Of a DNA stretch of 64,000 bases, positions 1-64,000 are shown in pieces. The stretch spans positions 8,396 through 72,395 of the forward strand of contig CANQST010000003.1 in NCBI GenBank assembly GCA_947626595.1. Reading direction: 5' to 3'. The position numbers were made by a program, and so were the translations under genes. Position 1 is the first letter of the stretch; each line of letters opens with the position of its first letter. Below the pieces are notes generated by a model. That model was not told the DNA's origin and made no database searches. It saw only the letters and a program-made list of their open reading frames with translations. The DNA comes from an uncultured Bacilli bacterium (GTDB lineage: Bacteria > Bacillota_I > Bacilli_A > RF39 > UBA660).

Positions 1-36
1 TTAGCTTTTTTATCTTTATTTATTAGTATCTCAATT

Positions 37-504
37 GTGGACATATTTAATTCTGCTCTGCCTGTTTTTATTGGTGTATTTTTAGATTTTATATTTATTA
101 TTATAGCTATTCATTATCTTAAAAAATCAAATAATTTAAGTGATATTGTTAATAAGGTACTTGATGAGCTAACTAAAGAATTTAATAATGAAGTAAAAAA
201 TATAAGAAAAGAACTTTTAGAAACAAAAGAAGATAATGAGAAAAGTGTAAAACATTATAAAGATGAAGTAAAAAGATTAAGCGATAATACAAAAGTATCT
301 AATAGATGGGAAGATTTTGTGAATTTTAGAAAAAAACATTATAATCAAAAAATCGAGAATTTATTGTTAGAAGTTGGTTTAAAAGAAAAAATTGAAGAAC
401 TAGGAATAAAATATATTAGAATTAATAATAACAATAAAATTAATGATGGAAGTATAGAGGACTATATAATTTATTTCGATAAAATTTTAGAAGAAAGTAC
501 CTAA
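37..504 (+). CDS. hypothetical membrane-anchored coiled-coil protein; reading frame is open back to base 1, so the N-terminus may lie upstream of the window
   Basis: ORF with a hydrophobic N-terminus and a K/E-rich coiled-coil-like middle. No stop codon in frame between bases 1 and 37. Confidence 0.45.
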   Translation: MDIFNSALPVFIGVFLDFIFIIIAIHYLKKSNNLSDIVNKVLDELTKEFNNEVKNIRKELLETKEDNEKSVKHYKDEVKRLSDNTKVSNRWEDFVNFRKKHYNQKIENLLLEVGLKEKIEELGIKYIRINNNNKINDGSIEDYIIYFDKILEEST

Positions 505-518
505 TGAGGTGAAATGAA

Positions 519-1169
519 TTGAATAAGAAAAAATTAAAAGGAGAACGTAAATGGACCTACTATACTAAAAAAATATTAGAAGATATGATAAATACTGATA
601 AAGAATTAAATAAACATAAATATAAAATATATTGTGATACTGATGAAGCAAAAAAAACTTTAAGTGCTGTTGTTTCTTTAAATAAGTATATTAAATGTTC
701 TAATAATGAGATCCATGATATAGATAAATCAATTAACGATTTTACAAATAATAAATTTCATCCAGATATTTTAATTACAGAAGATGTTATTAATGAAGGC
801 ATATCATACTCTATACCTAGATTAGTAATTGAAAATAAATATAATGGTACAAGTTTTACACCTCATGAAATTTTAGCCTATAACTATAAAGCAGATTTAC
901 ATAAAAAATTATATCCAGGTCTTAGATATGGTCTTATTATAGGAAATAGTAGTTATATTAATAATACTACTATAAGATTTGGTAATAACTTTGATTTTAT
1001 TTTATCTTTAAGTGATGAAGTATCTGATAAAGAAAAAGAAAAGTTAATGGATATTGTCAAAAAAAACCTTGATTATGCAACTAAATTGGAAAGTATAATA
1101 GATGATAAGAATAAATCAATATCATGTGTATGCATAGAAAATAATATCGAGTTTGAAGATATAAAATAA
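519..1169 (+). CDS. hypothetical protein with a PD-x(n)-ExK nuclease-like motif (HPDILI...LVIENK); copy 1 of the duplicated cassette gene
   Basis: TTG start preceded by a GAGGTGA SD. Near-identical paralog at 7795-8433. The motif is read directly from the translation. Confidence 0.6.
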   Translation: MNKKKLKGERKWTYYTKKILEDMINTDKELNKHKYKIYCDTDEAKKTLSAVVSLNKYIKCSNNEIHDIDKSINDFTNNKFHPDILITEDVINEGISYSIPRLVIENKYNGTSFTPHEILAYNYKADLHKKLYPGLRYGLIIGNSSYINNTTIRFGNNFDFILSLSDEVSDKEKEKLMDIVKKNLDYATKLESIIDDKNKSISCVCIENNIEFEDIK

Positions 1170-1235
1170 TTTATAGGCATCTATCAAGTGCCTATTTTTT
1201 GTACTTAAGCTATAATAGTTATAGGAAGTGATATT

Positions 1236-1673
1236 ATGCCTGTAATTAAAAAAAATGTAAAAGCAAAAAGTAAAATAGAAATTGATGATAACGAAATTAA
1301 CGTTTATAACCATGAAACAATTAAAAATATTATTAGATATTTAAATGCTTATATGGAGGAAATTAATTTAGATAAAAAAATTTTATATTTTAGTTTTTAT
1401 AATTCAAAAAAATATTTAGTAGAAAATTATAGTTGCTTAAATAAAAAAAATATTGTAATAGTTGATAAGGATTACTTAAATGCTGACGATATAAAACGTT
1501 ATATTATCGAACAAAAACCAAGATATATATTTATTAATTATTATAAATTAACTTCAAATAGAGAAAATTTATTATTAATGAAAGAAAAATTAGGGCATGT
1601 ATTAAATAAGATAGAAGAATATAGTAAAAAATATAATGTAAAATTTATAGTAGCAATAAATAAAGAAGATTAA
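1236..1673 (+). CDS. hypothetical protein, present only in cassette copy 1
   Basis: 145-aa ORF flanked on both sides by the repeated RBS string ggaagtgat. No recognisable motif. Confidence 0.45.
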   Translation: MPVIKKNVKAKSKIEIDDNEINVYNHETIKNIIRYLNAYMEEINLDKKILYFSFYNSKKYLVENYSCLNKKNIVIVDKDYLNADDIKRYIIEQKPRYIFINYYKLTSNRENLLLMKEKLGHVLNKIEEYSKKYNVKFIVAINKED

Positions 1674-1677
1674 GGAA

Positions 1678-2721
1678 GTGATTGGATTGTATGAATATTT
1701 AAATAGTATAGCAAAAGAATACCTTACTAAGGAATTGAGAAGAAATTTTTTTAAGAAATTTGATTCCAAAGATCTATTTAGAAGATGTGAAAAAGAAATG
1801 GATATTCTTTATGATAGAGATTTACTTTTTATTGTTGAACACCTATATAAATTTAAAAAAGAAAATAAAAATGTTAGGTATCATTTTAGAGGTACTATAA
1901 ATAATCTACTACTCTTATATGTATTAGATATAAGTTATGTTAATCCTTTAGAATATAACTTACCTTATGAGTTGTTTAATGATAAAACTATTAATGTTGA
2001 TATAATTAATGAACCTAGTATCCTTTTTATCAATTACTTAAATAAACAAGCAGACAATTTTAAAATAGTTCATGGTAATTTTATAAAAGAAGATATAAGA
2101 GAAGTAAATAAATTCTTAGAAAATCATTATTTATTGTTACCTTGTGGTTATTTAGATAATAGTATGTTTTTAAAGTTTAATGATTTAGATACATTAGAAA
2201 CTATCGATGATTATAGAAACTATAAAGATAAATATATGACAATAAGAATAGATGAAAAAGATATAATAAGATGTGATAATGTATGTCTTGATAATGTATT
2301 TACTAATGATTTTGAAAGAGAAATGTCTAAAATTTTAAAACCTAAAACCATAAATGATTATATAAAAATAAAAAGTATGGCTCATGGTACTGATGTATGG
2401 AAGAATAACCAAGATAAGTTGTTTAAAGAAAAAAAGATAAATTTAGATAATCTAATTACAACACGTGAAGATATATTAGAATACCTATTAAATCACAAAA
2501 TAGATAAAGATGTTGCTTTAGATATTACTATGTTTATTAGTCTAGGGCAAGCACAAAAAGAGCCTATTAAATGGGAACAATACATTAAAATAATGAAAGA
2601 TAACAAGTGTGAAGAAATGTTTATTGATGTTTTCTCTAAAATATTATTTATCTTTGGTAGAGGTCAAGCAGTAAGTGAGTGTTTATATGCTTTAGATAAA
2701 AATAATTATATTGGAGAGTAA
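1678..2721 (+). CDS. miniature DnaE-like protein (homolog of the Pol III alpha palm entry region, lacks PHP and distal domains, catalytic Asp pair not conserved); copy 1
   Basis: HFRGTINNLLLLYVLDISYVNPLEYNLPYELFN aligns to the DnaE [35 protein letters not shown] block. The downstream SILFINYLNKQ...IKEDIREV resembles the RDEVIxYV...AIRDV block of DnaE. The PDxDxDF catalytic position reads VDIINEP. Confidence 0.55.
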   Translation: MIGLYEYLNSIAKEYLTKELRRNFFKKFDSKDLFRRCEKEMDILYDRDLLFIVEHLYKFKKENKNVRYHFRGTINNLLLLYVLDISYVNPLEYNLPYELFNDKTINVDIINEPSILFINYLNKQADNFKIVHGNFIKEDIREVNKFLENHYLLLPCGYLDNSMFLKFNDLDTLETIDDYRNYKDKYMTIRIDEKDIIRCDNVCLDNVFTNDFEREMSKILKPKTINDYIKIKSMAHGTDVWKNNQDKLFKEKKINLDNLITTREDILEYLLNHKIDKDVALDITMFISLGQAQKEPIKWEQYIKIMKDNKCEEMFIDVFSKILFIFGRGQAVSECLYALDKNNYIGE

Positions 2722-2724
2722 AAA

Positions 2725-3393
2725 ATGAATTCAGATACTAACAAACTATTTAAAGCAACTATAACATTTGAAAATGATAATTATATGACTATAGTTTTAT
2801 ATTTAATTTATAATGGTAAAGAAAAATTAAAAAATGTAGTTCCTCAAATAAAGTTTACAACTTGGGGTAATAAATATCTCTTAACTGTTGATATAAAAAA
2901 AATTAAAATTTTAGAAAAATTAAAAAAATTAGATAGCTATGATAAATTATATATAAATGATGTTTTAGAATATGTAAAAACACATCAACAACTATTATTA
3001 GAGTATTGGAACGCTGATATACCAGAGTTTGAAGCAAAACAAATATTTTTTGATGAAACTAATGATCATTTTGGTTGTACTAATTTAAGTAAAAAAAAGT
3101 CGGGTTTACCTATGAATTTAGTTTTATATTGTTCATATCTACTTGATAGAGATAATATATTATTTTTTCAAAATGATTATGGAAAACTTAATTATAATAA
3201 TATGATTATGATGAGTGTTGATAAAGAAAATCCACAAGTATTAGTAGATAGGAAAATAAATATAAAAGAAGAAGATATGATATTTTTAAAAAATTTTATT
3301 AAAAAACATTATAAAACAATAACAGACTATAACAACGATGAACTATATGACGCTGAAATATTTGATTTAATTGATGAAAGTTTAAATAATTAA
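2725..3393 (+). CDS. hypothetical protein
   Basis: 222-aa ORF immediately after the DnaE-like gene. No recognisable motif. Confidence 0.45.
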   Translation: MNSDTNKLFKATITFENDNYMTIVLYLIYNGKEKLKNVVPQIKFTTWGNKYLLTVDIKKIKILEKLKKLDSYDKLYINDVLEYVKTHQQLLLEYWNADIPEFEAKQIFFDETNDHFGCTNLSKKKSGLPMNLVLYCSYLLDRDNILFFQNDYGKLNYNNMIMMSVDKENPQVLVDRKINIKEEDMIFLKNFIKKHYKTITDYNNDELYDAEIFDLIDESLNN

Positions 3394-3416
3394 AAATATT
3401 AGTGGAGATGATGTAA

Positions 3417-3908
3417 ATGTTTTTAAAAAAAATACAACAAAAAAGATATAATAAAATTTTATTAAATGAATTAGAAAAAAAGATAGATATTACTACAGAT
3501 AATCTTATTGAACATCTATTAATGTGTTTATTACTTAAAGATTCAACTAATAATTTAAATCACTATAAAGATGAAGTATATTCAAGTTTTAATAAGACAT
3601 GTCTACTTATTGGTAATAATAAATTTCCTACTAAAAAAATTTTATATAATATTACATTAGATCAATTTAGTGATGTTTTACCTGCTTGGATAAATGGTTA
3701 TATAGAGAATATAAATTATAAAGAAAATGTTAATATAAATAATTATGATAGTTCTTTATTAACTAATTATATAATTGAATACTATAAATGGTTAATTTCT
3801 ATTTTAGCCAAAAGATATTTTGTTAAGCATGAAGAAGTAAATGATAAAATTAATATATTAATTAATAATTATGATAAAGAAACAACTATGAAAAATAATT
3901 ATGTATAA
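3417..3908 (+). CDS. hypothetical protein
   Basis: 163-aa ORF preceded by a GGAGATGA SD. Confidence 0.4.
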   Translation: MFLKKIQQKRYNKILLNELEKKIDITTDNLIEHLLMCLLLKDSTNNLNHYKDEVYSSFNKTCLLIGNNKFPTKKILYNITLDQFSDVLPAWINGYIENINYKENVNINNYDSSLLTNYIIEYYKWLISILAKRYFVKHEEVNDKINILINNYDKETTMKNNYV

Positions 3909-4377
3909 AGTAGGTGATATAAAATTGAAAATATATTCTGTTTTAGGACACTCAAAAGAATCAACTAATTTTAATTATGATTTAGTGTTAAATGAATTGA
4001 ATAAAGATTATAATATAAATGGGATAACTAGAATTGGTTTTACTGATAATGGTTATGAAGTTTTTATAATAACTGATGATGATTTATTAAGTGATGTACC
4101 ACACTTTCATTATCGTAAAAAACAGAAAAGTAAACCTAATGAATTTCATACTTGTATAAAAATAACTGATGTAGGATATTACCATCATATAGGTAATGAA
4201 GATAAATTAAATAAAAAACAAATAGATGATTTAATAAAATTTTTAAATTCTAAACCATTAAATACTAAACATTTTAAAAGTAATTGGGAGTTATTATTAT
4301 TTAGTTGGAATAGTCAAAATAACAATATAATAGTAAATCATAATTTAGAGATACCTAATTATAATAAATTAAAATAA
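3901..4377 (+). CDS. hypothetical protein
   Basis: 158-aa ORF overlapping the previous stop codon. Confidence 0.4.
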   Translation: MYKVGDIKLKIYSVLGHSKESTNFNYDLVLNELNKDYNINGITRIGFTDNGYEVFIITDDDLLSDVPHFHYRKKQKSKPNEFHTCIKITDVGYYHHIGNEDKLNKKQIDDLIKFLNSKPLNTKHFKSNWELLLFSWNSQNNNIIVNHNLEIPNYNKLK

Positions 4378-4639
4378 ATATTAAAAAGGATACAGGGAGA
4401 AAAGACAGTGATAGGGATTTTTTTAATGAAACTTCAGTAATTTTTCCCTGTGCTTTTTTTGTTGTTTTTAAACATTTTAATAGCTTTTTAGGGAAAAATG
4501 GAAGAATTTTTGTTTCTTAAGAATTTAAAAAACACAAAATAAAATATATTTATATATAAAATATTATATAAAAAGATATAAAAAAAAATTTAATAACTTT
4601 TTCCACTTATCCCTAAATACTATATAATCATTGAAAAAC

Positions 4640-4712
4640 AACGAAAAATAGTGGGGAAAAAATTAAAAAAATCTTCTCTAAAAGATCCCTTATTTAGAAG
4701 CTTCCCCACTCA
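4640..4712 (-). terminator. putative intrinsic terminator downstream of the recombinase gene
   Basis: Inverted repeat agtgggga/tccccact. On the minus strand the downstream arm is followed by a T-rich tract. Confidence 0.35.
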
Positions 4713-4723
4713 TATACTTATAT

Positions 4724-5332
4724 TTAACTATTTTTAACTAAATTATAAAAAGTATTAGGTTTTAAATTTAGTAGTTTCATAGCTTCACGAGCCGTGATTT
4801 TCTTATTCTTCCATTTATCGACTACTTCATCAAAATTATCAGGTTTATTTATTTTAGGTCTTCCAAAAGGTCTACCTGTTTTAGTTTTGCCTGTTTTTAA
4901 AGCTAAATCGATACCCTCACGCTGACGTGTTTTAATATAAGTCCTTTCTTGTTCAGCAACATAACTTAATATCTGTAATATTAAATCATTAATAAATGTT
5001 CCTAATAAATCTTTCTTTTGTCTAGTATCAAGTAGAGGCATATCTATTACTACAATATCAGCTTTTATATTTTTAGTGATATCTTTCCACTCATTAACTA
5101 TCATTTCATAATTTCTACCTAAACGATCAATACTTTTAATAAATAGAGTATCATTTTCTCTAAGTATATTTTTTAATAATTTATATTGTTCTCTATCGAA
5201 ATCTTTACCGCTTTTCTTATCGATATAAATATCTCTTTCTAATATACCAATATTTTTAAATGCTTCTATTTGTCGTGCTTCATTTTGTGATGTAGAAGAA
5301 ACACGACCATAACCATATTCTCTTTTTTCCAT
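4724..5332 (-). CDS. small serine recombinase (resolvase/invertase family) with a C-terminal HTH
   Basis: N-terminal YGYGRVSSTSQ catalytic-serine motif. Length 202 aa, typical of the Tn3 resolvase/Hin family. C-terminal HTH-like segment. Confidence 0.85.
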   Translation of the reverse strand: MEKREYGYGRVSSTSQNEARQIEAFKNIGILERDIYIDKKSGKDFDREQYKLLKNILRENDTLFIKSIDRLGRNYEMIVNEWKDITKNIKADIVVIDMPLLDTRQKKDLLGTFINDLILQILSYVAEQERTYIKTRQREGIDLALKTGKTKTGRPFGRPKINKPDNFDEVVDKWKNKKITAREAMKLLNLKPNTFYNLVKNS

Positions 5333-5384
5333 AGTTATATTCTCCTTTCACGTTGATTATATAATTGATTATGAAAGTCATCAC

Positions 5385-5520
5385 TATTATATTTGAAAAA
5401 GTATAAAAGGTTTTCAAATATTTAAAAATTAATAACTTGACTTTTCCAAACACAAAAAACACCTAGATTATCCATAAATCTAAGTGTTTGAAAATGTGTA
5501 CTTTTTCAAATACACATTTT
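5385..5520. promoter_or_regulatory. inverted-repeat cluster upstream of the recombinase gene; candidate res/crossover site or operator
   Basis: atttgaaaa-N11-ttttcaaat, aaaatgtgta-N10-tacacatttt and ttttccaaacac...gtgtttgaaaa, all within 140 bp directly 5' of the recombinase start. Confidence 0.3.
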
Positions 5521-5525
5521 TGTTA

Positions 5526-6464
5526 TTATGCCTTACATGGTCCCCATGATGTATTAGTTTCAGTATCAATACACTTAATATCGTTACTACCACATAAAAC
5601 ACATTTAAATTGGCCACTTTTTATTTCTTTAATATTTTCTTTACTTAATGTTTTTACTCCAATATAACCATGGCAATTATTACAACAAATTTTATATTTA
5701 AAACCCTCTTCAATTGCGTCTGGATCCGAACATGTTGTAACTCTATATATTGTATTATCATTAATTAGTTTTGCATACCTTTTCCATACTTTATCATGTC
5801 CTTTAGTATTAGTAAAAGCATGTAAAATTTCATGTATAAATATACTTATAAGGACCTTTTCTGAATATTTTAATATAAGATTACTTAATTCTATAATAGC
5901 ACTATTGTTGTTATATCTTATACATTGTCCTGCAGCATATGTTAGGTTTTCATTTAATCTGTACTGAATATCTTTAGTTAAGTATTTTTTTATTTCGTCT
6001 TCTCCAATAACCTCTTTTATTACATTAAGGGCTTCGAAATACCCTAATTTTATTTTCATGCTTTGACCTTTTGTTTTTTGTACTCTTTTATTAATAATAA
6101 GAGTAGGATTTTTCTTTCTAAGTAATATTACTTGACAAGGTGCAATTCCTCTTTCTATAATTTCTAGACCAGTTTTTTTATCCACCCAACAATATTTTGG
6201 AGTTAAGTAGAAAAAGTCTTTTTTTCCCTCTATAGTTATTTCTATTTTTAATGGGATTTGATAGTTATACACTACCTCCATTATTTCTTCTAATGTTTGT
6301 CTACTATTAAAAACTAGTTGTATATTTTCGACTGTTTCACTATAGAATTTGATATCTATTTTTTTTAAACTTCCTGTAATGTCCTCAAATAGTTTATTAG
6401 ATTTTGTTAATAACCTTATTTGTCCTATTTTTAAATCCATATTTTTTTTCCTCCTTTCGAACAA
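5526..6464 (-). CDS. SprT-like zinc metalloprotease with a C-terminal Cys-rich zinc-ribbon
   Basis: HEILHAFTNTKGHDKVW (HExxH...GH..W) followed by CCNNCHGY...CVLCGS...C. Confidence 0.5.
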   Translation of the reverse strand: MFERRKKNMDLKIGQIRLLTKSNKLFEDITGSLKKIDIKFYSETVENIQLVFNSRQTLEEIMEVVYNYQIPLKIEITIEGKKDFFYLTPKYCWVDKKTGLEIIERGIAPCQVILLRKKNPTLIINKRVQKTKGQSMKIKLGYFEALNVIKEVIGEDEIKKYLTKDIQYRLNENLTYAAGQCIRYNNNSAIIELSNLILKYSEKVLISIFIHEILHAFTNTKGHDKVWKRYAKLINDNTIYRVTTCSDPDAIEEGFKYKICCNNCHGYIGVKTLSKENIKEIKSGQFKCVLCGSNDIKCIDTETNTSWGPCKA

Positions 6465-6650
6465 ATAGTTATTGTTTTTACCTCATTTCTACAACAATTT
6501 TTTTCTGTTGTAATATTTAGTTACGAAAAAAAACTAAAAAAAAATAAAAAATTTAAAATTTTTTAATAAAAATTGATAAAAAATATATATTCTAACATGA
6601 AAAAAGCTGATAAAAATATTATCAGCTAGAGACTTTCAATAATTTTTTAA

Positions 6651-7034
6651 TTATAAAAAGTCATATTTATTTCTTTCATTTATACTAATTATTATAAATT
6701 TATTGGTCTTAGTTATTTTCATTAAAGAATTAAAACCATCATCAAAAGATGTAGCATAAAAGCTTTCTTTTGGAGAATTTTCATAGATTAATTCTATGTT
6801 GTAAATGCCATAAAAATCTTTCATATCATTTACTAGATCCTCATAAATTTCTGACCTATTTAAAACTAAAGTAAAATCTTTAAATGTAGAGTAGCTAGTA
6901 CAGATGTTATTTTCAATAATATAGTCTTTACTAACTCCACTTATAGTAATTTTATGAATTTCTTTTCCTTGATACTCATCTATTGGTATTAAAAATTCAT
7001 CGTTAAATCTTATTTCTCTTAATTTTTTATTCAT
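6651..7034 (-). CDS. hypothetical protein
   Basis: 127-aa ORF. No recognisable motif. Confidence 0.45.
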   Translation of the reverse strand: MNKKLREIRFNDEFLIPIDEYQGKEIHKITISGVSKDYIIENNICTSYSTFKDFTLVLNRSEIYEDLVNDMKDFYGIYNIELIYENSPKESFYATSFDDGFNSLMKITKTNKFIIISINERNKYDFL

Positions 7035-7368
7035 TAATTAACTCCTTTGTTTTCTGTAAAATTAATGTTATAAAATTATTTGCTTTTTAGATTAGTTAAT
7101 TTTTAATGTTCACATAATATCCTCCGTTTTGTCCTAGTACTTTAATATATAAAAAAATTTAAAAAAATTTTTTAAATTATTATTTATTATTAACTTGGAG
7201 TGGTATAATGATAAAGAAACCACTATTAAAAACATAACAGTTTGTTTTTAGATTAGTCAGCTCCACCATAGTGGTTACCAAACTCGGATTTTTTAAATTA
7301 TTTAATAAGTTCGAGTTTTAATATTTAATAATATATGATAAATGTTTTTAGTAATTAAGGGGAAAAAT

Positions 7369-7768
7369 ATGAAAAAAGAGTTAATTAAAACAAAAATAAA
7401 TGTTAATAACAATAAATAGGTATTTTAAGAATTGGCGATACCGACTATATATCATTAACTGATTTAGCAAAATATTCTAATCCTGAAAATGTGATAATAC
7501 ATTGGATGAGTAATAAAGGAACATTTGATTATATAGGATTATGGGAGAAATTAAAAATAACGAAGTTGGATATTCGTCATTTAATTTAAGTCCTAAAAGA
7601 TGGATTGATAGGACAAATGCCATAGGAATATATTCTAAAGGCGGAAAATATAGCACAGGGACATTTGCTCATCCTGATATAGCATTTGAATTTGCAAGTT
7701 GGTTAAGTCCTACTTTTAAATTATATTTGATTAAAGAATTTGAAAGATTAAAAAGAAATGAAATTTAA
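7369..7768 (+). pseudogene. KilA-N domain protein gene disrupted by two frameshifts in A-runs
   Basis: Three consecutive frames read MKKELIKTKINVNNNK / IGILRIGDTDYISLTDLAKYSNPENVIIHWMSNKGTFDYIGLWEKLK / NNEVGYSSFNLSPKRWIDRTNAIGIYSKGGKYSTGTFAHPDIAFEFASWLSPTFKLYLIKEFERLK. Joined, they reconstitute a canonical KilA-N domain. The shifts sit at aataaatagg (7411-7420) and ttaaaaataac (about 7550). Confidence 0.6.
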
Positions 7769-7782
7769 AAGACAAAAAATGA

Positions 7783-8433
7783 ATGGAGGTTAAAGTGAAT
7801 AAAAAAGAATTAAATGGAGAACGTAAATGGACACAGTATATTAAGAAATTATTAGAAGATATGATAAGTAATGATAAAAAATTAAATAAACATAATTATA
7901 AAATATATTGTGATACTGATAAAGCAAAAAAAACTTTAAGTGCTGTTATTTCTTTAAATAAGTATATTAAATATTCTAATAATATAGATAAATCAATTAA
8001 CGATTTTACAAATAATAAATTTCACCCAGATATTTTAATCATAGAAGATGTTGTTAATGAAGGCATATCATACTCTATACCTAGACTAGTAATTGAAAGT
8101 AAATATAATGGTACAAGTTTTACACCTCATGAAATTTTAGCCTATAACTATAAAGCAGATTTGCATAAAAAATTATATCCAGGTCTTAGATATGGTCTTA
8201 TTATAGGAAATAGTAGTTATATTAATAATACTACTATAAGATTTGGTAATAACTTTGATTTTATTTTATCTCTAAGTGATGAAGTATCTGATAAAGAAAA
8301 AGAAAAGCTAATGGATATTGTCAAAAAGAACCTTGATTATGCAACCAAATTGGAAAGTATAATAGATGATAAGAATAAAAAAATATCATGTATATGTATA
8401 GAAAATAATATTATGTTCAAAGATAAGAAATAA
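7783..8433 (+). CDS. paralog (copy 2) of the 519-1169 protein; the motif here reads LVIESK (E to S). True start is probably GTG at 7795 after the GGAGGT SD
   Basis: About 93-95% nucleotide identity to copy 1. It has a 12-nt deletion (EIHD) relative to copy 1. Confidence 0.6.
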   Translation: MEVKVNKKELNGERKWTQYIKKLLEDMISNDKKLNKHNYKIYCDTDKAKKTLSAVISLNKYIKYSNNIDKSINDFTNNKFHPDILIIEDVVNEGISYSIPRLVIESKYNGTSFTPHEILAYNYKADLHKKLYPGLRYGLIIGNSSYINNTTIRFGNNFDFILSLSDEVSDKEKEKLMDIVKKNLDYATKLESIIDDKNKKISCICIENNIMFKDKK

Positions 8434-8472
8434 TTTTGGGCACCTGTGTTTTTACTATTTAAGTTATAGGAA

Positions 8473-9513
8473 GTGATTAAATTGTATGAATATTTAAATA
8501 ATGTGGCAAAAGAATACCTTACTAAAGAATTGAGAAGAAACTTTTTTAAAAAGTTCGATTTAAAGGATCTATTTAGAAGATGTGAAAAAGAAATGGATAT
8601 TCTTTATGAGAGAGATTTACTTTTTATTGTTGAACACCTATATAAATTTAAAAAAGAAAATAAAAATGTCAAGTATCATTTTAGAGGTACTATAAATAAT
8701 CTACTGCTCTTATATGTGTTAGATATAAGTTATGTTAATCCTTTAGAATATAACTTACCTTATGAGTTATTTAATGATAAAGCTATTAATGTTGATATAA
8801 TTAATGAACCTAGTATTCTTTTTATCAATTATTTAAATAAACAAGCAGACAATTTTAAAGTAGTTCATGGTAATTTTATAAAAGAAGATATAAGAGAAGT
8901 AAATAAATTTTTAGAAAACCATTATTTATTATTACCTTGTGGTTATTTAGATAATAGTATGTTATTAAAGTTTGATGATTTAGATACATTAGAAACTATT
9001 GATGATTATAGAAACTATAAAGATAAATATATGACAATAAAAATAGATGAAAAAGATATAATAAGATGTGATAATGTATGTCTTGATAATGTATTTACTA
9101 ATGATTTTGAAAGAGAAATGTCTAAAATTTTAAAACCTAAAACCATAAATGATTATATAAAAATAAAAAGTATGGCTCATGGTACTGATGTATGGAAAAA
9201 TAACCAAGATAAGTTGTTTAAAGAAAAAAAGATAAATTTAGATAATCTAATTGCAACACGTGAAGATATATTAGAATACCTATTAAATCATAAAATTGAA
9301 AAGAATATAGCATTAGAAATCACAATGTTTATTAGTTTAGGAAAAATGAAAAAAGAACCTAATAAATGGAATGAGTATGTTGAAGTGATGAAAATATATA
9401 ATTGTGAAGATTTGTTTATAGAAATATTTTCAAAAATATTATTTATTTCCAGTAAAGGTCAAGCAGTAAGTGAATGTTTATATGTTTTAGATAATGATAA
9501 TTATTATATATAA
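8473..9513 (+). CDS. miniature DnaE-like protein, copy 2
   Basis: 346 aa. About 90% identical to 1678-2721 over most of its length and divergent at the C-terminus. Same RGTINNLLLLYVLDISYVNPLEYNLPYELF block. Confidence 0.55.
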   Translation: MIKLYEYLNNVAKEYLTKELRRNFFKKFDLKDLFRRCEKEMDILYERDLLFIVEHLYKFKKENKNVKYHFRGTINNLLLLYVLDISYVNPLEYNLPYELFNDKAINVDIINEPSILFINYLNKQADNFKVVHGNFIKEDIREVNKFLENHYLLLPCGYLDNSMLLKFDDLDTLETIDDYRNYKDKYMTIKIDEKDIIRCDNVCLDNVFTNDFEREMSKILKPKTINDYIKIKSMAHGTDVWKNNQDKLFKEKKINLDNLIATREDILEYLLNHKIEKNIALEITMFISLGKMKKEPNKWNEYVEVMKIYNCEDLFIEIFSKILFISSKGQAVSECLYVLDNDNYYI

Positions 9514-9723
9514 ATATTAGAAAGGCTAAGAATAAAGTTTAAAAAATGAAAAAGATGGTTTTTAAAATACGTTAAAATAGAGCGTACTGATATGAAATTC
9601 GGAAAACGTACTTGATAAAAATGCATTTTTATGTTACTATGAATTTGTCAAGGAAACTTGCATAAAATAAAAAAGGGAAATACTTAACTTTTGCACGCTG
9701 AGTACTTACCCCTATATAGGTTT

Positions 9724-9759
9724 GTACTTAATCTATTGTAGATTAAGTACTATTTTTTA
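9724..9759 (+). terminator. rho-independent terminator
   Basis: Perfect 10-bp stem gtacttaatc/gattaagtac with a 7-nt loop, followed by tattttttat. Confidence 0.55.
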
Positions 9760-9783
9760 TATTAAAATTTTTCTTTAGAATTA

Positions 9784-9792
9784 TGGTATAAT
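9784..9792 (+). promoter_or_regulatory. extended -10 promoter element (TGgTATAAT) for the GNAT gene
   Basis: tggtataat lies about 25 nt upstream of the ATG at 9817. Confidence 0.4.
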
Positions 9793-9816
9793 TTCTAGTA
9801 GAAAGCAGGGGGAAAA

Positions 9817-10374
9817 ATGTTAAAACTAATTCATGCTAATGATATGAACTTTAATAGTGTAAAAAATTATTATGACAGCTTTACCGATAAATGGAAAGAT
9901 TTAAACTGTTATGCCATTTCTCATGCCCAGTATGGACCTAATGAGTATTTTGATTTCGTTAATACTTATGAAAATAATTTGTTCTATTTAGTAGACGAAG
10001 ATAAAGAAGACTATATCATTGGTTTTGGCACGATTGAAGATGCCAAAATTCTTGATTATCACAAGGACTATCTAAATGCAGGAAATATTGGCTACGGAAT
10101 AAGACCTAATGAAAGAAAAAAAGGTTATGGTACCATGCTTTTAAAACTTCTTTTATTAGAATGTGAAAAAATGGGTATGTATGAAGTATGCATATCTTGC
10201 TTAGAAGAAAATATTGGTTCTAAAAAAATAATTATCAATAATAATGGCCTTTTAGAAAAAGAATTCTTTGACGACGACAGTGGCCAATATGCCCTTAAGT
10301 TTTGGATAAAGCTCCATCCTAAAATCATAAATAGAACCAAAAGATTAGTGAAAAGACTTAGAGAAGATTATTAA
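9817..10374 (+). CDS. GNAT family N-acetyltransferase
   Basis: GYGIRPNERKKGYGTMLL acetyl-CoA binding motif (Q/RxxGxG/A-like). Confidence 0.8.
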   Translation: MLKLIHANDMNFNSVKNYYDSFTDKWKDLNCYAISHAQYGPNEYFDFVNTYENNLFYLVDEDKEDYIIGFGTIEDAKILDYHKDYLNAGNIGYGIRPNERKKGYGTMLLKLLLLECEKMGMYEVCISCLEENIGSKKIIINNNGLLEKEFFDDDSGQYALKFWIKLHPKIINRTKRLVKRLREDY

Positions 10375-10391
10375 TATGGGGGGGATATAAA

Positions 10392-10955
10392 ATGAATATA
10401 ACTAAAACTAAAAATGAGTATGATACTTTTAATATAAAGTTAGAAGACGAAAACAAAGTTCTATCAATAAATCAAGTCGGACAAGACTTAAATATTGCCT
10501 GCAAATACAATGATTACCGTAAATTATCAGACATTTCATTTTCTATTTCCATAGAAAATGAAGAGTTATACTTCCCATTTAATAAACTTTATAGTAATAT
10601 AGTAGATGGTAATATTCTTGGTGAAGACATATCTTTAGATAGAGTAAAACAAACAAGTAACCTCGAAAAAAACACTAACTTATATCAAAAAATCGTCCAA
10701 AATGAAGTAATTACCATACTTTCTGATACTACTCCCATAGATTATCCTAATATTTTAAGAATTATCAAAGAGGAAGATAAAATAATTTTAAAGTTTGAAA
10801 AAGTTGAAGCTCATTTTAGAAAAATTCCTTTCTACATACCTATAGATATACGTACATCAGGCTCAAGACTTTATGACTTTTCCATTCCCTTTAAAACCCT
10901 ATTTAAAGAACTACAAAATCTTAAAGATAAAGAAAAATACTTAGTAAAGAAGTGA
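10392..10955 (+). CDS. hypothetical protein; its RBS consists of a G7 homopolymer
   Basis: 187-aa ORF. The G7 tract at 10378-10384 sits immediately upstream of the ATG. Confidence 0.5.
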   Translation: MNITKTKNEYDTFNIKLEDENKVLSINQVGQDLNIACKYNDYRKLSDISFSISIENEELYFPFNKLYSNIVDGNILGEDISLDRVKQTSNLEKNTNLYQKIVQNEVITILSDTTPIDYPNILRIIKEEDKIILKFEKVEAHFRKIPFYIPIDIRTSGSRLYDFSIPFKTLFKELQNLKDKEKYLVKK

Positions 10956-11365
10956 TATCAATGAAAAACCCTATTATAAGAATTTCCTTAATTATCCTTT
11001 GCCTTGCTCTCCTTTTAATCATATGTAACTTATCAATTAGATTTTTCAAATATATAAATATAAGAGGAACATATGAACAAATAGAAGGCAGCTTCATTGA
11101 AGAAGAATTAAAATTAAATTTCTTTAGCTGGACTATAGGCAAAAAAGAAGATTTAGAATGTGACCTATGGAACTGTACTGGCTATGAAAAAGGTAATATG
11201 TACTATATTAAAGATGGTTATTTATACCTTAGATATAATAAACATGGCGTAAGAGAAGCTGTTCAAATAAATATCAAAAAAGAAAATAAAATCACATATC
11301 TTATTATTAAAGAAAAAAATGCTGACAATAAATATACTACTAGTAAACTAAGAAAAATCGATTAA
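10952..11365 (+). CDS. hypothetical small membrane-anchored protein
   Basis: 137-aa ORF overlapping the previous stop codon. N-terminal TM helix. Confidence 0.45.
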   Translation: MISMKNPIIRISLIILCLALLLIICNLSIRFFKYINIRGTYEQIEGSFIEEELKLNFFSWTIGKKEDLECDLWNCTGYEKGNMYYIKDGYLYLRYNKHGVREAVQINIKKENKITYLIIKEKNADNKYTTSKLRKID

Positions 11366-11380
11366 TAATTAATGTAATTT

Positions 11381-11440
11381 AAACACTTTATCACAACTAT
11401 AAAAACTTGCTACAATTTTGTGAAAAAGTGTTTATTTTTA
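11381..11440 (+). terminator. long-stem terminator / palindromic operator upstream of the giant gene
   Basis: aaacactttatcacaa ... tttgtgaaaaagtgttt form 16-bp inverted arms with a 20-nt spacer, followed by a T-rich tract. An extended -10 (tggtataat) follows. Confidence 0.45.
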
Positions 11441-11512
11441 GCGACTTTTTTGGTATAATAAAGAGGCAATTTTGAAGAAGTGCTTAAATATGTTTAATAA
11501 GGGAGTTTTGTT

Positions 11513-14500
11513 ATGTTGAAATTAAGTAAAAAATATCTATTAATTCTTTTAGCTGGAGTAGTTTTCCTATTTAGTGGGAAAGTATCTGCTAAAGAAATAA
11601 TTTTACAAACCAATTCTAAAGAAGTGAACGTTGAAGATACTGTCACTTTAAATGTTTCTGTTGATAATGAAGATCAATCTTTATATGCCTTAAAAGCTAA
11701 ATTAAGTTATGATAAAGATGTTTTTGAAGTGCTAGAAGAAAAAGATTTTTCTGAAGAAATAGAAGACATTGTTTATAATGAACAAAATAATGAGTTTGTT
11801 ATTTTAAATAAAAAAGGTTCCAATGACAACTTATTTACAATTAATTTAAAAGTAAAGAAAGATGCTTTAAATGGTAAAACCACTTTAACATTAAGCAATT
11901 TAGAAGTATCAAATGGAACTGATAGCACTAAATATGATAAAAAAAGTGTTACTTTAAATGTTAAAGGTGGTAAAGATGTTACTGCTACAACTACTACCAA
12001 AAATAATAAAACTAAAAATGCTAAAAAGACTTTAAATGTTAAAAAGACACTATTAATTTCTGCTATAGCGCTCCTTATTTTAATGGCTTTAATTGCCTTT
12101 ATTAATTCTGATTACTTTGAAAAACTTAATCTAATAAAAAAAGAAAATAAAAATAAAGTATCTATTGTTATTGCGCTTATTATCATTTTAGCGGACATCA
12201 TTCTAATATCTTTATTAGGTTTTAATGCTGTTAATAAAGGTGATGTAGATAAAGATGGTAAAAAAGATTATAAAGATATACGTAAGATAAGTGAATATTT
12301 ACTTAATGTAACTAATGGTGGTAAAACATCTTCTAGTCTTAAAAATACTTTAAATTATTATAATGCTGACTACAATGGTGATGGTAAAGTTACTTTAGAC
12401 GATGTTGCCGCTCTAACTCAAGATGTAAATAATAAAACAGTTTATGAAGTAGAAGTAGCTAAAAGTTCTATAGAAAATTATTATCCTAGTAAAAACGGTA
12501 ACGTTGAAGTAAATCTATCATTTATTGTTAACCCTAGTGATAATATTTATGTTGAAAGTGTTTTTGCTAACGGCAAATACTATAAAGTAACTAAAGATAA
12601 TGATAATTATTATGCAAGTATAAAAGTTACTGATAAAGCTGGTATTAATGATATCGTTATTTCTAAAGTTAAACTAAGTAATGGTAAAGAAATAAATATT
12701 AAGCCATATACTTTAAAAGTTGATGTCTTAAAAGAAGCTCCTAGTATTAAAAACTTTGATTTTACTAATGAAGGAAAAGTATCTTTTGAACTTGTTGATA
12801 AAGATAATTCATTAGAAAAAGCTACTTTAGTAGTATTAAATAATGACGAAATAGTTACTACTAAAAAGGTAAAGAAAGATTTAAATACTTTCGAATTATC
12901 TTTAGAAAAAGGTATTAATTATACTATAAAAATACTTACTGATTATGACTTAGATAGTTCTAAAGATAATGATAAAAATGCCTTTACTGATAAATTAATT
13001 TATATGAAGCAAGTACAGCTATATGATGTTGGACTAAAACTAAATAGCGTAAGTAACAATTATCCACTTAAAGGAGAAAAAGTAACTGTTTATTTTACTG
13101 CTAGTAGTAATGTTCAAGAAGTACTTATTGATAATAAATACTATACTGTTACTAAGAATAATGATTTATATAGTTTTACTATAGATGCTCCAAATGAAGC
13201 TGGATTATCTAAATATCAAGTGACAGGTGTTATTCTAGATAGTGGTGAGTTTAGAACTAAGATGGACTTTAGTTTTGATGTCTTAAAAGATAAGCCAACT
13301 GTTAAAAATCTTATGTTTGACTACAATAGTCATACAATTACTTTCGATGTAGTTGATAAAGATAAATCTCTAAGTACTTTAAAATTACAAGTTATAAATA
13401 ATGAAACTAAAGAAGAAGCATTTACTAAAGACTTAGATACTGAAAAAAGTACTTTCTCATATAAAGCTGATTTAACTTTAGGCGCAACTTATTCCATTAA
13501 AATTACTGGAAATTATGACTTAGATAGTAAAAAAGGAAATGATAATTTCTATCAAGATTATTCTCTTTATAACCATGTTATTACTATTGATAAAGTTTCT
13601 ATTAAGAGTGTTACTGATTTAGATAATTTATTCCCTAAACAAAATGAAAATATTGAAGTAGCTCTTGATATTGATATCTATCCTACTAAAACAAAAGTTA
13701 CTAAAGTAGTTATTGATGGTAAAGAAACAGATGTTGTATATAAAGATGGTCATTATTATATAACTTTTAATGAAAAAACTTCTGGCATAAAGAAACATAC
13801 TATAAGTTCTATTATTCTTGAAAATAATACTGAAGTACCTACTAACTTTAATATTAAATTAGATGTTTTAAAGGAAAAACCAGCTGTTAAAAACTTTGCT
13901 TATTCAACTGCTAGTAAGACTATAAGTTTTACTTTAGAAGATAAAGATAAATCTATTAAGAATGCTAAGATAGTTGTTACTTCTAAAGAAAATGGTAAAA
14001 AAGTTTTAGAAGAAAAACTAGATTTAGCTAAGTCTTTATTTGAGCTTAAAATAGATTTAACTGAAAGTGCTAAATATGATGTTAATATTATAGCTAACTA
14101 TGATTTAGATAGTGATAGTACTAATAATAAAAATGAAATAGAAGAGAATTTATATACTTATCAATTAACTGTTTATGGAGTTAAATTAACTAGCGTTCAA
14201 GATACTTATTACGCTAAAAAGAATGAAGAAATAGAATTGAAGTTTAAAGCTGAAATTACTCCTGAAGATAATGGTAGTATTATAAGTGCCGTTACTATTG
14301 ATGGTAAAGTTTATGATGTAATTAGAAATATTGAAGGAACTTACAGCGTCTTTATAAAAGCAAAAGATACATCAGGAAATAAGAAATATACTATTACTAG
14401 CGCTACTGTTGGCGAAACTGAATATGCAACTAAACTAGGTTTTAATGTATATGTTTTAAAAGATAAACCTACTATAGAAGATTTATATATAGACGAAAGT

Positions 14501-17500
14501 AAAAGTGTACCAGTAATTACTTTTAACTTAAAAGATAATGACAGTGCTTTAGATAAAGGTTATGCTTATATTAAAGATGGATCAGGTAATGAAGTAGAAA
14601 AATTTACTCTTAAGAAAGGTAAGAATTCTATTGATTTAAAAGATATTGCCACTAACTTAAAAGATGGTGCGACTTACTACTTAGATGTTAAAGTTAATTA
14701 TGACTTAGACGATACTAAGAATAATAAGTATGAAACAGAAGAGTACCTTATAAATAATCATATCGTTAAAATATATAAAGTAAAATTATCTCTAGGAGAA
14801 AATAATCCTTACTACGTTAATAAAGACGAAGAAGTAAATATCAAAATAAATGCTACTGGTAAAGACTTAGATACTGTTAGAGTTAAGACATTTATTATTG
14901 ATAATAAAGAATATGAAGCTATTTATAATAATGGTAGTTACTATGTAAAAGTTAAAACTCCTACTACTTCTGGAATAAAGACATATAACATTACTAAAGT
15001 AGTTTTAACTAATGATATTGAAGTATCTTCAAGTTTAGAAATTAAACTAGATGTTCTAAAAGATACTCCTTATATAAATAAATTTAATCTTAATGAAGAA
15101 AATGGTTTAATTACCTTTGAACTTGTTGATAAAGATAAAGCTTTCCAAAATGGTGATGTATCTATTTCTAATGAAACAGGAAATTTAATTACTAAAGAAG
15201 TAAAAGAAAAGACTACAATTACCTACAAGTTCTTAGAAGATATGAATTATAATATTAAAATTACTGGTAATTATAATCTTGATAGTGATACTACTAATGA
15301 GGAAAATTTATATACTGATGTTGAAATGTTTAGTCATGACTTTCTTATTGGAGGTAATTATCAATTTACTTTAAATGATTTATCTATAACAGACTCTTTA
15401 ACTAAGAGTGAAAAACCTGTTGTATCATTCACAAGTTCTAATATGAAGAATGCTACTATTAAAGAAGTTGTTATTAATGGTAAAAAATATAATGTCTCTA
15501 AAGTAGATGGTAATTATTATGAAGTAATTCTTAATGATGCCCAAATGACATCAGGTAAACATAAAGTTGAATTAGAAAGTGTTACTCTAGATACTATGAA
15601 GACTTTTAAGAATAATTTAGACTTTTCTACTAATAGCTTAACTTATAGTGTTTTAAAAGATGCTCCAAGTATTAAGAATATTAATCTTACTAGTAATAAT
15701 ACTGATAAGACTATAACTGCTACTTTCAATCTAGAAGATAAAGATACTACTTTAACTAGATTAAAAGCCCTACTAGTTGACTCTGCTGATAAGATAATTG
15801 CTGAACAAGAATTAACTCCAGAGATGGTTTACTTATTTGATACTTCTAGTGTTACTTTATCTTACTTAGATAATGCTGATGGACATGTTGATGGTTATTA
15901 CAAAGTTAGATTTTTAGCGGACTACGATTTAGGAGAAGAAAAATATCTTTATAGTGATAAAAATGTTGGTGAAAAAGATATTTTAGTTCAAAAAGATTTA
16001 ATTTATATTAAAGATATTTATATTGCCGATAGTAGAGGTAATAAAATAGATAATTTATATCCAAGTAAAAAACAAAAGAATTATCAAGTTGTAGTAGATG
16101 TATATGTTGATAATAGTATTAATGATTATGCTAGAAGTAAATATGGTAATAGAGCTTATCAAAAAGTCTCTGTTGTAACTATTAATGGTGTTGATTATAG
16201 TGCCGATAAACTAAATGATTATAGGTCTAAAATTACTTTAGATGTCCCTGATACCTCAGGTATTCTTAACTTAACTGTTAATAGAGTTCAACTTGAATAT
16301 GCTGATTACAATGTTAGCTTTAGACAATTCTACTCTGTACCTGAAAAATCTATTAAGATAGATGTTTTAAAAGATACTCCTACTATTAAAAATTTAAGTA
16401 TTAAAGAAGACTATGCTAAAGCAAGCGCAACATTCGATTTTGATGTTGTCTTAGACGAAAAAGCTAAAGAAAAAGACGAAAGTTTCAAAAATGGTAGTAT
16501 TGCTCTAGGTGAACTTCGTCAAAATATAAATAGAGGTCATAATTCTATTACCTTTAATAATATTAAGAAAGACGAAAACTTAGATTTAGTCTTTGAAGGA
16601 AGCTATGATCTTGATACCGATACTTTAGAAACAACAGATCAAAATGAATATGAAAACAAAGAAATCTATAGAGTAAATTATGGTCTATATGATAAAGAAA
16701 CATATGAAGATATCAAAATAACAGATGGTCTATCTCTAAGTAAAAATAATAATAACTATTTTGAAAAGAATGAAGATATCAAATTAAACTTTAATGTAAC
16801 TGGCATCAAAGAAGAATTAGGCTTAGATGTTGAAAAAGTTATTATTAAAGATAAAGAATATCCTATAACTAAAAAAGATAAGTATGAAGTTACTTACGAT
16901 AGTTATAATACTTTTGGTCAAAAAGAAATTACTATTACTGGTGTTGTTCTAAGTAATGGTAAGAAAGTTGACTTAAAGAAACCTTATACTTTTAAACCAG
17001 AAATACTAAAAGATAATATCAGTTTAGATAATTATAAAGTAGAAGTTCAAAATAATAAGATTAAAATTACTTCTAACTTAAAAGATAGTGATAATTCTTT
17101 AATTAAAGCTAATATTAAAATAACTACTGAAAATGGTAAAGAACTAGTAAATAAACCATATGAAGAAGAAATTACTATTGATAAAGTTAAAGATGTTTTA
17201 AGATATTATGTTGAAGTATATGCAAGTTATGATAGAGATATTGATATTACTGAAGGAAGTTCTAACTATTATGAGACTAAATTACTAGAAGAAATAATTT
17301 CCTTTGAAGAAAATGTTATTGAACTTAAAGATATTACTGACATAAATTTATATAAAGCTGAAAAAGATAACTCTATAAATCTTTTAGATACTGTTAACGT
17401 TAATGATTTGGAGAAAAATTTAGATAACTACTTTATTGAAATTAATATGGAAAATGCTCCAAGTGTTCATGCTAATATTAAGAAAATAACTACTAAAGAT

Positions 17501-20500
17501 AATGAATTAATGTTAGTATTAGACTTTGATAATGTATCTAAAGAAAATGTTAAAGGAAAAGAGTTTAGTATCTTCTTTGGTAATATAGAAAATAATAAAG
17601 CTACTAATGAAACACATCCTGATGTTGCATTTAAGACATTATTAAAACGTCTTGAAAGTAATGAGGACATAGTCTTAAAACAAAACTATGATGCTAGTTT
17701 AATATCTGAAGACACTAAGTATTATGTTGATAATTATAGTGGAAAACTAGATGGAAATGGCTTTACTATTAAAAACCTAGAAAAACCATTATTTAATAAA
17801 TTAACTAATGCTAATATTAAGAATTTAATTTTAGAAAATGTTGTTCTAGATAGTAATGGTAGAGGTGCTTTAAGTAATGATGCATCTTCCACAACTGTGG
17901 AAAATGTTATAGTAAATCGTGTTACTAAGAAAAGTGCAAGTAATGGTCAAAATGGTGGTTTAATTGGAAATGTTAATACTCGTAGTACTATCAATTCTTG
18001 TGCCGTAAAAAATATTGACTTTAATATTGGCAATGCTCAACAAAATGGTGGTTTAGTTGGATATGCTGAAAACTCTACTATCAGTAATAGTTACGCTATT
18101 GGTAAAGTAAATGGTGGCTGGAACTTTAATGCTGGTTTTGTAGGTAATACTGCTAATACAACATTTACTAATAACTATTCTAAAGTAAGCGTTACTGGTT
18201 ATACTATCTGTGACTTTGCTTGTAGTTATCTAGGTCAATCAAGTTACCACAATAATATATCTTTAGGAGGTACTAATCGAGGTTTTGTAAATAAGTATAG
18301 TTCTATTTCTAATAACTACTACTTAGTTACTGATGGAAGTATAAGTACTAATAAAGACATTACTAATATCACAGCTGAACAAGTTAATACTAATCTATTT
18401 AAACAAGCTAAGTTTGATAGTAGTATATGGCGTTTAGATAACGTTACTTATGAAAATACTCCATTATTACAAACTGAAAAAATAACTTCTATGGATGAAA
18501 GTATTAATGGTTATGATAGTACTAAGACAATTCTTTATAATAACTTAATGAAATTAATGCCATATTACAGTAATGAAAAAATAATTACTATGGCTAAAAA
18601 CATCAAAGATAATTACTTAAATACTAAAGAAATTATGCATATCTTACCAGTTGATAAAAATGGTAATATTGTAACATACTTAACAAATGATAATGTTAAG
18701 AGAATTAGTAAAATAAAAGTAGTCTATAAAACTAAAGAAAAACAAGAATTTAATGTAACATATGATAATACATATGACTTTGTCGCAACTTATCGTATAG
18801 TTGATTTAAAAATTGATTATAACTACAAAAATTACATAATTGATAGTAATTCTCAAGTTGTAAATAACTTAACTAATTACTTGAAAAAATTAAATTATAC
18901 TGATAATTTAGATATCTTAACTTCTACTGGAGATAGTAGAATATATAGAGATTTCTATAATGAGACAACTGTTAATGAATTAAAAGAGTTTGTTCTATCT
19001 TATCTATCTAATAGTAATTATAATAATATAACTAATAATGATATTATAACTACTCATATTGAAAAAGAAGTAAAAGAAGATAAGAAAATAGAAAAGATAC
19101 TATATATGTATAACTACTTTAGACGTTTCTATGACTTAGATATTGATGGTATTAAGTTATATCAATTTATGCTATTTAATATGGATGGTTTTGATAGTAG
19201 TTTAACTCCAAAAAAGATTGCTAACTTATTCTTAAGTGATGGAACTAACTTCAATACTAATGAAACAAATACTAGATATCAAAAAATCTTTAGCAACTAT
19301 ACTAATCTAAATACTATATCTAAATTCTTAGAGTATATGGTTACTGAATTTAGTGATTTAGATATGGATAAATGGACTGCTTCACAATTTAAAGGATATC
19401 TAGCTGAAGTACCAGTAGATGGACATCCTGAAGTATTATATACTTTATGGGATCACTTTAGTAATGAAGATGCTACATACCATAACCCTTATCAAATATA
19501 TAACTATGTATTACCAATCTTAACTTTACCAAAAGATGCTGCCTACATTATATCTAGTCCTGTTCAATTTATAATAGGTGCCCAAAGGACTTATATAGTT
19601 GATCCAAGCAATGAAGAGGAACAAGCATTATTAAGAAGAAAAGTTAAGAGTTATACTGATAGAATGAGTAATTATTACAATACAGCTTATGGTTTCTTAC
19701 AAGATGCTAAAGTATTTAATGATATTCATACTTACCAATTAGATAAGCGTTATACTAAAGGCGCTAATGGAGAAACTATTTTCCATAACCCATATGTAAC
19801 AGAAGAACCATTCCACAAGAACTTAAATGAAGTAATGAACCAATGGGCATACAATGATTATAATGCCGCAACCGCTAATGGAACTCAGATAATTTGGCGT
19901 GTTGAAGGATTAATGGATGGTAACTTAATCCCTGAACTTGGTAATGTTCAAGAATATACATATCAGACTTGGTCACATGAGTCAGCACATAACGTTGATG
20001 CTAGATTATTCTTACGTAATAATGGTAGAAGATATGATGCTGGTGGAGAAGATTATGCTGATGGTAACTTAACTCAAAGTTTTGGTCAAAATGACATTGT
20101 TATGAACTTATCAGTTAATTATGATGCCGGTAGTAGAGTTGGTGCTAACCTTACATATGATAGAATTGCTTCACCTAGCAAAATTCATGATTTCTATCAA
20201 AAAGTTTTTGATACTATATATATAATGGATTATATAGAAGGAAAAGCTTTCTTAGAATTAAATGATAAAGAAAAATCAGGTGTAGCTGTTCAAGTTATGT
20301 ATCCAAATGAGAATTTAGAAGGAGAAGACAAAACCCATCTTAAATACAAATACACAGTATATCAGCATATAGACGAAGATAAGTATAAAGCTATGAAACT
20401 AAATTCTATTGAGGATCTATACAAAGAAAAATTAGTAATATTCCCTAATGTTTATTACTCAACCTATACTGATAATAGATACGGTGGCGAAGGTATAAAT

Positions 20501-28190: not shown

Positions 28191-30197
28191 ATGAATAGCA
28201 GAAAGCAAAAACTAATTATTATAGGTGCTTTATGTCTAGTTGTAACTTTATTGTCTATAGGTTATGCTGTTTTGTCAGCTAATTTAAGGATTAATGGTAC
28301 TGCTAAAGTATCAGGTGAAAAATGGAGCGTTGAGTTTGTAGAAAAGCAGGCAAAAACTATTCCAAAGGGAAAAGCTACTTGTGATATAGGTACAATTCAA
28401 AATACTTCAGTAACAAACCTATTAGCTAAAGTGAAAGTCCCAGGAGACAGTTGTACATTTACTATACCAGTAGAAAATACTGGAACTTTAGATGCCAGTT
28501 TAGTCGATGTTACTAATAAGGGTTTAGCTTTGTCATATAGTGGTGACCAAGGGGATATAGATATAATAAGTAGTTATATAACTTATGATGTAAGATATGG
28601 TAACACACAAATAAATAATGAAACTAATTTTGATAGTATAGATATACTAGAGCCAGGAGAAAGAGAGACTATAATTTTAAAAGTTGAGTTTAAAGAAGAA
28701 GCAACCCAGATACCAAATGAGGTAGTAACAATAACAGGATTAGATAGAACATTTAATTTTGAAAATAAGGTGGGTTCAAGTAGTACTAATCCAACACCAA
28801 ATACAACTCCAGTTTATCATGATGCCAGTGGAGCTAATCAACCAGTGTTAAATGGAGACATGATACCTGTAGTTTATGACGAAACAAGAAAAGAATGGGT
28901 AAAACAGGATTTAGATAAAAGTTATGACTATTCACAACAAGTATGGGCAAATGCTGTAACTGTAGTTGAAGATGGAACACAAACAAGAAGTTATTATAAG
29001 AAAGCCAAAGCCGGAACTGTTATATCAATGAGTGATATAAATACAATGTGGGTATGGATACCAAGATATTCATATACAATAAAGAGTGAAGATGGTGGAG
29101 AAAACTATTTTGGTAAAGCAAGTTCTGATAATGAAAGCCCAACTAAAGCATTACCAGGAGAAATAGATGTTAAGTTTATTTCAACAAGTCAAAATGACAG
29201 TGATGGTTCAGCAAAATATACAGAAAGTCAACCAAGCAACTGGAGAACGAATGATGCCTTTACTTTTGGAGACAAAATATTATCAGGTATATGGGTAGCT
29301 AAGTTTGAAACTACAGGTAGTTTATCTGAAGACCAACAGGCTTGTATTGATTTGAATTGTGATATAAGTAAAATAACGATAAAGCCAAATGTTTCTTCAG
29401 TAAGAAATCAAAGGATAAGCAGTTTCTTCTATATGGCAAGAAGTATGCAGAAAGAAAATAATCCATATGGTTTTAATAGTGAAAGCGGAGACTTGCATAT
29501 GTCAAAAAATAATGAATGGGGAGCAGTTGCATATTTAAGTCAAAGCAAATATGGTAAGTATGGTAATGGAGATTATAGTGGAGCAAATAAAGAAGTTTAT
29601 ATGAATAATAGTAGTGACTATATAACTGGAAACAGTAGTGGTACACCTGATGCTACTGAAATTAAGGGCGTTCTTCATGAATATAATGATATGAATAGCT
29701 TTTCAGGTGTTGGTGCAAGTACTACTGGAACAATATATGGAATATATGATATGAGTGGAGGATCAACTGAATATGTAATGGGAGGATTTGAGTATGATGC
29801 TCAAGGAAGTAATGAACATGCTGGACAAATATCTGTAGCTTCTTCGGGATTTAAAGGTTTAAGTGCTACTATACCACCTGCTGAAACTGGAACAATAAGT
29901 ATGCCAGAAAAGAAATATTACAATGTCTATAAAACAGCCACACCAACTTCTAGCATATGGTCTACAGCAAAGCCTGAACTTGCATGTAATTCAAACATTT
30001 GCTATGGACATGCTTTGTCGGAAACAGCTGAATGGTATGGAGACTACGCTTTGTTTGGTATACGATCATATCCATGGTTTAGACGTGGAGGAACGTACAA
30101 TAGTAGTCCAGTTGGTGGCTTGTTTCTAGCACATCCATATAGTGGAAATTATAATGAAACAATTTCAACTCGTTTAGTTCTAACACCTAACAATTAA
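28191..30197 (+). CDS. paralog B: signal-anchored secreted protein, TasA/camelysin-like N-terminal domain and FGE-sulfatase (SUMF1-like) C-terminal domain
   Basis: N-terminus LSANLRINGTAKVSGEKW...PGDSCTFTIPVENTGTLDASLVDV (cf. SipW-cognate/TasA leaders). C-terminus has NNEWGAVAYLSQSKYG (cf. FGE LPTEAEWEYAARGG), GIYDMSGGSTEYVMG (cf. GLYDMSGNVWEW) and a terminal RLVL. Start placed at the ATG at 28191 after the GGTAGGTGA SD. Confidence 0.85.
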   Translation: MNSRKQKLIIIGALCLVVTLLSIGYAVLSANLRINGTAKVSGEKWSVEFVEKQAKTIPKGKATCDIGTIQNTSVTNLLAKVKVPGDSCTFTIPVENTGTLDASLVDVTNKGLALSYSGDQGDIDIISSYITYDVRYGNTQINNETNFDSIDILEPGERETIILKVEFKEEATQIPNEVVTITGLDRTFNFENKVGSSSTNPTPNTTPVYHDASGANQPVLNGDMIPVVYDETRKEWVKQDLDKSYDYSQQVWANAVTVVEDGTQTRSYYKKAKAGTVISMSDINTMWVWIPRYSYTIKSEDGGENYFGKASSDNESPTKALPGEIDVKFISTSQNDSDGSAKYTESQPSNWRTNDAFTFGDKILSGIWVAKFETTGSLSEDQQACIDLNCDISKITIKPNVSSVRNQRISSFFYMARSMQKENNPYGFNSESGDLHMSKNNEWGAVAYLSQSKYGKYGNGDYSGANKEVYMNNSSDYITGNSSGTPDATEIKGVLHEYNDMNSFSGVGASTTGTIYGIYDMSGGSTEYVMGGFEYDAQGSNEHAGQISVASSGFKGLSATIPPAETGTISMPEKKYYNVYKTATPTSSIWSTAKPELACNSNICYGHALSETAEWYGDYALFGIRSYPWFRRGGTYNSSPVGGLFLAHPYSGNYNETISTRLVLTPNN

Positions 30198-30210
30198 TTC
30201 AAAGCAAAAA

Positions 30211-30240
30211 GCTTAGCCTACACGATAGACTAAGTTTTTT
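30211..30240 (+). terminator. terminator after paralog B
   Basis: cttag...ctaag stem plus T7. Shares the string tagactaagttttt with the terminator at 21077-21090. Confidence 0.4.
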
Positions 30241-30284
30241 TCCACATGAGCTAAAATTATTGTATAATGTTAATGGTGATAGTA

Positions 30285-31154
30285 ATGAATACAGAATTAA
30301 AAACTTTAATTTACAGTATGCTAAATAACTTAGTTATTTCCATTATCAAAATAGCCGGAGGTCTATTTTACAACCTAAATTCTCTTCTAGCTGATGGTAT
30401 GCATACCTTTAGTGATTTTATTACTGATATTGTTTGCCTAATCGGCTCTAAAATATCTAAGAAAAAGCCTACTAAATACCATCCCTTTGGTTTTGGCAAA
30501 GTAGAATACCTAACCAATCTATTTATTGGCATTCTCCTTTTGGCCCTAAGTATCTTTATCTTCTATGAAAGTATTACTGGTAAATCAGTCATTCCACCTT
30601 TATCAATACTATACCTATTACTAATTACTTTCCTTCTAAAACTAATCGCTATTATTATCATGCACAAAATAGGTAAAAAGACCCACAGCAATACTTTAAT
30701 CGTTTCCGTAGAAGAGTCAAAAACTGATCTTTATTCTTCAATTGGTGTCATGCTTGTAACCATTCTTCTTCAATTTTCTAAAGAAGTTCCTATTCTAAAA
30801 TATTCCGATAAAATAGGTTCCTTCCTAATAGGACTAATTGTCTTAAATACCGCTTTTAAAATTATTATTGATAACTCTTTATCACTTATCGGTGAAGTAG
30901 AAGAAGATGGCGAACACTATGACAAAGTTGCCTCTTTCCTAGATGAACACAAAAACATCAAAGAATATGACATCGACTTAATTCAATATGGTTCCTACTT
31001 CAAATTACAATTAACTCTAGAACTAGCATCCACTCTAACTCTTAGACAAGTAACAAACTTTGTCAATAAGCTAAAAAAAGAAATCAAACATCACCGCTCA
31101 TTAAACATAAAATATATAACTATTTATGTAACTAACAAATTAGAAAAGCACTAA
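30285..31154 (+). CDS. cation diffusion facilitator (CDF) family divalent-cation efflux transporter
   Basis: LADGMHTFSDFITDIV plus TM topology and a C-terminal cytoplasmic domain. GGTGA SD before the ATG at 30285. TATAAT at 30263. Confidence 0.85.
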   Translation: MNTELKTLIYSMLNNLVISIIKIAGGLFYNLNSLLADGMHTFSDFITDIVCLIGSKISKKKPTKYHPFGFGKVEYLTNLFIGILLLALSIFIFYESITGKSVIPPLSILYLLLITFLLKLIAIIIMHKIGKKTHSNTLIVSVEESKTDLYSSIGVMLVTILLQFSKEVPILKYSDKIGSFLIGLIVLNTAFKIIIDNSLSLIGEVEEDGEHYDKVASFLDEHKNIKEYDIDLIQYGSYFKLQLTLELASTLTLRQVTNFVNKLKKEIKHHRSLNIKYITIYVTNKLEKH

Positions 31155-31196
31155 AAAACTGCTTCATTGATATCTCAATCTAGCAGTTTTTTTCTA
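31154..31196. terminator. bidirectional terminator between the convergent CDF and femAB-like genes
   Basis: aaactgct...agcagttt stem flanked by A- and T-runs. Confidence 0.55.
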
Positions 31197-32435
31197 CTTC
31201 TTTTTATTGAATTTCTCAAACATATTATAATTAAACTTATTCAAGATAAGATCAAACTCTCCAATATATTCTGTTATAGTAGCGTTAAATCCTAACTTAC
31301 TTTCATTTAATCCACTATAATCATTTTCCTTCTCAAACTCCCCAACAACACCATTCAAGTTCAAATACTTAAATCCCTTGTTGTTATAGTCATCTATCAT
31401 ACGCCACTTGATTAAATAATTAGCATTCAAATATCCATACTCTTCATTAATACCCTCAGCAAATATATACGCCGCATTATCATAAGTAATAACCATAGCG
31501 CCCGCTACAATTATTCCATCAGGATTATTCTTAAGAAGCTCTGTTGAAGTAACTAAACTATTCTTATAAGTATTAATTAGCTTATCAGACTCCATCTTTT
31601 TATTCAAGTAATTATTTCTTTCCCTCTCGTCCAACGTAACATCTTGAACTTTAGATGCCAACATATCATTATCTTCTAATTCTTTTTCATAAGTCCTACG
31701 ACTATTTATAACAAAAGTTTCCGTATTTATCTTAGCATAATAAATATCAACACTACTACCAAAATCATTAACTATTGACTTAAAATATGAAAGAGGTTTC
31801 TTTTCTTTCTTCCCCACAAATTCATATAACTTAGTAACATCCTTACTTTCGTCCTTAACAACCTCAACACCACTATTAGTTGCCTTTCTTATCTTGTTCC
31901 TTGTTCTCTTATCAAATTGTGAGAATATTTCTCTTAAATCTCTATTTAATAAAACTAAAGCTTCCCATCTAGGCTTCTCTGTCTCAAAGAAAAGTGTCTT
32001 TCCCTTGTATTCAAACCCAGCCGCTTTCAAATTATCAATAATAGTATTTCCTTTATTATTAAAATTCATTATAGTTCCGGCATTATCTCTAATAGTTAAA
32101 GGAATATAAGGATCAATCCTTAAAAGCATAAAACCTTGTTTACCAAGAACTTTCTTTAACTTTTCAACCATTTCCTTTAAAGACTCAGCGTTTTCATAAT
32201 TATATAAAATACCTCTAGGAGCATAAGCTATCTTATTATTCATAAAAACAGTTTTATAAATAATTAAAGTTGCCCCAATCAATTTATTTTGGTCATTAAT
32301 AATACCTAGATAGTGGACATTATATCCAAATTTAACCATTAAGTTACCATATGAAGAACTTTGATAATAGTTTCTATAACGATGTGCACTTGCATAATTA
32401 TCAAATTGGTCAGAACTAAGCGTTACAATTTTCAT
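31194..32435 (-). CDS. FemAB/FemX-family peptidoglycan interpeptide-bridge aminoacyltransferase
   Basis: 413 aa. The N-terminal half carries the typical FemAB pattern (YGNLMVKFGYNVHYLGIINDQNKLIGATLIIYK...). Coiled-coil insert in the middle. Confidence 0.8.
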   Translation of the reverse strand: MKIVTLSSDQFDNYASAHRYRNYYQSSSYGNLMVKFGYNVHYLGIINDQNKLIGATLIIYKTVFMNNKIAYAPRGILYNYENAESLKEMVEKLKKVLGKQGFMLLRIDPYIPLTIRDNAGTIMNFNNKGNTIIDNLKAAGFEYKGKTLFFETEKPRWEALVLLNRDLREIFSQFDKRTRNKIRKATNSGVEVVKDESKDVTKLYEFVGKKEKKPLSYFKSIVNDFGSSVDIYYAKINTETFVINSRRTYEKELEDNDMLASKVQDVTLDERERNNYLNKKMESDKLINTYKNSLVTSTELLKNNPDGIIVAGAMVITYDNAAYIFAEGINEEYGYLNANYLIKWRMIDDYNNKGFKYLNLNGVVGEFEKENDYSGLNESKLGFNATITEYIGEFDLILNKFNYNMFEKFNKKK

Positions 32436-32562
32436 TTTCTAGCCCACTTTCTTTTATGTTTACTTAATTATAGCAAGTATTTTAATTACTTTCAATATGA
32501 AAGATTTAAAAAGAATAGTTAAATTATCAAAAATATAGTATAATTTTATTGGAGGATATATT

Positions 32563-35138
<2,576 letters not shown>

Positions 35139-35229
35139 AATTTATTAAAGTCTTACCAATTTAATAGTTGACATATTTGAAATAAAAAAGTATACTTAAT
35201 TTATAAAATATGTCAGGAGGTAACAGTAA

Positions 35230-36507
35230 ATGGAACGTAAAATAGAAACTTTTTTACAAAAGTGGCAGAAAGATATTATCAGAAAGCCCTTAATTATTTA
35301 CGGTGCTAAACAAATTGGTAAGACTTTTACCGTCTTAGACTATGGTAAAAAAGAATATAAAAATGTTGTTTACTTTAATACCGAAAATAATAAACAATTA
35401 AGTGATCTTTTTTCTAAAGAAAAATCAACCGACAAACTTATAGTTAATCTATCCTTAATCGCTGGAGAAACAATTTTAAAAGAAGATACCTTAATAATAT
35501 TTGATAATTTACTAGATAAAAAGATTGCTAAAGGATTAAAACTATTTGGTAGTGAACATAGTAAATATCATATTATTGCCATAACTTCTAAGAAAGAAAA
35601 GCTAAATGATTTTAAAGGTGAAGAACTACAATTTAAAAGTATGTATGAAATGGACTTTGAAGAATACCTATGGGCTCATGACGAAAAAAGTCTAGCAGAA
35701 TTAATAAAAGATGCTTTTAATAAACATAAAACTTGTCCTTTTCATAAAGTTGCTCTTGATATGTTTCAAGAATACCTATCAACAGGAGGTCTACCTGAAG
35801 TAGTCCTAGCGTCCATCAATGGTAAAAGTTTTTATGAAATAGATGCTATTAAACAAAAAATAATAGATGTTTATAAAAAAGAAATAGCTCTAAATAAAAT
35901 CTTAATTGATATTCCAAGAGGTATAGAAGTATTTAGTTCTTTACCAGAACAACTAAAAAAAGATAATAAAAAATTCCAATATGGCGTTATGGGTACCGGT
36001 AAAAGAGCTAAAGAATATGAAAGCACCATTAATTACTTAGTAAATAATCAATTAGTTTATCGAAGTTTCAAAATAAAAACTGTTAAATCACCTCTTAGTA
36101 GTTGCCGAGAAAAAGATAGTTTTAAATTATATTTACCTGACGATGGCTTATTATTTACTATGCTTCATTTGAATAATAAACAGCTATTAATAGATGAAAA
36201 AATAAAACAAACTTTATATGAAAATCATATCGCTAAAACTTTAGTAGAAAGTGAATATTCTCTATATTACTACCAATCTGATGGAAAAGCTGAAGTAAAT
36301 TTTGTTTTACAAAATAGAATGGGTCAAATCATACCTATAGAGCTTGCTACTAAATCTATGTCTAAAGCTAAAGCTTTATCTGTTTTTATGAAAAAATTTA
36401 CTGTTAAACAAGCTTATCGTGTTACTGAGAATAATTTCTCTACTAAAAAAGATGTTAGATATATCCCAATATATGCAATATTTTGCTTAAATGAAACTAA
36501 ACTATAG
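35230..36507 (+). CDS. AAA+ ATPase of the DUF4143 / AAA_14 family
   Basis: Walker A IIYGAKQIGKTF. 425 aa, characteristic of this stand-alone ATP-binding family. Inserted between eno and gpmI. Confidence 0.75.
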   Translation: MERKIETFLQKWQKDIIRKPLIIYGAKQIGKTFTVLDYGKKEYKNVVYFNTENNKQLSDLFSKEKSTDKLIVNLSLIAGETILKEDTLIIFDNLLDKKIAKGLKLFGSEHSKYHIIAITSKKEKLNDFKGEELQFKSMYEMDFEEYLWAHDEKSLAELIKDAFNKHKTCPFHKVALDMFQEYLSTGGLPEVVLASINGKSFYEIDAIKQKIIDVYKKEIALNKILIDIPRGIEVFSSLPEQLKKDNKKFQYGVMGTGKRAKEYESTINYLVNNQLVYRSFKIKTVKSPLSSCREKDSFKLYLPDDGLLFTMLHLNNKQLLIDEKIKQTLYENHIAKTLVESEYSLYYYQSDGKAEVNFVLQNRMGQIIPIELATKSMSKAKALSVFMKKFTVKQAYRVTENNFSTKKDVRYIPIYAIFCLNETKL

Positions 36508-36516
36508 GAGGAACAA

Positions 36517-38013
36517 ATGCAACCATTATTACTTACAATTTTAGATGGATATGGACTAAGAGAAGAAAAACATGGTAATGCCGTAGAACTTGCTAATAAC
36601 AAGATGTTTAACTATCTATGGAACAATTTTCCTCATACTACCTTACAAGCATCAGGAAGAGAAGTAGGTCTACCTATGGGTCAAATGGGAAATAGTGAAG
36701 TAGGTCATACTAATATAGGAGCTGGTCGCTTAGTCTATCAACCTCTTGAACTTATAAATAAAGCTATTAGAGAAAAAACATTTTTTACTAATGAAAAACT
36801 CTTAGAGACAATAAATCACGTTAAAAAGAATAATTCCAAACTTCATATTATGGGCCTTATCAGTGATGGAGGAGTTCATTCTCATATTAACCATTTACTT
36901 GCGCTCCTTGATATGTGTAAAGAACAAAATCTATCTTCTGTTTATTTACATTTATTTACTGATGGTAGAGATACATCTCCTACTAGTAGTTATTCCTATA
37001 TCAAAAAAGTTGAAGACAAAATTAATGAACTAGGTATAGGAACCATCACAACTATTAGTGGTAGATACTATGCTATGGATAGAGATAATAATTATGACAG
37101 ATTAAAAAAAGCTTATGATACTATTGTTTATGGTAGAGGAATAGAAATATCTTCTATTAAAGACTATATTAATGAAAGCTATAAGAAAAATATAACTGAT
37201 GAATTCCTAGAACCAGCTATCTTAAATAAAAATGGTCTTTTAGAGGATAATGATGGTATTATTGTATTTAACTTTAGAAAAGATAGATTACGTGAAATGT
37301 TTACAGCTATTACTAATCCTGAATTTAATGATATGGAAGTAAAACGCTTTTCTAATGTTAAAACAACTACTATGTTACCTGTTGTTAAAAGTGTTATTGC
37401 TGAACATGCCTTTAATGACCAAGTACTTGTTAATAGTCTAGGAGAATATCTTGCTAAAAATAATTTATCCCAACTACGTATTGCTGAAACAGAAAAGTAT
37501 GCTCATGTAACATTTTTCTTTGATGGTGGTAAAGAAGTAGATTATCCTAATGAAAAGAAAATACTAATACCATCTCCTAAAGTCGCAACATATGATTTAA
37601 AACCAGAAATGAGTGCTTACTTAGTAACAGATGCTCTCCTAAAAGAAATGGAAAACTTTGATGTAATTATCTTAAACTTTGCTAATGGTGATATGCTTGG
37701 TCATACGGGAGTATTAGAAGCTGCTATTAAAGGAGTAGAAGTAGTAGACGAATGCTTAGAAAAAATTTATAATAAAATACAACAATTAAATGGAACAATG
37801 ATAATTACTGCTGATCATGGTAATTGTGAAGAAATGCTTGATAAAAATAATAATGTTTTAACATCTCATACTACTAATCTAGTTCCATTTATTGTAATTA
37901 AAAAAGGAATAAGTCTAAATAGTGGAAAACTTGGTGATATTGCCCCAACAATTTTAGATTTACTTAATATAGAAAAACCAAAAGAAATGACTGGAAACAG
38001 TTTAATAAAATAA
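36517..38013 (+). CDS. gpmI: 2,3-bisphosphoglycerate-independent phosphoglycerate mutase
   Basis: LLTILDGYGL...NSEVGHTNIGAGR...TDGRDT motifs. 498 aa. Confidence 0.95.
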   Translation: MQPLLLTILDGYGLREEKHGNAVELANNKMFNYLWNNFPHTTLQASGREVGLPMGQMGNSEVGHTNIGAGRLVYQPLELINKAIREKTFFTNEKLLETINHVKKNNSKLHIMGLISDGGVHSHINHLLALLDMCKEQNLSSVYLHLFTDGRDTSPTSSYSYIKKVEDKINELGIGTITTISGRYYAMDRDNNYDRLKKAYDTIVYGRGIEISSIKDYINESYKKNITDEFLEPAILNKNGLLEDNDGIIVFNFRKDRLREMFTAITNPEFNDMEVKRFSNVKTTTMLPVVKSVIAEHAFNDQVLVNSLGEYLAKNNLSQLRIAETEKYAHVTFFFDGGKEVDYPNEKKILIPSPKVATYDLKPEMSAYLVTDALLKEMENFDVIILNFANGDMLGHTGVLEAAIKGVEVVDECLEKIYNKIQQLNGTMIITADHGNCEEMLDKNNNVLTSHTTNLVPFIVIKKGISLNSGKLGDIAPTILDLLNIEKPKEMTGNSLIK

Positions 38014-38023
38014 GGAGAAAGAT

Positions 38024-38236
38024 ATGAAAGAAGAACAAATTAAAAAAGTAAGAATGTACTTAAAAGTAATTGGTTTAAGTGATGAGGAGATTAATAAGCA
38101 ATTATCTAATGAACCTTTAATGGAAGCTTACCTTTCCCAAGTAAATTCTTATGAAGAAAATATGCGTCATATTATGGTCGGTGAAATGCTAAAAGACGAT
38201 AATATACAAGTAAATCAAACTAGTAAAAGCAAATAA
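38024..38236 (+). CDS. small hypothetical protein
   Basis: 70-aa ORF with an AAGGAG SD. Confidence 0.4.
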   Translation: MKEEQIKKVRMYLKVIGLSDEEINKQLSNEPLMEAYLSQVNSYEENMRHIMVGEMLKDDNIQVNQTSKSK

Positions 38237-38287
38237 TCCTTGCTTTTTCTATGAAAAAAATTATAATATATGAAAGGAGGTTTAATT

Positions 38288-38695
38288 ATGGCTGAAGACA
38301 AGAAGTTAGGAAAGATAAGAAGTGAAGCTAATGCTTTTAAAGAATTTATCTCTCGTGGTAACGTTGTAGATATGGCTGTCGGTGTTATTGCTGGTAGTGC
38401 ATTTGGTAAAATAGTAACTAGTCTAGTTAATGATATGTTAATGCCTGCTATTGGAGTATTACTAGGTGGTTTAGACTTTTCAAGCTTAAGTTTCAAAATA
38501 TCTGATGCTACTATTGCTTATGGTAACTTTATCCAAGCAATTATTGATTTTCTAATTATATCTTTCTGTATCTTTACTATGGTAAGATTATTTGATAAGT
38601 TAAAGAAACATGAAGAAAAACAAGAAGAAGAAAAGAAAAGTGACGAAGTAGTTTTATTAGAAGAAATAAGAGATTTATTAAAGAATAAAAAATAA
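38288..38695 (+). CDS. mscL: large-conductance mechanosensitive channel
   Basis: [34 protein letters not shown] before the ATG at 38288. Confidence 0.9.
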
Positions 38696-38760
38696 ATCTT
38701 TTTTTTGACAATTAGTTCAAAATGTGATAAATTAACTACTGAGAAAATTAGGTGGTTATT

Positions 38761-39741
38761 ATGTCTTTTAAGATAGGAAATATTGAAATTAAAAATAAAA
38801 TAGTAATGGCTCCCATGGCAGGAATAAGTGATGCTAGTTACATGAAGATATGCGAAGAAATGGGCGTAGGGTTTGCTATTACTGAACTAATTAGTAGTGA
38901 AGCTATTATTAGAAATAATAAAAAGACTTTTGATATGTTAAATGGACTTGATACTTTAAATATACCAGTAGCTGTTCAACTATTTGGTTCAAATCCTGAT
39001 GTAATGGCTAAAGCTGCCATGATTTTAGTTAACTCCTATAAAGTTAAATTAATTGATATAAATATGGGATGTCCTGTTCCTAAAGTAGCCCTAAGGGCAA
39101 ATGCTGGTTCAGCTCTTTTAAAAGATGTAAATAAAGTCTATGATATGGTTAAAAAAGTAGTAGAAAGCGTAAATGTACCAGTTACTGTTAAAATTAGAAG
39201 TGGTTGGGATAGTAACAGTATTAATGCTGTAGAAGTAGCTAAAGCCATTGAAAAAGCTGGAGCTAGTGCTATTACTGTTCACCCTCGAACTAGAAAAGAA
39301 GGTTATAGTGGAAAAGCTGATTGGAGTATTATTAAAAAAGTAAAAGAAAATGTAAATATTCCTGTTATTGGTAATGGCGATATCAAAAAGAAAGAAGACG
39401 TAGAAAGAATGCTAAAAGAAACTAACTGTGATGCTGTTATGATAGGAAGAGCTCTTCTAGGTAATCCTTGGCTTATCAAAAATAGTATTAATTACTTAGA
39501 AGGAAAAAAAGAAGTAGAAGTATCTATTAAAGAAAGAATTGCCACTGTAAAAAAGCATTTAAACTACTTAGTAGAATTTAAAGGAGAGAAAATAGCAGCC
39601 CTAGAAATAAGAAATCATATAGCTTGGTATTTTAAAGGTATAAGTTTTTCTAATATTATTAAAAATAAAGTCTATCAAACTTCTAATATTCATGATATAA
39701 TCAATATATTAAATGAATTTGAGGAGGGAAACTATGAATAA
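38761..39741 (+). CDS. dus: tRNA-dihydrouridine synthase (DusB-like)
   Basis: MAPMAGISD...NMGCPVPKV...HPRTR motifs. Confidence 0.9.
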   Translation: MSFKIGNIEIKNKIVMAPMAGISDASYMKICEEMGVGFAITELISSEAIIRNNKKTFDMLNGLDTLNIPVAVQLFGSNPDVMAKAAMILVNSYKVKLIDINMGCPVPKVALRANAGSALLKDVNKVYDMVKKVVESVNVPVTVKIRSGWDSNSINAVEVAKAIEKAGASAITVHPRTRKEGYSGKADWSIIKKVKENVNIPVIGNGDIKKKEDVERMLKETNCDAVMIGRALLGNPWLIKNSINYLEGKKEVEVSIKERIATVKKHLNYLVEFKGEKIAALEIRNHIAWYFKGISFSNIIKNKVYQTSNIHDIINILNEFEEGNYE

Positions 39742-40546
39742 CGAAGAAGAAAAGAAAAAGAAAACAACAACTAAAAAAACGACTTCTAAAAAAGGAAGTA
39801 AAACAACTACTACTAAAAAGAAAACTACTAAGAAAGAAAATGTTACCAAAAAAGACTTAGTAGAAGAAGTTAAGGAAGAAAAAGTTAAACCAGAAGAAGG
39901 AAAAGAAGAAATAAAAGAAGAAGTAATAGAGGCAAAACCAGTAAAAGAAGAAAAGAAGGATAAAAAAGCTACTTTATTACAAAGAGCTATAGCCTTTATT
40001 CTAGATATTTTTATTGTATCACTTATATCTTCTTTAATAGCTTTTCCATTTGTAGATAATGATAAAGCTGAAAAATTAAGTAATGAAACAACTGAAGTTG
40101 TTCAAAAATATGTAGATGGTGACATGAGTTTAAAAACTTATAGTACTGAAATGGCTGATATAACATATCAAATGGCTAAATCTAATGGTACTGTAACATT
40201 AGTAACCTTAGTCTGTGAAATTTTATACTTTGTTGTCTTCCAACTATATAATAATGGCCAAACTATTGGTAAAAAAGTATTAAGAATAAAAGTAGTTTCA
40301 GATAATAAAAATTTAACTATGAACCAAATGATATGTCGCTCTTTAATTGTAAACTCTATTTTACTTGAAATAATATCATTCTGCTTTATGCTATTTGCAG
40401 GTAAAACAATTTACTTTTATGGAGTAGCAATTTTTGAAATGATACAATACGTGGTATTAATCATTTCTATATGTATGATTATGGGTAGCAAAGAAGGTAA
40501 AGGAGTACATGACCGCCTAGCCCATACTAGAGTTATTAGATTATAA
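39734..40546 (+). CDS. RDD-family membrane protein with a Lys/Glu-rich N-terminal tail
   Basis: TM helices plus the C-terminal ...GVHDRLAHTRVI RDD signature. 8-nt overlap with dus. Confidence 0.7.
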   Translation: MNNEEEKKKKTTTKKTTSKKGSKTTTTKKKTTKKENVTKKDLVEEVKEEKVKPEEGKEEIKEEVIEAKPVKEEKKDKKATLLQRAIAFILDIFIVSLISSLIAFPFVDNDKAEKLSNETTEVVQKYVDGDMSLKTYSTEMADITYQMAKSNGTVTLVTLVCEILYFVVFQLYNNGQTIGKKVLRIKVVSDNKNLTMNQMICRSLIVNSILLEIISFCFMLFAGKTIYFYGVAIFEMIQYVVLIISICMIMGSKEGKGVHDRLAHTRVIRL

Positions 40547-40560
40547 AGTGAGGAATATAA

Positions 40561-42024
40561 ATGAGAGAACTTAGTGAACAAGAAGTAGTAAGAAGAGAAA
40601 AATTAAAAAATATCAAGAATGCCTACCCTGAAAGATATGAAGTTAACTACGAATTATGCGATGCATCTAAACTAGAAGATGGCGTAACTGGAGTAAAAGT
40701 AGCTGGTAGAATTATCTTAATGCGTAAGATGGGTAAAATGAGTTTTTTAACTATTGGTGATATTAAAGGTAAAATTCAAATATCTGTTAAATTAGATATG
40801 GTTGGAGAAGAAAATTATAATGACTTTAAAGCTAATTACGATTTAGGTGACTTTATCGGTGTAGAAGGAGAAGTATTTACTACTCATACTGGTGAAAAAA
40901 CTATTAGAGCATCTAAAATAACTTTCCTTGGTAAAGCCCTTAGACCATTACCAGAAAAATTCCATGGTGTTTTAGATGTTGAAGCTATTTACCGTGAAAG
41001 ATATCTTGACTTAATAACAAGCGATGAAGCTAAAACTAAATTTTTACTTAGAAGTAAATTTATAAGAGAACTTAGAAATTACTTAGACGAAGCTGGTTAT
41101 ATTGAAATAGAAACACCTATTCTAAATAATAAAGCAAGTGGCGCAACTGCGAAACCTTTTGTTACCCATCATAATGCTCTAGATATTGATATGTATCTAA
41201 GAATTGCTCCTGAAACATATCTAAAAAGAGCTATAGTAGGTGGTTTTACTAAAGTATTTGAAATAGCTCGTTGTTTTAGAAATGAAGGAATTGATGCTCA
41301 ACACTTACAAGACTTTACTATGATAGAAGGTTACTGTGCTTATTATAACTACAAAGATAATATGAAATTTCTAAGAGAAATGCTTCAAAGTATAATAGAA
41401 AAATTATTTGGAACTTTAGTTATAAACATTATGGATAAAGAAATAGACTTAAGTGGAGAATGGGAAGTAGTTAGTTTTAGAGACTTAATCCTAAGATATA
41501 GTAATATTGATATAAATGAATATGATACTAAAGAAAAATTACTAGCTAAGATTAAGGATGATAAAATAGATATTGATAGTGAAGTACCACTTGAAGATTT
41601 AGGTTATGGTAACTTAGTTGACCAGTTATATAAGAAAGTAGCTAGAAGTAATATTATAAAGCCTACCTTCTTAACTGAACATCCAATTAGTTTAAGTCCT
41701 TTAGCAAGAGCCAATGACGAAAATAAAGAAATAACTGATCGTTTCCAATTAATTATAAATGGTGCTGAAATTATAAATGCTTATTCTGAATTAGTTGATC
41801 CAGAAGAACAAATGAGACGTCTAGAAGAACAAGCTAACTTAAAAGCTAATGGTGACGAAGAAGCTATGCCAATGGATAATGACTATATCATGGCTATGGA
41901 ATGTGGTATGCCACCAATTAGTGGTTGGGGTATGGGAATTGATAGAATTATTCAATTACTTACTAATTCGCAAAATATAAAAGATGTTGTATTATTCCCA
42001 TTAATGCGACCAAATGATAAATAA
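40561..42024 (+). CDS. lysS: lysyl-tRNA synthetase (class II)
   Basis: FLTIGDIKGKIQ..., FRNEG class II motif 2, GMGIDR motif 3. Confidence 0.95.
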   Translation: MRELSEQEVVRREKLKNIKNAYPERYEVNYELCDASKLEDGVTGVKVAGRIILMRKMGKMSFLTIGDIKGKIQISVKLDMVGEENYNDFKANYDLGDFIGVEGEVFTTHTGEKTIRASKITFLGKALRPLPEKFHGVLDVEAIYRERYLDLITSDEAKTKFLLRSKFIRELRNYLDEAGYIEIETPILNNKASGATAKPFVTHHNALDIDMYLRIAPETYLKRAIVGGFTKVFEIARCFRNEGIDAQHLQDFTMIEGYCAYYNYKDNMKFLREMLQSIIEKLFGTLVINIMDKEIDLSGEWEVVSFRDLILRYSNIDINEYDTKEKLLAKIKDDKIDIDSEVPLEDLGYGNLVDQLYKKVARSNIIKPTFLTEHPISLSPLARANDENKEITDRFQLIINGAEIINAYSELVDPEEQMRRLEEQANLKANGDEEAMPMDNDYIMAMECGMPPISGWGMGIDRIIQLLTNSQNIKDVVLFPLMRPNDK

Positions 42025-42084
42025 AAGTACTTCATGTTAAGTGCTTTTTACTTGAAAAAAATTATAAAAAATTACCTAAATACT

Positions 42085-42113
42085 TGCAAGTTAATTTTTA
42101 AAAAGCTATAATT
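42085..42113 (+). promoter_or_regulatory. sigma-A-type promoter TTGCAA-17-TATAAT
   Basis: Hexamers with exact 17-nt spacing lie about 20 nt upstream of the gene at 42131. Confidence 0.45.
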
Positions 42114-42130
42114 ATAGTGGGAGGTTAATT

Positions 42131-43759
42131 ATGAAGAAACATAATGCAATGAAAGCCGTTCTAATAACTATATTGTTATTCTTGTTACTTACTTGGATTT
42201 TTCCAGCTGCTACATTCCAAAGTGAATATCAAGAAGTAGGACGCATTCAAATGGGACTATCTGATTTGTTCAATTATCCACTAACATCACTATCAGTTTT
42301 TGGATATATTGCTTTATTCATAGTTCTAGTCGGAGGTTTTTATGGAATTTTATACAAAATTCCTGCATATCGTAGCTTCTTAGATAAGTTAGTTGCTAAA
42401 TTTTCTGGTAAAGAAAAGATAGTTTTAGCAGTTATTATGATTATATTTGCTGTTCTAACTTCAATTTGTGGCTTACAACTTGGTCTAGCTATCTTTATAC
42501 CATTTGTAGTAGCACTAATCTTATTAATGGGTTATGATAAGATTGTTGCCGCACTAACAGTAGTTGGTTCTATTGGTGTTGGTCTTGCTGGTACAACTTA
42601 TGCTTATAGTACCATCGCACCTTTAATTTCATACTTAGGTTTAGACCTAGATTATGAAATTGGTATAAGATTTATAATCTTAGCCGTAGGTCTAATTCTT
42701 CTAATGGTTAATGTATTTATGTACATTAAGAAAGATGGAAGTAAGAAAGGTAATAAGTTGGAAAAGAAAGTTAAGAAAGTAGAAGAAGTAGTAAAAGAGG
42801 AAGTTATTGAAACTCCTAAAACAGAAAAGAAATCAGGAGCTTCTAAAGCAGCTAAAACTTCACCTAAAAAGAAAACTACTAAGAAGAAAACTTCTAAAAA
42901 CAATAATAAGGCAGCATTAAAAGACAATGATATTATCGTTGTTAAAGAGTCTGTTGTTGAAGACGAAGAGGAAGAATTCGTTCCTACTATGGTAGATAGT
43001 AAACATAAGATTTGGCCATTTGTTGTTGGATTTAGTTTATTATTTATCCTACTAGTAATAGCATTTATTCCATGGGGAGAAAATGGATTTGGTCTTAAGT
43101 TCTTTACTAAATTAGCTGAAGATACTCAAGAATTTGAATTATTTGGTTTCCCAATATTTGCTAAGTTATTCGGAACATTCGATGGTTACAGTACATGGAC
43201 TATTAGAGCCTTTGGTGAATGGAGCATTACTGATATGTTCTTACCATTAGCATTATTAATATTAATTTATGCTTTAATTTATAAAGTTAAAATTAATGAT
43301 ATACTTGATGGATTTGCTAATGGTGTTAAAAAAGCTTTAGCACCTGCTGGTATCGTAATACTTGTATATACTGTATTAGTATTATGCTACTACCATCAAT
43401 TCCAATTAGTTCTTTATAAGACTATATTAGGTTTCTCAAAAGGATTTAACATAGCTACAACTTCATTAGTTGCTATACTTACAAGCTTATTCAATGTTGA
43501 TCCTAACTATGTATTCCCAAGTGCAATACCTTATTATATGTCAGTAGTAACTAATAGCGATCACTATAGTACAGTTGCTGTTATGTTCCAGTCATTACAT
43601 GGTTTAACTTCTTTAGTAGCGCCTACAAGCTTAACTCTTATGGCTGTACTTGCTTACTTAAAGATTAGTTATAAAGACTGGTTAAAGAATGCTTGGAAAT
43701 TTATCCTTAGTTTCTTAGCAGTATTATTAATATTATTCATAATATTAGCTGTTATATAA
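42131..43759 (+). CDS. polytopic membrane protein with a Lys-rich central loop; function unknown (transporter-like)
   Basis: 542 aa with more than 10 predicted TM helices. Central KKTTKKKTSK low-complexity linker. Confidence 0.65.
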   Translation: MKKHNAMKAVLITILLFLLLTWIFPAATFQSEYQEVGRIQMGLSDLFNYPLTSLSVFGYIALFIVLVGGFYGILYKIPAYRSFLDKLVAKFSGKEKIVLAVIMIIFAVLTSICGLQLGLAIFIPFVVALILLMGYDKIVAALTVVGSIGVGLAGTTYAYSTIAPLISYLGLDLDYEIGIRFIILAVGLILLMVNVFMYIKKDGSKKGNKLEKKVKKVEEVVKEEVIETPKTEKKSGASKAAKTSPKKKTTKKKTSKNNNKAALKDNDIIVVKESVVEDEEEEFVPTMVDSKHKIWPFVVGFSLLFILLVIAFIPWGENGFGLKFFTKLAEDTQEFELFGFPIFAKLFGTFDGYSTWTIRAFGEWSITDMFLPLALLILIYALIYKVKINDILDGFANGVKKALAPAGIVILVYTVLVLCYYHQFQLVLYKTILGFSKGFNIATTSLVAILTSLFNVDPNYVFPSAIPYYMSVVTNSDHYSTVAVMFQSLHGLTSLVAPTSLTLMAVLAYLKISYKDWLKNAWKFILSFLAVLLILFIILAVI

Positions 43760-43854
43760 GAAATATAAAGAGCCTCATAGAGGTTTCTTTTTTTCGAAAA
43801 AAATATATACTTTTTCCCCATTTTTTGATAAAATTTTAGATAGGGTGAGACAAA

Positions 43855-44421
43855 ATGAATTATAAGAAACTATCATACATATTATTAGCAATTAGTTTTG
43901 TTATGATTATTGGCGGAGGAGTATCTTCATTTCTAATCGGATTAAGAGCTGATCAAGAACTTACTAATAAAAGAATGCTTGTTGTTAATGACCAATTTGA
44001 AGAATTCAGTACCAATACTTCTTTGTTTGAAAATGCTAGAGATACTTTATATGTAGAAGTTTTAAGTAATTTATTTTTTGATACTATGCAACAAAATGAT
44101 CAAACAGTAAAGACCCGTCTTTCTAATTTTGAAAATATGGTTGATGAAATAACTAAACAAGCTAAAGAATTAGATAAATTATGTGACAATGTGTATTATC
44201 CAGACAGTTCAGTAAATAATAAATGTAACAACTACAAAGTAATTTATGAACAAGTAGTTAATTACTTTTTAAGTGATATAGCTGTTTATAATGAAAATAT
44301 TAAAAAATTTAATGATTATCAAAAATCATTAAATTCAAATATTACTCTAAAAGAGTATTCTACAAATAAAAAATATATTGATTATAACAATGATAAAGAA
44401 TTTGCTGGTAAAGAGGAGTAA
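43855..44421 (+). CDS. hypothetical membrane-anchored protein
   Basis: 188-aa ORF with an N-terminal TM. Confidence 0.45.
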   Translation: MNYKKLSYILLAISFVMIIGGGVSSFLIGLRADQELTNKRMLVVNDQFEEFSTNTSLFENARDTLYVEVLSNLFFDTMQQNDQTVKTRLSNFENMVDEITKQAKELDKLCDNVYYPDSSVNNKCNNYKVIYEQVVNYFLSDIAVYNENIKKFNDYQKSLNSNITLKEYSTNKKYIDYNNDKEFAGKEE

Positions 44422-44422
44422 A

Positions 44423-45457
44423 ATGAAGAAAAGAAGTAGAAAAAAATGGTCTTTAAAAAGAAAGATTATTACTATTTGTTCACTAATAGTAATATTTTTT
44501 GCTTCTACTTTTTTATTTCTTTTTTATGGACCATGGGATGGTTTTAGAAACTTTTGGATTACTAGTGCCATGACAACTTTATCACACCAATATCTAGCTA
44601 CTTGGTTTTATGACGATGCAACTATTCAAAAAGTACTTGCCAACAATAGTATTTTAGAAGTAAATGAAGTTAGTGACCCTAATATGATTAAATTCCGTAA
44701 ATATACAACTACTATATATCGTAATGAATATGAAAAAGAAATACTAACTCATGAAGATAATGCTTTATATAAAGTTATTGATATTAAAGGAAGTACTTAT
44801 CAAGGTTTTCTAGTTGCCGTATATGACCCATCTAAAATTAAAATTGCCACTACAGCATATCTTAATAAAAGAGGAGAAAGTATTTTAACTGTTGCTAAAA
44901 GAGAAGAAGCTGTTATTGCCATGAATGCCGGAGGTTTTTATGACCCAGATTGGAACTCTAATGGAGCTATTCCTCATGGAACAGTTATTAAAGATGGTAA
45001 AGTAATAAGTGACTTTAAAGATGCTGGTATGGGTGGAGGTTTTATAGGCTTTACTAATGATAATAAATTAGTCCTAGGACATATGAGTAAAAATGAAGCT
45101 TTAAATATTGGTTATAGAGACGCTATAGAATTTGGACCATACTTAATAGTAAACGGTAAAAGATCATTTATTAAAGGAAATGGTGGTTGGGGTATCGCTC
45201 CACGTTCGGCTATTGGTCAAAGACAAGATGGTATAGTTCTTCTTTTAGTTATTAATGGTCGTCTTGCGACTAGTTTAGGTGCCAATATGATAGACCTAAC
45301 CGATATCATGGAAAGATATGGTGCCTATAATGCCGCTAACTTAGATGGTGGTTCTTCATCAGAACTAGTTATTAATGGAGAAATTGTTAATACCCCTGTT
45401 GCTGGAGGTAAAGATGGCTTACGTGATATGTCCACATTTTGGATAGTAAAGAAGTGA
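44423..45457 (+). CDS. phosphodiester glycosidase (NAGPA/DUF2233) family protein
   Basis: AMNAGGFYDP...NLDGGSSSELVINGE signature. AGAGGAG SD before the ATG at 44423. Confidence 0.7.
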   Translation: MKKRSRKKWSLKRKIITICSLIVIFFASTFLFLFYGPWDGFRNFWITSAMTTLSHQYLATWFYDDATIQKVLANNSILEVNEVSDPNMIKFRKYTTTIYRNEYEKEILTHEDNALYKVIDIKGSTYQGFLVAVYDPSKIKIATTAYLNKRGESILTVAKREEAVIAMNAGGFYDPDWNSNGAIPHGTVIKDGKVISDFKDAGMGGGFIGFTNDNKLVLGHMSKNEALNIGYRDAIEFGPYLIVNGKRSFIKGNGGWGIAPRSAIGQRQDGIVLLLVINGRLATSLGANMIDLTDIMERYGAYNAANLDGGSSSELVINGEIVNTPVAGGKDGLRDMSTFWIVKK

Positions 45458-45461
45458 TAAA

Positions 45462-45992
45462 ATGGAACTATACTGTCGTAAAGTCAGTCTCTTTGACCAA
45501 AAGATAGTTGACGATTTTGCTTTAGAATTTAAAAATAATAATGAAAATTCTATACCAGGAGACTGTTCATTAATCTTAAATAAAAGTTATCTTAAAATAA
45601 ATAATTTCTATAAATGGTATAAAAAAATCTGTCATCTAGAAAAGAAAAAAGCTAAAGTACCATGTAGTTGCTACCTAGTTTTTAGAAAAGAAGACGACTA
45701 TTTAATTGGTATTTTTGATTTAAGACATTCTCTAAATTTTAAACATGGTAATATCTACGGTCATGTAGGAGTATCAATTAGACCAAGTCAAAGAGAAAAA
45801 GGCTATTATAAACATATTCTTCATTTAATTATAGAAAAAGCTAAAGAAATTTCAATAAACCCTCTTGTTATTTCTACTGAATATGATAATATAGTATCTT
45901 ATAAAGGAATTGAAAACATCTTTGGTAAGTATAAAGATATGGTTTTAGTAGATAATACTTACTATTATGTCTTTCAAAAAAACCTAAAGTAA
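45462..45992 (+). CDS. putative GNAT-like acetyltransferase
   Basis: GHVGVSIRPSQREKGYY is similar to the GYGIRPNERKKGYG motif of the GNAT at 9817. Confidence 0.5.
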   Translation: MELYCRKVSLFDQKIVDDFALEFKNNNENSIPGDCSLILNKSYLKINNFYKWYKKICHLEKKKAKVPCSCYLVFRKEDDYLIGIFDLRHSLNFKHGNIYGHVGVSIRPSQREKGYYKHILHLIIEKAKEISINPLVISTEYDNIVSYKGIENIFGKYKDMVLVDNTYYYVFQKNLK

Positions 45993-46005
45993 GGAGGTTA
46001 TCTAT

Positions 46006-46929
46006 TTGATATTAGATTTAGTTAGTGCATGTGGAAATAAAGGATTAGCTAATTTAATAGGTATCGCTAAAACTGCTTTAACTATAATTCAAGTAGCGGG
46101 ACCTATTCTTGCTATGATTGGTCTTGTTTCTATTCTTATTAAATTAATGAGTAATCCTGAAAATAAAAAATTAAAAAATTCAGTAAAAAATTGGCTTATT
46201 GCTTTCCTAATGCTATTCTTTATCCCAACAATTGTAAATGTCGTAATGGGCTTACTAGACGATACCTATACTATAACTGCTTGTTGGAATTACGCTGAAA
46301 ATTCAAAAGTAACAGGAGAAGCCACTTATATTCCCCCAACTGACGAGCATAAGCAAAGTATTCTTGGTGATCCTGGAAATTATGACGAAGGAGACGAAAG
46401 AGAACAAGGCTCTGAAGGAGCATCAAGCCCTACCACTCAAAATACTTCAATTAGTAAATATATTTTCATAGGTGACTCACGAACTGTTGGTATGCATGCA
46501 GCCGTTAATACTAATGATGTATGGAGCGCTAAAAGTGGCCAAGGACTAACCTGGATGAAACAAACAGGAGTACCTCAAGTAGAAAGTTCTATTTCAAGTG
46601 GAGCTGCTGTAATAATACTAATGGGCGTTAATGATTTATACAAATTAGATAGTTATATATCATATATAAATGGTAAAGCCCCTGACTGGACAAATAAAGG
46701 AGCTCATGTCTACTTTGTTTCTGTTCTACCAACTGATGGTAAATACAATAAAATGAATAGTGAAATTAACTCATTTAATAAAAAAATGAAATCAAATCTA
46801 AGTAGTTCAGTTACTTATATTGATACAAGTAGTTATCTAAAATCAAATGGTTTTAAAACTACCGATGGTCTTCACTATGATAATGCTACTTATAAAAAAA
46901 TATATAATCATATAAAAAATAGTATATAA
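46006..46929 (+). CDS. SGNH/GDSL hydrolase with an N-terminal membrane anchor
   Basis: FIGDSRT (GDS block I), GVNDL block. AAGGAGG SD before the TTG start. Confidence 0.7.
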   Translation: MILDLVSACGNKGLANLIGIAKTALTIIQVAGPILAMIGLVSILIKLMSNPENKKLKNSVKNWLIAFLMLFFIPTIVNVVMGLLDDTYTITACWNYAENSKVTGEATYIPPTDEHKQSILGDPGNYDEGDEREQGSEGASSPTTQNTSISKYIFIGDSRTVGMHAAVNTNDVWSAKSGQGLTWMKQTGVPQVESSISSGAAVIILMGVNDLYKLDSYISYINGKAPDWTNKGAHVYFVSVLPTDGKYNKMNSEINSFNKKMKSNLSSSVTYIDTSSYLKSNGFKTTDGLHYDNATYKKIYNHIKNSI

Positions 46930-46959
46930 AAACATGAAAAACTAACGGATTTCATGTTT

Positions 46960-47184
46960 TTACTTTATTATTGATTTGGGATAAGCTGTTCTCTCATCAG
47001 TCCTATATAGTAAATAATCTATACTTGTATTGTAGTAATCAGCTAATTTCTTTAAAAGTTCTGTTGGAATATCTCTATCTTCTTTTTCATATTTAGAATA
47101 ACAAGTCTGTGTTACATTAATTATCTTAGCTAAATCTTTTTGTAATAAATCATTATCTTCTCTTATTTCTCTTAATCTATTCAT
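46960..47184 (-). CDS. XRE-family HTH transcriptional regulator
   Basis: LLQKDLAKIINVTQTCYSKYE HTH_3 pattern. Divergent from the gene at 47302. Confidence 0.8.
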   Translation of the reverse strand: MNRLREIREDNDLLQKDLAKIINVTQTCYSKYEKEDRDIPTELLKKLADYYNTSIDYLLYRTDERTAYPKSIIK

Positions 47185-47301
47185 GATTTCCTCCCCATAT
47201 AATTTTATAATATTCCATTTTGTACTATTGACACATAAGCCATTTTGTCTTATAATTTTATTATATAATCCATATTGGATTATAAGGAACGAGGTAAGAT
47301 A

Positions 47302-47904
47302 ATGAAGAGGATTAAAAAATATATAGTAATAAGTATAATAATAGGAGTATTTTTATTTCTAACTTTTTCTTTCTGTCTGGCAGAAACTTTAATACAAAGT
47401 AAAAATGTATCTTATACCGATACTAAAAATTTAGCAGCCGACAATGTCCAAGATGCCATAGATGGAACTTGTGATAAAATGAATAGTAAGTTAACCCAAG
47501 TAGATAATAAACTGCTGGAAGTAGATAAGAAAATTCTTGATATAGAAGATAAAATGTATACAGCTAAAAAAATAAGTGAAACTAATAGTGTAACTACCGC
47601 TACTGAATGGTTTTATACAGGGATATCTATTACATTCCCAGCTAATTCTTACTGTGCCATAAGTATGGGTAACGGTTGGGCAAATAATAAGCCAGTTGGT
47701 TTAAGACTTACCGCCACTAAAGAAAGTTCAAGTACTGGTGTTCCCGCTCATGGTTTTGTTTATGGTGATGGAAATATTTATCTTACACATAGTGATTATT
47801 TTGAAACAGAAACTACATATTATGTATGGGTTAAGTATGAAACAACCGGTTTGCATGATGTGATTAGCTATTCAGGTTTCTGCGCTACTAAATATAAACA
47901 ATAA
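47302..47904 (+). CDS. secreted protein whose N-terminal leader is shared with the FGE-like family (C/D/E) but whose C-terminal domain differs
   Basis: ETLIQSKNVSYTDTKNLAADNVQDAIDGTCDKMNS compared with VIESKSVLYNRTISGGSSDNVQGSIDELYKMSG of C/D/E. Start placed at MKRIKKY; the ORF track begins at 47275. Confidence 0.6.
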   Translation: MKRIKKYIVISIIIGVFLFLTFSFCLAETLIQSKNVSYTDTKNLAADNVQDAIDGTCDKMNSKLTQVDNKLLEVDKKILDIEDKMYTAKKISETNSVTTATEWFYTGISITFPANSYCAISMGNGWANNKPVGLRLTATKESSSTGVPAHGFVYGDGNIYLTHSDYFETETTYYVWVKYETTGLHDVISYSGFCATKYKQ

Positions 47905-47988
47905 ACTTTTTTCCACAAAAACTGTGGATTTTTTCTTTTTTATAAATGAAACTACTAAATTTTATCAAATAATATATTAGGAGGTGAT

Positions 47989-48336
47989 ATTATCAATAAT
48001 CGACTTTTACTCTTTTGGAAAGTTGGAAGAAATGTTACTTTAAAACAAAAAAATAGCGAAAACGCTATCTCTAAGTATTCCGACTTATGCTCATATCACT
48101 ATGGAATGAGCCAAACTTTTTCGAGAGAAAATATTCGCTGCATGAAAAGGTTTTATGAATGTTTCCCTATCTATGTACCAGAACTTAATAAACTAAAATG
48201 GGAACATTACCTAGAATTATTAAAAATAAATAGTTTAAAAGAAAGATATTTCTATTTAAAAACAGCTATTTTCTGTAAAAGCAGTGTTATACAACTAAAA
48301 GACATTATAAATAAAAATATCTATAATGTCATTTAA
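47989..48336 (+). pseudogene. remnant of a DUF1016 (YhcG-like) gene: N-terminal domain only, no proper start, no nuclease domain
   Basis: The frame reads ...LLLFWKVGRNV...ISKYSDLCSYHYGMSQTFSRENIRCMKRFYECFP...LKWEHYLELLKI...ERYFYLK, matching the DUF1016 N-terminal consensus (lYWeIGr...fS.rNL..Mr.FY..fp...W.hy..LL). Confidence 0.5.
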
Positions 48337-48348
48337 ATAAAAAGCAGC

Positions 48349-50049
48349 TTATTGATTTAAAGCCACTTCTTTTTCCTTTTTTATATCTAAAATGATAGGT
48401 AAAATGATAGGCTTTCTTCCTGTTAAATTACTAATAAAAGGATATAGTCCTTCCGTAACATCAGTCTTTAAACTAGCAAAAGTACTCTTTGGATCTAGTA
48501 AAGCATTTCTTATAATAAATTCTGCTTTATTTTCTATTTTATGTATTAAGTCCTCATTTTCATTAACAAGAATAAATCCCCTTGTAGTAATATTTGGCCT
48601 TATAAGCAGTTCTCTTTTTTTCATATTAACATTTATTATTACTACTAAAATACCATCATTAGCCATTATCTTTCTATCTTTAATAACAGCACTACCTATT
48701 TCACCAATTCTATTGCCATCTACATAAACATCATTACCTGAATAACTTGGCCCTCTAGTTATAACATGATTTTTCATAATTAGAGTATCACCATTTTTTA
48801 AGATAAAAGTATTTTCCTTAGGAATACCACAGTTAATACCAATGTCAGCTTGTTTTTTTAGCATTCTGTAGTCTCCATGGAAAGGCATTAAATACTTAGG
48901 TTTAATTAACCTTATCATTAATTTTACTTCCTCTTCATTAGCGTGTCCTGATGTATGTAAATCAGCTAAGTAACTATTAGTATATACTTTTACACCTTTT
49001 AGATATAACTTATTAATTGTTTTAGAAATACTTAAAGCATTACCAGGAATAGCACTAGAAGAAAATATGACAACATCATCCGGTCTTAGCTTAATCTGTT
49101 TATGAGTACCATCAGAAATTCTTGATAAAGCCGCTAAAGGCTCACCTTGACTACCTGTACAAAGAATAGTAACCTCATTAGGCTTTAAATTATTAGCTTC
49201 TTCTGGTGTAATTAATAATTCCTTATGGTCAATATAACCACCATTTAAAGAAATATTAATATTATTTTCCATACTTCTTCCAAAAATACAAATTTTCCTA
49301 TTATGCTTGTAGCACGTTTCAAAGATATGTTTAACCCTATAAATATTTGAAGCAAAAGTTGCGATAATTATTCTCGAATTTTTGCACTTATCAAACATTT
49401 CACTCAATGTCTCGTCAACAACAGACTCACTATTAGAAAATCCTTCATTTAAAGCATTAGTGGAGTCACCAATCAAAAGGTCAACACCTTGCTCTCCTAG
49501 TGAGGCCATCTTGTATAAGTCAGCCATTGGTCCAATCGGTGTTAAATCAAACTTATAATCTCCCGTTGTAACAATCGTACCATCAGGTGTCTTAATACTT
49601 ATACCATGTGAATCTGGTATAGAGTGGGTTGTTCTAAAAAATTCAACCTCAATATCTTTGAACTTTAGTTTAGTTTTATCGGTATAAACAAATAAATTAT
49701 TATAGCGAATATTTTTATCCTGTAATTTAACCGCAATTAACTCTTTCGCATGATTTGGAGCATATATCGCAGGTATATTAATACTTTGTAGTAAAAAAGG
49801 AATACTACCAATATGATCCTCATGTCCATGAGTAATTAAAAGAGCTTTAATCTTATCTTCATTTTCTTTAAGAAACGTAAAATCAGGTAAAACGTAGTCT
49901 ACACCTAAAAGTTCACTTTCAGGGAAACTAACACCGGCATCAATAATAACAATTGCGTCTTTATGCATTACACAATACATATTTTTTCCGACTTCTCCTA
50001 AACCTCCTAAAACAACAATTTGTGTTTCGTTGGTTTCATTAGTATTCAT
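48349..50049 (-). CDS. rnj: ribonuclease J (metallo-beta-lactamase / beta-CASP)
   Basis: LGGLGEVGKNMY...HGHEDHIG motif. 566 aa. Confidence 0.95.
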   Translation of the reverse strand: MNTNETNETQIVVLGGLGEVGKNMYCVMHKDAIVIIDAGVSFPESELLGVDYVLPDFTFLKENEDKIKALLITHGHEDHIGSIPFLLQSINIPAIYAPNHAKELIAVKLQDKNIRYNNLFVYTDKTKLKFKDIEVEFFRTTHSIPDSHGISIKTPDGTIVTTGDYKFDLTPIGPMADLYKMASLGEQGVDLLIGDSTNALNEGFSNSESVVDETLSEMFDKCKNSRIIIATFASNIYRVKHIFETCYKHNRKICIFGRSMENNINISLNGGYIDHKELLITPEEANNLKPNEVTILCTGSQGEPLAALSRISDGTHKQIKLRPDDVVIFSSSAIPGNALSISKTINKLYLKGVKVYTNSYLADLHTSGHANEEEVKLMIRLIKPKYLMPFHGDYRMLKKQADIGINCGIPKENTFILKNGDTLIMKNHVITRGPSYSGNDVYVDGNRIGEIGSAVIKDRKIMANDGILVVIINVNMKKRELLIRPNITTRGFILVNENEDLIHKIENKAEFIIRNALLDPKSTFASLKTDVTEGLYPFISNLTGRKPIILPIILDIKKEKEVALNQ

Positions 50050-50177
50050 ATAAACTCCTTTCTTTTTACTTGTAAAGAACTGACTTAAAAATTATACTAC
50101 ATTTTTTTAATTTTGTCTAGATTGACTAATAATCATTGTTATGGTATGATAACTTCATTCTTATGGGGTGTTTAGAT

Positions 50178-51755
50178 ATGGTTAAATATAATGAAGATAT
50201 TTCTAAAAATACTTTAGAAGTTTTATATAAAGCTTCAAGTATCTATGATATTTTAAAAGAACATGATGTTAAAGTAGGAATAAGTACCACTAGTCATAGT
50301 AGTATAATAAGTGATTTAATTAATAATTATGATAAGAAAAGTCTAAGTATCTTATTATCTTTTTTCTTTGTAAATTGTACTACTAAGAAAATGTTTGATG
50401 ACTACAATATTACTTTAGATAATTTCCTAGACTTAATATATAATGAAAATAATGAAAAATTATTTACTGAAGAAGAATTAAAAAGATTAGTTTTCCATAA
50501 CAAAAAAGAAAATATTAATAATGATATAGAAGTAATGACTAAAAGAATTTTAAATGACTTTGGTTACTTATCAACACCAGGATTATTAGTCTTATTATAT
50601 GATACTAGTTATAGTGCATCACGTCTAATTAATACTTTCTTACCATGTGTTTTAGAATATTCTTCTCCTTTTATTGATAGCAAAGCCTTTTATGAAATAT
50701 TATCAAGAACTGCCATGGAAATAGAAGAAGAAAAATCTAAAGATAGCTCTTTTATAAGTAAGAAAGTATCTAAATTAAAAGAAAAAAACTCTAATAGTAT
50801 CTTTTCTCTTCTAAATATTATTCCTAAAAAAGAACAAGAAAATATTATTAAAAAATATGGTACCTATCTAACTGATATTTCTTATCAAAGTAATCCCGCT
50901 GTAGGAAGAAAAAAAGAATTAGAAAAAGCTAAAGTAACTCTACTTACCGAAGATAAATCTTTAATACTAGTTGGACCAGGAGGAGTAGGCAAGACAGCTA
51001 TTGTAGAAGGACTTGCTTATGATATAGAAAAAGGTAATGTTCCAGATAGTCTTAAAAATAAAAAAATCTTATCTATTAATACAGCTAGTTTAGTTAGTGG
51101 TTGTAAATACGTAGGTAGTTTTGAAGAAGTAGTAAAAAACTTATTTCAAGAAATTGAAAAAGAAGAAAATATCATTTTATTTATTGACGAACTACATACT
51201 GTCTTCGGACTAGGAGCTGGTTCTAACTCTACTTTAGATTTTGCTAATATTTTAAAGCCCTATCTAGGTCGTGGAAAAATTAAAATGATAGGGGCAACTA
51301 CTTCTTCAGAATATGACCGTATTATCGCAACAGACTCAGCCTTTAAAAGAAGATTTGAAAGATTAGATATTAAAGAACCAACTAATGATACTTTACTAGA
51401 AATAGCAGAAGAAATAATTAAGAAATTAGAAGAAGTATATAAAATAAAATTTTTAAATAATTATGAAGAAAAGATTTTTATCTTAAAAGAAATAATAAAG
51501 ACAACTGACCAAGCCAAAAGAATTTATGACGATAAAAGTAGTAATCCTGATTTAGTTATTACTATAATTGAAAAAGCTTTTGCTTATGCTAAGTATAATG
51601 ACAATACCTATGTAACTAAGGAAGATATATCTTGTGCCATAATGGATTGTGATAGAATATATGAAAGTGTAAGAGAAAGTACTAAAGATTTAATAAGAAA
51701 AAAGTATAATGAGAAAAAACATGTTAAAGTAATAAACTTTCCACAGAAAGACTAA
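50178..51755 (+). CDS. Clp/Hsp100-like AAA+ protein with a single (D1-type) ATPase domain
   Basis: VGRKKELEKAKVTLLTEDKSLILVGPGGVGKTAIVEGLA...ILFIDELHTVFGLGAG matches the ClpA/B D1 block. GGGTG SD before the ATG at 50178. Confidence 0.7.
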   Translation: MVKYNEDISKNTLEVLYKASSIYDILKEHDVKVGISTTSHSSIISDLINNYDKKSLSILLSFFFVNCTTKKMFDDYNITLDNFLDLIYNENNEKLFTEEELKRLVFHNKKENINNDIEVMTKRILNDFGYLSTPGLLVLLYDTSYSASRLINTFLPCVLEYSSPFIDSKAFYEILSRTAMEIEEEKSKDSSFISKKVSKLKEKNSNSIFSLLNIIPKKEQENIIKKYGTYLTDISYQSNPAVGRKKELEKAKVTLLTEDKSLILVGPGGVGKTAIVEGLAYDIEKGNVPDSLKNKKILSINTASLVSGCKYVGSFEEVVKNLFQEIEKEENIILFIDELHTVFGLGAGSNSTLDFANILKPYLGRGKIKMIGATTSSEYDRIIATDSAFKRRFERLDIKEPTNDTLLEIAEEIIKKLEEVYKIKFLNNYEEKIFILKEIIKTTDQAKRIYDDKSSNPDLVITIIEKAFAYAKYNDNTYVTKEDISCAIMDCDRIYESVRESTKDLIRKKYNEKKHVKVINFPQKD

Positions 51756-51798
51756 ACTATTTGAAAGAGTTGTGACTAAACTATTTGAAAGAGTTTAG
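51751..51798. repeat. tandem 21-bp direct repeat (actaaactatttgaaagagtt x2, period 24) spanning the stop codon of the Clp-like gene
   Basis: Read directly from the sequence. Confidence 0.8.
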
Positions 51799-51817
51799 TT
51801 TTTTTGATATACTAATA

Positions 51818-52870
51818 ATGGTGATGACAGTGGGACTATTTAGTAAAATAAAAGACATGTTCAAAAAAGACGATAAAGAAGAAATTAAAGAAGAACAAAG
51901 TATAATAGAAGAACCTATAAAAATAAATGAAGAACAACCTAAAAAAGATGTAAAACGTTATGAAAAAGGATTAACTAAATCTAGAGAAGGTTTTGTATCT
52001 AAACTAGTTAGCTTAACTAATCGTTATAGTAAAGTAAATGAAGAATTCTTTGACGAGCTAGAAGAAATACTAATCATGGCTGATATTGGTGTTAATACTG
52101 TAATGAGTTTTATCGATAGATTAAAAGATAGAGTAAAAAAAGAAAATATAACAGACCCAACTCTTTTAAGAGAAATAATAGTTGACGAATTATTTATTAT
52201 CTATGTAAATGACGAAGTTTTAAGTAGTAAAATTAATTATAATGAAAATGGCCCTACCGTTATTCTTTTTGTAGGAGTTAATGGTGTAGGTAAAACAACA
52301 ACTATTGGTAAACTTGCATCTAAAATAAAAAAAGAAGGGAAAAAAGTGTTATTAATAGGCGCTGATACCTTTAGAGCTGGAGCCTATCTTCAATTAAAAG
52401 AATGGGCTGAAAGAGTAGATGTTTCCTTTTATGGTAAAGAAGAAGGAACAGACCCCGCAAGTGTTGTCTATGATGGACTATCTAAAGCTAAAAATGAAAA
52501 CTATGATGTTGTCTTAATAGATACCGCTGGAAGATTACAAAATAAAGTTAATCTAATGAAAGAACTAGAAAAAATTAATAAAGTAATAGATACTTTTATT
52601 GATGGAGGAGCTAGTGAAACATTACTAATAGTTGATGCTACAACAGGTCAAAATGGAATTAGCCAAGCCAAAGCCTTCAAAGAAATAACTAATATTACAG
52701 GAATAGTCTTAACTAAATTAGATGGAACAGCTAAAGGAGGTATCGTTCTAGCAATCAAAGAAGAAGTTGGTCTCCCAGTAAAATATATAGGACTAGGAGA
52801 AACTGTAGACGACTTAGCTGTTTTTGATATAGAAAAATATATCTATGGACTATTTAAGGATATGATGTAA
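51818..52870 (+). CDS. ftsY: signal recognition particle receptor FtsY (start uncertain: 51785, 51818 or GTG 51830)
   Basis: MGLFSKIK N-terminus. NG domain motifs GVNGVGKTTTIGKLA, DTAGR, TKLDG. Confidence 0.9.
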   Translation: MVMTVGLFSKIKDMFKKDDKEEIKEEQSIIEEPIKINEEQPKKDVKRYEKGLTKSREGFVSKLVSLTNRYSKVNEEFFDELEEILIMADIGVNTVMSFIDRLKDRVKKENITDPTLLREIIVDELFIIYVNDEVLSSKINYNENGPTVILFVGVNGVGKTTTIGKLASKIKKEGKKVLLIGADTFRAGAYLQLKEWAERVDVSFYGKEEGTDPASVVYDGLSKAKNENYDVVLIDTAGRLQNKVNLMKELEKINKVIDTFIDGGASETLLIVDATTGQNGISQAKAFKEITNITGIVLTKLDGTAKGGIVLAIKEEVGLPVKYIGLGETVDDLAVFDIEKYIYGLFKDMM

Positions 52871-53113
52871 ATGAAAAAGTTTAGTTTATATTTACAATTT
52901 GTCTTATTACTAGTAGTATGTACTTTATTAATAATGTTTCTCTTTGTAAGTAAAAAATACTTTAATATTCTAGAATTATTCTTAGGTATAGGACTAATTA
53001 CTATGGCTTATAATACTGAAAAATATTATCATAATAAAAAACGTAGTATAGCCTACTTAATATTTGGTGTTTTCCTTCTAGTAATGGATTTATTAATGAT
53101 TATTGGAGATTGA
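52871..53113 (+). CDS. small two-TM membrane protein
   Basis: 80-aa ORF. Start overlaps the ftsY stop (taaATG). Confidence 0.4.
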   Translation: MKKFSLYLQFVLLLVVCTLLIMFLFVSKKYFNILELFLGIGLITMAYNTEKYYHNKKRSIAYLIFGVFLLVMDLLMIIGD

Positions 53114-53114
53114 T

Positions 53115-53408
53115 ATGGAAGAGTTATTATATTATAATGAGTTATATGATTTATATAAAAACTTATTAACTGATAAACAAAGAAAATATTTTGAAGATTA
53201 TTACTTTAATAATCTAAGTTATAGTGAAATGGCTTTAAACTTTAAAGTAAGTAGAAATGCTGTTTGTAAACAACTTCATAGTACTTTAGAAAAATTAAAA
53301 GAATATGAAGAAAAATTAAAATTACTAGAAAAAAGAGATAAAATACTATTAATAAAAGATAAAATAAAAGATAAAGATATATCTAGAGAACTAGAAAATA
53401 TTTTTTAA
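53115..53408 (+). CDS. ylxM: YlxM/UPF0122 SRP-associated putative DNA-binding protein
   Basis: YNELYDLYKNLLTDKQRKYFEDYYFNNLSYSEMA matches the YlxM signature (LLT.KQ...ELYY.dDlSL.EIA). Position between ftsY and ffh. Confidence 0.85.
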   Translation: MEELLYYNELYDLYKNLLTDKQRKYFEDYYFNNLSYSEMALNFKVSRNAVCKQLHSTLEKLKEYEEKLKLLEKRDKILLIKDKIKDKDISRELENIF

Positions 53409-53417
53409 GGAGAGCTT

Positions 53418-53996
53418 ATGAATAATAAAATATTAATTCTTTTAATCACAACTATAGGAATAGCTTTAATTGTATTTGGATGGTTTGCTATTAGTGATAA
53501 TTTAGCTAATAGTGGAAGTGATACTGTAGAAGAAACAGAAGAAAATAAAGAAGATAAAGAAAATATTACTTCTCCTACAGGAGAAGAATATGGTAGAGAA
53601 GAGATAAAAGAATATAAGTTTACTGACTTAGAAAGTGTAATTAATAACTTTTTAAAAAATGATAATACTTTTCCTTATATAGAAGAATGTAAATTTATTT
53701 CTGAAAATAATACTACATCAACATTTACTAAACTTGATAACAGTTCTATCGAAAAAGTAATTAATAAATTAAAAAGTGCTAAGACCTATGAAAAAAATAT
53801 TTTAGGAACATATAACTGTCCAGAAATTCACTTTTTTATTGGTAAAGTAGAAAATAATGTCAAAATAAATGAAGATTTTAGTCTAAATTGTGGCTCTACT
53901 GATATGGTTGTTAGATATGGTGATACAGGCTTTGCTTTTAATTTTGAAGTTAATGACGAAGAAGAACTTACTAATTTTTTTAAAACGTTAAAGTAA
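53418..53996 (+). CDS. hypothetical signal-anchored extracellular protein
   Basis: 192-aa ORF with an N-terminal TM, an acidic linker and two Cys. AAGGAG SD. Confidence 0.5.
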   Translation: MNNKILILLITTIGIALIVFGWFAISDNLANSGSDTVEETEENKEDKENITSPTGEEYGREEIKEYKFTDLESVINNFLKNDNTFPYIEECKFISENNTTSTFTKLDNSSIEKVINKLKSAKTYEKNILGTYNCPEIHFFIGKVENNVKINEDFSLNCGSTDMVVRYGDTGFAFNFEVNDEEELTNFFKTLK

Positions 53997-54060
53997 AAGT
54001 ATTGTCAAAAAAAAGAAAAAAAGGTATAATTTTTACTATAGTAGGATAAGAGGGGATATT

Positions 54061-56277
54061 ATGTTTGATAAGATAATTTATATTAGTGATCACTCAGCAA
54101 ATATTAAATTAAAAGATAATGCTGAAGTTACAATGAACCTAATGAATATGCATTTGGTATTTGAAGATGATGTAAAAAAAGTCTTAGGAGAAGTAGACGA
54201 CTTAGACAAAGATATTGTTAAAGCTAGGTTTCTAGGAGAAATAGTTAATGGTAAATTAATTGGTGGTACAATTAGAAAACCCTCTTTAGATGCCAAGATA
54301 AGAGTTATTACTCAAGAAGAAATACCTATGATTACTGGAAGTGATACTAATGGCTTTATGAAATTAGGTGTTAGTCCTTTCTATAATGATTTTCCTGTTT
54401 ACTTAGATGTTAATAATTTCTTTAGTAATCACTTTGCTATATTTGGTAACTCTGGTAGTGGTAAAAGTTGTGGTATATCAAGACTTTTTCAAAATATGTT
54501 TAGTGATGCTAGACTTAATCCATATAAAGCTAATATCTTATTATTTGACTCATCAGGTGAGTATTACAATGCCTTTAGAAATTTAAATGAACTAAATAGT
54601 AATTATCATTATCGTTTTATTTCAACTAATGAAGTAGATGGTATTGGAGAAAAATTACGTTTACCTATATATTTGCTTAATGCCACTGATTTAGCTTTAC
54701 TATTACAAGCAACTAATCACTCTCAATTACCAATTATTGAAAGAATGTTAAAACTTGCTTTAGTATTTTCTCAAGAAGATATGGATGCTAACGCATATAA
54801 AAATCATTTGATTGCTAAAGCTATAATGACTATTCTTTATACTAATGAAACAGCACCTAATAAAAGAAATGAAGTATTTTCTATTCTTGCTAGCTGTTCA
54901 ACACCAGAATTTAACCTAGAAGCTGTAGTTCAAGGAATTGGTTATGAAAGAAAATTTAGAGAATGTTTCCTAATAGATAATTCTGGTAATTTCTCTGAAA
55001 GTGTTTTATTAACAGAATATGTATCTTCATTTATAAAAGAAGAGTTTGATAATTATGAACCACATGGTGGAGTATATTACAATCTTGATACCTTAGAAAA
55101 AGCCCTAAACTTTACTTTAATTAGTGAAGGTTGGCTAAGAAATGCTAATACCTATGGTGATGCTGTTACAATTAGAGTTAGATTACACTCTCTTATCGTT
55201 GGCGATAATGCTAAGTTCTTTGATGTTCCTGAATATGTATCACTTGAAAGTTATTTATCGTCTCTTTTGATTAATAATGGTGATAAATATCAAATAGTTA
55301 ACTTTAACTTAGACGATATTGATGACGACTTTGCTAAAGTTATTACTAAAATTTATTCAAGACTTGTCTTTGAATTTGCTAAAGCTTTAAAGAATAGAGC
55401 TAGTATTCCTTTCCATATCGTTGTTGAAGAAGCTCATAGATATATCCAAAATGATACTGATAGATTTTTAATTGGATATAATATATTTGAAAGAATTGCT
55501 AAAGAGGGACGTAAATATGGAGTTATTCTAGGACTTATTTCTCAAAGACCAGTTGAATTATCTGATACCGTTATTTCTCAATGTTCTAATTTCTTAATAT
55601 TTAAAATGAACCATCCAGTTGATGTTGAATATATTAGAAAAATGGTACCTAATATAAGTGACGAAATTGTTGAGAAGCAAAAAACCTTACAGTCTGGTAC
55701 TTGTCTAGGATTTGGTATGGCTTTTAGAATTCCTTTGATTGTTAAAATGGAAATGCCTAATCCATCCCCATTAAGTAGTAACTGTGATGTTGTTAATATA
55801 TGGAATGGTGAGGGATATGTTCAAAGTGTTAACGCTGTTGTACCAGTTGATGCTCCAGCACCTACTGCTAATGTACCTATGCCAACAGAACCTGTCCAAG
55901 AACAACCATCAATTGTATCAACTATTAAAACAGAAACACCTCTTAGTAATGTTGATTTAGGAATAGAAAATAATACTGAAGGGACTACTTCGGCACCTGA
56001 AACTTCAGAAACTGCTCCTGTTCAAATTCCAAGTGCAATTCCAACAGTAAGTACTGCAGTAAATGAAGAACGAGAGCCAAGTACTATAACTTTAGAAGTA
56101 AATGGAGTAAAAACTGAAGTCCCTCCAACTCCTGAAGTTAATCAAGAAGTAAATACAGTTAGTCCTAATCAAGTACCAGTAGCAAGTGAAGCACCTGCTG
56201 CAAATAATGAACCATCACCAACTATCGACTTGACACTTGATGATGACGACGATGACCTAGGACCTGATTTTTCTTAA
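54061..56277 (+). CDS. HerA/FtsK-superfamily (DUF87-like) P-loop ATPase with a disordered Pro/Thr-rich C-terminal region and an acidic DDDDDDLGPDFS tail
   Basis: Walker A FGNSGSGKS. HIVVEEAHRY and EGRKYGVILGLISQRPVELSDTVISQC blocks typical of HerA-like ATPases. N-terminal beta-barrel-like region. Confidence 0.7.
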   Translation: MFDKIIYISDHSANIKLKDNAEVTMNLMNMHLVFEDDVKKVLGEVDDLDKDIVKARFLGEIVNGKLIGGTIRKPSLDAKIRVITQEEIPMITGSDTNGFMKLGVSPFYNDFPVYLDVNNFFSNHFAIFGNSGSGKSCGISRLFQNMFSDARLNPYKANILLFDSSGEYYNAFRNLNELNSNYHYRFISTNEVDGIGEKLRLPIYLLNATDLALLLQATNHSQLPIIERMLKLALVFSQEDMDANAYKNHLIAKAIMTILYTNETAPNKRNEVFSILASCSTPEFNLEAVVQGIGYERKFRECFLIDNSGNFSESVLLTEYVSSFIKEEFDNYEPHGGVYYNLDTLEKALNFTLISEGWLRNANTYGDAVTIRVRLHSLIVGDNAKFFDVPEYVSLESYLSSLLINNGDKYQIVNFNLDDIDDDFAKVITKIYSRLVFEFAKALKNRASIPFHIVVEEAHRYIQNDTDRFLIGYNIFERIAKEGRKYGVILGLISQRPVELSDTVISQCSNFLIFKMNHPVDVEYIRKMVPNISDEIVEKQKTLQSGTCLGFGMAFRIPLIVKMEMPNPSPLSSNCDVVNIWNGEGYVQSVNAVVPVDAPAPTANVPMPTEPVQEQPSIVSTIKTETPLSNVDLGIENNTEGTTSAPETSETAPVQIPSAIPTVSTAVNEEREPSTITLEVNGVKTEVPPTPEVNQEVNTVSPNQVPVASEAPAANNEPSPTIDLTLDDDDDDLGPDFS

Positions 56278-56332
56278 GTAGTGGTTTGCACTACTTTTTT
56301 CTTTTTGGTATAATGTTATTGGTGATGAGTAA

Positions 56333-57640
56333 ATGTTTGAAAGTTTAGGCGATAGATTACAAAACGCTTTGCACAAGATTAAAGGTTATGGTAAGATTAC
56401 TGAAGAAAATATTTCCGATATGATGCGTGAAATTAGACTTGCTTTACTAGAAGCTGATGTTAACTATCAAGTAGTAAAAGAATTTACCAATAATGTTAAA
56501 GAAAAAGCTTTAGGAGAAGAAGTAGCGACTAGTATTAATCCAGGAGATTTATTTGTAAAAATAGTAAAAGACGAACTAACTGATTTACTTGGTGGAGAAA
56601 GTGCTGAGTTAAATATAAAAGGTAATCCAGCTATTTTGATGTTAGTAGGTCTCCAAGGTTCAGGTAAAACAACTACTATAGGAAAATTAGCTAATTTCTT
56701 AAGAAAAAAACATAGTAAAAAACCTCTATTAGTAGCTTGTGATGTCTATAGACCAGCTGCTATTGACCAATTAAAACAATTAGGTAAGCAACTAAATATT
56801 GAAGTTTATGAAGAAGGAAAGAAAAATCCTGTTGATATTGCGAAAAATGCTATTAGTTATGCTAAAGATAATAACTATGATTATGTTTTAATAGATACTG
56901 CTGGACGTCTTCATATTGACGAAGAGTTAATGGAAGAACTTGATAATATTAAAAATGAAGTCAATCCCGAAGAAATTCTATTAGTAATAGATGCTATGAT
57001 GGGACAAGATGCTATCAATGTTATTACTGGTTTTAATGACAAACTACCTTTAACAGGAGTTATCCTAACTAAATTAGATGGTGATACTAGAGGTGGTGTT
57101 GCCTTATCAGTTAGACATTTAACTAATGTACCAATTAAATTTATCGGTGTATCAGAAAAACTAGATGGTCTAGATACCTTTGATCCAGAAAGAATGGCTG
57201 GTAGAATTCTAGGTATGGGAGATATAGTTTCCTTAGTTGAAAAAGCAACAGAAGCTATAGACGAAAAAGAAGCAGAAAAAACTGCTAAAAGAATGCAACA
57301 AGGCAAATTTGATTTAGAAGATTTCTTATCAACATTAAAACAAATGAAAAAACTAGGTCCCTTAGAAAATTTAATTAAAATGTTACCTGGTGCTAAGAAA
57401 ATGGGATTAAATAATATTAAGATAGATCCAAAGCAAATGGCTCATATTGAAGCTATCGTCTTATCAATGACCCCAAGTGAAAGAAGAAATCCTGATATAA
57501 TAAAAGCTAGTAGAAAAACACGTATTGCTAGTGGTAGTGGTAGAAGTGTTCAAGAAGTAAACCGCCTATTACAGCAATTTGATCAAATGAAAAAAATGAT
57601 GAAACAAGTAACAAATGGTAATATGAAATTACCTTTTTAG
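56333..57640 (+). CDS. ffh: signal recognition particle protein Ffh
   Basis: LVGLQGSGKTTT, DTAGR, TKLDGD and a Met-rich M domain. Confidence 0.97.
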   Translation: MFESLGDRLQNALHKIKGYGKITEENISDMMREIRLALLEADVNYQVVKEFTNNVKEKALGEEVATSINPGDLFVKIVKDELTDLLGGESAELNIKGNPAILMLVGLQGSGKTTTIGKLANFLRKKHSKKPLLVACDVYRPAAIDQLKQLGKQLNIEVYEEGKKNPVDIAKNAISYAKDNNYDYVLIDTAGRLHIDEELMEELDNIKNEVNPEEILLVIDAMMGQDAINVITGFNDKLPLTGVILTKLDGDTRGGVALSVRHLTNVPIKFIGVSEKLDGLDTFDPERMAGRILGMGDIVSLVEKATEAIDEKEAEKTAKRMQQGKFDLEDFLSTLKQMKKLGPLENLIKMLPGAKKMGLNNIKIDPKQMAHIEAIVLSMTPSERRNPDIIKASRKTRIASGSGRSVQEVNRLLQQFDQMKKMMKQVTNGNMKLPF

Positions 57641-57651
57641 GAGGAGTATTA

Positions 57652-58224
57652 ATGAATATTATTGATGCAAAAGGCTTATATAGTAATAGTAATAATTTAG
57701 AAAAAATAGAAGAAGTTTGTAAATTTTATGAAAAAGTTGGTAATAATCCTCAAGGAGCTTATCTAGGAAGTACTGTTAGTGATATTTCTTTTGATAAAGG
57801 GCATATTGAGTTTGAAACAATCCATGTAGCATCTAATCTAGAAACTAATTCCACAGGAGTTTTACTTGATAATGGAGTTTTAATTAAACAAACTCAAAAA
57901 AATGCCAAAGACGAGTACTTTCAAATATTTTCTTGGAATAAAGACTACAGTAAATATACTTATATTTTATTTGATAGTGCTATTGCTATGGAAGTATCTT
58001 TTAATAAGATAGCGGATGCTAATATTAACTTGTGTGATGGAACTCTTATTGATAAATTAGCTAGTTTAAGAATACCAACTGATGCCATATTACAAGTAAA
58101 AGAAGATGTTGAAGATAACTCAAATAAGAAAAATGTTGAAGATAACACAAATAAAAAGGTTATTGAAGAATTAACTTTAGAAGAAGATAATTCCTTAAGT
58201 GAATTAGCTCATAAAGTTATTTAA
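57652..58224 (+). CDS. hypothetical protein
   Basis: 190-aa ORF with a GGAGG SD directly after ffh. Confidence 0.5.
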   Translation: MNIIDAKGLYSNSNNLEKIEEVCKFYEKVGNNPQGAYLGSTVSDISFDKGHIEFETIHVASNLETNSTGVLLDNGVLIKQTQKNAKDEYFQIFSWNKDYSKYTYILFDSAIAMEVSFNKIADANINLCDGTLIDKLASLRIPTDAILQVKEDVEDNSNKKNVEDNTNKKVIEELTLEEDNSLSELAHKVI

Positions 58225-58291
58225 TTATAGGCTTTCCTAGTGTCTTAAATAAGAAATAAACATAGTATAAATTAGAGGAGGTATTTATACT

Positions 58292-58600
58292 ATGTTTAAT
58301 AATATGACTAACTTTGAAAGTTCTGTTACTGGAAATAATAATATCGTTGATAATGATATGAACGTTGATGTTAATATGAATATGAATTATAACGGTAATA
58401 TGAATACACCAATTAACGAAGGAATTCAACAAAGATGTGTTCATAGAACTATCGTCCATGAAGTTCCCCATGTTTGTCCAATTCATACTAAAATAATTAA
58501 CCACCATGTTTATAAACATACTTATAGACCTGAATATACTTGTTCTGAAGAAAATACTGTAAGTAATGTTCAATGTGGCTCTTGTTGTCAATTTAAATAA
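58292..58600 (+). CDS. Asn/His/Cys-rich small protein with CotD-like (spore coat protein D) features
   Basis: Strong AGAGGAGG SD. VHRTIVHEVPHVCPIHTKIINHHVYKHTYRPEY resembles CotD His/Pro-rich repeats. C-terminal CGSCC. Confidence 0.4.
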   Translation: MFNNMTNFESSVTGNNNIVDNDMNVDVNMNMNYNGNMNTPINEGIQQRCVHRTIVHEVPHVCPIHTKIINHHVYKHTYRPEYTCSEENTVSNVQCGSCCQFK

Positions 58601-58741
58601 AAAAATAAGATACTTGCTTTAACGTAAGTATTTTATTTTCGTACTGTTAAGTACCAGTAAATCTAATGTAAATTTATTTGTCTAATATTGTCAAATGTAT
58701 TGAATAATTGACATATATCGTTTATCCTTATAATAGGGAGT

Positions 58742-58954
58742 GTGATAAAAGTGATTTACCCATCTATTGATAAGCTACTCAATATAGTTAACTCTAAATA
58801 TGAGTTGGTTCATATTTCCGCAAGAAGGAGTAAAGAAATTTCTAGAGGGGGATTTTTACAAATGCCTGAGACCGAATACAAAAGCAAAAAGAATATAGGA
58901 AGAGCTCTTGAAGAAATTGCGGAGGGTTACATTGAGGTAAAAAGAGGAGAATAG
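58742..58954 (+). CDS. rpoZ: DNA-directed RNA polymerase subunit omega
   Basis: IYPSIDKLLNIVNSKYELVHISARRSKEI matches the RpoZ N-terminal signature. A TTGACA...TATAAT promoter lies upstream. Start is GTG at 58742 or 58751. Confidence 0.8.
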   Translation: MIKVIYPSIDKLLNIVNSKYELVHISARRSKEISRGGFLQMPETEYKSKKNIGRALEEIAEGYIEVKRGE

Positions 58955-58961
58955 CCTCTTT

Positions 58962-59315
58962 TTATTTTTGTATATAACTTTTATTTATCTTAATAAAGTT
59001 AATAATCTTATTTAATTCTTTATCAGTTAATTCTTCTTCTTTATTCATATAACCATTTTTTACTAATAATTTCTTTAGTACTTCTTTTTCTTTTAAATTA
59101 TCTTCAATAACTTTAAGCTTTTTTTCATTACCCAATAAGTAATCAATAGATACTTGAAAAAAATTAGCTATCTTAATTAACATTTCATAATCCGGTGTAG
59201 TTCTATTTATTTCCCAACCACTTATAGTTTGCATTGTAACACCTAACTCAGCTGCTAACTCTTTTTGATACATATTCTTCTTTTCTCTTAGTTCTTTTAA
59301 TCTATTTCCAAACAT
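58962..59315 (-). CDS. XRE/SinR-like HTH regulator with a C-terminal extension; divergent from paralog C
   Basis: QKELAAELGVTMQTISGWE HTH_3. The C-terminal about 50 aa are conserved with the regulator at 60947. Confidence 0.8.
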   Translation of the reverse strand: MFGNRLKELREKKNMYQKELAAELGVTMQTISGWEINRTTPDYEMLIKIANFFQVSIDYLLGNEKKLKVIEDNLKEKEVLKKLLVKNGYMNKEEELTDKELNKIINFIKINKSYIQK

Positions 59316-59451
59316 AATAGACCACCATCCTTTTACTCGCTATATTACAACAATTTAATAAATGCAACAATTCATTATAAATAAATTACATTTTTTTATT
59401 TACTAACTCTACAATATGTTGTATACTTAAATAGTAAAGATGGTGACATTA

Positions 59452-60900
59452 ATGAAAAAATATGTAATTGGTTTTATTATTGGAATATTATTAACAGGAA
59501 CTATAACTTACGCAGTAGGTTCAGTAATAGAAAGTAAAAGTGTTTTATATAATAGAACTATAAGTGGAGGAAGTTCAGATAATGTACAAGGATCAATAGA
59601 CGAGTTATATAAAATGAGTGGAGTAAGTACAACTCCATATAAGGAAGAAATTTTAAACGGAGCGGACCCAGTATTGGGTGATGGAATGATACCAGTAACT
59701 TTAGATAAAAAAGGAAAAGTAAAGTATGCAAATCTAAATACACAGTGGTATTGTTATGAAGAAAAGAAATGGGCCAATGCAGTAATACTTAAACAAAGTC
59801 CAAGCAAAAGTTATAAAACAGGAGATATAATCTCAGAAGACGATATTGAGAGTTATTTTGTATGGGTTCCAAGATTTAAATATAAAGTATGGAACACATC
59901 AAGTGCTGATGGTTACCAGCAAAATTTAGCTAATACGCAAAATTCAGCAAATTCTATTTGGCATATTACTGGTTCAGCACGATTAATAGATGTAGAATTT
60001 GAAGATAAGAGTGCAACGGCTTCAAGTGGTACTTACTTGACCCATCCTGCATTTACTACCTTTGGAGTAAGTGGTTTGTGGTTTGCTAAGTTTGAAACGA
60101 GTGGAACCACAGGCGCAATAACAGTAAAACCAAATGTTACTTCTTTAAGAGGTACAACAGTTGGTGATTTTTGGCATGCCTTCTATAATTATAGAAATGT
60201 TAATGGTGAACATAATCCTAATTTAGATCCACATATGATAAAAAATACTGAATGGGGTGCAGCTGCATACTTATCTCATTCAGCATATGGAATAGGAACT
60301 GAAATAAATATAAATAATAATCAAAATTATTTGACAGGTTATTCAGCTGCGGCAAATACAGACCAAAGTTCTTATACTGGAACATATGGAACTAAAACAG
60401 TTACCGATAATGATGGACCAGCAGTGACAAAACCCTATAATACACCAATTGGCTATTTAGCATCAACAACAGGAAATATCACAGGAATATATGATATGTC
60501 AGGTGGAGCACATGAGTATGTTGCTGGTTACTTAGATCCTTATGGTGTTACTAGTAGTGGTGGCGTTGCAAGTGGTTTGAAAGTTACTGATTTAGCTAAA
60601 GAACAATACTTTGATAAATATTCAGGAGCTACAACTGGGTCGTCTTACAGTAAAAGAATTTTAGGAGATGCAACAGGCGAACTCGGCCCTTTCTATTACT
60701 ACATGGAGAAGAATGGCTCTAATTATTCTCACAATGGTTGGTACGCTGATGGTTCGGACTTTGTAGAGCCCAGGTACTCGTGGTTCGGCCGAGGCGGTCC
60801 ATACGATGATGGCGTCTTGGCAGGTCAGTTTCACTTCCATAGGTTTACCGGAGAGGCCTTTGGTTATCTTGGTTCACGTTTGGTTTTAGCAGTCAAGTAA
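59452..60900 (+). CDS. paralog C: signal-anchored FGE-sulfatase-like domain protein
   Basis: MKKYVIGFIIGILLTG TM anchor. NTEWGAAAYLSHSAYG, GIYDMSGGAHEYVAGY and a terminal GSRLVLAVK. GGTGA SD before the ATG at 59452. Confidence 0.85.
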   Translation: MKKYVIGFIIGILLTGTITYAVGSVIESKSVLYNRTISGGSSDNVQGSIDELYKMSGVSTTPYKEEILNGADPVLGDGMIPVTLDKKGKVKYANLNTQWYCYEEKKWANAVILKQSPSKSYKTGDIISEDDIESYFVWVPRFKYKVWNTSSADGYQQNLANTQNSANSIWHITGSARLIDVEFEDKSATASSGTYLTHPAFTTFGVSGLWFAKFETSGTTGAITVKPNVTSLRGTTVGDFWHAFYNYRNVNGEHNPNLDPHMIKNTEWGAAAYLSHSAYGIGTEININNNQNYLTGYSAAANTDQSSYTGTYGTKTVTDNDGPAVTKPYNTPIGYLASTTGNITGIYDMSGGAHEYVAGYLDPYGVTSSGGVASGLKVTDLAKEQYFDKYSGATTGSSYSKRILGDATGELGPFYYYMEKNGSNYSHNGWYADGSDFVEPRYSWFGRGGPYDDGVLAGQFHFHRFTGEAFGYLGSRLVLAVK

Positions 60901-60946
60901 TAATAGTATTAAATAAAGCCTAGAGGACTTGCTTGTTCTCTAGGCT

Positions 60947-61333
60947 TTATCTATTTTTCATAATATATTTTCTATTATTCTTAATAAAATCCATTATGCT
61001 TTTTAACTCCTCATTTGATAAATTTTCTTCTTTGCTCATATAACCATTTTCTACTAATGTATCTTTTAACACTTGCTTTATATTTAATTGCTTTTCATTC
61101 TTATTTGATTTAGTCTCTCTACCAAGTAGAAAGTCAGTAGAAACATTTAAAAAGTCAGCAATCCTAACAAGCGTTTCAAAATCAGGCCTTGTTATATTTT
61201 GACACCATCTATTAACTGCTTGTTGAGTTAAATTTAAATGTTTTGCTAATTCGATTTGTTTAATCTCACCACTATCAAGTGCAAATTTTAATCGTTCACT
61301 AAACATTACAATCACCTCTAACTTGCTTAACAT
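60947..61333 (-). CDS. XRE/SinR-like HTH regulator; divergent from paralog D
   Basis: QIELAKHLNLTQQAVNRWC HTH. C-terminal domain homologous to 58962-59315. Confidence 0.8.
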   Translation of the reverse strand: MLSKLEVIVMFSERLKFALDSGEIKQIELAKHLNLTQQAVNRWCQNITRPDFETLVRIADFLNVSTDFLLGRETKSNKNEKQLNIKQVLKDTLVENGYMSKEENLSNEELKSIMDFIKNNRKYIMKNR

Positions 61334-61389
61334 TATACAACTATTTGTTTATATTCTTTATAAAGTTAATCTAAAATGTTATTTTAAAA

Positions 61390-61418
61390 TTGACATAAAC
61401 AGTTTGTTGTTTTATAAT
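61390..61418 (+). promoter_or_regulatory. consensus sigma-A promoter TTGACA-17-TATAAT facing paralog D
   Basis: ttgacataaacagtttgttgttttataat. The -35 region is homologous to the promoter at 63109. Confidence 0.55.
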
Positions 61419-61580
61419 TAAATTATAAAATAAAAAAGATAATCAAGCGTAAGATGGTAAATAGAACTTGATTATCTAACTATTTTCCAAAAAGAAATTG
61501 TAAATATTTTTACATAGTTTTCTTTTTGGAATAAAACTATTTTATAATAAATAGCTAAAAAAGTAAAGTTGGTGATACTA

Positions 61581-63050
61581 ATGAAAAAATATATAATTGG
61601 TTTTATTATTGGAATATTATTAACAGGAACTATAACTTACGCAGTAGGTTCAGTAATAGAAAGTAAAAGTGTTTTATATAATAGAACTATAAGTGGAGGA
61701 AGTTCAGATAATGTACAAGGATCAATAGACGAGTTATATAAAATGAGTGGAGTAAGTACTATTCCATATAAGGAAGAAATTTTAAATGGAGCAGACCCAG
61801 TATTGGGTGATGGAATGATACCAGTAAGTTTAGATAAAAAAGGAAAAGTAAAATATGCAAATTTAAACACAGAATGGTATTGTTATGAAGAAAAGAAATG
61901 GGCCAATGCAGTAATACTTAAGAGTAATCCAAGCAAAAGTTATAAAACAGGAGATATAATATCAGAAGACGATATTGAGAGTTATTTTGTATGGGTTCCA
62001 AGATTTAAATACAAACTCTGGAACTTAGCTACTGAAGATGGTTATCTAGATTTAAGTCAATCAGAAAATCTTAGTGTTGAAACAGTTAGAGAAACATATG
62101 GAAAAGCAAAATTGATAGATATAGTGTTTGAGGATAAAGATATACAGCCATCAACTACTGAAAAAGTTGACTTATATTATACCCATCCAGCCTTTACCAC
62201 TTTTGGAGTAAGTGGTTTATGGATAGGAAAATTCGAAATAGGTGGAGATGCAAGTAATGCAGTAGTAAAACCAAATATGTCGTCTTGGAGAAATGCTAGT
62301 GTTGGAATATTTTGGAAAAACCTATATAATTATAAAAACAATGGTGGCTCTCATAATACTAATTTAGATCCTCATATGATAAAGAATACAGAGTGGAGAG
62401 CAGTTGCATATTTATCTCATTCAGCATATGGAATAGGAAAGGAAATAAATATAAATAATAGTCAAAGTCATTTAACTGGATATTCAGCGGCTGCAAATAC
62501 AGATCAAAGTTCTTATGAGGGAACTTATGGAACTAAAGAAGTTAATGATAATGATGGACCAGCTGTAACACAACCATATAATACCTCAACTGGTTATCTA
62601 GCATCAACAACAGGAAACATAACAGGAATATATGATATGTCAGGTGGCGCAATTGAATATGTTTCAGGTTATCTTGACCTTTATGGTGTTAAAAGTGGTG
62701 GAGGTGTTGCAAGCGGACTAACTCAAGAAGAACTAGATAACTATTCTAAATATTTTGATAAATATTTAGGTGATAAAGATACACAATTGTCTTCTTATAG
62801 TAAAAGAATACTTGGTGATGCAATAGGAGAAATGGGTCCTTTCTACTATTATAAAGATAAAGATGGATATGTTCGTAGTCACAATGGTTGGTACGCTGAT
62901 AGTTCGTCATTTGTAAATTCCACCTATCCATGGTTTATTCGAAGTGGTAATTATAACTATGGTATTTTGGTAGGTCAGTTTAATTTCGATAGAGATACTG
63001 GAGGTGCACTTAGCTATATTAGTTCCCGCTTAGTTCTTGCAGTAAAATAA
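61581..63050 (+). CDS. paralog D: signal-anchored FGE-sulfatase-like domain protein
   Basis: About 75% identical to paralog C at the N-terminus and over the FGE motifs (NTEWRAVAYLSHSAYG, GIYDMSGGAIEYVSGY). Confidence 0.85.
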   Translation: MKKYIIGFIIGILLTGTITYAVGSVIESKSVLYNRTISGGSSDNVQGSIDELYKMSGVSTIPYKEEILNGADPVLGDGMIPVSLDKKGKVKYANLNTEWYCYEEKKWANAVILKSNPSKSYKTGDIISEDDIESYFVWVPRFKYKLWNLATEDGYLDLSQSENLSVETVRETYGKAKLIDIVFEDKDIQPSTTEKVDLYYTHPAFTTFGVSGLWIGKFEIGGDASNAVVKPNMSSWRNASVGIFWKNLYNYKNNGGSHNTNLDPHMIKNTEWRAVAYLSHSAYGIGKEININNSQSHLTGYSAAANTDQSSYEGTYGTKEVNDNDGPAVTQPYNTSTGYLASTTGNITGIYDMSGGAIEYVSGYLDLYGVKSGGGVASGLTQEELDNYSKYFDKYLGDKDTQLSSYSKRILGDAIGEMGPFYYYKDKDGYVRSHNGWYADSSSFVNSTYPWFIRSGNYNYGILVGQFNFDRDTGGALSYISSRLVLAVK

Positions 63051-63108
63051 AACAATAAATTTTGATATATTTGTGCATAAAAAGTTGAAAAACTTTTTTT
63101 CTTTCCAC

Positions 63109-63139
63109 TTGACATAACCCTAGGGGGGGGGGGTATACT
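63109..63139 (+). promoter_or_regulatory. promoter TTGACA-(19 nt containing G11)-TATACT upstream of paralog E; candidate phase-variable promoter
   Basis: cttgacataaccctagggggggggggtatact. The G11 homopolymer at 63123-63133 sits in the spacer. The spacer is 19 nt as assembled and would be 17 nt with two fewer G. Confidence 0.55.
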
Positions 63140-63174
63140 ATACTTATAAAAAAATAAAAAGCTGTGGAAAGAAA

Positions 63175-64000
63175 GTGAAAAGAATAGTGAAGAAATCAAA
63201 AATAGATAGAAAACTATTATTAGGAATTATTCTAGGAATAATGATTTCTACTGTTTTAACATGCACTTTTGTTTATGCAGTAGGTTCAGTAATAGAAAGT
63301 AAAAGTGTTTTGTATAATAGAACTATAAGTGGAGGTAGTTCAGATAATGTACAAGGTTCAATAGACGAACTATATAAAATGAGTGGAGTAAGTACAACTC
63401 TATATAAAGAAGAAATTTTAAACGGAGCAGACCCAGTATTAGGAAAAGACATGATACCAGTAACCTTAGATGGAGATGGAACAGTTAAGTATGCTAATTT
63501 AAATACACCTTGGTATAAATATGCAGAGAAAAGATGGGCCAATGCAGTAATTTTAGTAGGCAATCCAAGTAAAAACTATAAAACAGGAGATATTATTTTA
63601 GAAAAGGATATAGAAAGTTATTTTGTTTGGGTTCCAAGATTTAAATATAAAATATGGGACTTAGGAAATTATACATCTGCTTATTCTTTATCACAATTAA
63701 AAGATAATGCAGATAAAACAGAAACTAATTTGGATGCGTTTAGACATATTACTAGTAATGCAAGAATAATAGATATAGTATTTGAAAATAAAAACACTAC
63801 TCCATCGACTACAGTAGCATTAAATTCGTATTATACCCATCCAGCTTTTATAGCTTTTGATGTGAATGGTTTATGGATTGGAAAATTTGAAACAGGTTAT
63901 AATCAAGGAATTGTTGGTAAGCCAATAGAAGACACTTTAAGCTGGACACCTCAAAGTGCTCAGCAAAATATCATTTCTAGTGATCATATTATAGTGAAGC
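63175..64000 (+). CDS. paralog E of the FGE-like family (3'-truncated by the window end; GTG start)
   Basis: The frame reads VKRIVKKSKIDRKLLLGIILGIMISTVLTCTFVYAVGSVIESKSVLYNRTISGGSSDNVQGSIDELYKMSGV..., colinear with C and D. Open to base 64000. Confidence 0.75.
   Translation, partial: MKRIVKKSKIDRKLLLGIILGIMISTVLTCTFVYAVGSVIESKSVLYNRTISGGSSDNVQGSIDELYKMSGVSTTLYKEEILNGADPVLGKDMIPVTLDGDGTVKYANLNTPWYKYAEKRWANAVILVGNPSKNYKTGDIILEKDIESYFVWVPRFKYKIWDLGNYTSAYSLSQLKDNADKTETNLDAFRHITSNARIIDIVFENKNTTPSTTVALNSYYTHPAFIAFDVNGLWIGKFETGYNQGIVGKPIEDTLSWTPQSAQQNIISSDHIIVK

Follow-up and report, generated by a model that had tools for sequence, protein, structure and literature searches.

HerA and FtsK are members of a single superfamily of DNA pumps, and work on bacterial HerA ATPases has dealt almost solely with two-gene anti-phage systems, in which they form the sensor or motor half. 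Structures are available for the DUF4297-HerA systems (PDB 9c1m, 8xau/8xav and 8ziq-8zit), for Sir2-HerA, or Nezha (8yhx/8yho from S. aureus, 8sub/8j4u from E. coli, and 8wld), and for the archaeal HerA-NurA end-resection helicase (4d2i, 9x1m). Those members of the HerA family that have been characterised use DNA as their substrate (PMC11514289, PMC12977600). The N-terminal barrel of HerA is the face against which Sir2 packs, and C-terminal braces that link neighbouring subunits have been described (PMC11514289).

Here we describe a large and well-conserved HerA family that has no effector adjoining and is fixed in housekeeping operons of abundant uncultured gut Bacilli. The member analyzed is encoded in the window, i.e. 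the whole 64-kb stretch of DNA studied, from an uncultured Bacilli bacterium. A preliminary description had placed two ORFs, p192 and herA, on the + strand between ylxM and ffh, and their coordinates were found to be as described. The ORF positions also bear out that herA breaks up the ylxM-ffh pair, which we take to be contiguous in Bacillus subtilis, with neither p192 nor herA in between. The features of the locus are:

51785..52870, + strand: ftsY, the SRP receptor gene (PF00448 at 6.9e-78, PF02881); conserved context upstream, outside the HerA unit
52871..53113, + strand: gene for a small membrane protein of 80 aa, situated between ftsY and ylxM and patchily conserved
53115..53408, + strand: ylxM, encoding a UPF0122 helix-turn-helix protein (PF04297 at 1.1e-21; NF045758 at 4e-23)
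53418..53996, + strand: p192, an ORF between ylxM and herA for a 192-aa signal-anchored orphan
54002..54030, + strand: promoter-like site of herA, TTGTCA-17 nt-TATAAT (11/12 consensus positions); then a conserved leader, then the ribosome-binding site AGAGGGGA
54061..56277, + strand: herA, encoding the 738-aa ATPase (PF01935; PADLOC HerA; AF2 core model; Foldseek)
56276..56296, + strand: terminator-like hairpin and T-run directly after the herA stop codon (terminator scan)
56285-56314: promoter-like site of ffh (sequence scan)
56333..57640, + strand: ffh, encoding SRP54 (PF00448, PF02978, PF02881); conserved downstream neighbor

With its ATG at 53115, ylxM yields a 97-aa product, as annotated in relatives. 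The position of ftsY is unchanged in relatives (identity 62-84%), and ffh is 80-94% identical. Family searches with the 80-aa protein (Pfam, NCBIfam) gave no match; tblastn recovered it at 32-75% identity from a subset of relatives only, and in the metagenome loci it is a member of neighbor cluster c18.

Architecture and family membership

The domains and motifs of the ATPase were identified from its sequence and from an AF2 model of the core (pLDDT 80.5):

54061..54330, + strand: N-terminal beta-barrel (HAS-barrel-like), aa 1 to about 90, with seven strands in aa 2-82 of the AF2 model
54445..54468, + strand: Walker A GNSGSGKS, aa 129-136, from the sequence; invariant in alignments A1 to A3
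54682..55275, + strand: helical-bundle insertion, aa about 208-405 (AF2 model helices H208-H403)
55414..55443, + strand: Walker B region HIVVEEAHRY, aa 452-461, from the sequence
55504..55551, + strand: EGRKYGVILGLISQRP block, aa 482-497, from the sequence; a motif typical of HerA and FtsK, invariant in alignment A2
55756..55815, + strand: core end PNPSPLSSNCDVVNIWNG, aa 566-583; conserved throughout the family, pLDDT below 50 in the monomer model
55816..56274, + strand: disordered tail, 153 aa (aa 586-738), composed of P 14%, V 13%, T 12% and E 10%
56215..56274, + strand: C-terminal short motif SPTIDLTLDDDDDDLGPDFS of the window HerA

The preliminary description had recognized a HerA-family P-loop ATPase from the Walker A and EGRKYGVILGLISQRP motifs. 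Both motifs are present, and the family assignment is upheld in agreement by Pfam (PF01935 at 5.7e-20), NCBIfam, PADLOC (HerA profile PDLC04102 at 1.5e-108), a PDB profile search (9c1m at 2.2e-59) and Foldseek with the AF2 core model, for which every top PDB match was a HerA, with TM 0.6-0.7 over the full length. Walker A, Walker B and the EGRKxG...QRP block mark the RecA-like P-loop core of the protein, and the AF2 model adds the HAS-type N-terminal beta-barrel and the helical-bundle insertion. Invariant residues include E456, E457, A458, H459, R460 and Y461 of Walker B, and H220, S221, Q222, P224, I225 and E227 of the HSQLPIIE motif in the helical bundle. The core end PNPSPLSSNCDVVNIWNG is probably a C-terminal brace onto the neighboring subunit. 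Its parts are a beta-barrel at the N terminus, a RecA-like core in which the Walker motifs and QRP are intact, the helical bundle and this putative brace. No transmembrane or hydrophobic segments were found in the protein.

The nearest solved relatives are the HerAs of the DUF4297-HerA and Sir2-HerA defence systems, at 16-24% identity. The best sequence-profile match among solved structures is with DUF4297-HerA, whose HerA resembles that of the window over its full length (Foldseek E about 1e-26) in the succession of barrel, RecA core and helical bundle, in the EGRKYG...SQRP block, and in a PNPxP C-terminal end; the EGRKYGVILGLISQRP block aligns with EGRKYG...SQRPSE of the 9c1m HerA. However, the two are only 20-24% identical, the window lineage adds a long disordered tail, and the window herA is a core-genome gene without a DUF4297 or Cap4-like nuclease gene nearby, as opposed to a component of a defence island. 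The top Foldseek match was 8yhx of Sir2-HerA (E 2.4e-27, TM 0.70), and the nearest relatives beyond the family (28-32% identity) are directly preceded by a SIR2_2 gene. In contrast, no family member at at least 39% identity has an adjoining SIR2 gene, and the N-terminal barrel region of the window HerA does not align with that of the Sir2-linked HerAs and is about 50 residues shorter. The barrel is nearly invariant among relatives, and alignment from residue 1 is obtained solely within the partner-less family.

The nearest characterised relatives of the window HerA are all anti-phage HerAs, which is a point against a housekeeping reading.

Archaeal HerA has a matching fold (Foldseek E about 1e-20), and a chromosomal housekeeping role is what we propose for the window HerA as well. 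The two differ, however, in sequence (15-18% identity; 92 bits vs a cut-off of 970 for helicase_HerA, NF040819) and in context, as no NurA, Mre11 or Rad50 gene adjoins herA in the examined loci. The window HerA shares with FtsK/SpoIIIE the superfamily of ring DNA pumps, the QRP motif and the combination of a motor with a long disordered linker, but it has neither a membrane domain nor a gamma domain, its linker is C-terminal to the motor, and it was not matched by PF01580 (FtsK motor) at E <=0.01. The NCBIfam equivalog cut-offs were missed for HerA_antiphage_2 (174 bits vs 850), the anti-phage equivalogs NF042944 and NF042943 scoring 174 vs 850 and 144 vs 800 bits, respectively. The VirB4-like profile NF045971 reached 21 bits vs a cut-off of 325, which sets the protein apart from VirB4/TraC conjugation ATPases; no T4SS genes adjoin herA, the T4SS island of one locus (L001) being situated downstream of ffh. 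The window ATPase does not cluster with any known housekeeping family, but forms its own conserved, partner-less HerA family.

Conservation of the locus and the status of p192

An exact look-up gave no identical entry for the window HerA; comparison loci were gathered instead via close HerA homologs and a 100%-identical copy of p192. The order ftsY-ylxM-herA-ffh was kept in 58 of the 60 species-level relatives, among them Ca. Faecimonas, i.e. GTDB genus CAG-877 in family CAG-611 and order RF39 (PMC8035907), and ffh was found downstream of herA wherever the flank reaches that far. The ylxM-herA-ffh placement persists also in lineages with a tailless HerA of 52-61% identity. Median identity to the window was 88% for Ffh, 87% for RNase J, 77% for the HerA core, 73% for FtsY and 57% for YlxM. 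The GC content of the herA core (0.28-0.30) compared to the flanks (0.25-0.32) reveals no compositional break, and a rise to 0.34-0.38 is confined to the Pro/Thr/Ala-rich tail region. No HerA relative above 33% identity was found among the IMG/VR viral contigs, and none above 31% among plasmids. By position, composition and these searches, herA thus lacks the marks of a mobile element or genomic island; judged by the loci compared, it is an anciently fixed core gene of uncultured gut Bacilli and not a recent or mobile insertion. A literature search on solitary HerA in RF39 or Firmicutes returned nothing relevant.

The p192 gene is a different matter. As previously proposed, its product is signal-anchored, with the N-terminal hydrophobic anchor ILILLITTIGIALIVFGWFAI, and it had no match in Pfam, NCBIfam or PADLOC. 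Among 5.8 billion proteins only two homolog clusters were found, one from the same species and one from a second species (L010, 58% identity). A jackhmmer search against every ORF of all loci likewise gave only the L010 homolog and same-species copies, and neither L011 nor about 57 other species carry the gene. In L054, the gene in this slot may be a remote homolog (26% identity, E 2e-4). In the other species, the slot between ylxM and herA is either empty (a spacer of 70-140 bp) or holds unrelated genes. A patchy distribution, as expected of a mobile insertion, is hence seen for the p192 gene alone.

The predicted transcription signals separate the two genes further. A gap of 9 nt separates p192 from ylxM, and one of 64 bp separates it from herA, whose promoter-like site follows the end of p192. 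A scan of the window returned 65 promoter-like sites vs 53 expected, such matches being frequent in this AT-rich genome; in 30 of 31 species, herA is preceded at 30-60 nt by a TTGTAA/TTGTCA-N17-TATAAT site. Hairpins with 8 or more matched pairs and a T-run were found at the herA stop in 42 of 69 species loci, compared to 3% of 1480 random windows, with stems that differ in sequence between species. From these signals, herA is predicted to be transcribed separately, from a dedicated promoter to a dedicated terminator. As p192 lies upstream of this conserved promoter, it is predicted to belong to a different transcription unit.

These observations bear directly on the preliminary description, which saw a two-gene insertion splitting the SRP operon. 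In such a model, an anchored or secreted protein and a HerA would act as a new defence- or transport-type pair. The two genes are adjacent and in the same direction, and both are missing from the ylxM-ffh junction of Bacillus subtilis. Yet herA stands in the ylxM-ffh slot of 58 of the 60 species loci and p192 in two of the about 60 species, and for the pair formed by the window and L010, HerA is 84% identical while p192 is 57% identical. Had relatives carried both genes, there would have been no insertion at all; this turned out to hold for the ATPase, at identities down to 52%, but not for p192. In the form stated, the two-gene model is refuted by the distribution of p192 and the position of the herA promoter, and we regard any joint insertion as scarcely credible. 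p192 is an unrelated orphan gene and not a partner of HerA. It is fast-evolving, entered the ylxM-herA spacer recently and would form part of the upstream transcription unit.

The disordered C-terminal tail

A disordered tail, acidic and aromatic at its tip, does exist as described, although it comprises 153 aa rather than the 180 aa given previously. It ends in DDDDDDLGPDFS. Both its sequence and its length are hypervariable, the whole protein measuring between 605 and 942 aa in 69 species. The tail is missing from most of the family's other clades and is specific to the lineage of the window. As for the proposed likeness to the SSB tip, an acidic and aromatic tip (Phe near the end) is confined to 19 of the 69 species, and more distant members of the family have no tail. 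Other tip flavors are P[LI]hxh and IP[ED]h, each in 21 species, and the motif varies by subclade, e.g. PLVxITP, SPIPEINL and xDLTLDD.

SSB, with its acidic DDDIPF-type tip, and FtsZ, with a C-terminal linker and conserved peptide, both combine a disordered linker with a terminal peptide. Like them, HerA would join a globular, oligomerising core to a low-complexity linker of hypervariable sequence and a short, conserved motif at the end. It differs from SSB in that the tip reads DDDDDDLGPDFS rather than D-D-D-[IL]-P-F-COOH, and from both in that the tip motif changes between subclades and that most of the wider family is tailless. Readings of the tail motif as a beta-clamp-binding, MutL-type or FtsZ-type peptide were considered and dropped because of mismatches in spacing and key residues. 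The full-length AF2 model (14-sequence alignment A1) had a pLDDT of 35.8 and was uninformative on docking of the tail tip to the core. Most likely, the lineage-specific 153-aa tail with its short hydrophobic and acidic end motif would provide six flexible tethers per ring, which may either recruit a putative partner or fold back to regulate the ring.

Genomic contexts and candidate roles

Full-length relatives at 39-92% identity occupy contexts that are lineage-specific and stable within each lineage, namely gatCAB-herA-thiF, herA-sepF-divIVA-ileS and rpmH/herA-dnaA-dnaN-recF-gyrB, as well as rmuC-herA, ftsK-herA, yqeH-herA and herA-suf. The representatives of the intermediate clades all derive from metagenomes. 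No conserved neighbor common to the whole family was found. Since the neighborhoods vary, and several are linked to translation, SRP or Fe-S and not to DNA, guilt by association is weak.

This variation is of relevance for a role in protein targeting or export, in which HerA would act with FtsY, YlxM, Ffh or membrane proteins. The lineage-wide ylxM-ffh position, the small membrane proteins nearby and one distant locus where EssC-like and WXG-like genes adjoin herA are in line with such a role. We nevertheless find it very improbable, as herA is set apart from the SRP genes by its predicted promoter and terminator, the family occurs in unrelated operons in other clades, HerA has no transmembrane segment, the VirB4-like score is far below its cut-off, and characterised family members act on DNA (PMC11514289, PMC12977600).

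The absence of a NurA, Sir2 or DUF4297 partner, as initially noted, was corroborated: PADLOC gave no match to any of these among the 38 other window ORFs, and neither did Pfam in the ORFs scanned. The immediate neighbors of the window herA are ylxM, p192 and ffh, which distinguishes it from DUF4297-HerA pairs, while the lack of an adjoining NurA, Mre11 or Rad50 gene distinguishes it from a HerA-NurA module. Nor does it show the Sir2-HerA adjacency: a SIR2 gene lies directly upstream in 7 of 7 outgroup loci, with HerA identities of at most 32%, vs none adjoining herA in about 150 loci with a HerA of at least 39% identity. A chromosomally fixed anti-phage HerA, whose ring would sense or translocate invading DNA and activate an effector encoded elsewhere or unrecognized, or act alone, therefore has to be weighed on mixed evidence. 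The best family matches are defence HerAs (174 bits to HerA_antiphage_2; PADLOC at 1.5e-108), as are the closest solved structures, and the next relatives beyond the family are the SIR2-linked ones. On the other hand, no effector adjoins herA in the about 150 loci, spread over many lineages, or is matched in the 64-kb window; the NCBIfam score is far under the equivalog cut-off; the family is absent from viral and plasmid collections; and the Sir2-facing barrel (PMC11514289) does not align with that of the Sir2-linked HerAs. The fixed position in a housekeeping operon and a conservation at the level of FtsY are also unlike patchy, island-borne defence genes. Altogether, an anti-phage role appears rather unlikely.

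On balance, we lean towards herA being a vertically inherited core gene of RF39-type gut Bacilli that encodes a housekeeping, DNA-translocating ring motor with a tethering tail. An ancestor of the lineage would have placed herA as a self-contained transcription unit between ylxM and ffh. By analogy with its family, HerA would form a hexameric ring and perform ATP-driven translocation of double-stranded DNA, presumably in the service of chromosome maintenance (segregation, resolution or repair) and not of phage defence. If true, this would show that an immune ATPase was domesticated or else that the defence HerAs have a chromosomal source, and add an unrecognized component to the chromosome biology of relatives of Mycoplasma. 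The gene also calls for caution in automated defence annotation, since it matches the PADLOC HerA profile at 1.5e-108 and yet has no genomic hallmarks of a defence gene.

A broader version of the housekeeping reading is more speculative, and we put it forward tentatively, as a possibility. The solitary HerA could be a housekeeping chromosome motor retained by an entire radiation of gut Bacilli (RF39 and related orders) that are uncultured and evolve fast, i.e. a bacterial counterpart of archaeal HerA without NurA, Sir2 or DUF4297, and kin of the defence HerAs by descent, whether as a domesticated immune ATPase or as the chromosomal ancestor of these. In the window lineage, the six motif-tipped tails might then link the ring with the machinery of replication, segregation or division.

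Lastly, HerA might replace FtsK/SpoIIIE as a septal chromosome-clearing translocase in reduced genomes, with the tail tethering it to the divisome; Iyer and colleagues reportedly proposed such a septal role for archaeal HerA in 2004. The shared superfamily of HerA and FtsK fits this idea, as does one clade of 10 loci (HerAs 57-88% identical mutually) where herA is directly upstream of sepF and divIVA, and the order of motor, long disordered linker and terminal motif may be seen as FtsK reversed. Most family clades are tailless, however, and the replacement seems distinctly unlikely also in view of FtsK itself. A search for the latter with the motor sequence of E. coli FtsK, in which negatives carry little weight, gave one strong, Pfam-confirmed match. 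In this locus (L152), a complete FtsK gene with alpha, motor (PF01580) and gamma domains ends 12 nt before herA, and the two thus coexist in at least one lineage.

Identity and setting of the ATPase

The open reading frames (ORFs) named in the preliminary description were all present on the plus strand, in the following arrangement:

51785-52870, +, ftsY
52871-53113, +, 80-aa membrane protein
53115-53408, +, ylxM
53418-53996, +, 192-aa ORF
54061-56277, +, 738-aa ORF (herA)
56333-57640, +, ffh

The earlier assignment of the 738-aa protein to HerA was upheld, with Pfam (PF01935), PADLOC (HerA, 1.5e-108), a profile search of PDB sequences and Foldseek all in agreement. The best match among the PDB sequences was 9c1m, the HerA of a DUF4297-HerA system (2.2e-59), followed by other DUF4297-HerA, Sir2-HerA and archaeal HerA chains, while NCBIfam placed anti-phage HerA models on top and archaeal HerA next, all with scores far under the equivalog cut-offs. 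An AF2 model of the core (pLDDT 80.5, pTM 0.78) combines a beta-barrel at the N-terminus with a RecA-like domain and a helical bundle, with aa 566-592 at the end of the core lacking resolved structure, and all top Foldseek matches in the PDB were HerA, at 16-24% identity. The catalytic motifs of this HerA family member are intact, i.e. the Walker A GNSGSGKS (aa 129-136), HIVVEEAHRY (aa 452-461) and EGRKYGVILGLISQRP (aa 482-497), and the protein ends in DDDDDDLGPDFS. The core closes with a conserved stretch, PNPxPxSxNCDVxxxW, which is probably the counterpart of the C-terminal brace by which adjacent subunits are joined in HerA rings of known structure (PMC11514289).

The 64-kb window is core chromosome, as indicated by fusA, tuf, femAB, murD, eno, gpmI, rnj and a class II aminoacyl-tRNA synthetase gene. 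The usual HerA partners were indeed missing, as there was no match to Sir2, NurA or DUF4297 within it. Base composition runs without a break from the surroundings through the 192-aa gene and herA; G+C is raised solely across the stretch encoding the herA tail, which is expected from the amino-acid content of the tail.

Conservation of herA and the sporadic 192-aa gene

The ATPase has thousands of close homologs, whose contigs show the order ftsY, small membrane protein, ylxM, herA, ffh, without the 192-aa gene. From a scan keeping one genome per species, 74 relatives were obtained, all uncultured gut Bacilli, and ylxM lay directly 5' of herA in 58 out of the 60 loci with sufficient flank, mostly with a spacer of 70-140 bp. 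The suggestion of a recent two-gene insertion splitting the ftsY-ylxM-ffh operon is rejected by this synteny. Among the 74 relatives are 'Mycoplasma sp. CAG:877' and Ca. Faecimonas gallistercoris, whose GTDB genus, CAG-877, belongs to the order RF39, family CAG-611 (PMC8035907). More distant lineages still keep ylxM-herA followed by zero to three genes and then ffh, with a tailless HerA (52-61% identical) and an Ffh 75-84% identical to those of the window. Median identity to the window was 88% for Ffh, 87% for RNase J, 77% for both the HerA core and RpoZ, 73% for FtsY and 57% for YlxM, so that herA, in both sequence and synteny, is as conserved as a housekeeping gene.

The 192-aa protein, which carries a hydrophobic anchor at its N-terminus, had no match in Pfam, NCBIfam or PADLOC. 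Its gene was found only in the window's species and one other (57-58% identity), amounting to two clusters among 5.8 billion clustered proteins, and in other species the slot between ylxM and herA is empty or occupied by unrelated genes. One locus (L054) encodes an anchored protein of 177 aa that, judging by its alignment (26% identity, E 2e-4), may be a remote homolog. The proposed pairing of HerA with the 192-aa protein is likewise rejected. The 192-aa gene begins just 9 nt past ylxM and is accordingly predicted to belong to the upstream unit and not to herA's.

Predicted transcription signals and the disordered tail

A promoter-like site (TTGTCA-17 nt-TATAAT, 54002-54030) lies between the 192-aa gene and herA, and 30 of 31 species inspected carry an equivalent, followed by a leader that is also conserved and by the ribosome-binding site AGAGGGGA. 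At the other end, a hairpin with a T-run (56276-56296) begins at the herA stop codon. Such stop-codon hairpins, with at least eight matched pairs and a T-run, occur in 42 of 69 species loci, compared to 3% of 1480 random windows, and their stems vary in sequence from species to species. From these signals, herA is predicted to form its own transcription unit, with a transcript that would begin some 30 nt 5' of the start codon and terminate at 56296. The leader between the -10 box and the ribosome-binding site (54031-54060 and its equivalents in loci L001-L082 of relatives; TATGATAGGG, TATAGTAGGATAAG, TATAGAATAGG) is shared by the majority of species. It might have a regulatory function or mark the region where the transcript begins.

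The tail is rich in Pro, Thr and Val, as previously described (P 14%, V 13%, T 12%, E 10%), although its length is 153 aa rather than 180. Within the window's lineage it is always present and in frame, hypervariable and of low complexity, and HerA as a whole measures 605-942 aa. The last 10-20 residues come in subclade flavours: G[TI]PL[IV]x[IL]T, SPIPEINLxN and xDLTLDD-acidic-PDF[SA]. The SSB-like acidic and aromatic tip noted earlier is present in the window's HerA and restricted to 19 of 69 species. SSB and FtsZ likewise have disordered tethers ending in a short peptide, a build similar to that of the HerA tail. Because the protein ends a few residues past the core in most other family clades, the tail is an innovation of the window's lineage, outside the core mechanism of the family.

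A solitary HerA family and its possible role

When 1.84 billion representatives were searched exhaustively, 242 proteins matched at <1e-30. Full-length relatives form a graded series from 83% down to approximately 35% identity, and at approximately 30-33% the alignment begins only near residue 100. A SIR2_2 gene was found directly 5' of herA in all seven examined loci at ≤32% identity, and in none closer. No relative closer than 33% was found on viral contigs, and none closer than 31% on plasmids. The family has no adjacent effector and is missing from mobile-element collections. A fixed defence role, with an effector encoded elsewhere in the genome, is a less likely reading than the chromosomal role proposed below.

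Gene contexts were obtained by exact look-ups and from 80 metagenome loci, whose neighbours were clustered and annotated. The context is constant inside each lineage, and no neighbour is common to all.

Gene contexts of family HerAs, with identity to the window's HerA
aspS-gatCAB-herA-thiF, mgsA and a Xer-like recombinase nearby; 50-55%
yqeG-yqeH-herA; 44-48%
PP2C...herA-sepF-divIVA...ileS (10 loci, pairwise 57-88%); 40-43%
herA-sufC-sufBD-csd; 39-46%
ileS-x-herA, adjoining HIT, csd and ssb; 39-42%
rmuC-herA; 41%
complete ftsK, then herA 12 nt downstream; 41%
rpmH-rnpA-yidC-jag (opposite strand), then herA-dnaA-dnaN-recF-gyrB; 40%
ParA/MinD-like ATPase, then herA, cotE nearby; 35%

Neighbours such as ftsK, sepF-divIVA, dnaA, rmuC, ssb, mgsA-xer and the ParA-like gene suggest a link to DNA and cell-cycle processes; this support is modest, since translation, SRP or Fe-S operon contexts are equally many. 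We propose that HerA would act as a hexameric, ATP-driven DNA translocase for chromosome maintenance, with the tail serving as a multivalent tether or as a regulator of the ring itself. That HerA replaces FtsK is a reading weakened by the coexistence of both in one locus (L152, 4715-8764), where a complete FtsK of 757 aa (alpha, motor and gamma domains) precedes a family HerA; the two genes are probably co-transcribed there. Elsewhere (L098, 2945-10965), a family HerA 40% identical to the window's lies between rpmH and dnaA, the usual place of the replication origin. Yet another locus (L163, 633-8979) may represent a type VII secretion region: its family HerA (678 aa) has four genes of 82-120 aa on its flanks, and a 1527-aa EssC-like protein containing FtsK domains is encoded close by.

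Our literature search found no paper on this partner-less family, and the names given to its proteins in databases go no further than 'DUF87 domain-containing protein' or 'ATP-binding protein'. The ATPase is best described as a solitary HerA that has a fixed place in the core genome and carries a disordered tail confined to one lineage.

Other genes in the window and in relatives

Two plus-strand ORFs had no Pfam match at E ≤1e-5: one of 3178 aa (11513-21049), in a core chromosomal region with fusA and tuf downstream, and one of 674 aa (28173-30197). An AAA_14/DUF4143 ATPase gene (35230-36507, +) sits between those for enolase and gpmI, and is probably the one of 38 scanned window ORFs that matched the PADLOC candidate system PDC-S01 (5.8e-112). 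Upstream of ftsY, a 539-aa AAA+ protein (50136-51755, +) varies across relatives, being 33-63% identical where found and missing from some; L007 has a PMT_2 glycosyltransferase in its place.

Downstream of ffh, a 102-aa His/Cys/Asn-rich protein (58292-58600, +) with a weak CotD-like match (PF11122, E 0.0057) is kept in most relatives (50-86% identity). Beyond it, two XRE-type HTH paralogs on the minus strand (58962-59315 and 60947-61333), matching RmrA-, capH- and HTH-type PADLOC profiles, enclose a 486-aa ORF of raised G+C (59440-60900; 0.35-0.40), and 58962-61333 may be a small island. In relatives, the ffh-rpoZ stretch is a hot spot for mobile DNA, e.g. a conjugative element with T4SS coupling-protein and TrbL genes (L001, 11691-16337) and a serine recombinase with Fic and Peptidase_MA genes (L004-L006, 11163-15363). 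An Onthousia-like subclade (L043, L056, L061, L065, L067, L069, L070, L072 and L082) has three additional genes between herA and ffh, encoding an uncharacterised protein of ~410 aa, what we take from its sequence to be fmt, and a membrane protein of ~246 aa.

Follow-up and report, generated by a model that had tools for sequence, protein, structure and literature searches.

Poly-G promoter spacers in a tandem family of exported lectin-fold proteins from uncultured gut Bacilli: a candidate contingency gene family

The stretch of DNA analysed here (64,000 nucleotides, referred to below as the window) contains an array of three adjacent paralogous genes, protC, protD and protE (Table 1). It had been predicted that three modules, each composed of a divergent XRE regulator gene and a gene for an exported protein, are repeated in this array. 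The three tandem paralogs are real, but a divergent XRE gene is present only at protC (regC) and protD (regD) and is absent at protE. Apart from these five genes, no ORF was found between or beside the modules, and the 125 bp from the protD stop to the protE start contain no ORF and only TTGACA-[8 nt+G11]-TATACT. The hairpin between protC and regD is likely to be a bidirectional terminator. Two distant paralogs, A and B, and a further pair of a small regulator and an exported protein were identified in other parts of the window.

Table 1. Coordinates of the array and of related features in the window
Feature	Position	Strand	Description
(AT)11 repeat	26019..26040	+	inside short leader ORF 25994-26194, upstream of paralog A
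Distant paralogs A and B	26191..30197	+	about 30% identity to protC and protD
Paralog A	26191-28158	+	in-frame stop at 27211-27213
Paralog B	28173-30197	+	674 aa
Third small XRE regulator	46960..47184	-	74 aa; HTH_3 5e-14; found by tblastn and phmmer; divergent from the exported-protein gene
Exported protein	47275..47904	+	209 aa; only the N-terminal leader module (SK.V.Y...DNVQ..ID) in common with the family
regC	58962..59315	-	117-aa XRE/phage-CI-type repressor; HTH and ~50-aa C-terminal domain
protC intergenic region	59316..59451	+	weak promoter candidates, e.g. TTTACT-17-TATACT at 59399-59427 (putative function); small palindrome TACAA-TATG-TTGTA
T7 run	59392-59398		in protC intergenic region
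protC	59452..60900	+	482 aa; P0001
Hairpin	60913..60950	.	16-bp stem; between protC and regD
regD	60947..61306	-	119-aa XRE/CI-type repressor
protD promoter	61390..61418	+	perfect TTGACA-17-TATAAT
protD palindrome	61403-61437		near-perfect, 35 bp; overlaps -10
Two strong hairpins	61437..61531	+	within the ~160-nt protD leader
protD	61581..63050	+	489 aa; paralog of protC; P0003
protE promoter	63109..63139	+	TTGACA 63109-63114; 19-nt spacer, TAACCCTA and G11 (63123-63133); TATACT 63134-63139
protE	63175..64000	+	start GTG; 5' part, 275/524 codons; rest past the window end

Each of the three proteins starts with a hydrophobic leader at the N-terminus, continues with a conserved leader module and then a variable patch, and ends in a C-type-lectin domain of the FGE type, the C-terminus of which is hypervariable. 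The proteins had been described as 70-80% identical in the leader and FGE motifs, a range that does not fit the measured values for protC and protD: 92-98% in the first ~160 aa, 32-60% in the middle patch, 88% in the lectin core, and 58-71% at the C-terminus. The protD sequence is unchanged across three assemblies, and the full-length protE protein is P0010 (524 aa).

No Pfam family covers these proteins, and neither NCBIfam nor Pfam has a model for this large family, which comprises >7,700 matches at 90% clustering and 3,477 representatives at 50% clustering. Many copies are found per genome, including tandem arrays of up to five in related genomes. Structure comparison of the AF2 model of protC (pLDDT 79, pTM 0.82) by Foldseek retrieved TaqVP (5vf4) as the best match (E 5e-5, probability 1.0) and Mtd at 0.03, both of which have the FGE subtype of the C-type-lectin fold (PMC6328139); a search with the family profile also matched 5vf4 by sequence (4.7e-5). 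The description of the proteins as FGE-like thus holds for the fold and not for the enzyme. PF03781 (FGE-sulfatase) gave no match in protC and protD even at E<=10 and scored 22.4 bits in full-length protE, below the cut-off of 23.3. The catalytic cysteine pair of FGE is absent: protC and protD have a single Cys (residue 101) outside the lectin domain, and protE has Cys30 and Cys503. A precomputed PF03781 annotation is present on a few homologs. Within the last ~45 residues, fixed scaffold positions alternate with hypervariable ones, which resembles the ligand-binding face of diversity-generating retroelement (DGR) variable proteins. Most likely, protC, protD and protE are surface or secreted binding proteins and not formylglycine-generating enzymes. 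The leader suggests that family proteins could be exposed at the surface, and no anchoring motif was seen in them.

The upstream regions of the three genes, which had been regarded as homologous promoters, turned out to differ: similarity between protC and protD begins just ~26 nt before the ATG, and protD and protE have only TTGACATAA.C in common. Several of the predicted elements were nevertheless found, including the T7 tract at protC, a normal 17-nt spacer at protD, and G11 at protE. The protD palindrome, with the core TTATAATT-a-AATTATAA, represents a candidate operator. The protD leader is predicted to fold stably (MFE -32.1 kcal/mol, z = -4.6; 0/200 shuffles equally stable), and a scan of the whole window against Rfam at gathering thresholds gave no match, indicating that this structured leader is not a described RNA family.

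The G11 run of protE lies exactly between TTGACA and TATACT; no other run of G or C in the 64 kb is longer than 7, and about 1e-4 such runs would be expected by chance from base composition. The run is a simple-sequence repeat in a promoter, of the porA/tp0126 type, and such repeats recur in relatives. The protE cassette has 92.5% identity to the cassette of a paralog at another locus (L003), which also carries G11, and a near-identical contig from another sample (L001) has G10 at the protE site. Over the 11.75 kb compared between the window and L001, the sole differences are G11/G10 and two mosaic patches inside protC, and an assembler error in the homopolymer might account for G10/G11. In 612 kb of related loci, the distribution of G run lengths is bimodal (G4 446, G5 49, G6 8, G7 2, G8 22, G9 2, G10 6, G11 3; 33 runs of G8-G11), and no C runs above 5 occur on the gene strand. 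All but two of 34 runs, the window's own counted, lie between a -35-like and a -10-like hexamer that are 15-21 nt apart, although hexamer assignment is ambiguous for some cassettes (spacers 15 or 21 nt). Nineteen of the 34 are located directly upstream of a family gene; most others precede a small ORF heading an operon with a family gene, and runs also sit before other secreted-protein genes neighbouring family genes. In consensus assemblies, homologous promoter cassettes carry G6-G11; single MAGs contain G6 together with G8 or with G9, and a G10/G11 contrast is also found.

A two-colour sequencing or assembly artefact was considered as the origin of the poly-G runs and rejected, as the runs are internal with conserved hexamers at their flanks, follow gene orientation, and recur across independent projects; because the deposited contigs are in both orientations, the runs are not a read-end artefact. 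G runs and repeated 5' ends break assemblies. Contig L002 ends inside the run, and such loci are therefore probably under-represented in MAGs.

Metagenomes were scanned with the window's own promoter cassette, allowing a variable gap, which gave 0 matches, and then with a human-gut cassette as the query instead. G8 was present in 51/73 copies (70%) of the human-gut cassette, and G7 and G9 variants on identical flanks were found in short-read assemblies. Most G6 calls came from one project (VOFC01) and were discounted, since its contigs also contain altered A runs nearby, which are typical of long-read homopolymer error. None of the tested genes downstream of this cassette belongs to the family; their products are secreted proteins of other kinds whose N-terminus is TasA-like, indicating that the cassette is not specific to the family.

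Variation of other kinds was also observed in the family. The paralog at L003 is mosaic along its length, changing from E-like to D-like to C-like. The (AT)11 leader region upstream of paralog A is homologous to the 5' end of a family gene (L092) whose (AT)9 repeat puts it out of frame, and a (TA)11 repeat forms the promoter spacer at another locus (L016).

Taken together, these observations favour, with a probability of roughly 0.6, the reading that the region belongs to a contingency gene family, in which slipped-strand promoter switching is combined with mosaic paralogs to vary exported lectin-fold proteins of uncultured gut Bacilli. The part of the original prediction that proposed a contingency family of exported proteins is supported, with the G11 spacer as its key feature, G10 in L001, and an architecture recurring in related genomes; overall, what that prediction observed was partly confirmed and its interpretation partly supported. 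In the proposed mechanism, protC and protD would each be transcribed from their own sigma-70-type promoter and be accompanied by a divergent CI-type XRE repressor, the probable target of which is the shared intergenic region. The promoter of protE has a G run within the -35/-10 spacer, as is the case for many family genes of related genomes. Slipped-strand mispairing at replication would change the run length and hence the spacer length (19 nt with G11 and 18 nt with G10; G9 would give the optimal 17 nt), so that transcription of protE-type genes may be switched or tuned stochastically and reversibly. Paralogs would also swap segments by mosaic gene conversion, and promoter switching and mosaicism together could generate contingency loci through which the set of displayed binding specificities varies.

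On the other hand, the G run might not serve as a mutational switch but be a fixed, directly functional promoter element that co-regulates a secreted-protein regulon. As such, it could be recognised by a dedicated regulator or sigma factor, or it could set promoter strength as a rigid spacer. Such an element is favoured by the G8 that paralogous promoters within one MAG share with striking uniformity (five promoters in Lapin-016 bin44 and four in CAKOKD), by the use of the same cassette by unrelated secreted proteins, and by the constant position of the run, which always adjoins the TAT of the downstream hexamer. In the human-gut cassette, run-length changes are not clearly commoner than other differences between copies, which, together with the predominance of G8, implies that the run may be constrained for direct function. 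However, a fixed element does not readily explain why clearly homologous cassettes vary between G6 and G11, why run length is unequal between otherwise identical 11.7-kb sequences, or why (AT)n and (TA)n repeats occupy equivalent positions in the same family. Moreover, the 18-20-nt spacers of G10-G11 copies suit sigma-70-type promoters poorly, and no candidate G-run-binding factor was found. A fixed element is therefore considered unlikely, although several features of the cassette fit it.

The repressors provide the basis for another explanation. Both regC and regD are phage CI-type repressors and not SinR-like, as they had initially been called: Pfam assigns only HTH families and Phage_CI_repr (regC: HTH_3 4e-19, Phage_CI_repr 34.2 bits vs a cut-off of 22; regD: 18.1 bits, under the cut-off), regC has a sub-threshold match to NCBIfam RstR, and the closest full-length homologs occupy the CI position in prophage lysogeny modules. 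The suggestion that they share a C-terminal domain beyond the HTH was borne out by 48% identity over the entire length, C-terminal stretch included, and this putative oligomerisation region is kept in about 30 full-length homologs. Unlike phage CI/RstR-type repressors, regC and regD adjoin chromosomal surface-protein genes, and integrase, cro and other phage genes are absent nearby. According to the first interpretation, each paralog is under its own divergent XRE/SinR-like repressor, as in sinR-tapA/tasA, and this pairing defines the family. A divergent XRE gene at two of the three copies would agree with this, and so would the third XRE gene paired with a leader-sharing exported-protein gene at 46960-47904, whose TTGACA-17-TATAAT promoter has a palindrome over the -10 similar to that of protD. 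Individual repressor control is nonetheless quite improbable as a general rule, since protE has no regulator and pairing is rare in relatives: in 80 related loci with ~100 family genes, a divergent related small HTH gene was found only in L006 and L029, 600-700 nt upstream of the family gene, and a regulator homolog with 71% identity is not adjacent to a family gene. The parallel to sinR-tapA/tasA was rejected on domain content, as Pfam detected no SinR/SinI-type C-terminal multimerisation domain in regC or regD, and the TasA-like domains proposed for paralogs A and B were not detected (no TasA/camelysin, Peptidase_M73, domain; only a sub-threshold DUF11 match), PF12389 occurring instead in other family members, e.g. 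at the N-terminus in L022.

DGR variable proteins (TaqVP, Mtd, TvpA) are the best structural and profile matches of the family, which shows the same arrangement at the C-terminus, a CLec-fold domain whose variable residues are set on a fixed scaffold. Among the family members, L055 is a genuine DGR target: it has a template repeat with 17/20 mismatches at adenines, and no Avd or RT was found in the 6.5 kb of sequence searched at this locus. Across the family, non-synonymous changes within the last 50 codons coincide with the codons that read AAY in the L055 repeat. That a DGR elsewhere in the genome actively targets the paralogs, with C-terminal adenine mutagenesis and not promoter switching as the main source of variation, fits the fold, L055, and an adenine-poor protC and AAY-rich protD C-terminal coding region, but is very unlikely given that the window has no non-coding, template-repeat-like copy of any family 3' end (including protC and protD) and no reverse transcriptase (RVT domain) in Pfam scans of its larger ORFs other than housekeeping-type ones such as those next to tuf, that the protC and protD variable regions are unchanged between independent assemblies, and that just 1 of ~100 family genes of relatives has a nearby template repeat. 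Unlike in DGR systems, diversity here appears to be kept as many paralogs and mosaics and not made by retro-mutagenesis.

Promoter switching by homopolymers has precedents. Poly-G promoters are known for T. pallidum tprE/G/J, tprL and tp0126 and for N. meningitidis porA, and in porA and tp0126 the G run is located between -35 and -10 (PMC7864442). The family described here is similar in having a G homopolymer of about 8-11 in promoters of paralogous surface-protein genes, several of which have their own run, with run length setting spacer length. It differs in that it belongs to an uncultured gut commensal of Gram-positive type with AT-rich DNA (~28% GC) and not to a pathogen, that CLec-fold proteins and not porins are controlled, that switching is predicted here, and that the run, as part of a common cassette, recurs in many genes and species and in several families of secreted proteins. 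Mycoplasma variable surface lipoproteins (M. hyorhinis vlp) have a poly-A run in the promoter spacer and are likewise a multigene family of surface proteins from a low-GC lineage related to Bacilli, each gene's promoter having its own homopolymer; here, in contrast, the runs are of G, the fold is different, no lipobox is present, and peptidoglycan genes (FemAB, MurD) are found. In Campylobacter jejuni, poly-G contingency loci carry runs mostly inside coding regions (translational switching); G8-G13 runs form a separate class in that AT-rich genome and mark surface-structure genes, a likeness to the present case, in which, however, the runs are in promoter spacers. A literature search on phase variation or homopolymeric promoters in RF39 or MAGs found nothing relevant. 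The kind of mechanism is already known, and the lineage and protein family are new.

A broader and more tentative idea, somewhat doubtful at present, is that in uncultured gut Bacilli (rabbit, mouse, and human MAGs) much of the secreted-protein repertoire is controlled by a dedicated promoter class with an obligatory G8-G11 spacer run, acting as genome-wide independent stochastic switches. If so, a family of DGR-type lectin proteins with thousands of members would be part of this repertoire, together with TasA-like and other secreted proteins, and the switches would come on top of mosaic paralogs, (AT)n frame switching, and occasional mutagenesis by DGRs. An abundant but uncharacterised constituent of the gut microbiota would then have a three-tier surface-variation system resembling those of Mycoplasma, Treponema or Campylobacter.

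Most known phase-variable surface families belong to pathogens, and the known switches of gut commensals are mostly invertible promoters. A large protein family of about 3,500 clusters at 50% identity, without a Pfam or NCBIfam model, is flagged here, and the switching idea is directly testable with existing metagenomic reads. The DGR variable-protein fold would be linked to a second route to diversity, based on many paralogs and stochastic expression. Moreover, a homopolymer-switched lectin-fold family would help explain surface variation towards host immunity, phages or glycans in these reduced-genome bacteria, which are uncultured yet widespread in the gut.

The housekeeping genes around the array include ftsY, ffh and rpoZ and, farther upstream, FemAB, MurD and enolase, indicating that the array is chromosomal and that the organism, whose AT-rich window has a GC content of about 28%, possesses peptidoglycan genes. 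The anatomy established for the tandem paralogs protC, protD and protE and their surroundings is summarized in the table. Three identical modules, each with a divergent regulator, had originally been predicted; this is true of protC and protD only, because the 125-bp gap separating protD from protE is free of genes.

Positions of the array genes and other features in the window
Feature	Position	Length	Remark
protC	59452-60900	482 aa	identical to database protein P0001
protD	61581-63050	489 aa	identical to database protein P0003
protE	from GTG 63175	524 aa at full length (P0010)	truncated by window end
regC	58962-59315		XRE gene, divergent, before protC
regD	60947-61306		XRE gene, divergent, before protD
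Paralogs A and B	26191-30197		more distant, about 30% identity
Third XRE gene	46960-47184		divergent from gene for 209-aa exported protein
DNA_pol3_alpha-like ORFs	1678-2721; 8473-9513	~347 aa each	paralogous
Giant ORF	11513-21049	3178 aa	weak GLUG and dockerin-like matches only

Paralog B is intact (674 aa), and paralog A is interrupted by an in-frame stop at 27211-27213, giving ORFs of 340 and 290 aa in the same frame, and represents either a pseudogene or a sequence error. The exported protein beside the third XRE gene has the N-terminal leader module alone in common with the family. Elsewhere in the window, the two DNA_pol3_alpha-like ORFs, which carry partial NTPase and finger domains and lie about 6.8 kb apart, suggest a duplicated block at the window start, and the giant ORF probably encodes a surface protein.

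Searches of protC and protD against Pfam and NCBIfam returned nothing above threshold, and protE scored 22.4 bits on Pfam FGE-sulfatase (cut-off 23.3). The family to which they belong is large, with more than 7,700 matches among clusters at 90% identity and 3,477 representatives at 50% identity, of which 663 have E values below 1e-30. Its core of ~420 residues is joined to varied N-termini, which in some relatives include prepilin-type N_methyl, Peptidase_M73 (TasA-like), Ig-like and ALK glycine-rich parts, and sometimes occurs in multi-copy giant proteins. By sequence, a profile of 47 members matched TaqVP (5vf4), the variable protein of a Thermus aquaticus diversity-generating retroelement (DGR), with an E value of 4.7e-5, and weakly matched PvdO. 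Using Foldseek to compare an AlphaFold2 model of protC (pLDDT 79, pTM 0.82) with the PDB, TaqVP was again the best match (E 5e-5, probability 1.0) and Bordetella phage Mtd the next; both fall in the FGE subtype of C-type-lectin folds (PMC6328139). The earlier description of these proteins as FGE-like is therefore appropriate for the fold established here but wrong for the function, because the FGE catalytic cysteines are missing from C and D, each of which has a single Cys that lies outside the domain. The family proteins resemble the ligand-binding kind of protein that DGRs target.

A genuine DGR template repeat signature was found in one family member, a 755-aa protein from a Hadza gut MAG (locus L055) that begins with a prepilin-type part and also has an Ig-like domain. 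A 150-nt repeat (5366-5515), which starts 150 nt past the stop codon, differs from the variable region at the 3' end of the gene (5060-5209) at 20 positions, 17 of which are adenines in the repeat; no reverse transcriptase was found in the 6.5 kb of this locus that was covered. Across the last 50 codons of 101 family genes, non-synonymous variation is concentrated on codons that are AAY in the L055 template, and variation in scaffold codons is almost confined to third positions. The window copies have a DGR-type binding domain and give no evidence of active retro-mutagenesis, since the 64-kb window contains no template repeat, Pfam scans of its larger ORFs detected no reverse transcriptase, independent assemblies give identical C-termini for C and D, and only one of the roughly 100 family genes in the related loci has a template repeat nearby.

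The regulators regC and regD share 48% identity across their entire length, and the conserved C-terminal stretch noticed earlier is indeed common to both. regC exceeds the Pfam Phage_CI_repr cut-off and scores below threshold on NCBIfam RstR; a SinI-type domain was detected in neither regulator. The full-length architecture is common to about 30 clusters. Homologs with 63% and 54% identity occupy the CI position of prophage lysogeny modules, accompanied by a divergent cro-like HTH, adjoining Abi or TIR genes and a nearby integrase, and a 71%-identical homolog in a rabbit-gut MAG does not adjoin any family gene. In 80 related loci carrying about 100 family genes, only L006 and L029 have a small related HTH gene lying upstream and divergent. 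Given this rarity, the pairing is local to this genome and not a trait of the family. Given the divergent arrangement, local repression of protC and protD is a natural guess, with regC and regD putatively acting through the intergenic regions. A near-perfect 35-bp palindrome (61403-61437) covers the -10 of the consensus protD promoter, and a similar palindrome covers the -10 of the promoter at 47.2 kb. Within the ~160-nt protD leader, two strong hairpins occupy 61437-61531 (z = -4.6), with a U-rich stretch after the second; they match no known RNA family and could form an attenuator or a protein-binding site.

The protE promoter has a different organization, consisting of TTGACA (63109-63114), TAACCCTA, a run of 11 G (G11; 63123-63133) and TATACT (63134-63139), with a spacer of 19 nt. 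No other G or C run in the 64 kb exceeds 7 nt, and base composition predicts about 1e-4 such runs by chance. The cassette recurs with 92.5% identity over 590 nt at another locus (L003), where the match takes in the hairpin upstream, the promoter with its G11 and the gene's 5' end, and the gene itself is a mosaic paralog. That locus probably belongs to the same genome as the window; its sample also yielded L002, a contig that is 100% identical to the window and terminates within the G run. Contig L001, from a different sample, shows 99.88% identity over 11.75 kb and differs only by G10 in place of G11 and by two short protC patches (59676-59697 and 59793-59805), which match paralogs E and D and reflect either gene conversion between paralogs or assembly chimerism. 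A G7 run at 10378-10384 in the window lies 8 nt before an ATG and has the look of a ribosome-binding site, not of a promoter element.

The 80 related loci came from scanning species-representative genomes, and all belong to MAGs of uncultured gut Bacilli (rabbit, human and mouse; one labelled Tenericutes), in which family genes are present in many copies per genome and contigs frequently end at them. G-run lengths in these 612 kb are bimodal (G4 446, G5 49, G6 8, G7 2, G8 22, G9 2, G10 6, G11 3) and strand-biased, no C run longer than 5 being found on the gene strand. A read-end poly-G artefact was ruled out because the deposited contigs occur in both orientations. TTGACA-like and TATAAT-like hexamers flank all but two of the long runs. 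Including that of the window, 19 of 34 runs lie directly upstream of a family gene, and most others precede a small ORF at the head of an operon with a family gene. Conversely, among the 84 family genes with sufficient upstream sequence, 18 have a run of at least six G within 260 nt and 26 within 1.5 kb. Spacers measure 15-16 nt in G8 cassettes, 17 nt in one G9 copy and 18-20 nt with G10-G11. Run lengths differ both between assemblies and between homologous cassettes (G6 vs G8 and G6 vs G9 within single MAGs; also G6 vs G10 and G10 vs G11). The G9/G10 runs at L027 183-191 and L042 5419-5428, with ...ACCTCTCTTTTT behind them and no clear -35/-10 hexamers around them, are another kind of element than the promoter cassettes; the same context is found with G6 at L054.

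A second metagenome scan recovered 73 copies of one human-gut cassette. G8 is present in 51 of them, a few have G7 or G9 with identical flanks in short-read assemblies, and about ten runs are broken by substitution. Six copies have G6, but five of them were discounted, as they all stem from a single project in which A runs on the contigs are erroneous too. G8 is clearly the preferred state and variation is modest, which would fit a switch with selection acting on its majority state. The same strong prevalence and modest variation are also compatible with the main rival to switching, in which G8 is a directly functional element. Because the genes behind this cassette are not family members but other secreted proteins with a TasA-like N-terminus, the G-run promoter type serves a wider secretome.

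Other simple-sequence repeats were also observed. A family gene at L092, 75% identical to protC, has (AT)9 in its signal-peptide coding region, which as assembled leads to a stop codon; the gene would be in frame with (AT)8 or (AT)11. A homolog of its 5' end is present just upstream of paralog A as a short ORF (25994-26194; MNKLKNRRNIYIYIYIAVEKITGFGSLVY...) with (AT)11 at 26019-26040, a candidate translational phase switch or the remnant of one. Both leaders are preceded by a conserved non-coding region of ~170 nt (window 25828-25990; L092 9715-9884) without an Rfam match, which has two GC-containing hairpins, CTGGCTCTCTAGCCAG and AGCTAGCAGTTAGCTAGCT. At L016, downstream of a three-gene family array, (TA)11 (7067-7088) directly follows a TTGAC -35-like element and is a putative promoter spacer made of a dinucleotide repeat.

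Slipped-strand mispairing may alter the length of the G run and hence the -35/-10 spacing. With G11 or G10 the gene would probably be weakly expressed or off, and G9 would set the optimal spacer of 17 nt. Mycoplasma vlp genes have poly-A promoters and Campylobacter has poly-G contingency loci, both of which the proposed mechanism resembles. It is of the same kind as the poly-G promoters known in T. pallidum tpr/tp0126 and N. meningitidis porA (PMC7864442). Although this kind of mechanism is already known, no description could be found in the literature of its occurrence in uncultured commensal gut Bacilli, of a DGR-type C-type-lectin family without a DGR, or of a G-run promoter spreading cassette-like over many genes and species. 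Changes in spacing may lead to stochastic and reversible transcription changes of protE and similar genes, whose products would be exported binding proteins with specificity residing in a hypervariable C-terminal face.

Follow-up and report, generated by a model that had tools for sequence, protein, structure and literature searches.

What is an uninterrupted run of eleven G's doing in the promoter of a gene from an AT-rich genome? The question is raised by a 64 kb stretch of DNA from an uncultured member of the Bacilli (hereafter the window), in which such a run occupies part of the spacer, directly against the -10 hexamer, of the promoter predicted for gene E, a putative surface-protein gene. 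Judged from the sequence, we consider it rather probable that the tract is a slippage-driven phase or level switch of E. It would be a simple-sequence contingency element in the spacer of a sigma-70-type promoter, and E would be a signal-anchored surface protein from a large multigene family of uncultured gut Bacilli (formerly labelled 'Tenericutes'). Slipped-strand mispairing during replication would add or remove G's, their number would shift the distance between -35 and -10, and transcription of E would move between near-off and high in a heritable but reversible manner; the assembled G11, with its spacer of 19 nt, would represent a low or off state. The observations from which this argument starts are the anatomy of the promoter, the polymorphism of the tract, its conservation throughout the clade together with its enrichment before surface-protein genes, and a second simple-sequence switch in the same family. 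From these we infer that the promoter is active here and that its activity depends on spacing, as well as which length is the ON state and at what rate it would switch.

Anatomy of the predicted E promoter

The elements of the promoter and its surroundings are listed in Table 1. A sequence-only reading of the window had placed the G11 tract within the -35/-10 spacer of E, at a spacing of 19 nt, and had called it the only long G-run in the 64 kb; both descriptions are borne out. The next-longest G/C run is a single G7 (10378-10384), followed by G5/C5, and a first-order Markov model leads one to expect about 1.4e-4 runs of at least 11 G's in the window; the tract is thus a real feature and not a chance one. 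The GC content, which the same reading had put at about 25%, is 28.2%. Slipped-strand mispairing is associated with pure G/C homopolymers of about 8 or more, a range that includes G11. The lone G7 lies 7 nt upstream of the start codon of an ORF (10392-10955), and one G5 (9808-9812) lies 4 nt upstream of that of another (9817-10374); both occupy Shine-Dalgarno positions, not promoters.

Table 1. Features between gene D and gene E, with positions in the window.
Feature	Position	Strand	Remarks
Gene D, upstream paralog	61581..63050	+	3' end lies ahead of the E promoter
Weak AT-rich hairpin and T-run after D	63079..63102	+	possible leaky terminator between D and the E promoter
-35 hexamer TTGACA	63109..63114	+	6/6 consensus; other species have CTTGAC(A/T) at this place in homologous cassettes
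Non-repeat part of spacer, taacccta	63115..63122	+	8-9 nt here in homologous cassettes
G11 homopolymer	63123..63133	+	predicted mutable element; total spacer 63115-63133, 19 nt as assembled
-10 hexamer TATACT	63134..63139	+	5/6 consensus; adjoins the tract
Second -10-like TATACT	63139..63144	+	overlaps the first, 5 nt downstream
Short leader	63145..63174	+	Shine-Dalgarno-like element GTGGAAAG (63164-63171); leader and GTG start kept in the L005 cassette
Gene E, 5' part, 275 codons	63175..64000	+	GTG start; basic N-terminus, hydrophobic anchor/signal peptide, then body of the C/D/E family; open to the window end

The first -10 hexamer lies 36 nt upstream of the GTG codon, with a leader of about 35 nt, and the tandem arrangement of two -10 elements (TATnnTATAAT) is found in most related poly-G promoters. 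Together with the initial GGG of the tract, CCCTAGGG in the non-repeat stretch of the spacer makes up an 8-bp palindrome. A generic promoter scan is uninformative here, consensus matches in this AT-rich region not being enriched over shuffles; it takes only spacers of 16-18 nt, and the E promoter is therefore absent from its output. Rfam covariance models searched against 62800-63500 gave no match at E <= 1. An intramolecular G-quadruplex, which would call for four G-runs forming at least two tetrads, was considered and rejected: there is a single tract and no flanking G-runs, and the G8 of most homologous promoters is too short. Also rejected was an Illumina poly-G artefact of contig ends, the tract being internal both in the window and in a second, near-identical contig (L001), and conserved across independent studies.

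Gene E, its paralogs and the region upstream

Three paralogs stand in tandem: C (59452-60900), D and, after a gap of 124 nt, E as the third. Protein identity is 74% between C and D and 67-69% between E and either of them, the latter from about residue 27-29 onward; at the DNA level the similarity of E to C and D starts only at 63273, within the coding region, so that the promoter, leader and signal-anchor of E constitute a different 5' module. Divergent XRE-family HTH genes precede C (58962-59315) and D (60947-61333), both on the minus strand, and none stands before E; of the 80 related loci described below, just 3 contain homologues of these regulators. Further relatives, more distant, are A and B, at 26191-30197. 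Paralog A is split, its two ORFs (26191-27213 and 27286-28158) aligning jointly with the single, 674-aa paralog B (28173-30197), and is either a pseudogene or the result of a frameshift or assembly error. The window also contains an ORF of 3178 codons (11513-21049).

The basic N-terminus of E, followed by a hydrophobic anchor or signal peptide, predicts that the protein is surface-exposed. Other sequence-level features of paralogous surface-protein families accompany the anchored N-terminus, namely several family copies per genome and gene-conversion-like patches. Pfam and NCBIfam gave no confident assignment for C, D and E, four of 12 family members have weak FGE-sulfatase-like matches, a PDB search yielded one weak match (5vf4), and the AlphaFold model of D is poor (pLDDT 46). 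Full-length E was not found in the protein database, where its best match is 76% identical. The C/D/E-family proteins have no evident lipobox; the genetic code of the organism is 11, and it has murein genes.

The sequence-only reading had further held that a homologous promoter of D carries an ordinary 17-nt spacer at the same place. TTGACA and TATAAT separated by 17 nt are indeed present upstream of D (61390-61418), but about 160 nt from its ATG, beside the divergent HTH gene, and they have only TTGACATAA in common with the E promoter, which belongs to the part of E without similarity to C and D. As the D promoter lies elsewhere and shares so little, an argument from it for a switch at E fails.

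The hairpin after D has an 8-bp stem (AAAAAGUU/AACUUUUU), a GAAA loop and a following U7, and the whole 60 nt after D fold with -6 kcal/mol (z = -0.9). Since the hairpin is weak, transcription of E by read-through from D is possible.

Tract length in near-identical assemblies

An exact-protein look-up of D retrieved three ENA metagenome contigs (L001, L002 and L003) from one project, with identities to the window of 99.7%, 99.87% and 100% over 4.75, 4.56 and 3.33 kb. The tract, G11 and internal in the window, is G10 in L001, which ends 198 nt past it (window 63331), G12 in L002, which ends 4 nt past it, and at least G11 in L003, which ends inside it. Look-ups of both HTH neighbours gave the same contigs, so that there are four observations of this tract in total; neither the C protein nor P0006 had a record. 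No GTDB species representative contained an exact 20-mer match to the E promoter, from which it follows that the species is not among these representatives.

The G tract is the only indel across the shared sequence (about 4.5 kb), despite the presence of A7 and T7 runs there. Apart from it, the window differs from L001/L002 solely by substitutions in gene C, grouped in two tight clusters (59676-59697 and 59793-59805), the first of which turns GDGMIPV into GKDMIPV, as in E; these clusters suggest gene conversion from paralogs. The lengths of the tract are suggestive of a polymorphism between near-identical strains, read at consensus level from four low-coverage assemblies of one project (about 8x, according to the contig names), in which long G runs are error-prone.

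The same low coverage would favour a technical explanation, by which the tract is genuine but static, and G10, G11 and G12, like the contig breaks, stem from homopolymer miscalls, PCR slippage in the library or low coverage. Such artefacts do exist: contigs of the VOFC01 assembly, discussed below, show systematically short G runs and altered A runs. Set against this are the clean alignment around the tract, where even the A7 and T7 runs are unchanged, the three different consensus lengths among four assemblies, and an (AT)n repeat of a sister paralog, which also differs between the same samples while nothing else does over 1.58 kb. We regard a purely technical origin as improbable.

Poly-G promoters in related gut Bacilli

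When GTDB species representatives were searched with a profile, 80 loci emerged, comprising 570 kb at 28% GC, all from MAGs of uncultured gut 'Bacilli' or 'Tenericutes' (rabbit, human and mouse), many of them with multiple copies; the highest protein identity to D among the 80 is 56%. These loci contain 30 G-runs of at least 8, where 0.8 are expected, although the 30 are partly paralogous copies and hence not all independent. The distribution of run lengths is bimodal (eight G6, two G7, 23 G8, two G9, four G10 and one G11). With the loci oriented so that the family gene lies on the plus strand, the longest C-run is 5; all G tracts are on the coding strand.

Counting the window together with the MAG loci, 26 of the 31 tracts of at least 8 G's are directly followed by TAT and 28 by TAnnnT, and a TTGAC, TTGAA or TTGAT motif lies at most 25 nt upstream of 28. 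An ORF with a basic and then hydrophobic N-terminus begins 26-163 nt downstream of 28 of the 30 MAG tracts, the other two standing at contig ends; in most cases 26-41 nt separate tract and start codon. Eighteen of these 28 ORFs encode family members and the rest other anchored proteins, one of them prepilin-like. In L041 a G10 tract stands before a prepilin-like gene. Within the family, about 15-20 of 84 copies have such a tract. The full cassette, CTTGAC(A/T)-N8/9-G10/11-TATNNT, is kept in three species, that of the window and two others, and in the closest of these (L005) it also retains the leader and GTG start of the window cassette.

These regularities bear on the possibility that most expression of E comes from transcripts running through from D, or from some other promoter, in which case the match to TTGACA...TATACT would be due to chance and the length of the tract would be without consequence. 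The weakness of the hairpin between the two genes agrees with this, as does the frequency of consensus promoter matches in the region, which does not rise above that in shuffles. We nevertheless consider it very improbable: a perfect TTGACA and a -10 with five of six consensus positions are conserved with the tract and leader across species, the interval from tract to start is stereotyped over dozens of genes, and several such cassettes follow genes from outside the family or stand alone.

Two further arrangements were noted in the course of these comparisons. In L032, L037 and L040 a perfect 14-bp palindrome, TTGACAATTGTCAA, lies just upstream of G8-TATAGT (for example at L037 3700-3745); a possible reading is an operator that overlaps the -35 region. 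A pattern scan also returned unrelated environmental contigs (L137, L153, L155, L164, L165, L177 and L200; L092, L115 and L183), in which inverted repeats of C5-8 and G5-6 (such as CCCCCCC-TAAA-GGGGGG) directly precede TATTATATAAT; theirs is a different, hairpin-type layout.

Spacer lengths and promoters with G8 tracts

The poly-G promoters follow two layouts. In type i the order is -35, N8-9, Gn, -10; it is seen in the window, L005 and L043/L068, with spacers of 19, 19, 19, 19 and 20 nt, and in L001 and L002, with spacers of 18 and 20 nt. In type ii the -35 is followed by N2-3, G8-9, five bases and TATAAT, giving spacers of 15-17 nt. For the window promoter, G12, G11, G10, G9 and G8 correspond to spacers of 20, 19, 18, 17 and 16 nt, respectively. 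The statement of the earlier reading that a loss of two G's would produce the optimal 17 nt is therefore arithmetically right, but none of the type i spacers in the window, L001, L002, L005 and L043/L068 is as short as 17 nt, all of them measuring 18-20 nt. Selection may favour 19 nt as such, or else the genes concerned may be silent.

The commonest promoter of this kind in the human gut, class 7, has the form TTGAAAATC-Gn-TATTATAAAATAAA (TTGAAAATC-Gn-TATTAT), and a scan of gut metagenomes found 53 copies of it. Pure tracts are G8 in 35 copies, G7 in three, G9 in one and G6 in four; 10 further copies are interrupted, including rare variants such as gaggaGGGGG and gtGGGGG. All the G6 tracts and one G7 come from a single assembly, VOFC01, which has altered A-runs as well; its short G tracts are therefore probably homopolymer errors of long reads, and its G5-G7 alleles were rejected as evidence of variation, the altered A-runs lying in the same contigs. 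Outside VOFC01 the class is about 90% G8 at consensus level (35 of 39 pure tracts), and only three pure tracts other than G8 come from short-read assemblies. A SigB-type reading of the GGGTAT at the end of the tract (GTTTAA-N12-15-GGGTAT) was rejected for the window and for class 7 alike, neither having GTTT at that distance and both having TTGAC-type motifs instead.

That G8 is nearly invariant at consensus level and G10-12 variable fits slippage that depends on length, yet it leaves room for another view, namely that the G tract is a fixed cis-element, a structural spacer or the site of a regulator, with a canonical length of about 8, and that the G11 of the window is an expanded, probably silent copy drifting neutrally. 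The predominance of G8, in 23 of the 30 MAG tracts as in class 7, speaks for such an element, and so does the position of the tract, fixed directly against TAT while the distance of the -35-like motif varies (10-12 or 19-21 nt); the long-tract copies, moreover, all have 19-20 nt in three species. It is hard to see, on the other hand, how recognition by a protein could by itself account for a pure run of 8-11 G's in DNA of 28% GC, and no candidate regulator was identified. Interrupted variants are rare, as expected under selection for purity (that is, for mutability), length varies exactly where tracts are longest, and the family uses another simple-sequence repeat as an ON/OFF switch. Weighing these points, we think a fixed element rather unlikely.

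Other simple-sequence repeats in the family and clade

The second repeat in question is (AT)n, which sits in the 5' coding region of an N-terminal cassette ('MNKLKNR..NIYIYI'). It is best seen in paralog G, whose variants come from the same population and family as E. On one contig (L211) the repeat is (AT)8A and the gene is in frame, encoding 488 aa (MNKLKNRHNIYIYI...); on three others (L208-L210) it is (AT)9A and the gene is frameshifted, gene callers starting at an internal Met to give 462 aa. The four contigs, which carry the repeat at 59-77, are otherwise 100% identical over 1.58 kb. Paralog F is put out of frame by the same repeat (L084 5910-5928), and in the window (AT)11 occurs at 26019-26041, in an ORF of 70 codons (25982-26194) that runs at its end into the ATG of paralog A. 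The repeat looks like a translational ON/OFF switch. Ahead of it in the window, tuf is followed by a T12 run (25810-25821) and then by a conserved segment, ctggctctctagccagtagttcctaactaag... (25830-25900), which recurs upstream of paralog F (L084 5700-5790) and belongs to an upstream module that the (AT)n cassettes share.

A third kind of repeat is found in another species of the clade, where TTGACT-(TA)11-TATAAT, with a spacer of 17 nt, precedes a prepilin-like gene (L019 8575-8612; MKKVKNKGFTLMELI...). Taken together, the (AT)n repeats and the (TA)11 spacer make control of surface genes by simple-sequence repeats a recurring theme in the clade.

For the original proposal, that the G tract is a candidate phase-variation switch, the outcome is partial support: the polymorphism in length, the enrichment across the clade and the repeat polymorphism of a sister paralog strengthen it, while the lack of any 16-17-nt allele, the near-fixation of the G8 class and the loss of the argument from D weaken it.

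Relation to known promoter-spacer switches

The switch proposed for E has precedents. In porA of Neisseria meningitidis a G tract lies in the spacer of a sigma-70-type promoter, where its length sets the distance between -35 and -10 and hence expression (summarised in PMC7864442). The likeness to E consists in the homopolymeric G tract within the sigma-70-type spacer of a surface-protein gene; porA, however, is a single gene of a Gram-negative pathogen and its switch is experimentally proven, whereas the present one, predicted from sequence, belongs to a multigene family of uncultured low-GC gut Bacilli, adjoins the -10 and has been observed only with over-long spacers. In Treponema pallidum, poly-G tracts of about 7-12 occur in the promoters of tp0126, tprE/G/J, tprF/I and tprL, which encode paralogous putative surface proteins; 8 or fewer G's are permissive in tprE/G/J, and in tp0126 the tract lies between -35 and -10, with an optimum of 17 nt (PMC7864442). 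Individual strains contain tracts of varying length (PMC7864442); reporter assays and fragment-length analysis demonstrated the effects. The modal G8 and the longer, variable G10-12 of the present loci recall this pattern; the differences are that T. pallidum is a spirochaete with a genome of 53% GC, that neither genes nor promoters are homologous, and that the proteins here are unrelated to Tpr.

Repeats of other kinds occur in promoter spacers of the Mollicutes: poly(A) in vlp of Mycoplasma hyorhinis and (TA)n in Vmm of M. mycoides and Vmc of M. capricolum. These are low-GC, wall-less relatives of the Bacilli, with a simple-sequence repeat between -35 and -10 and families of surface (lipo)proteins, and a (TA)11 spacer is present in the clade studied here as well (L019, above). 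They differ in that their repeats are of A or TA and their proteins lipoproteins with a lipobox, whereas here the repeat is G, a lipobox is not evident, the code is 11 and murein genes are present. In Campylobacter jejuni, with about 30% GC, G-run lengths are bimodal and tracts of G8-G12 are tied to surface-structure genes. The AT-rich genome, the bimodal distribution, the range of G8-G12 and the association with surface structures are all shared, but the tracts of C. jejuni are mostly intragenic and act by frameshift, while those described here lie in promoters, strictly on the coding strand and upstream of the -10. By its layout, the poly-G tract of E is probably a switch of the porA and tp0126 type, and so of a kind already known; in the literature on uncultured gut Bacilli and RF39 we found no description of such a switch.

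Possible contingency loci in a commensal lineage

Low-GC Bacilli with small genomes are common in the gut metagenomes of humans, mice and rabbits and are known only as MAGs. The conserved design of the poly-G promoters, the polymorphism in tract length and the (AT)n switch point to contingency loci in a commensal lineage. Tentatively, and as something possible rather than probable, we propose a contingency system spanning the clade, in which a portable 5' cassette, made up of a promoter with G8-G12 in its spacer, a short leader and a signal-anchor coding region, would have been shuffled before many genes for surface and pilin-like proteins and, with the (AT)n and (TA)n repeats, would give a phase-variable surface repertoire on a par with that known from specialised pathogens. 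If true, this would be undescribed for the lineage and would, in addition, lead systematically to fragmented MAGs.

The fragmentation itself is observed. Contigs break off repeatedly at the G tract or in the near-identical N-terminal coding repeat of the paralogs, as seen in the ends of L001-L003 and the starts of L208-L211; these loci systematically fragment assemblies, and the poly-G and repeat loci explain both the assembly breaks at these genes and the N-termini truncated by gene callers.
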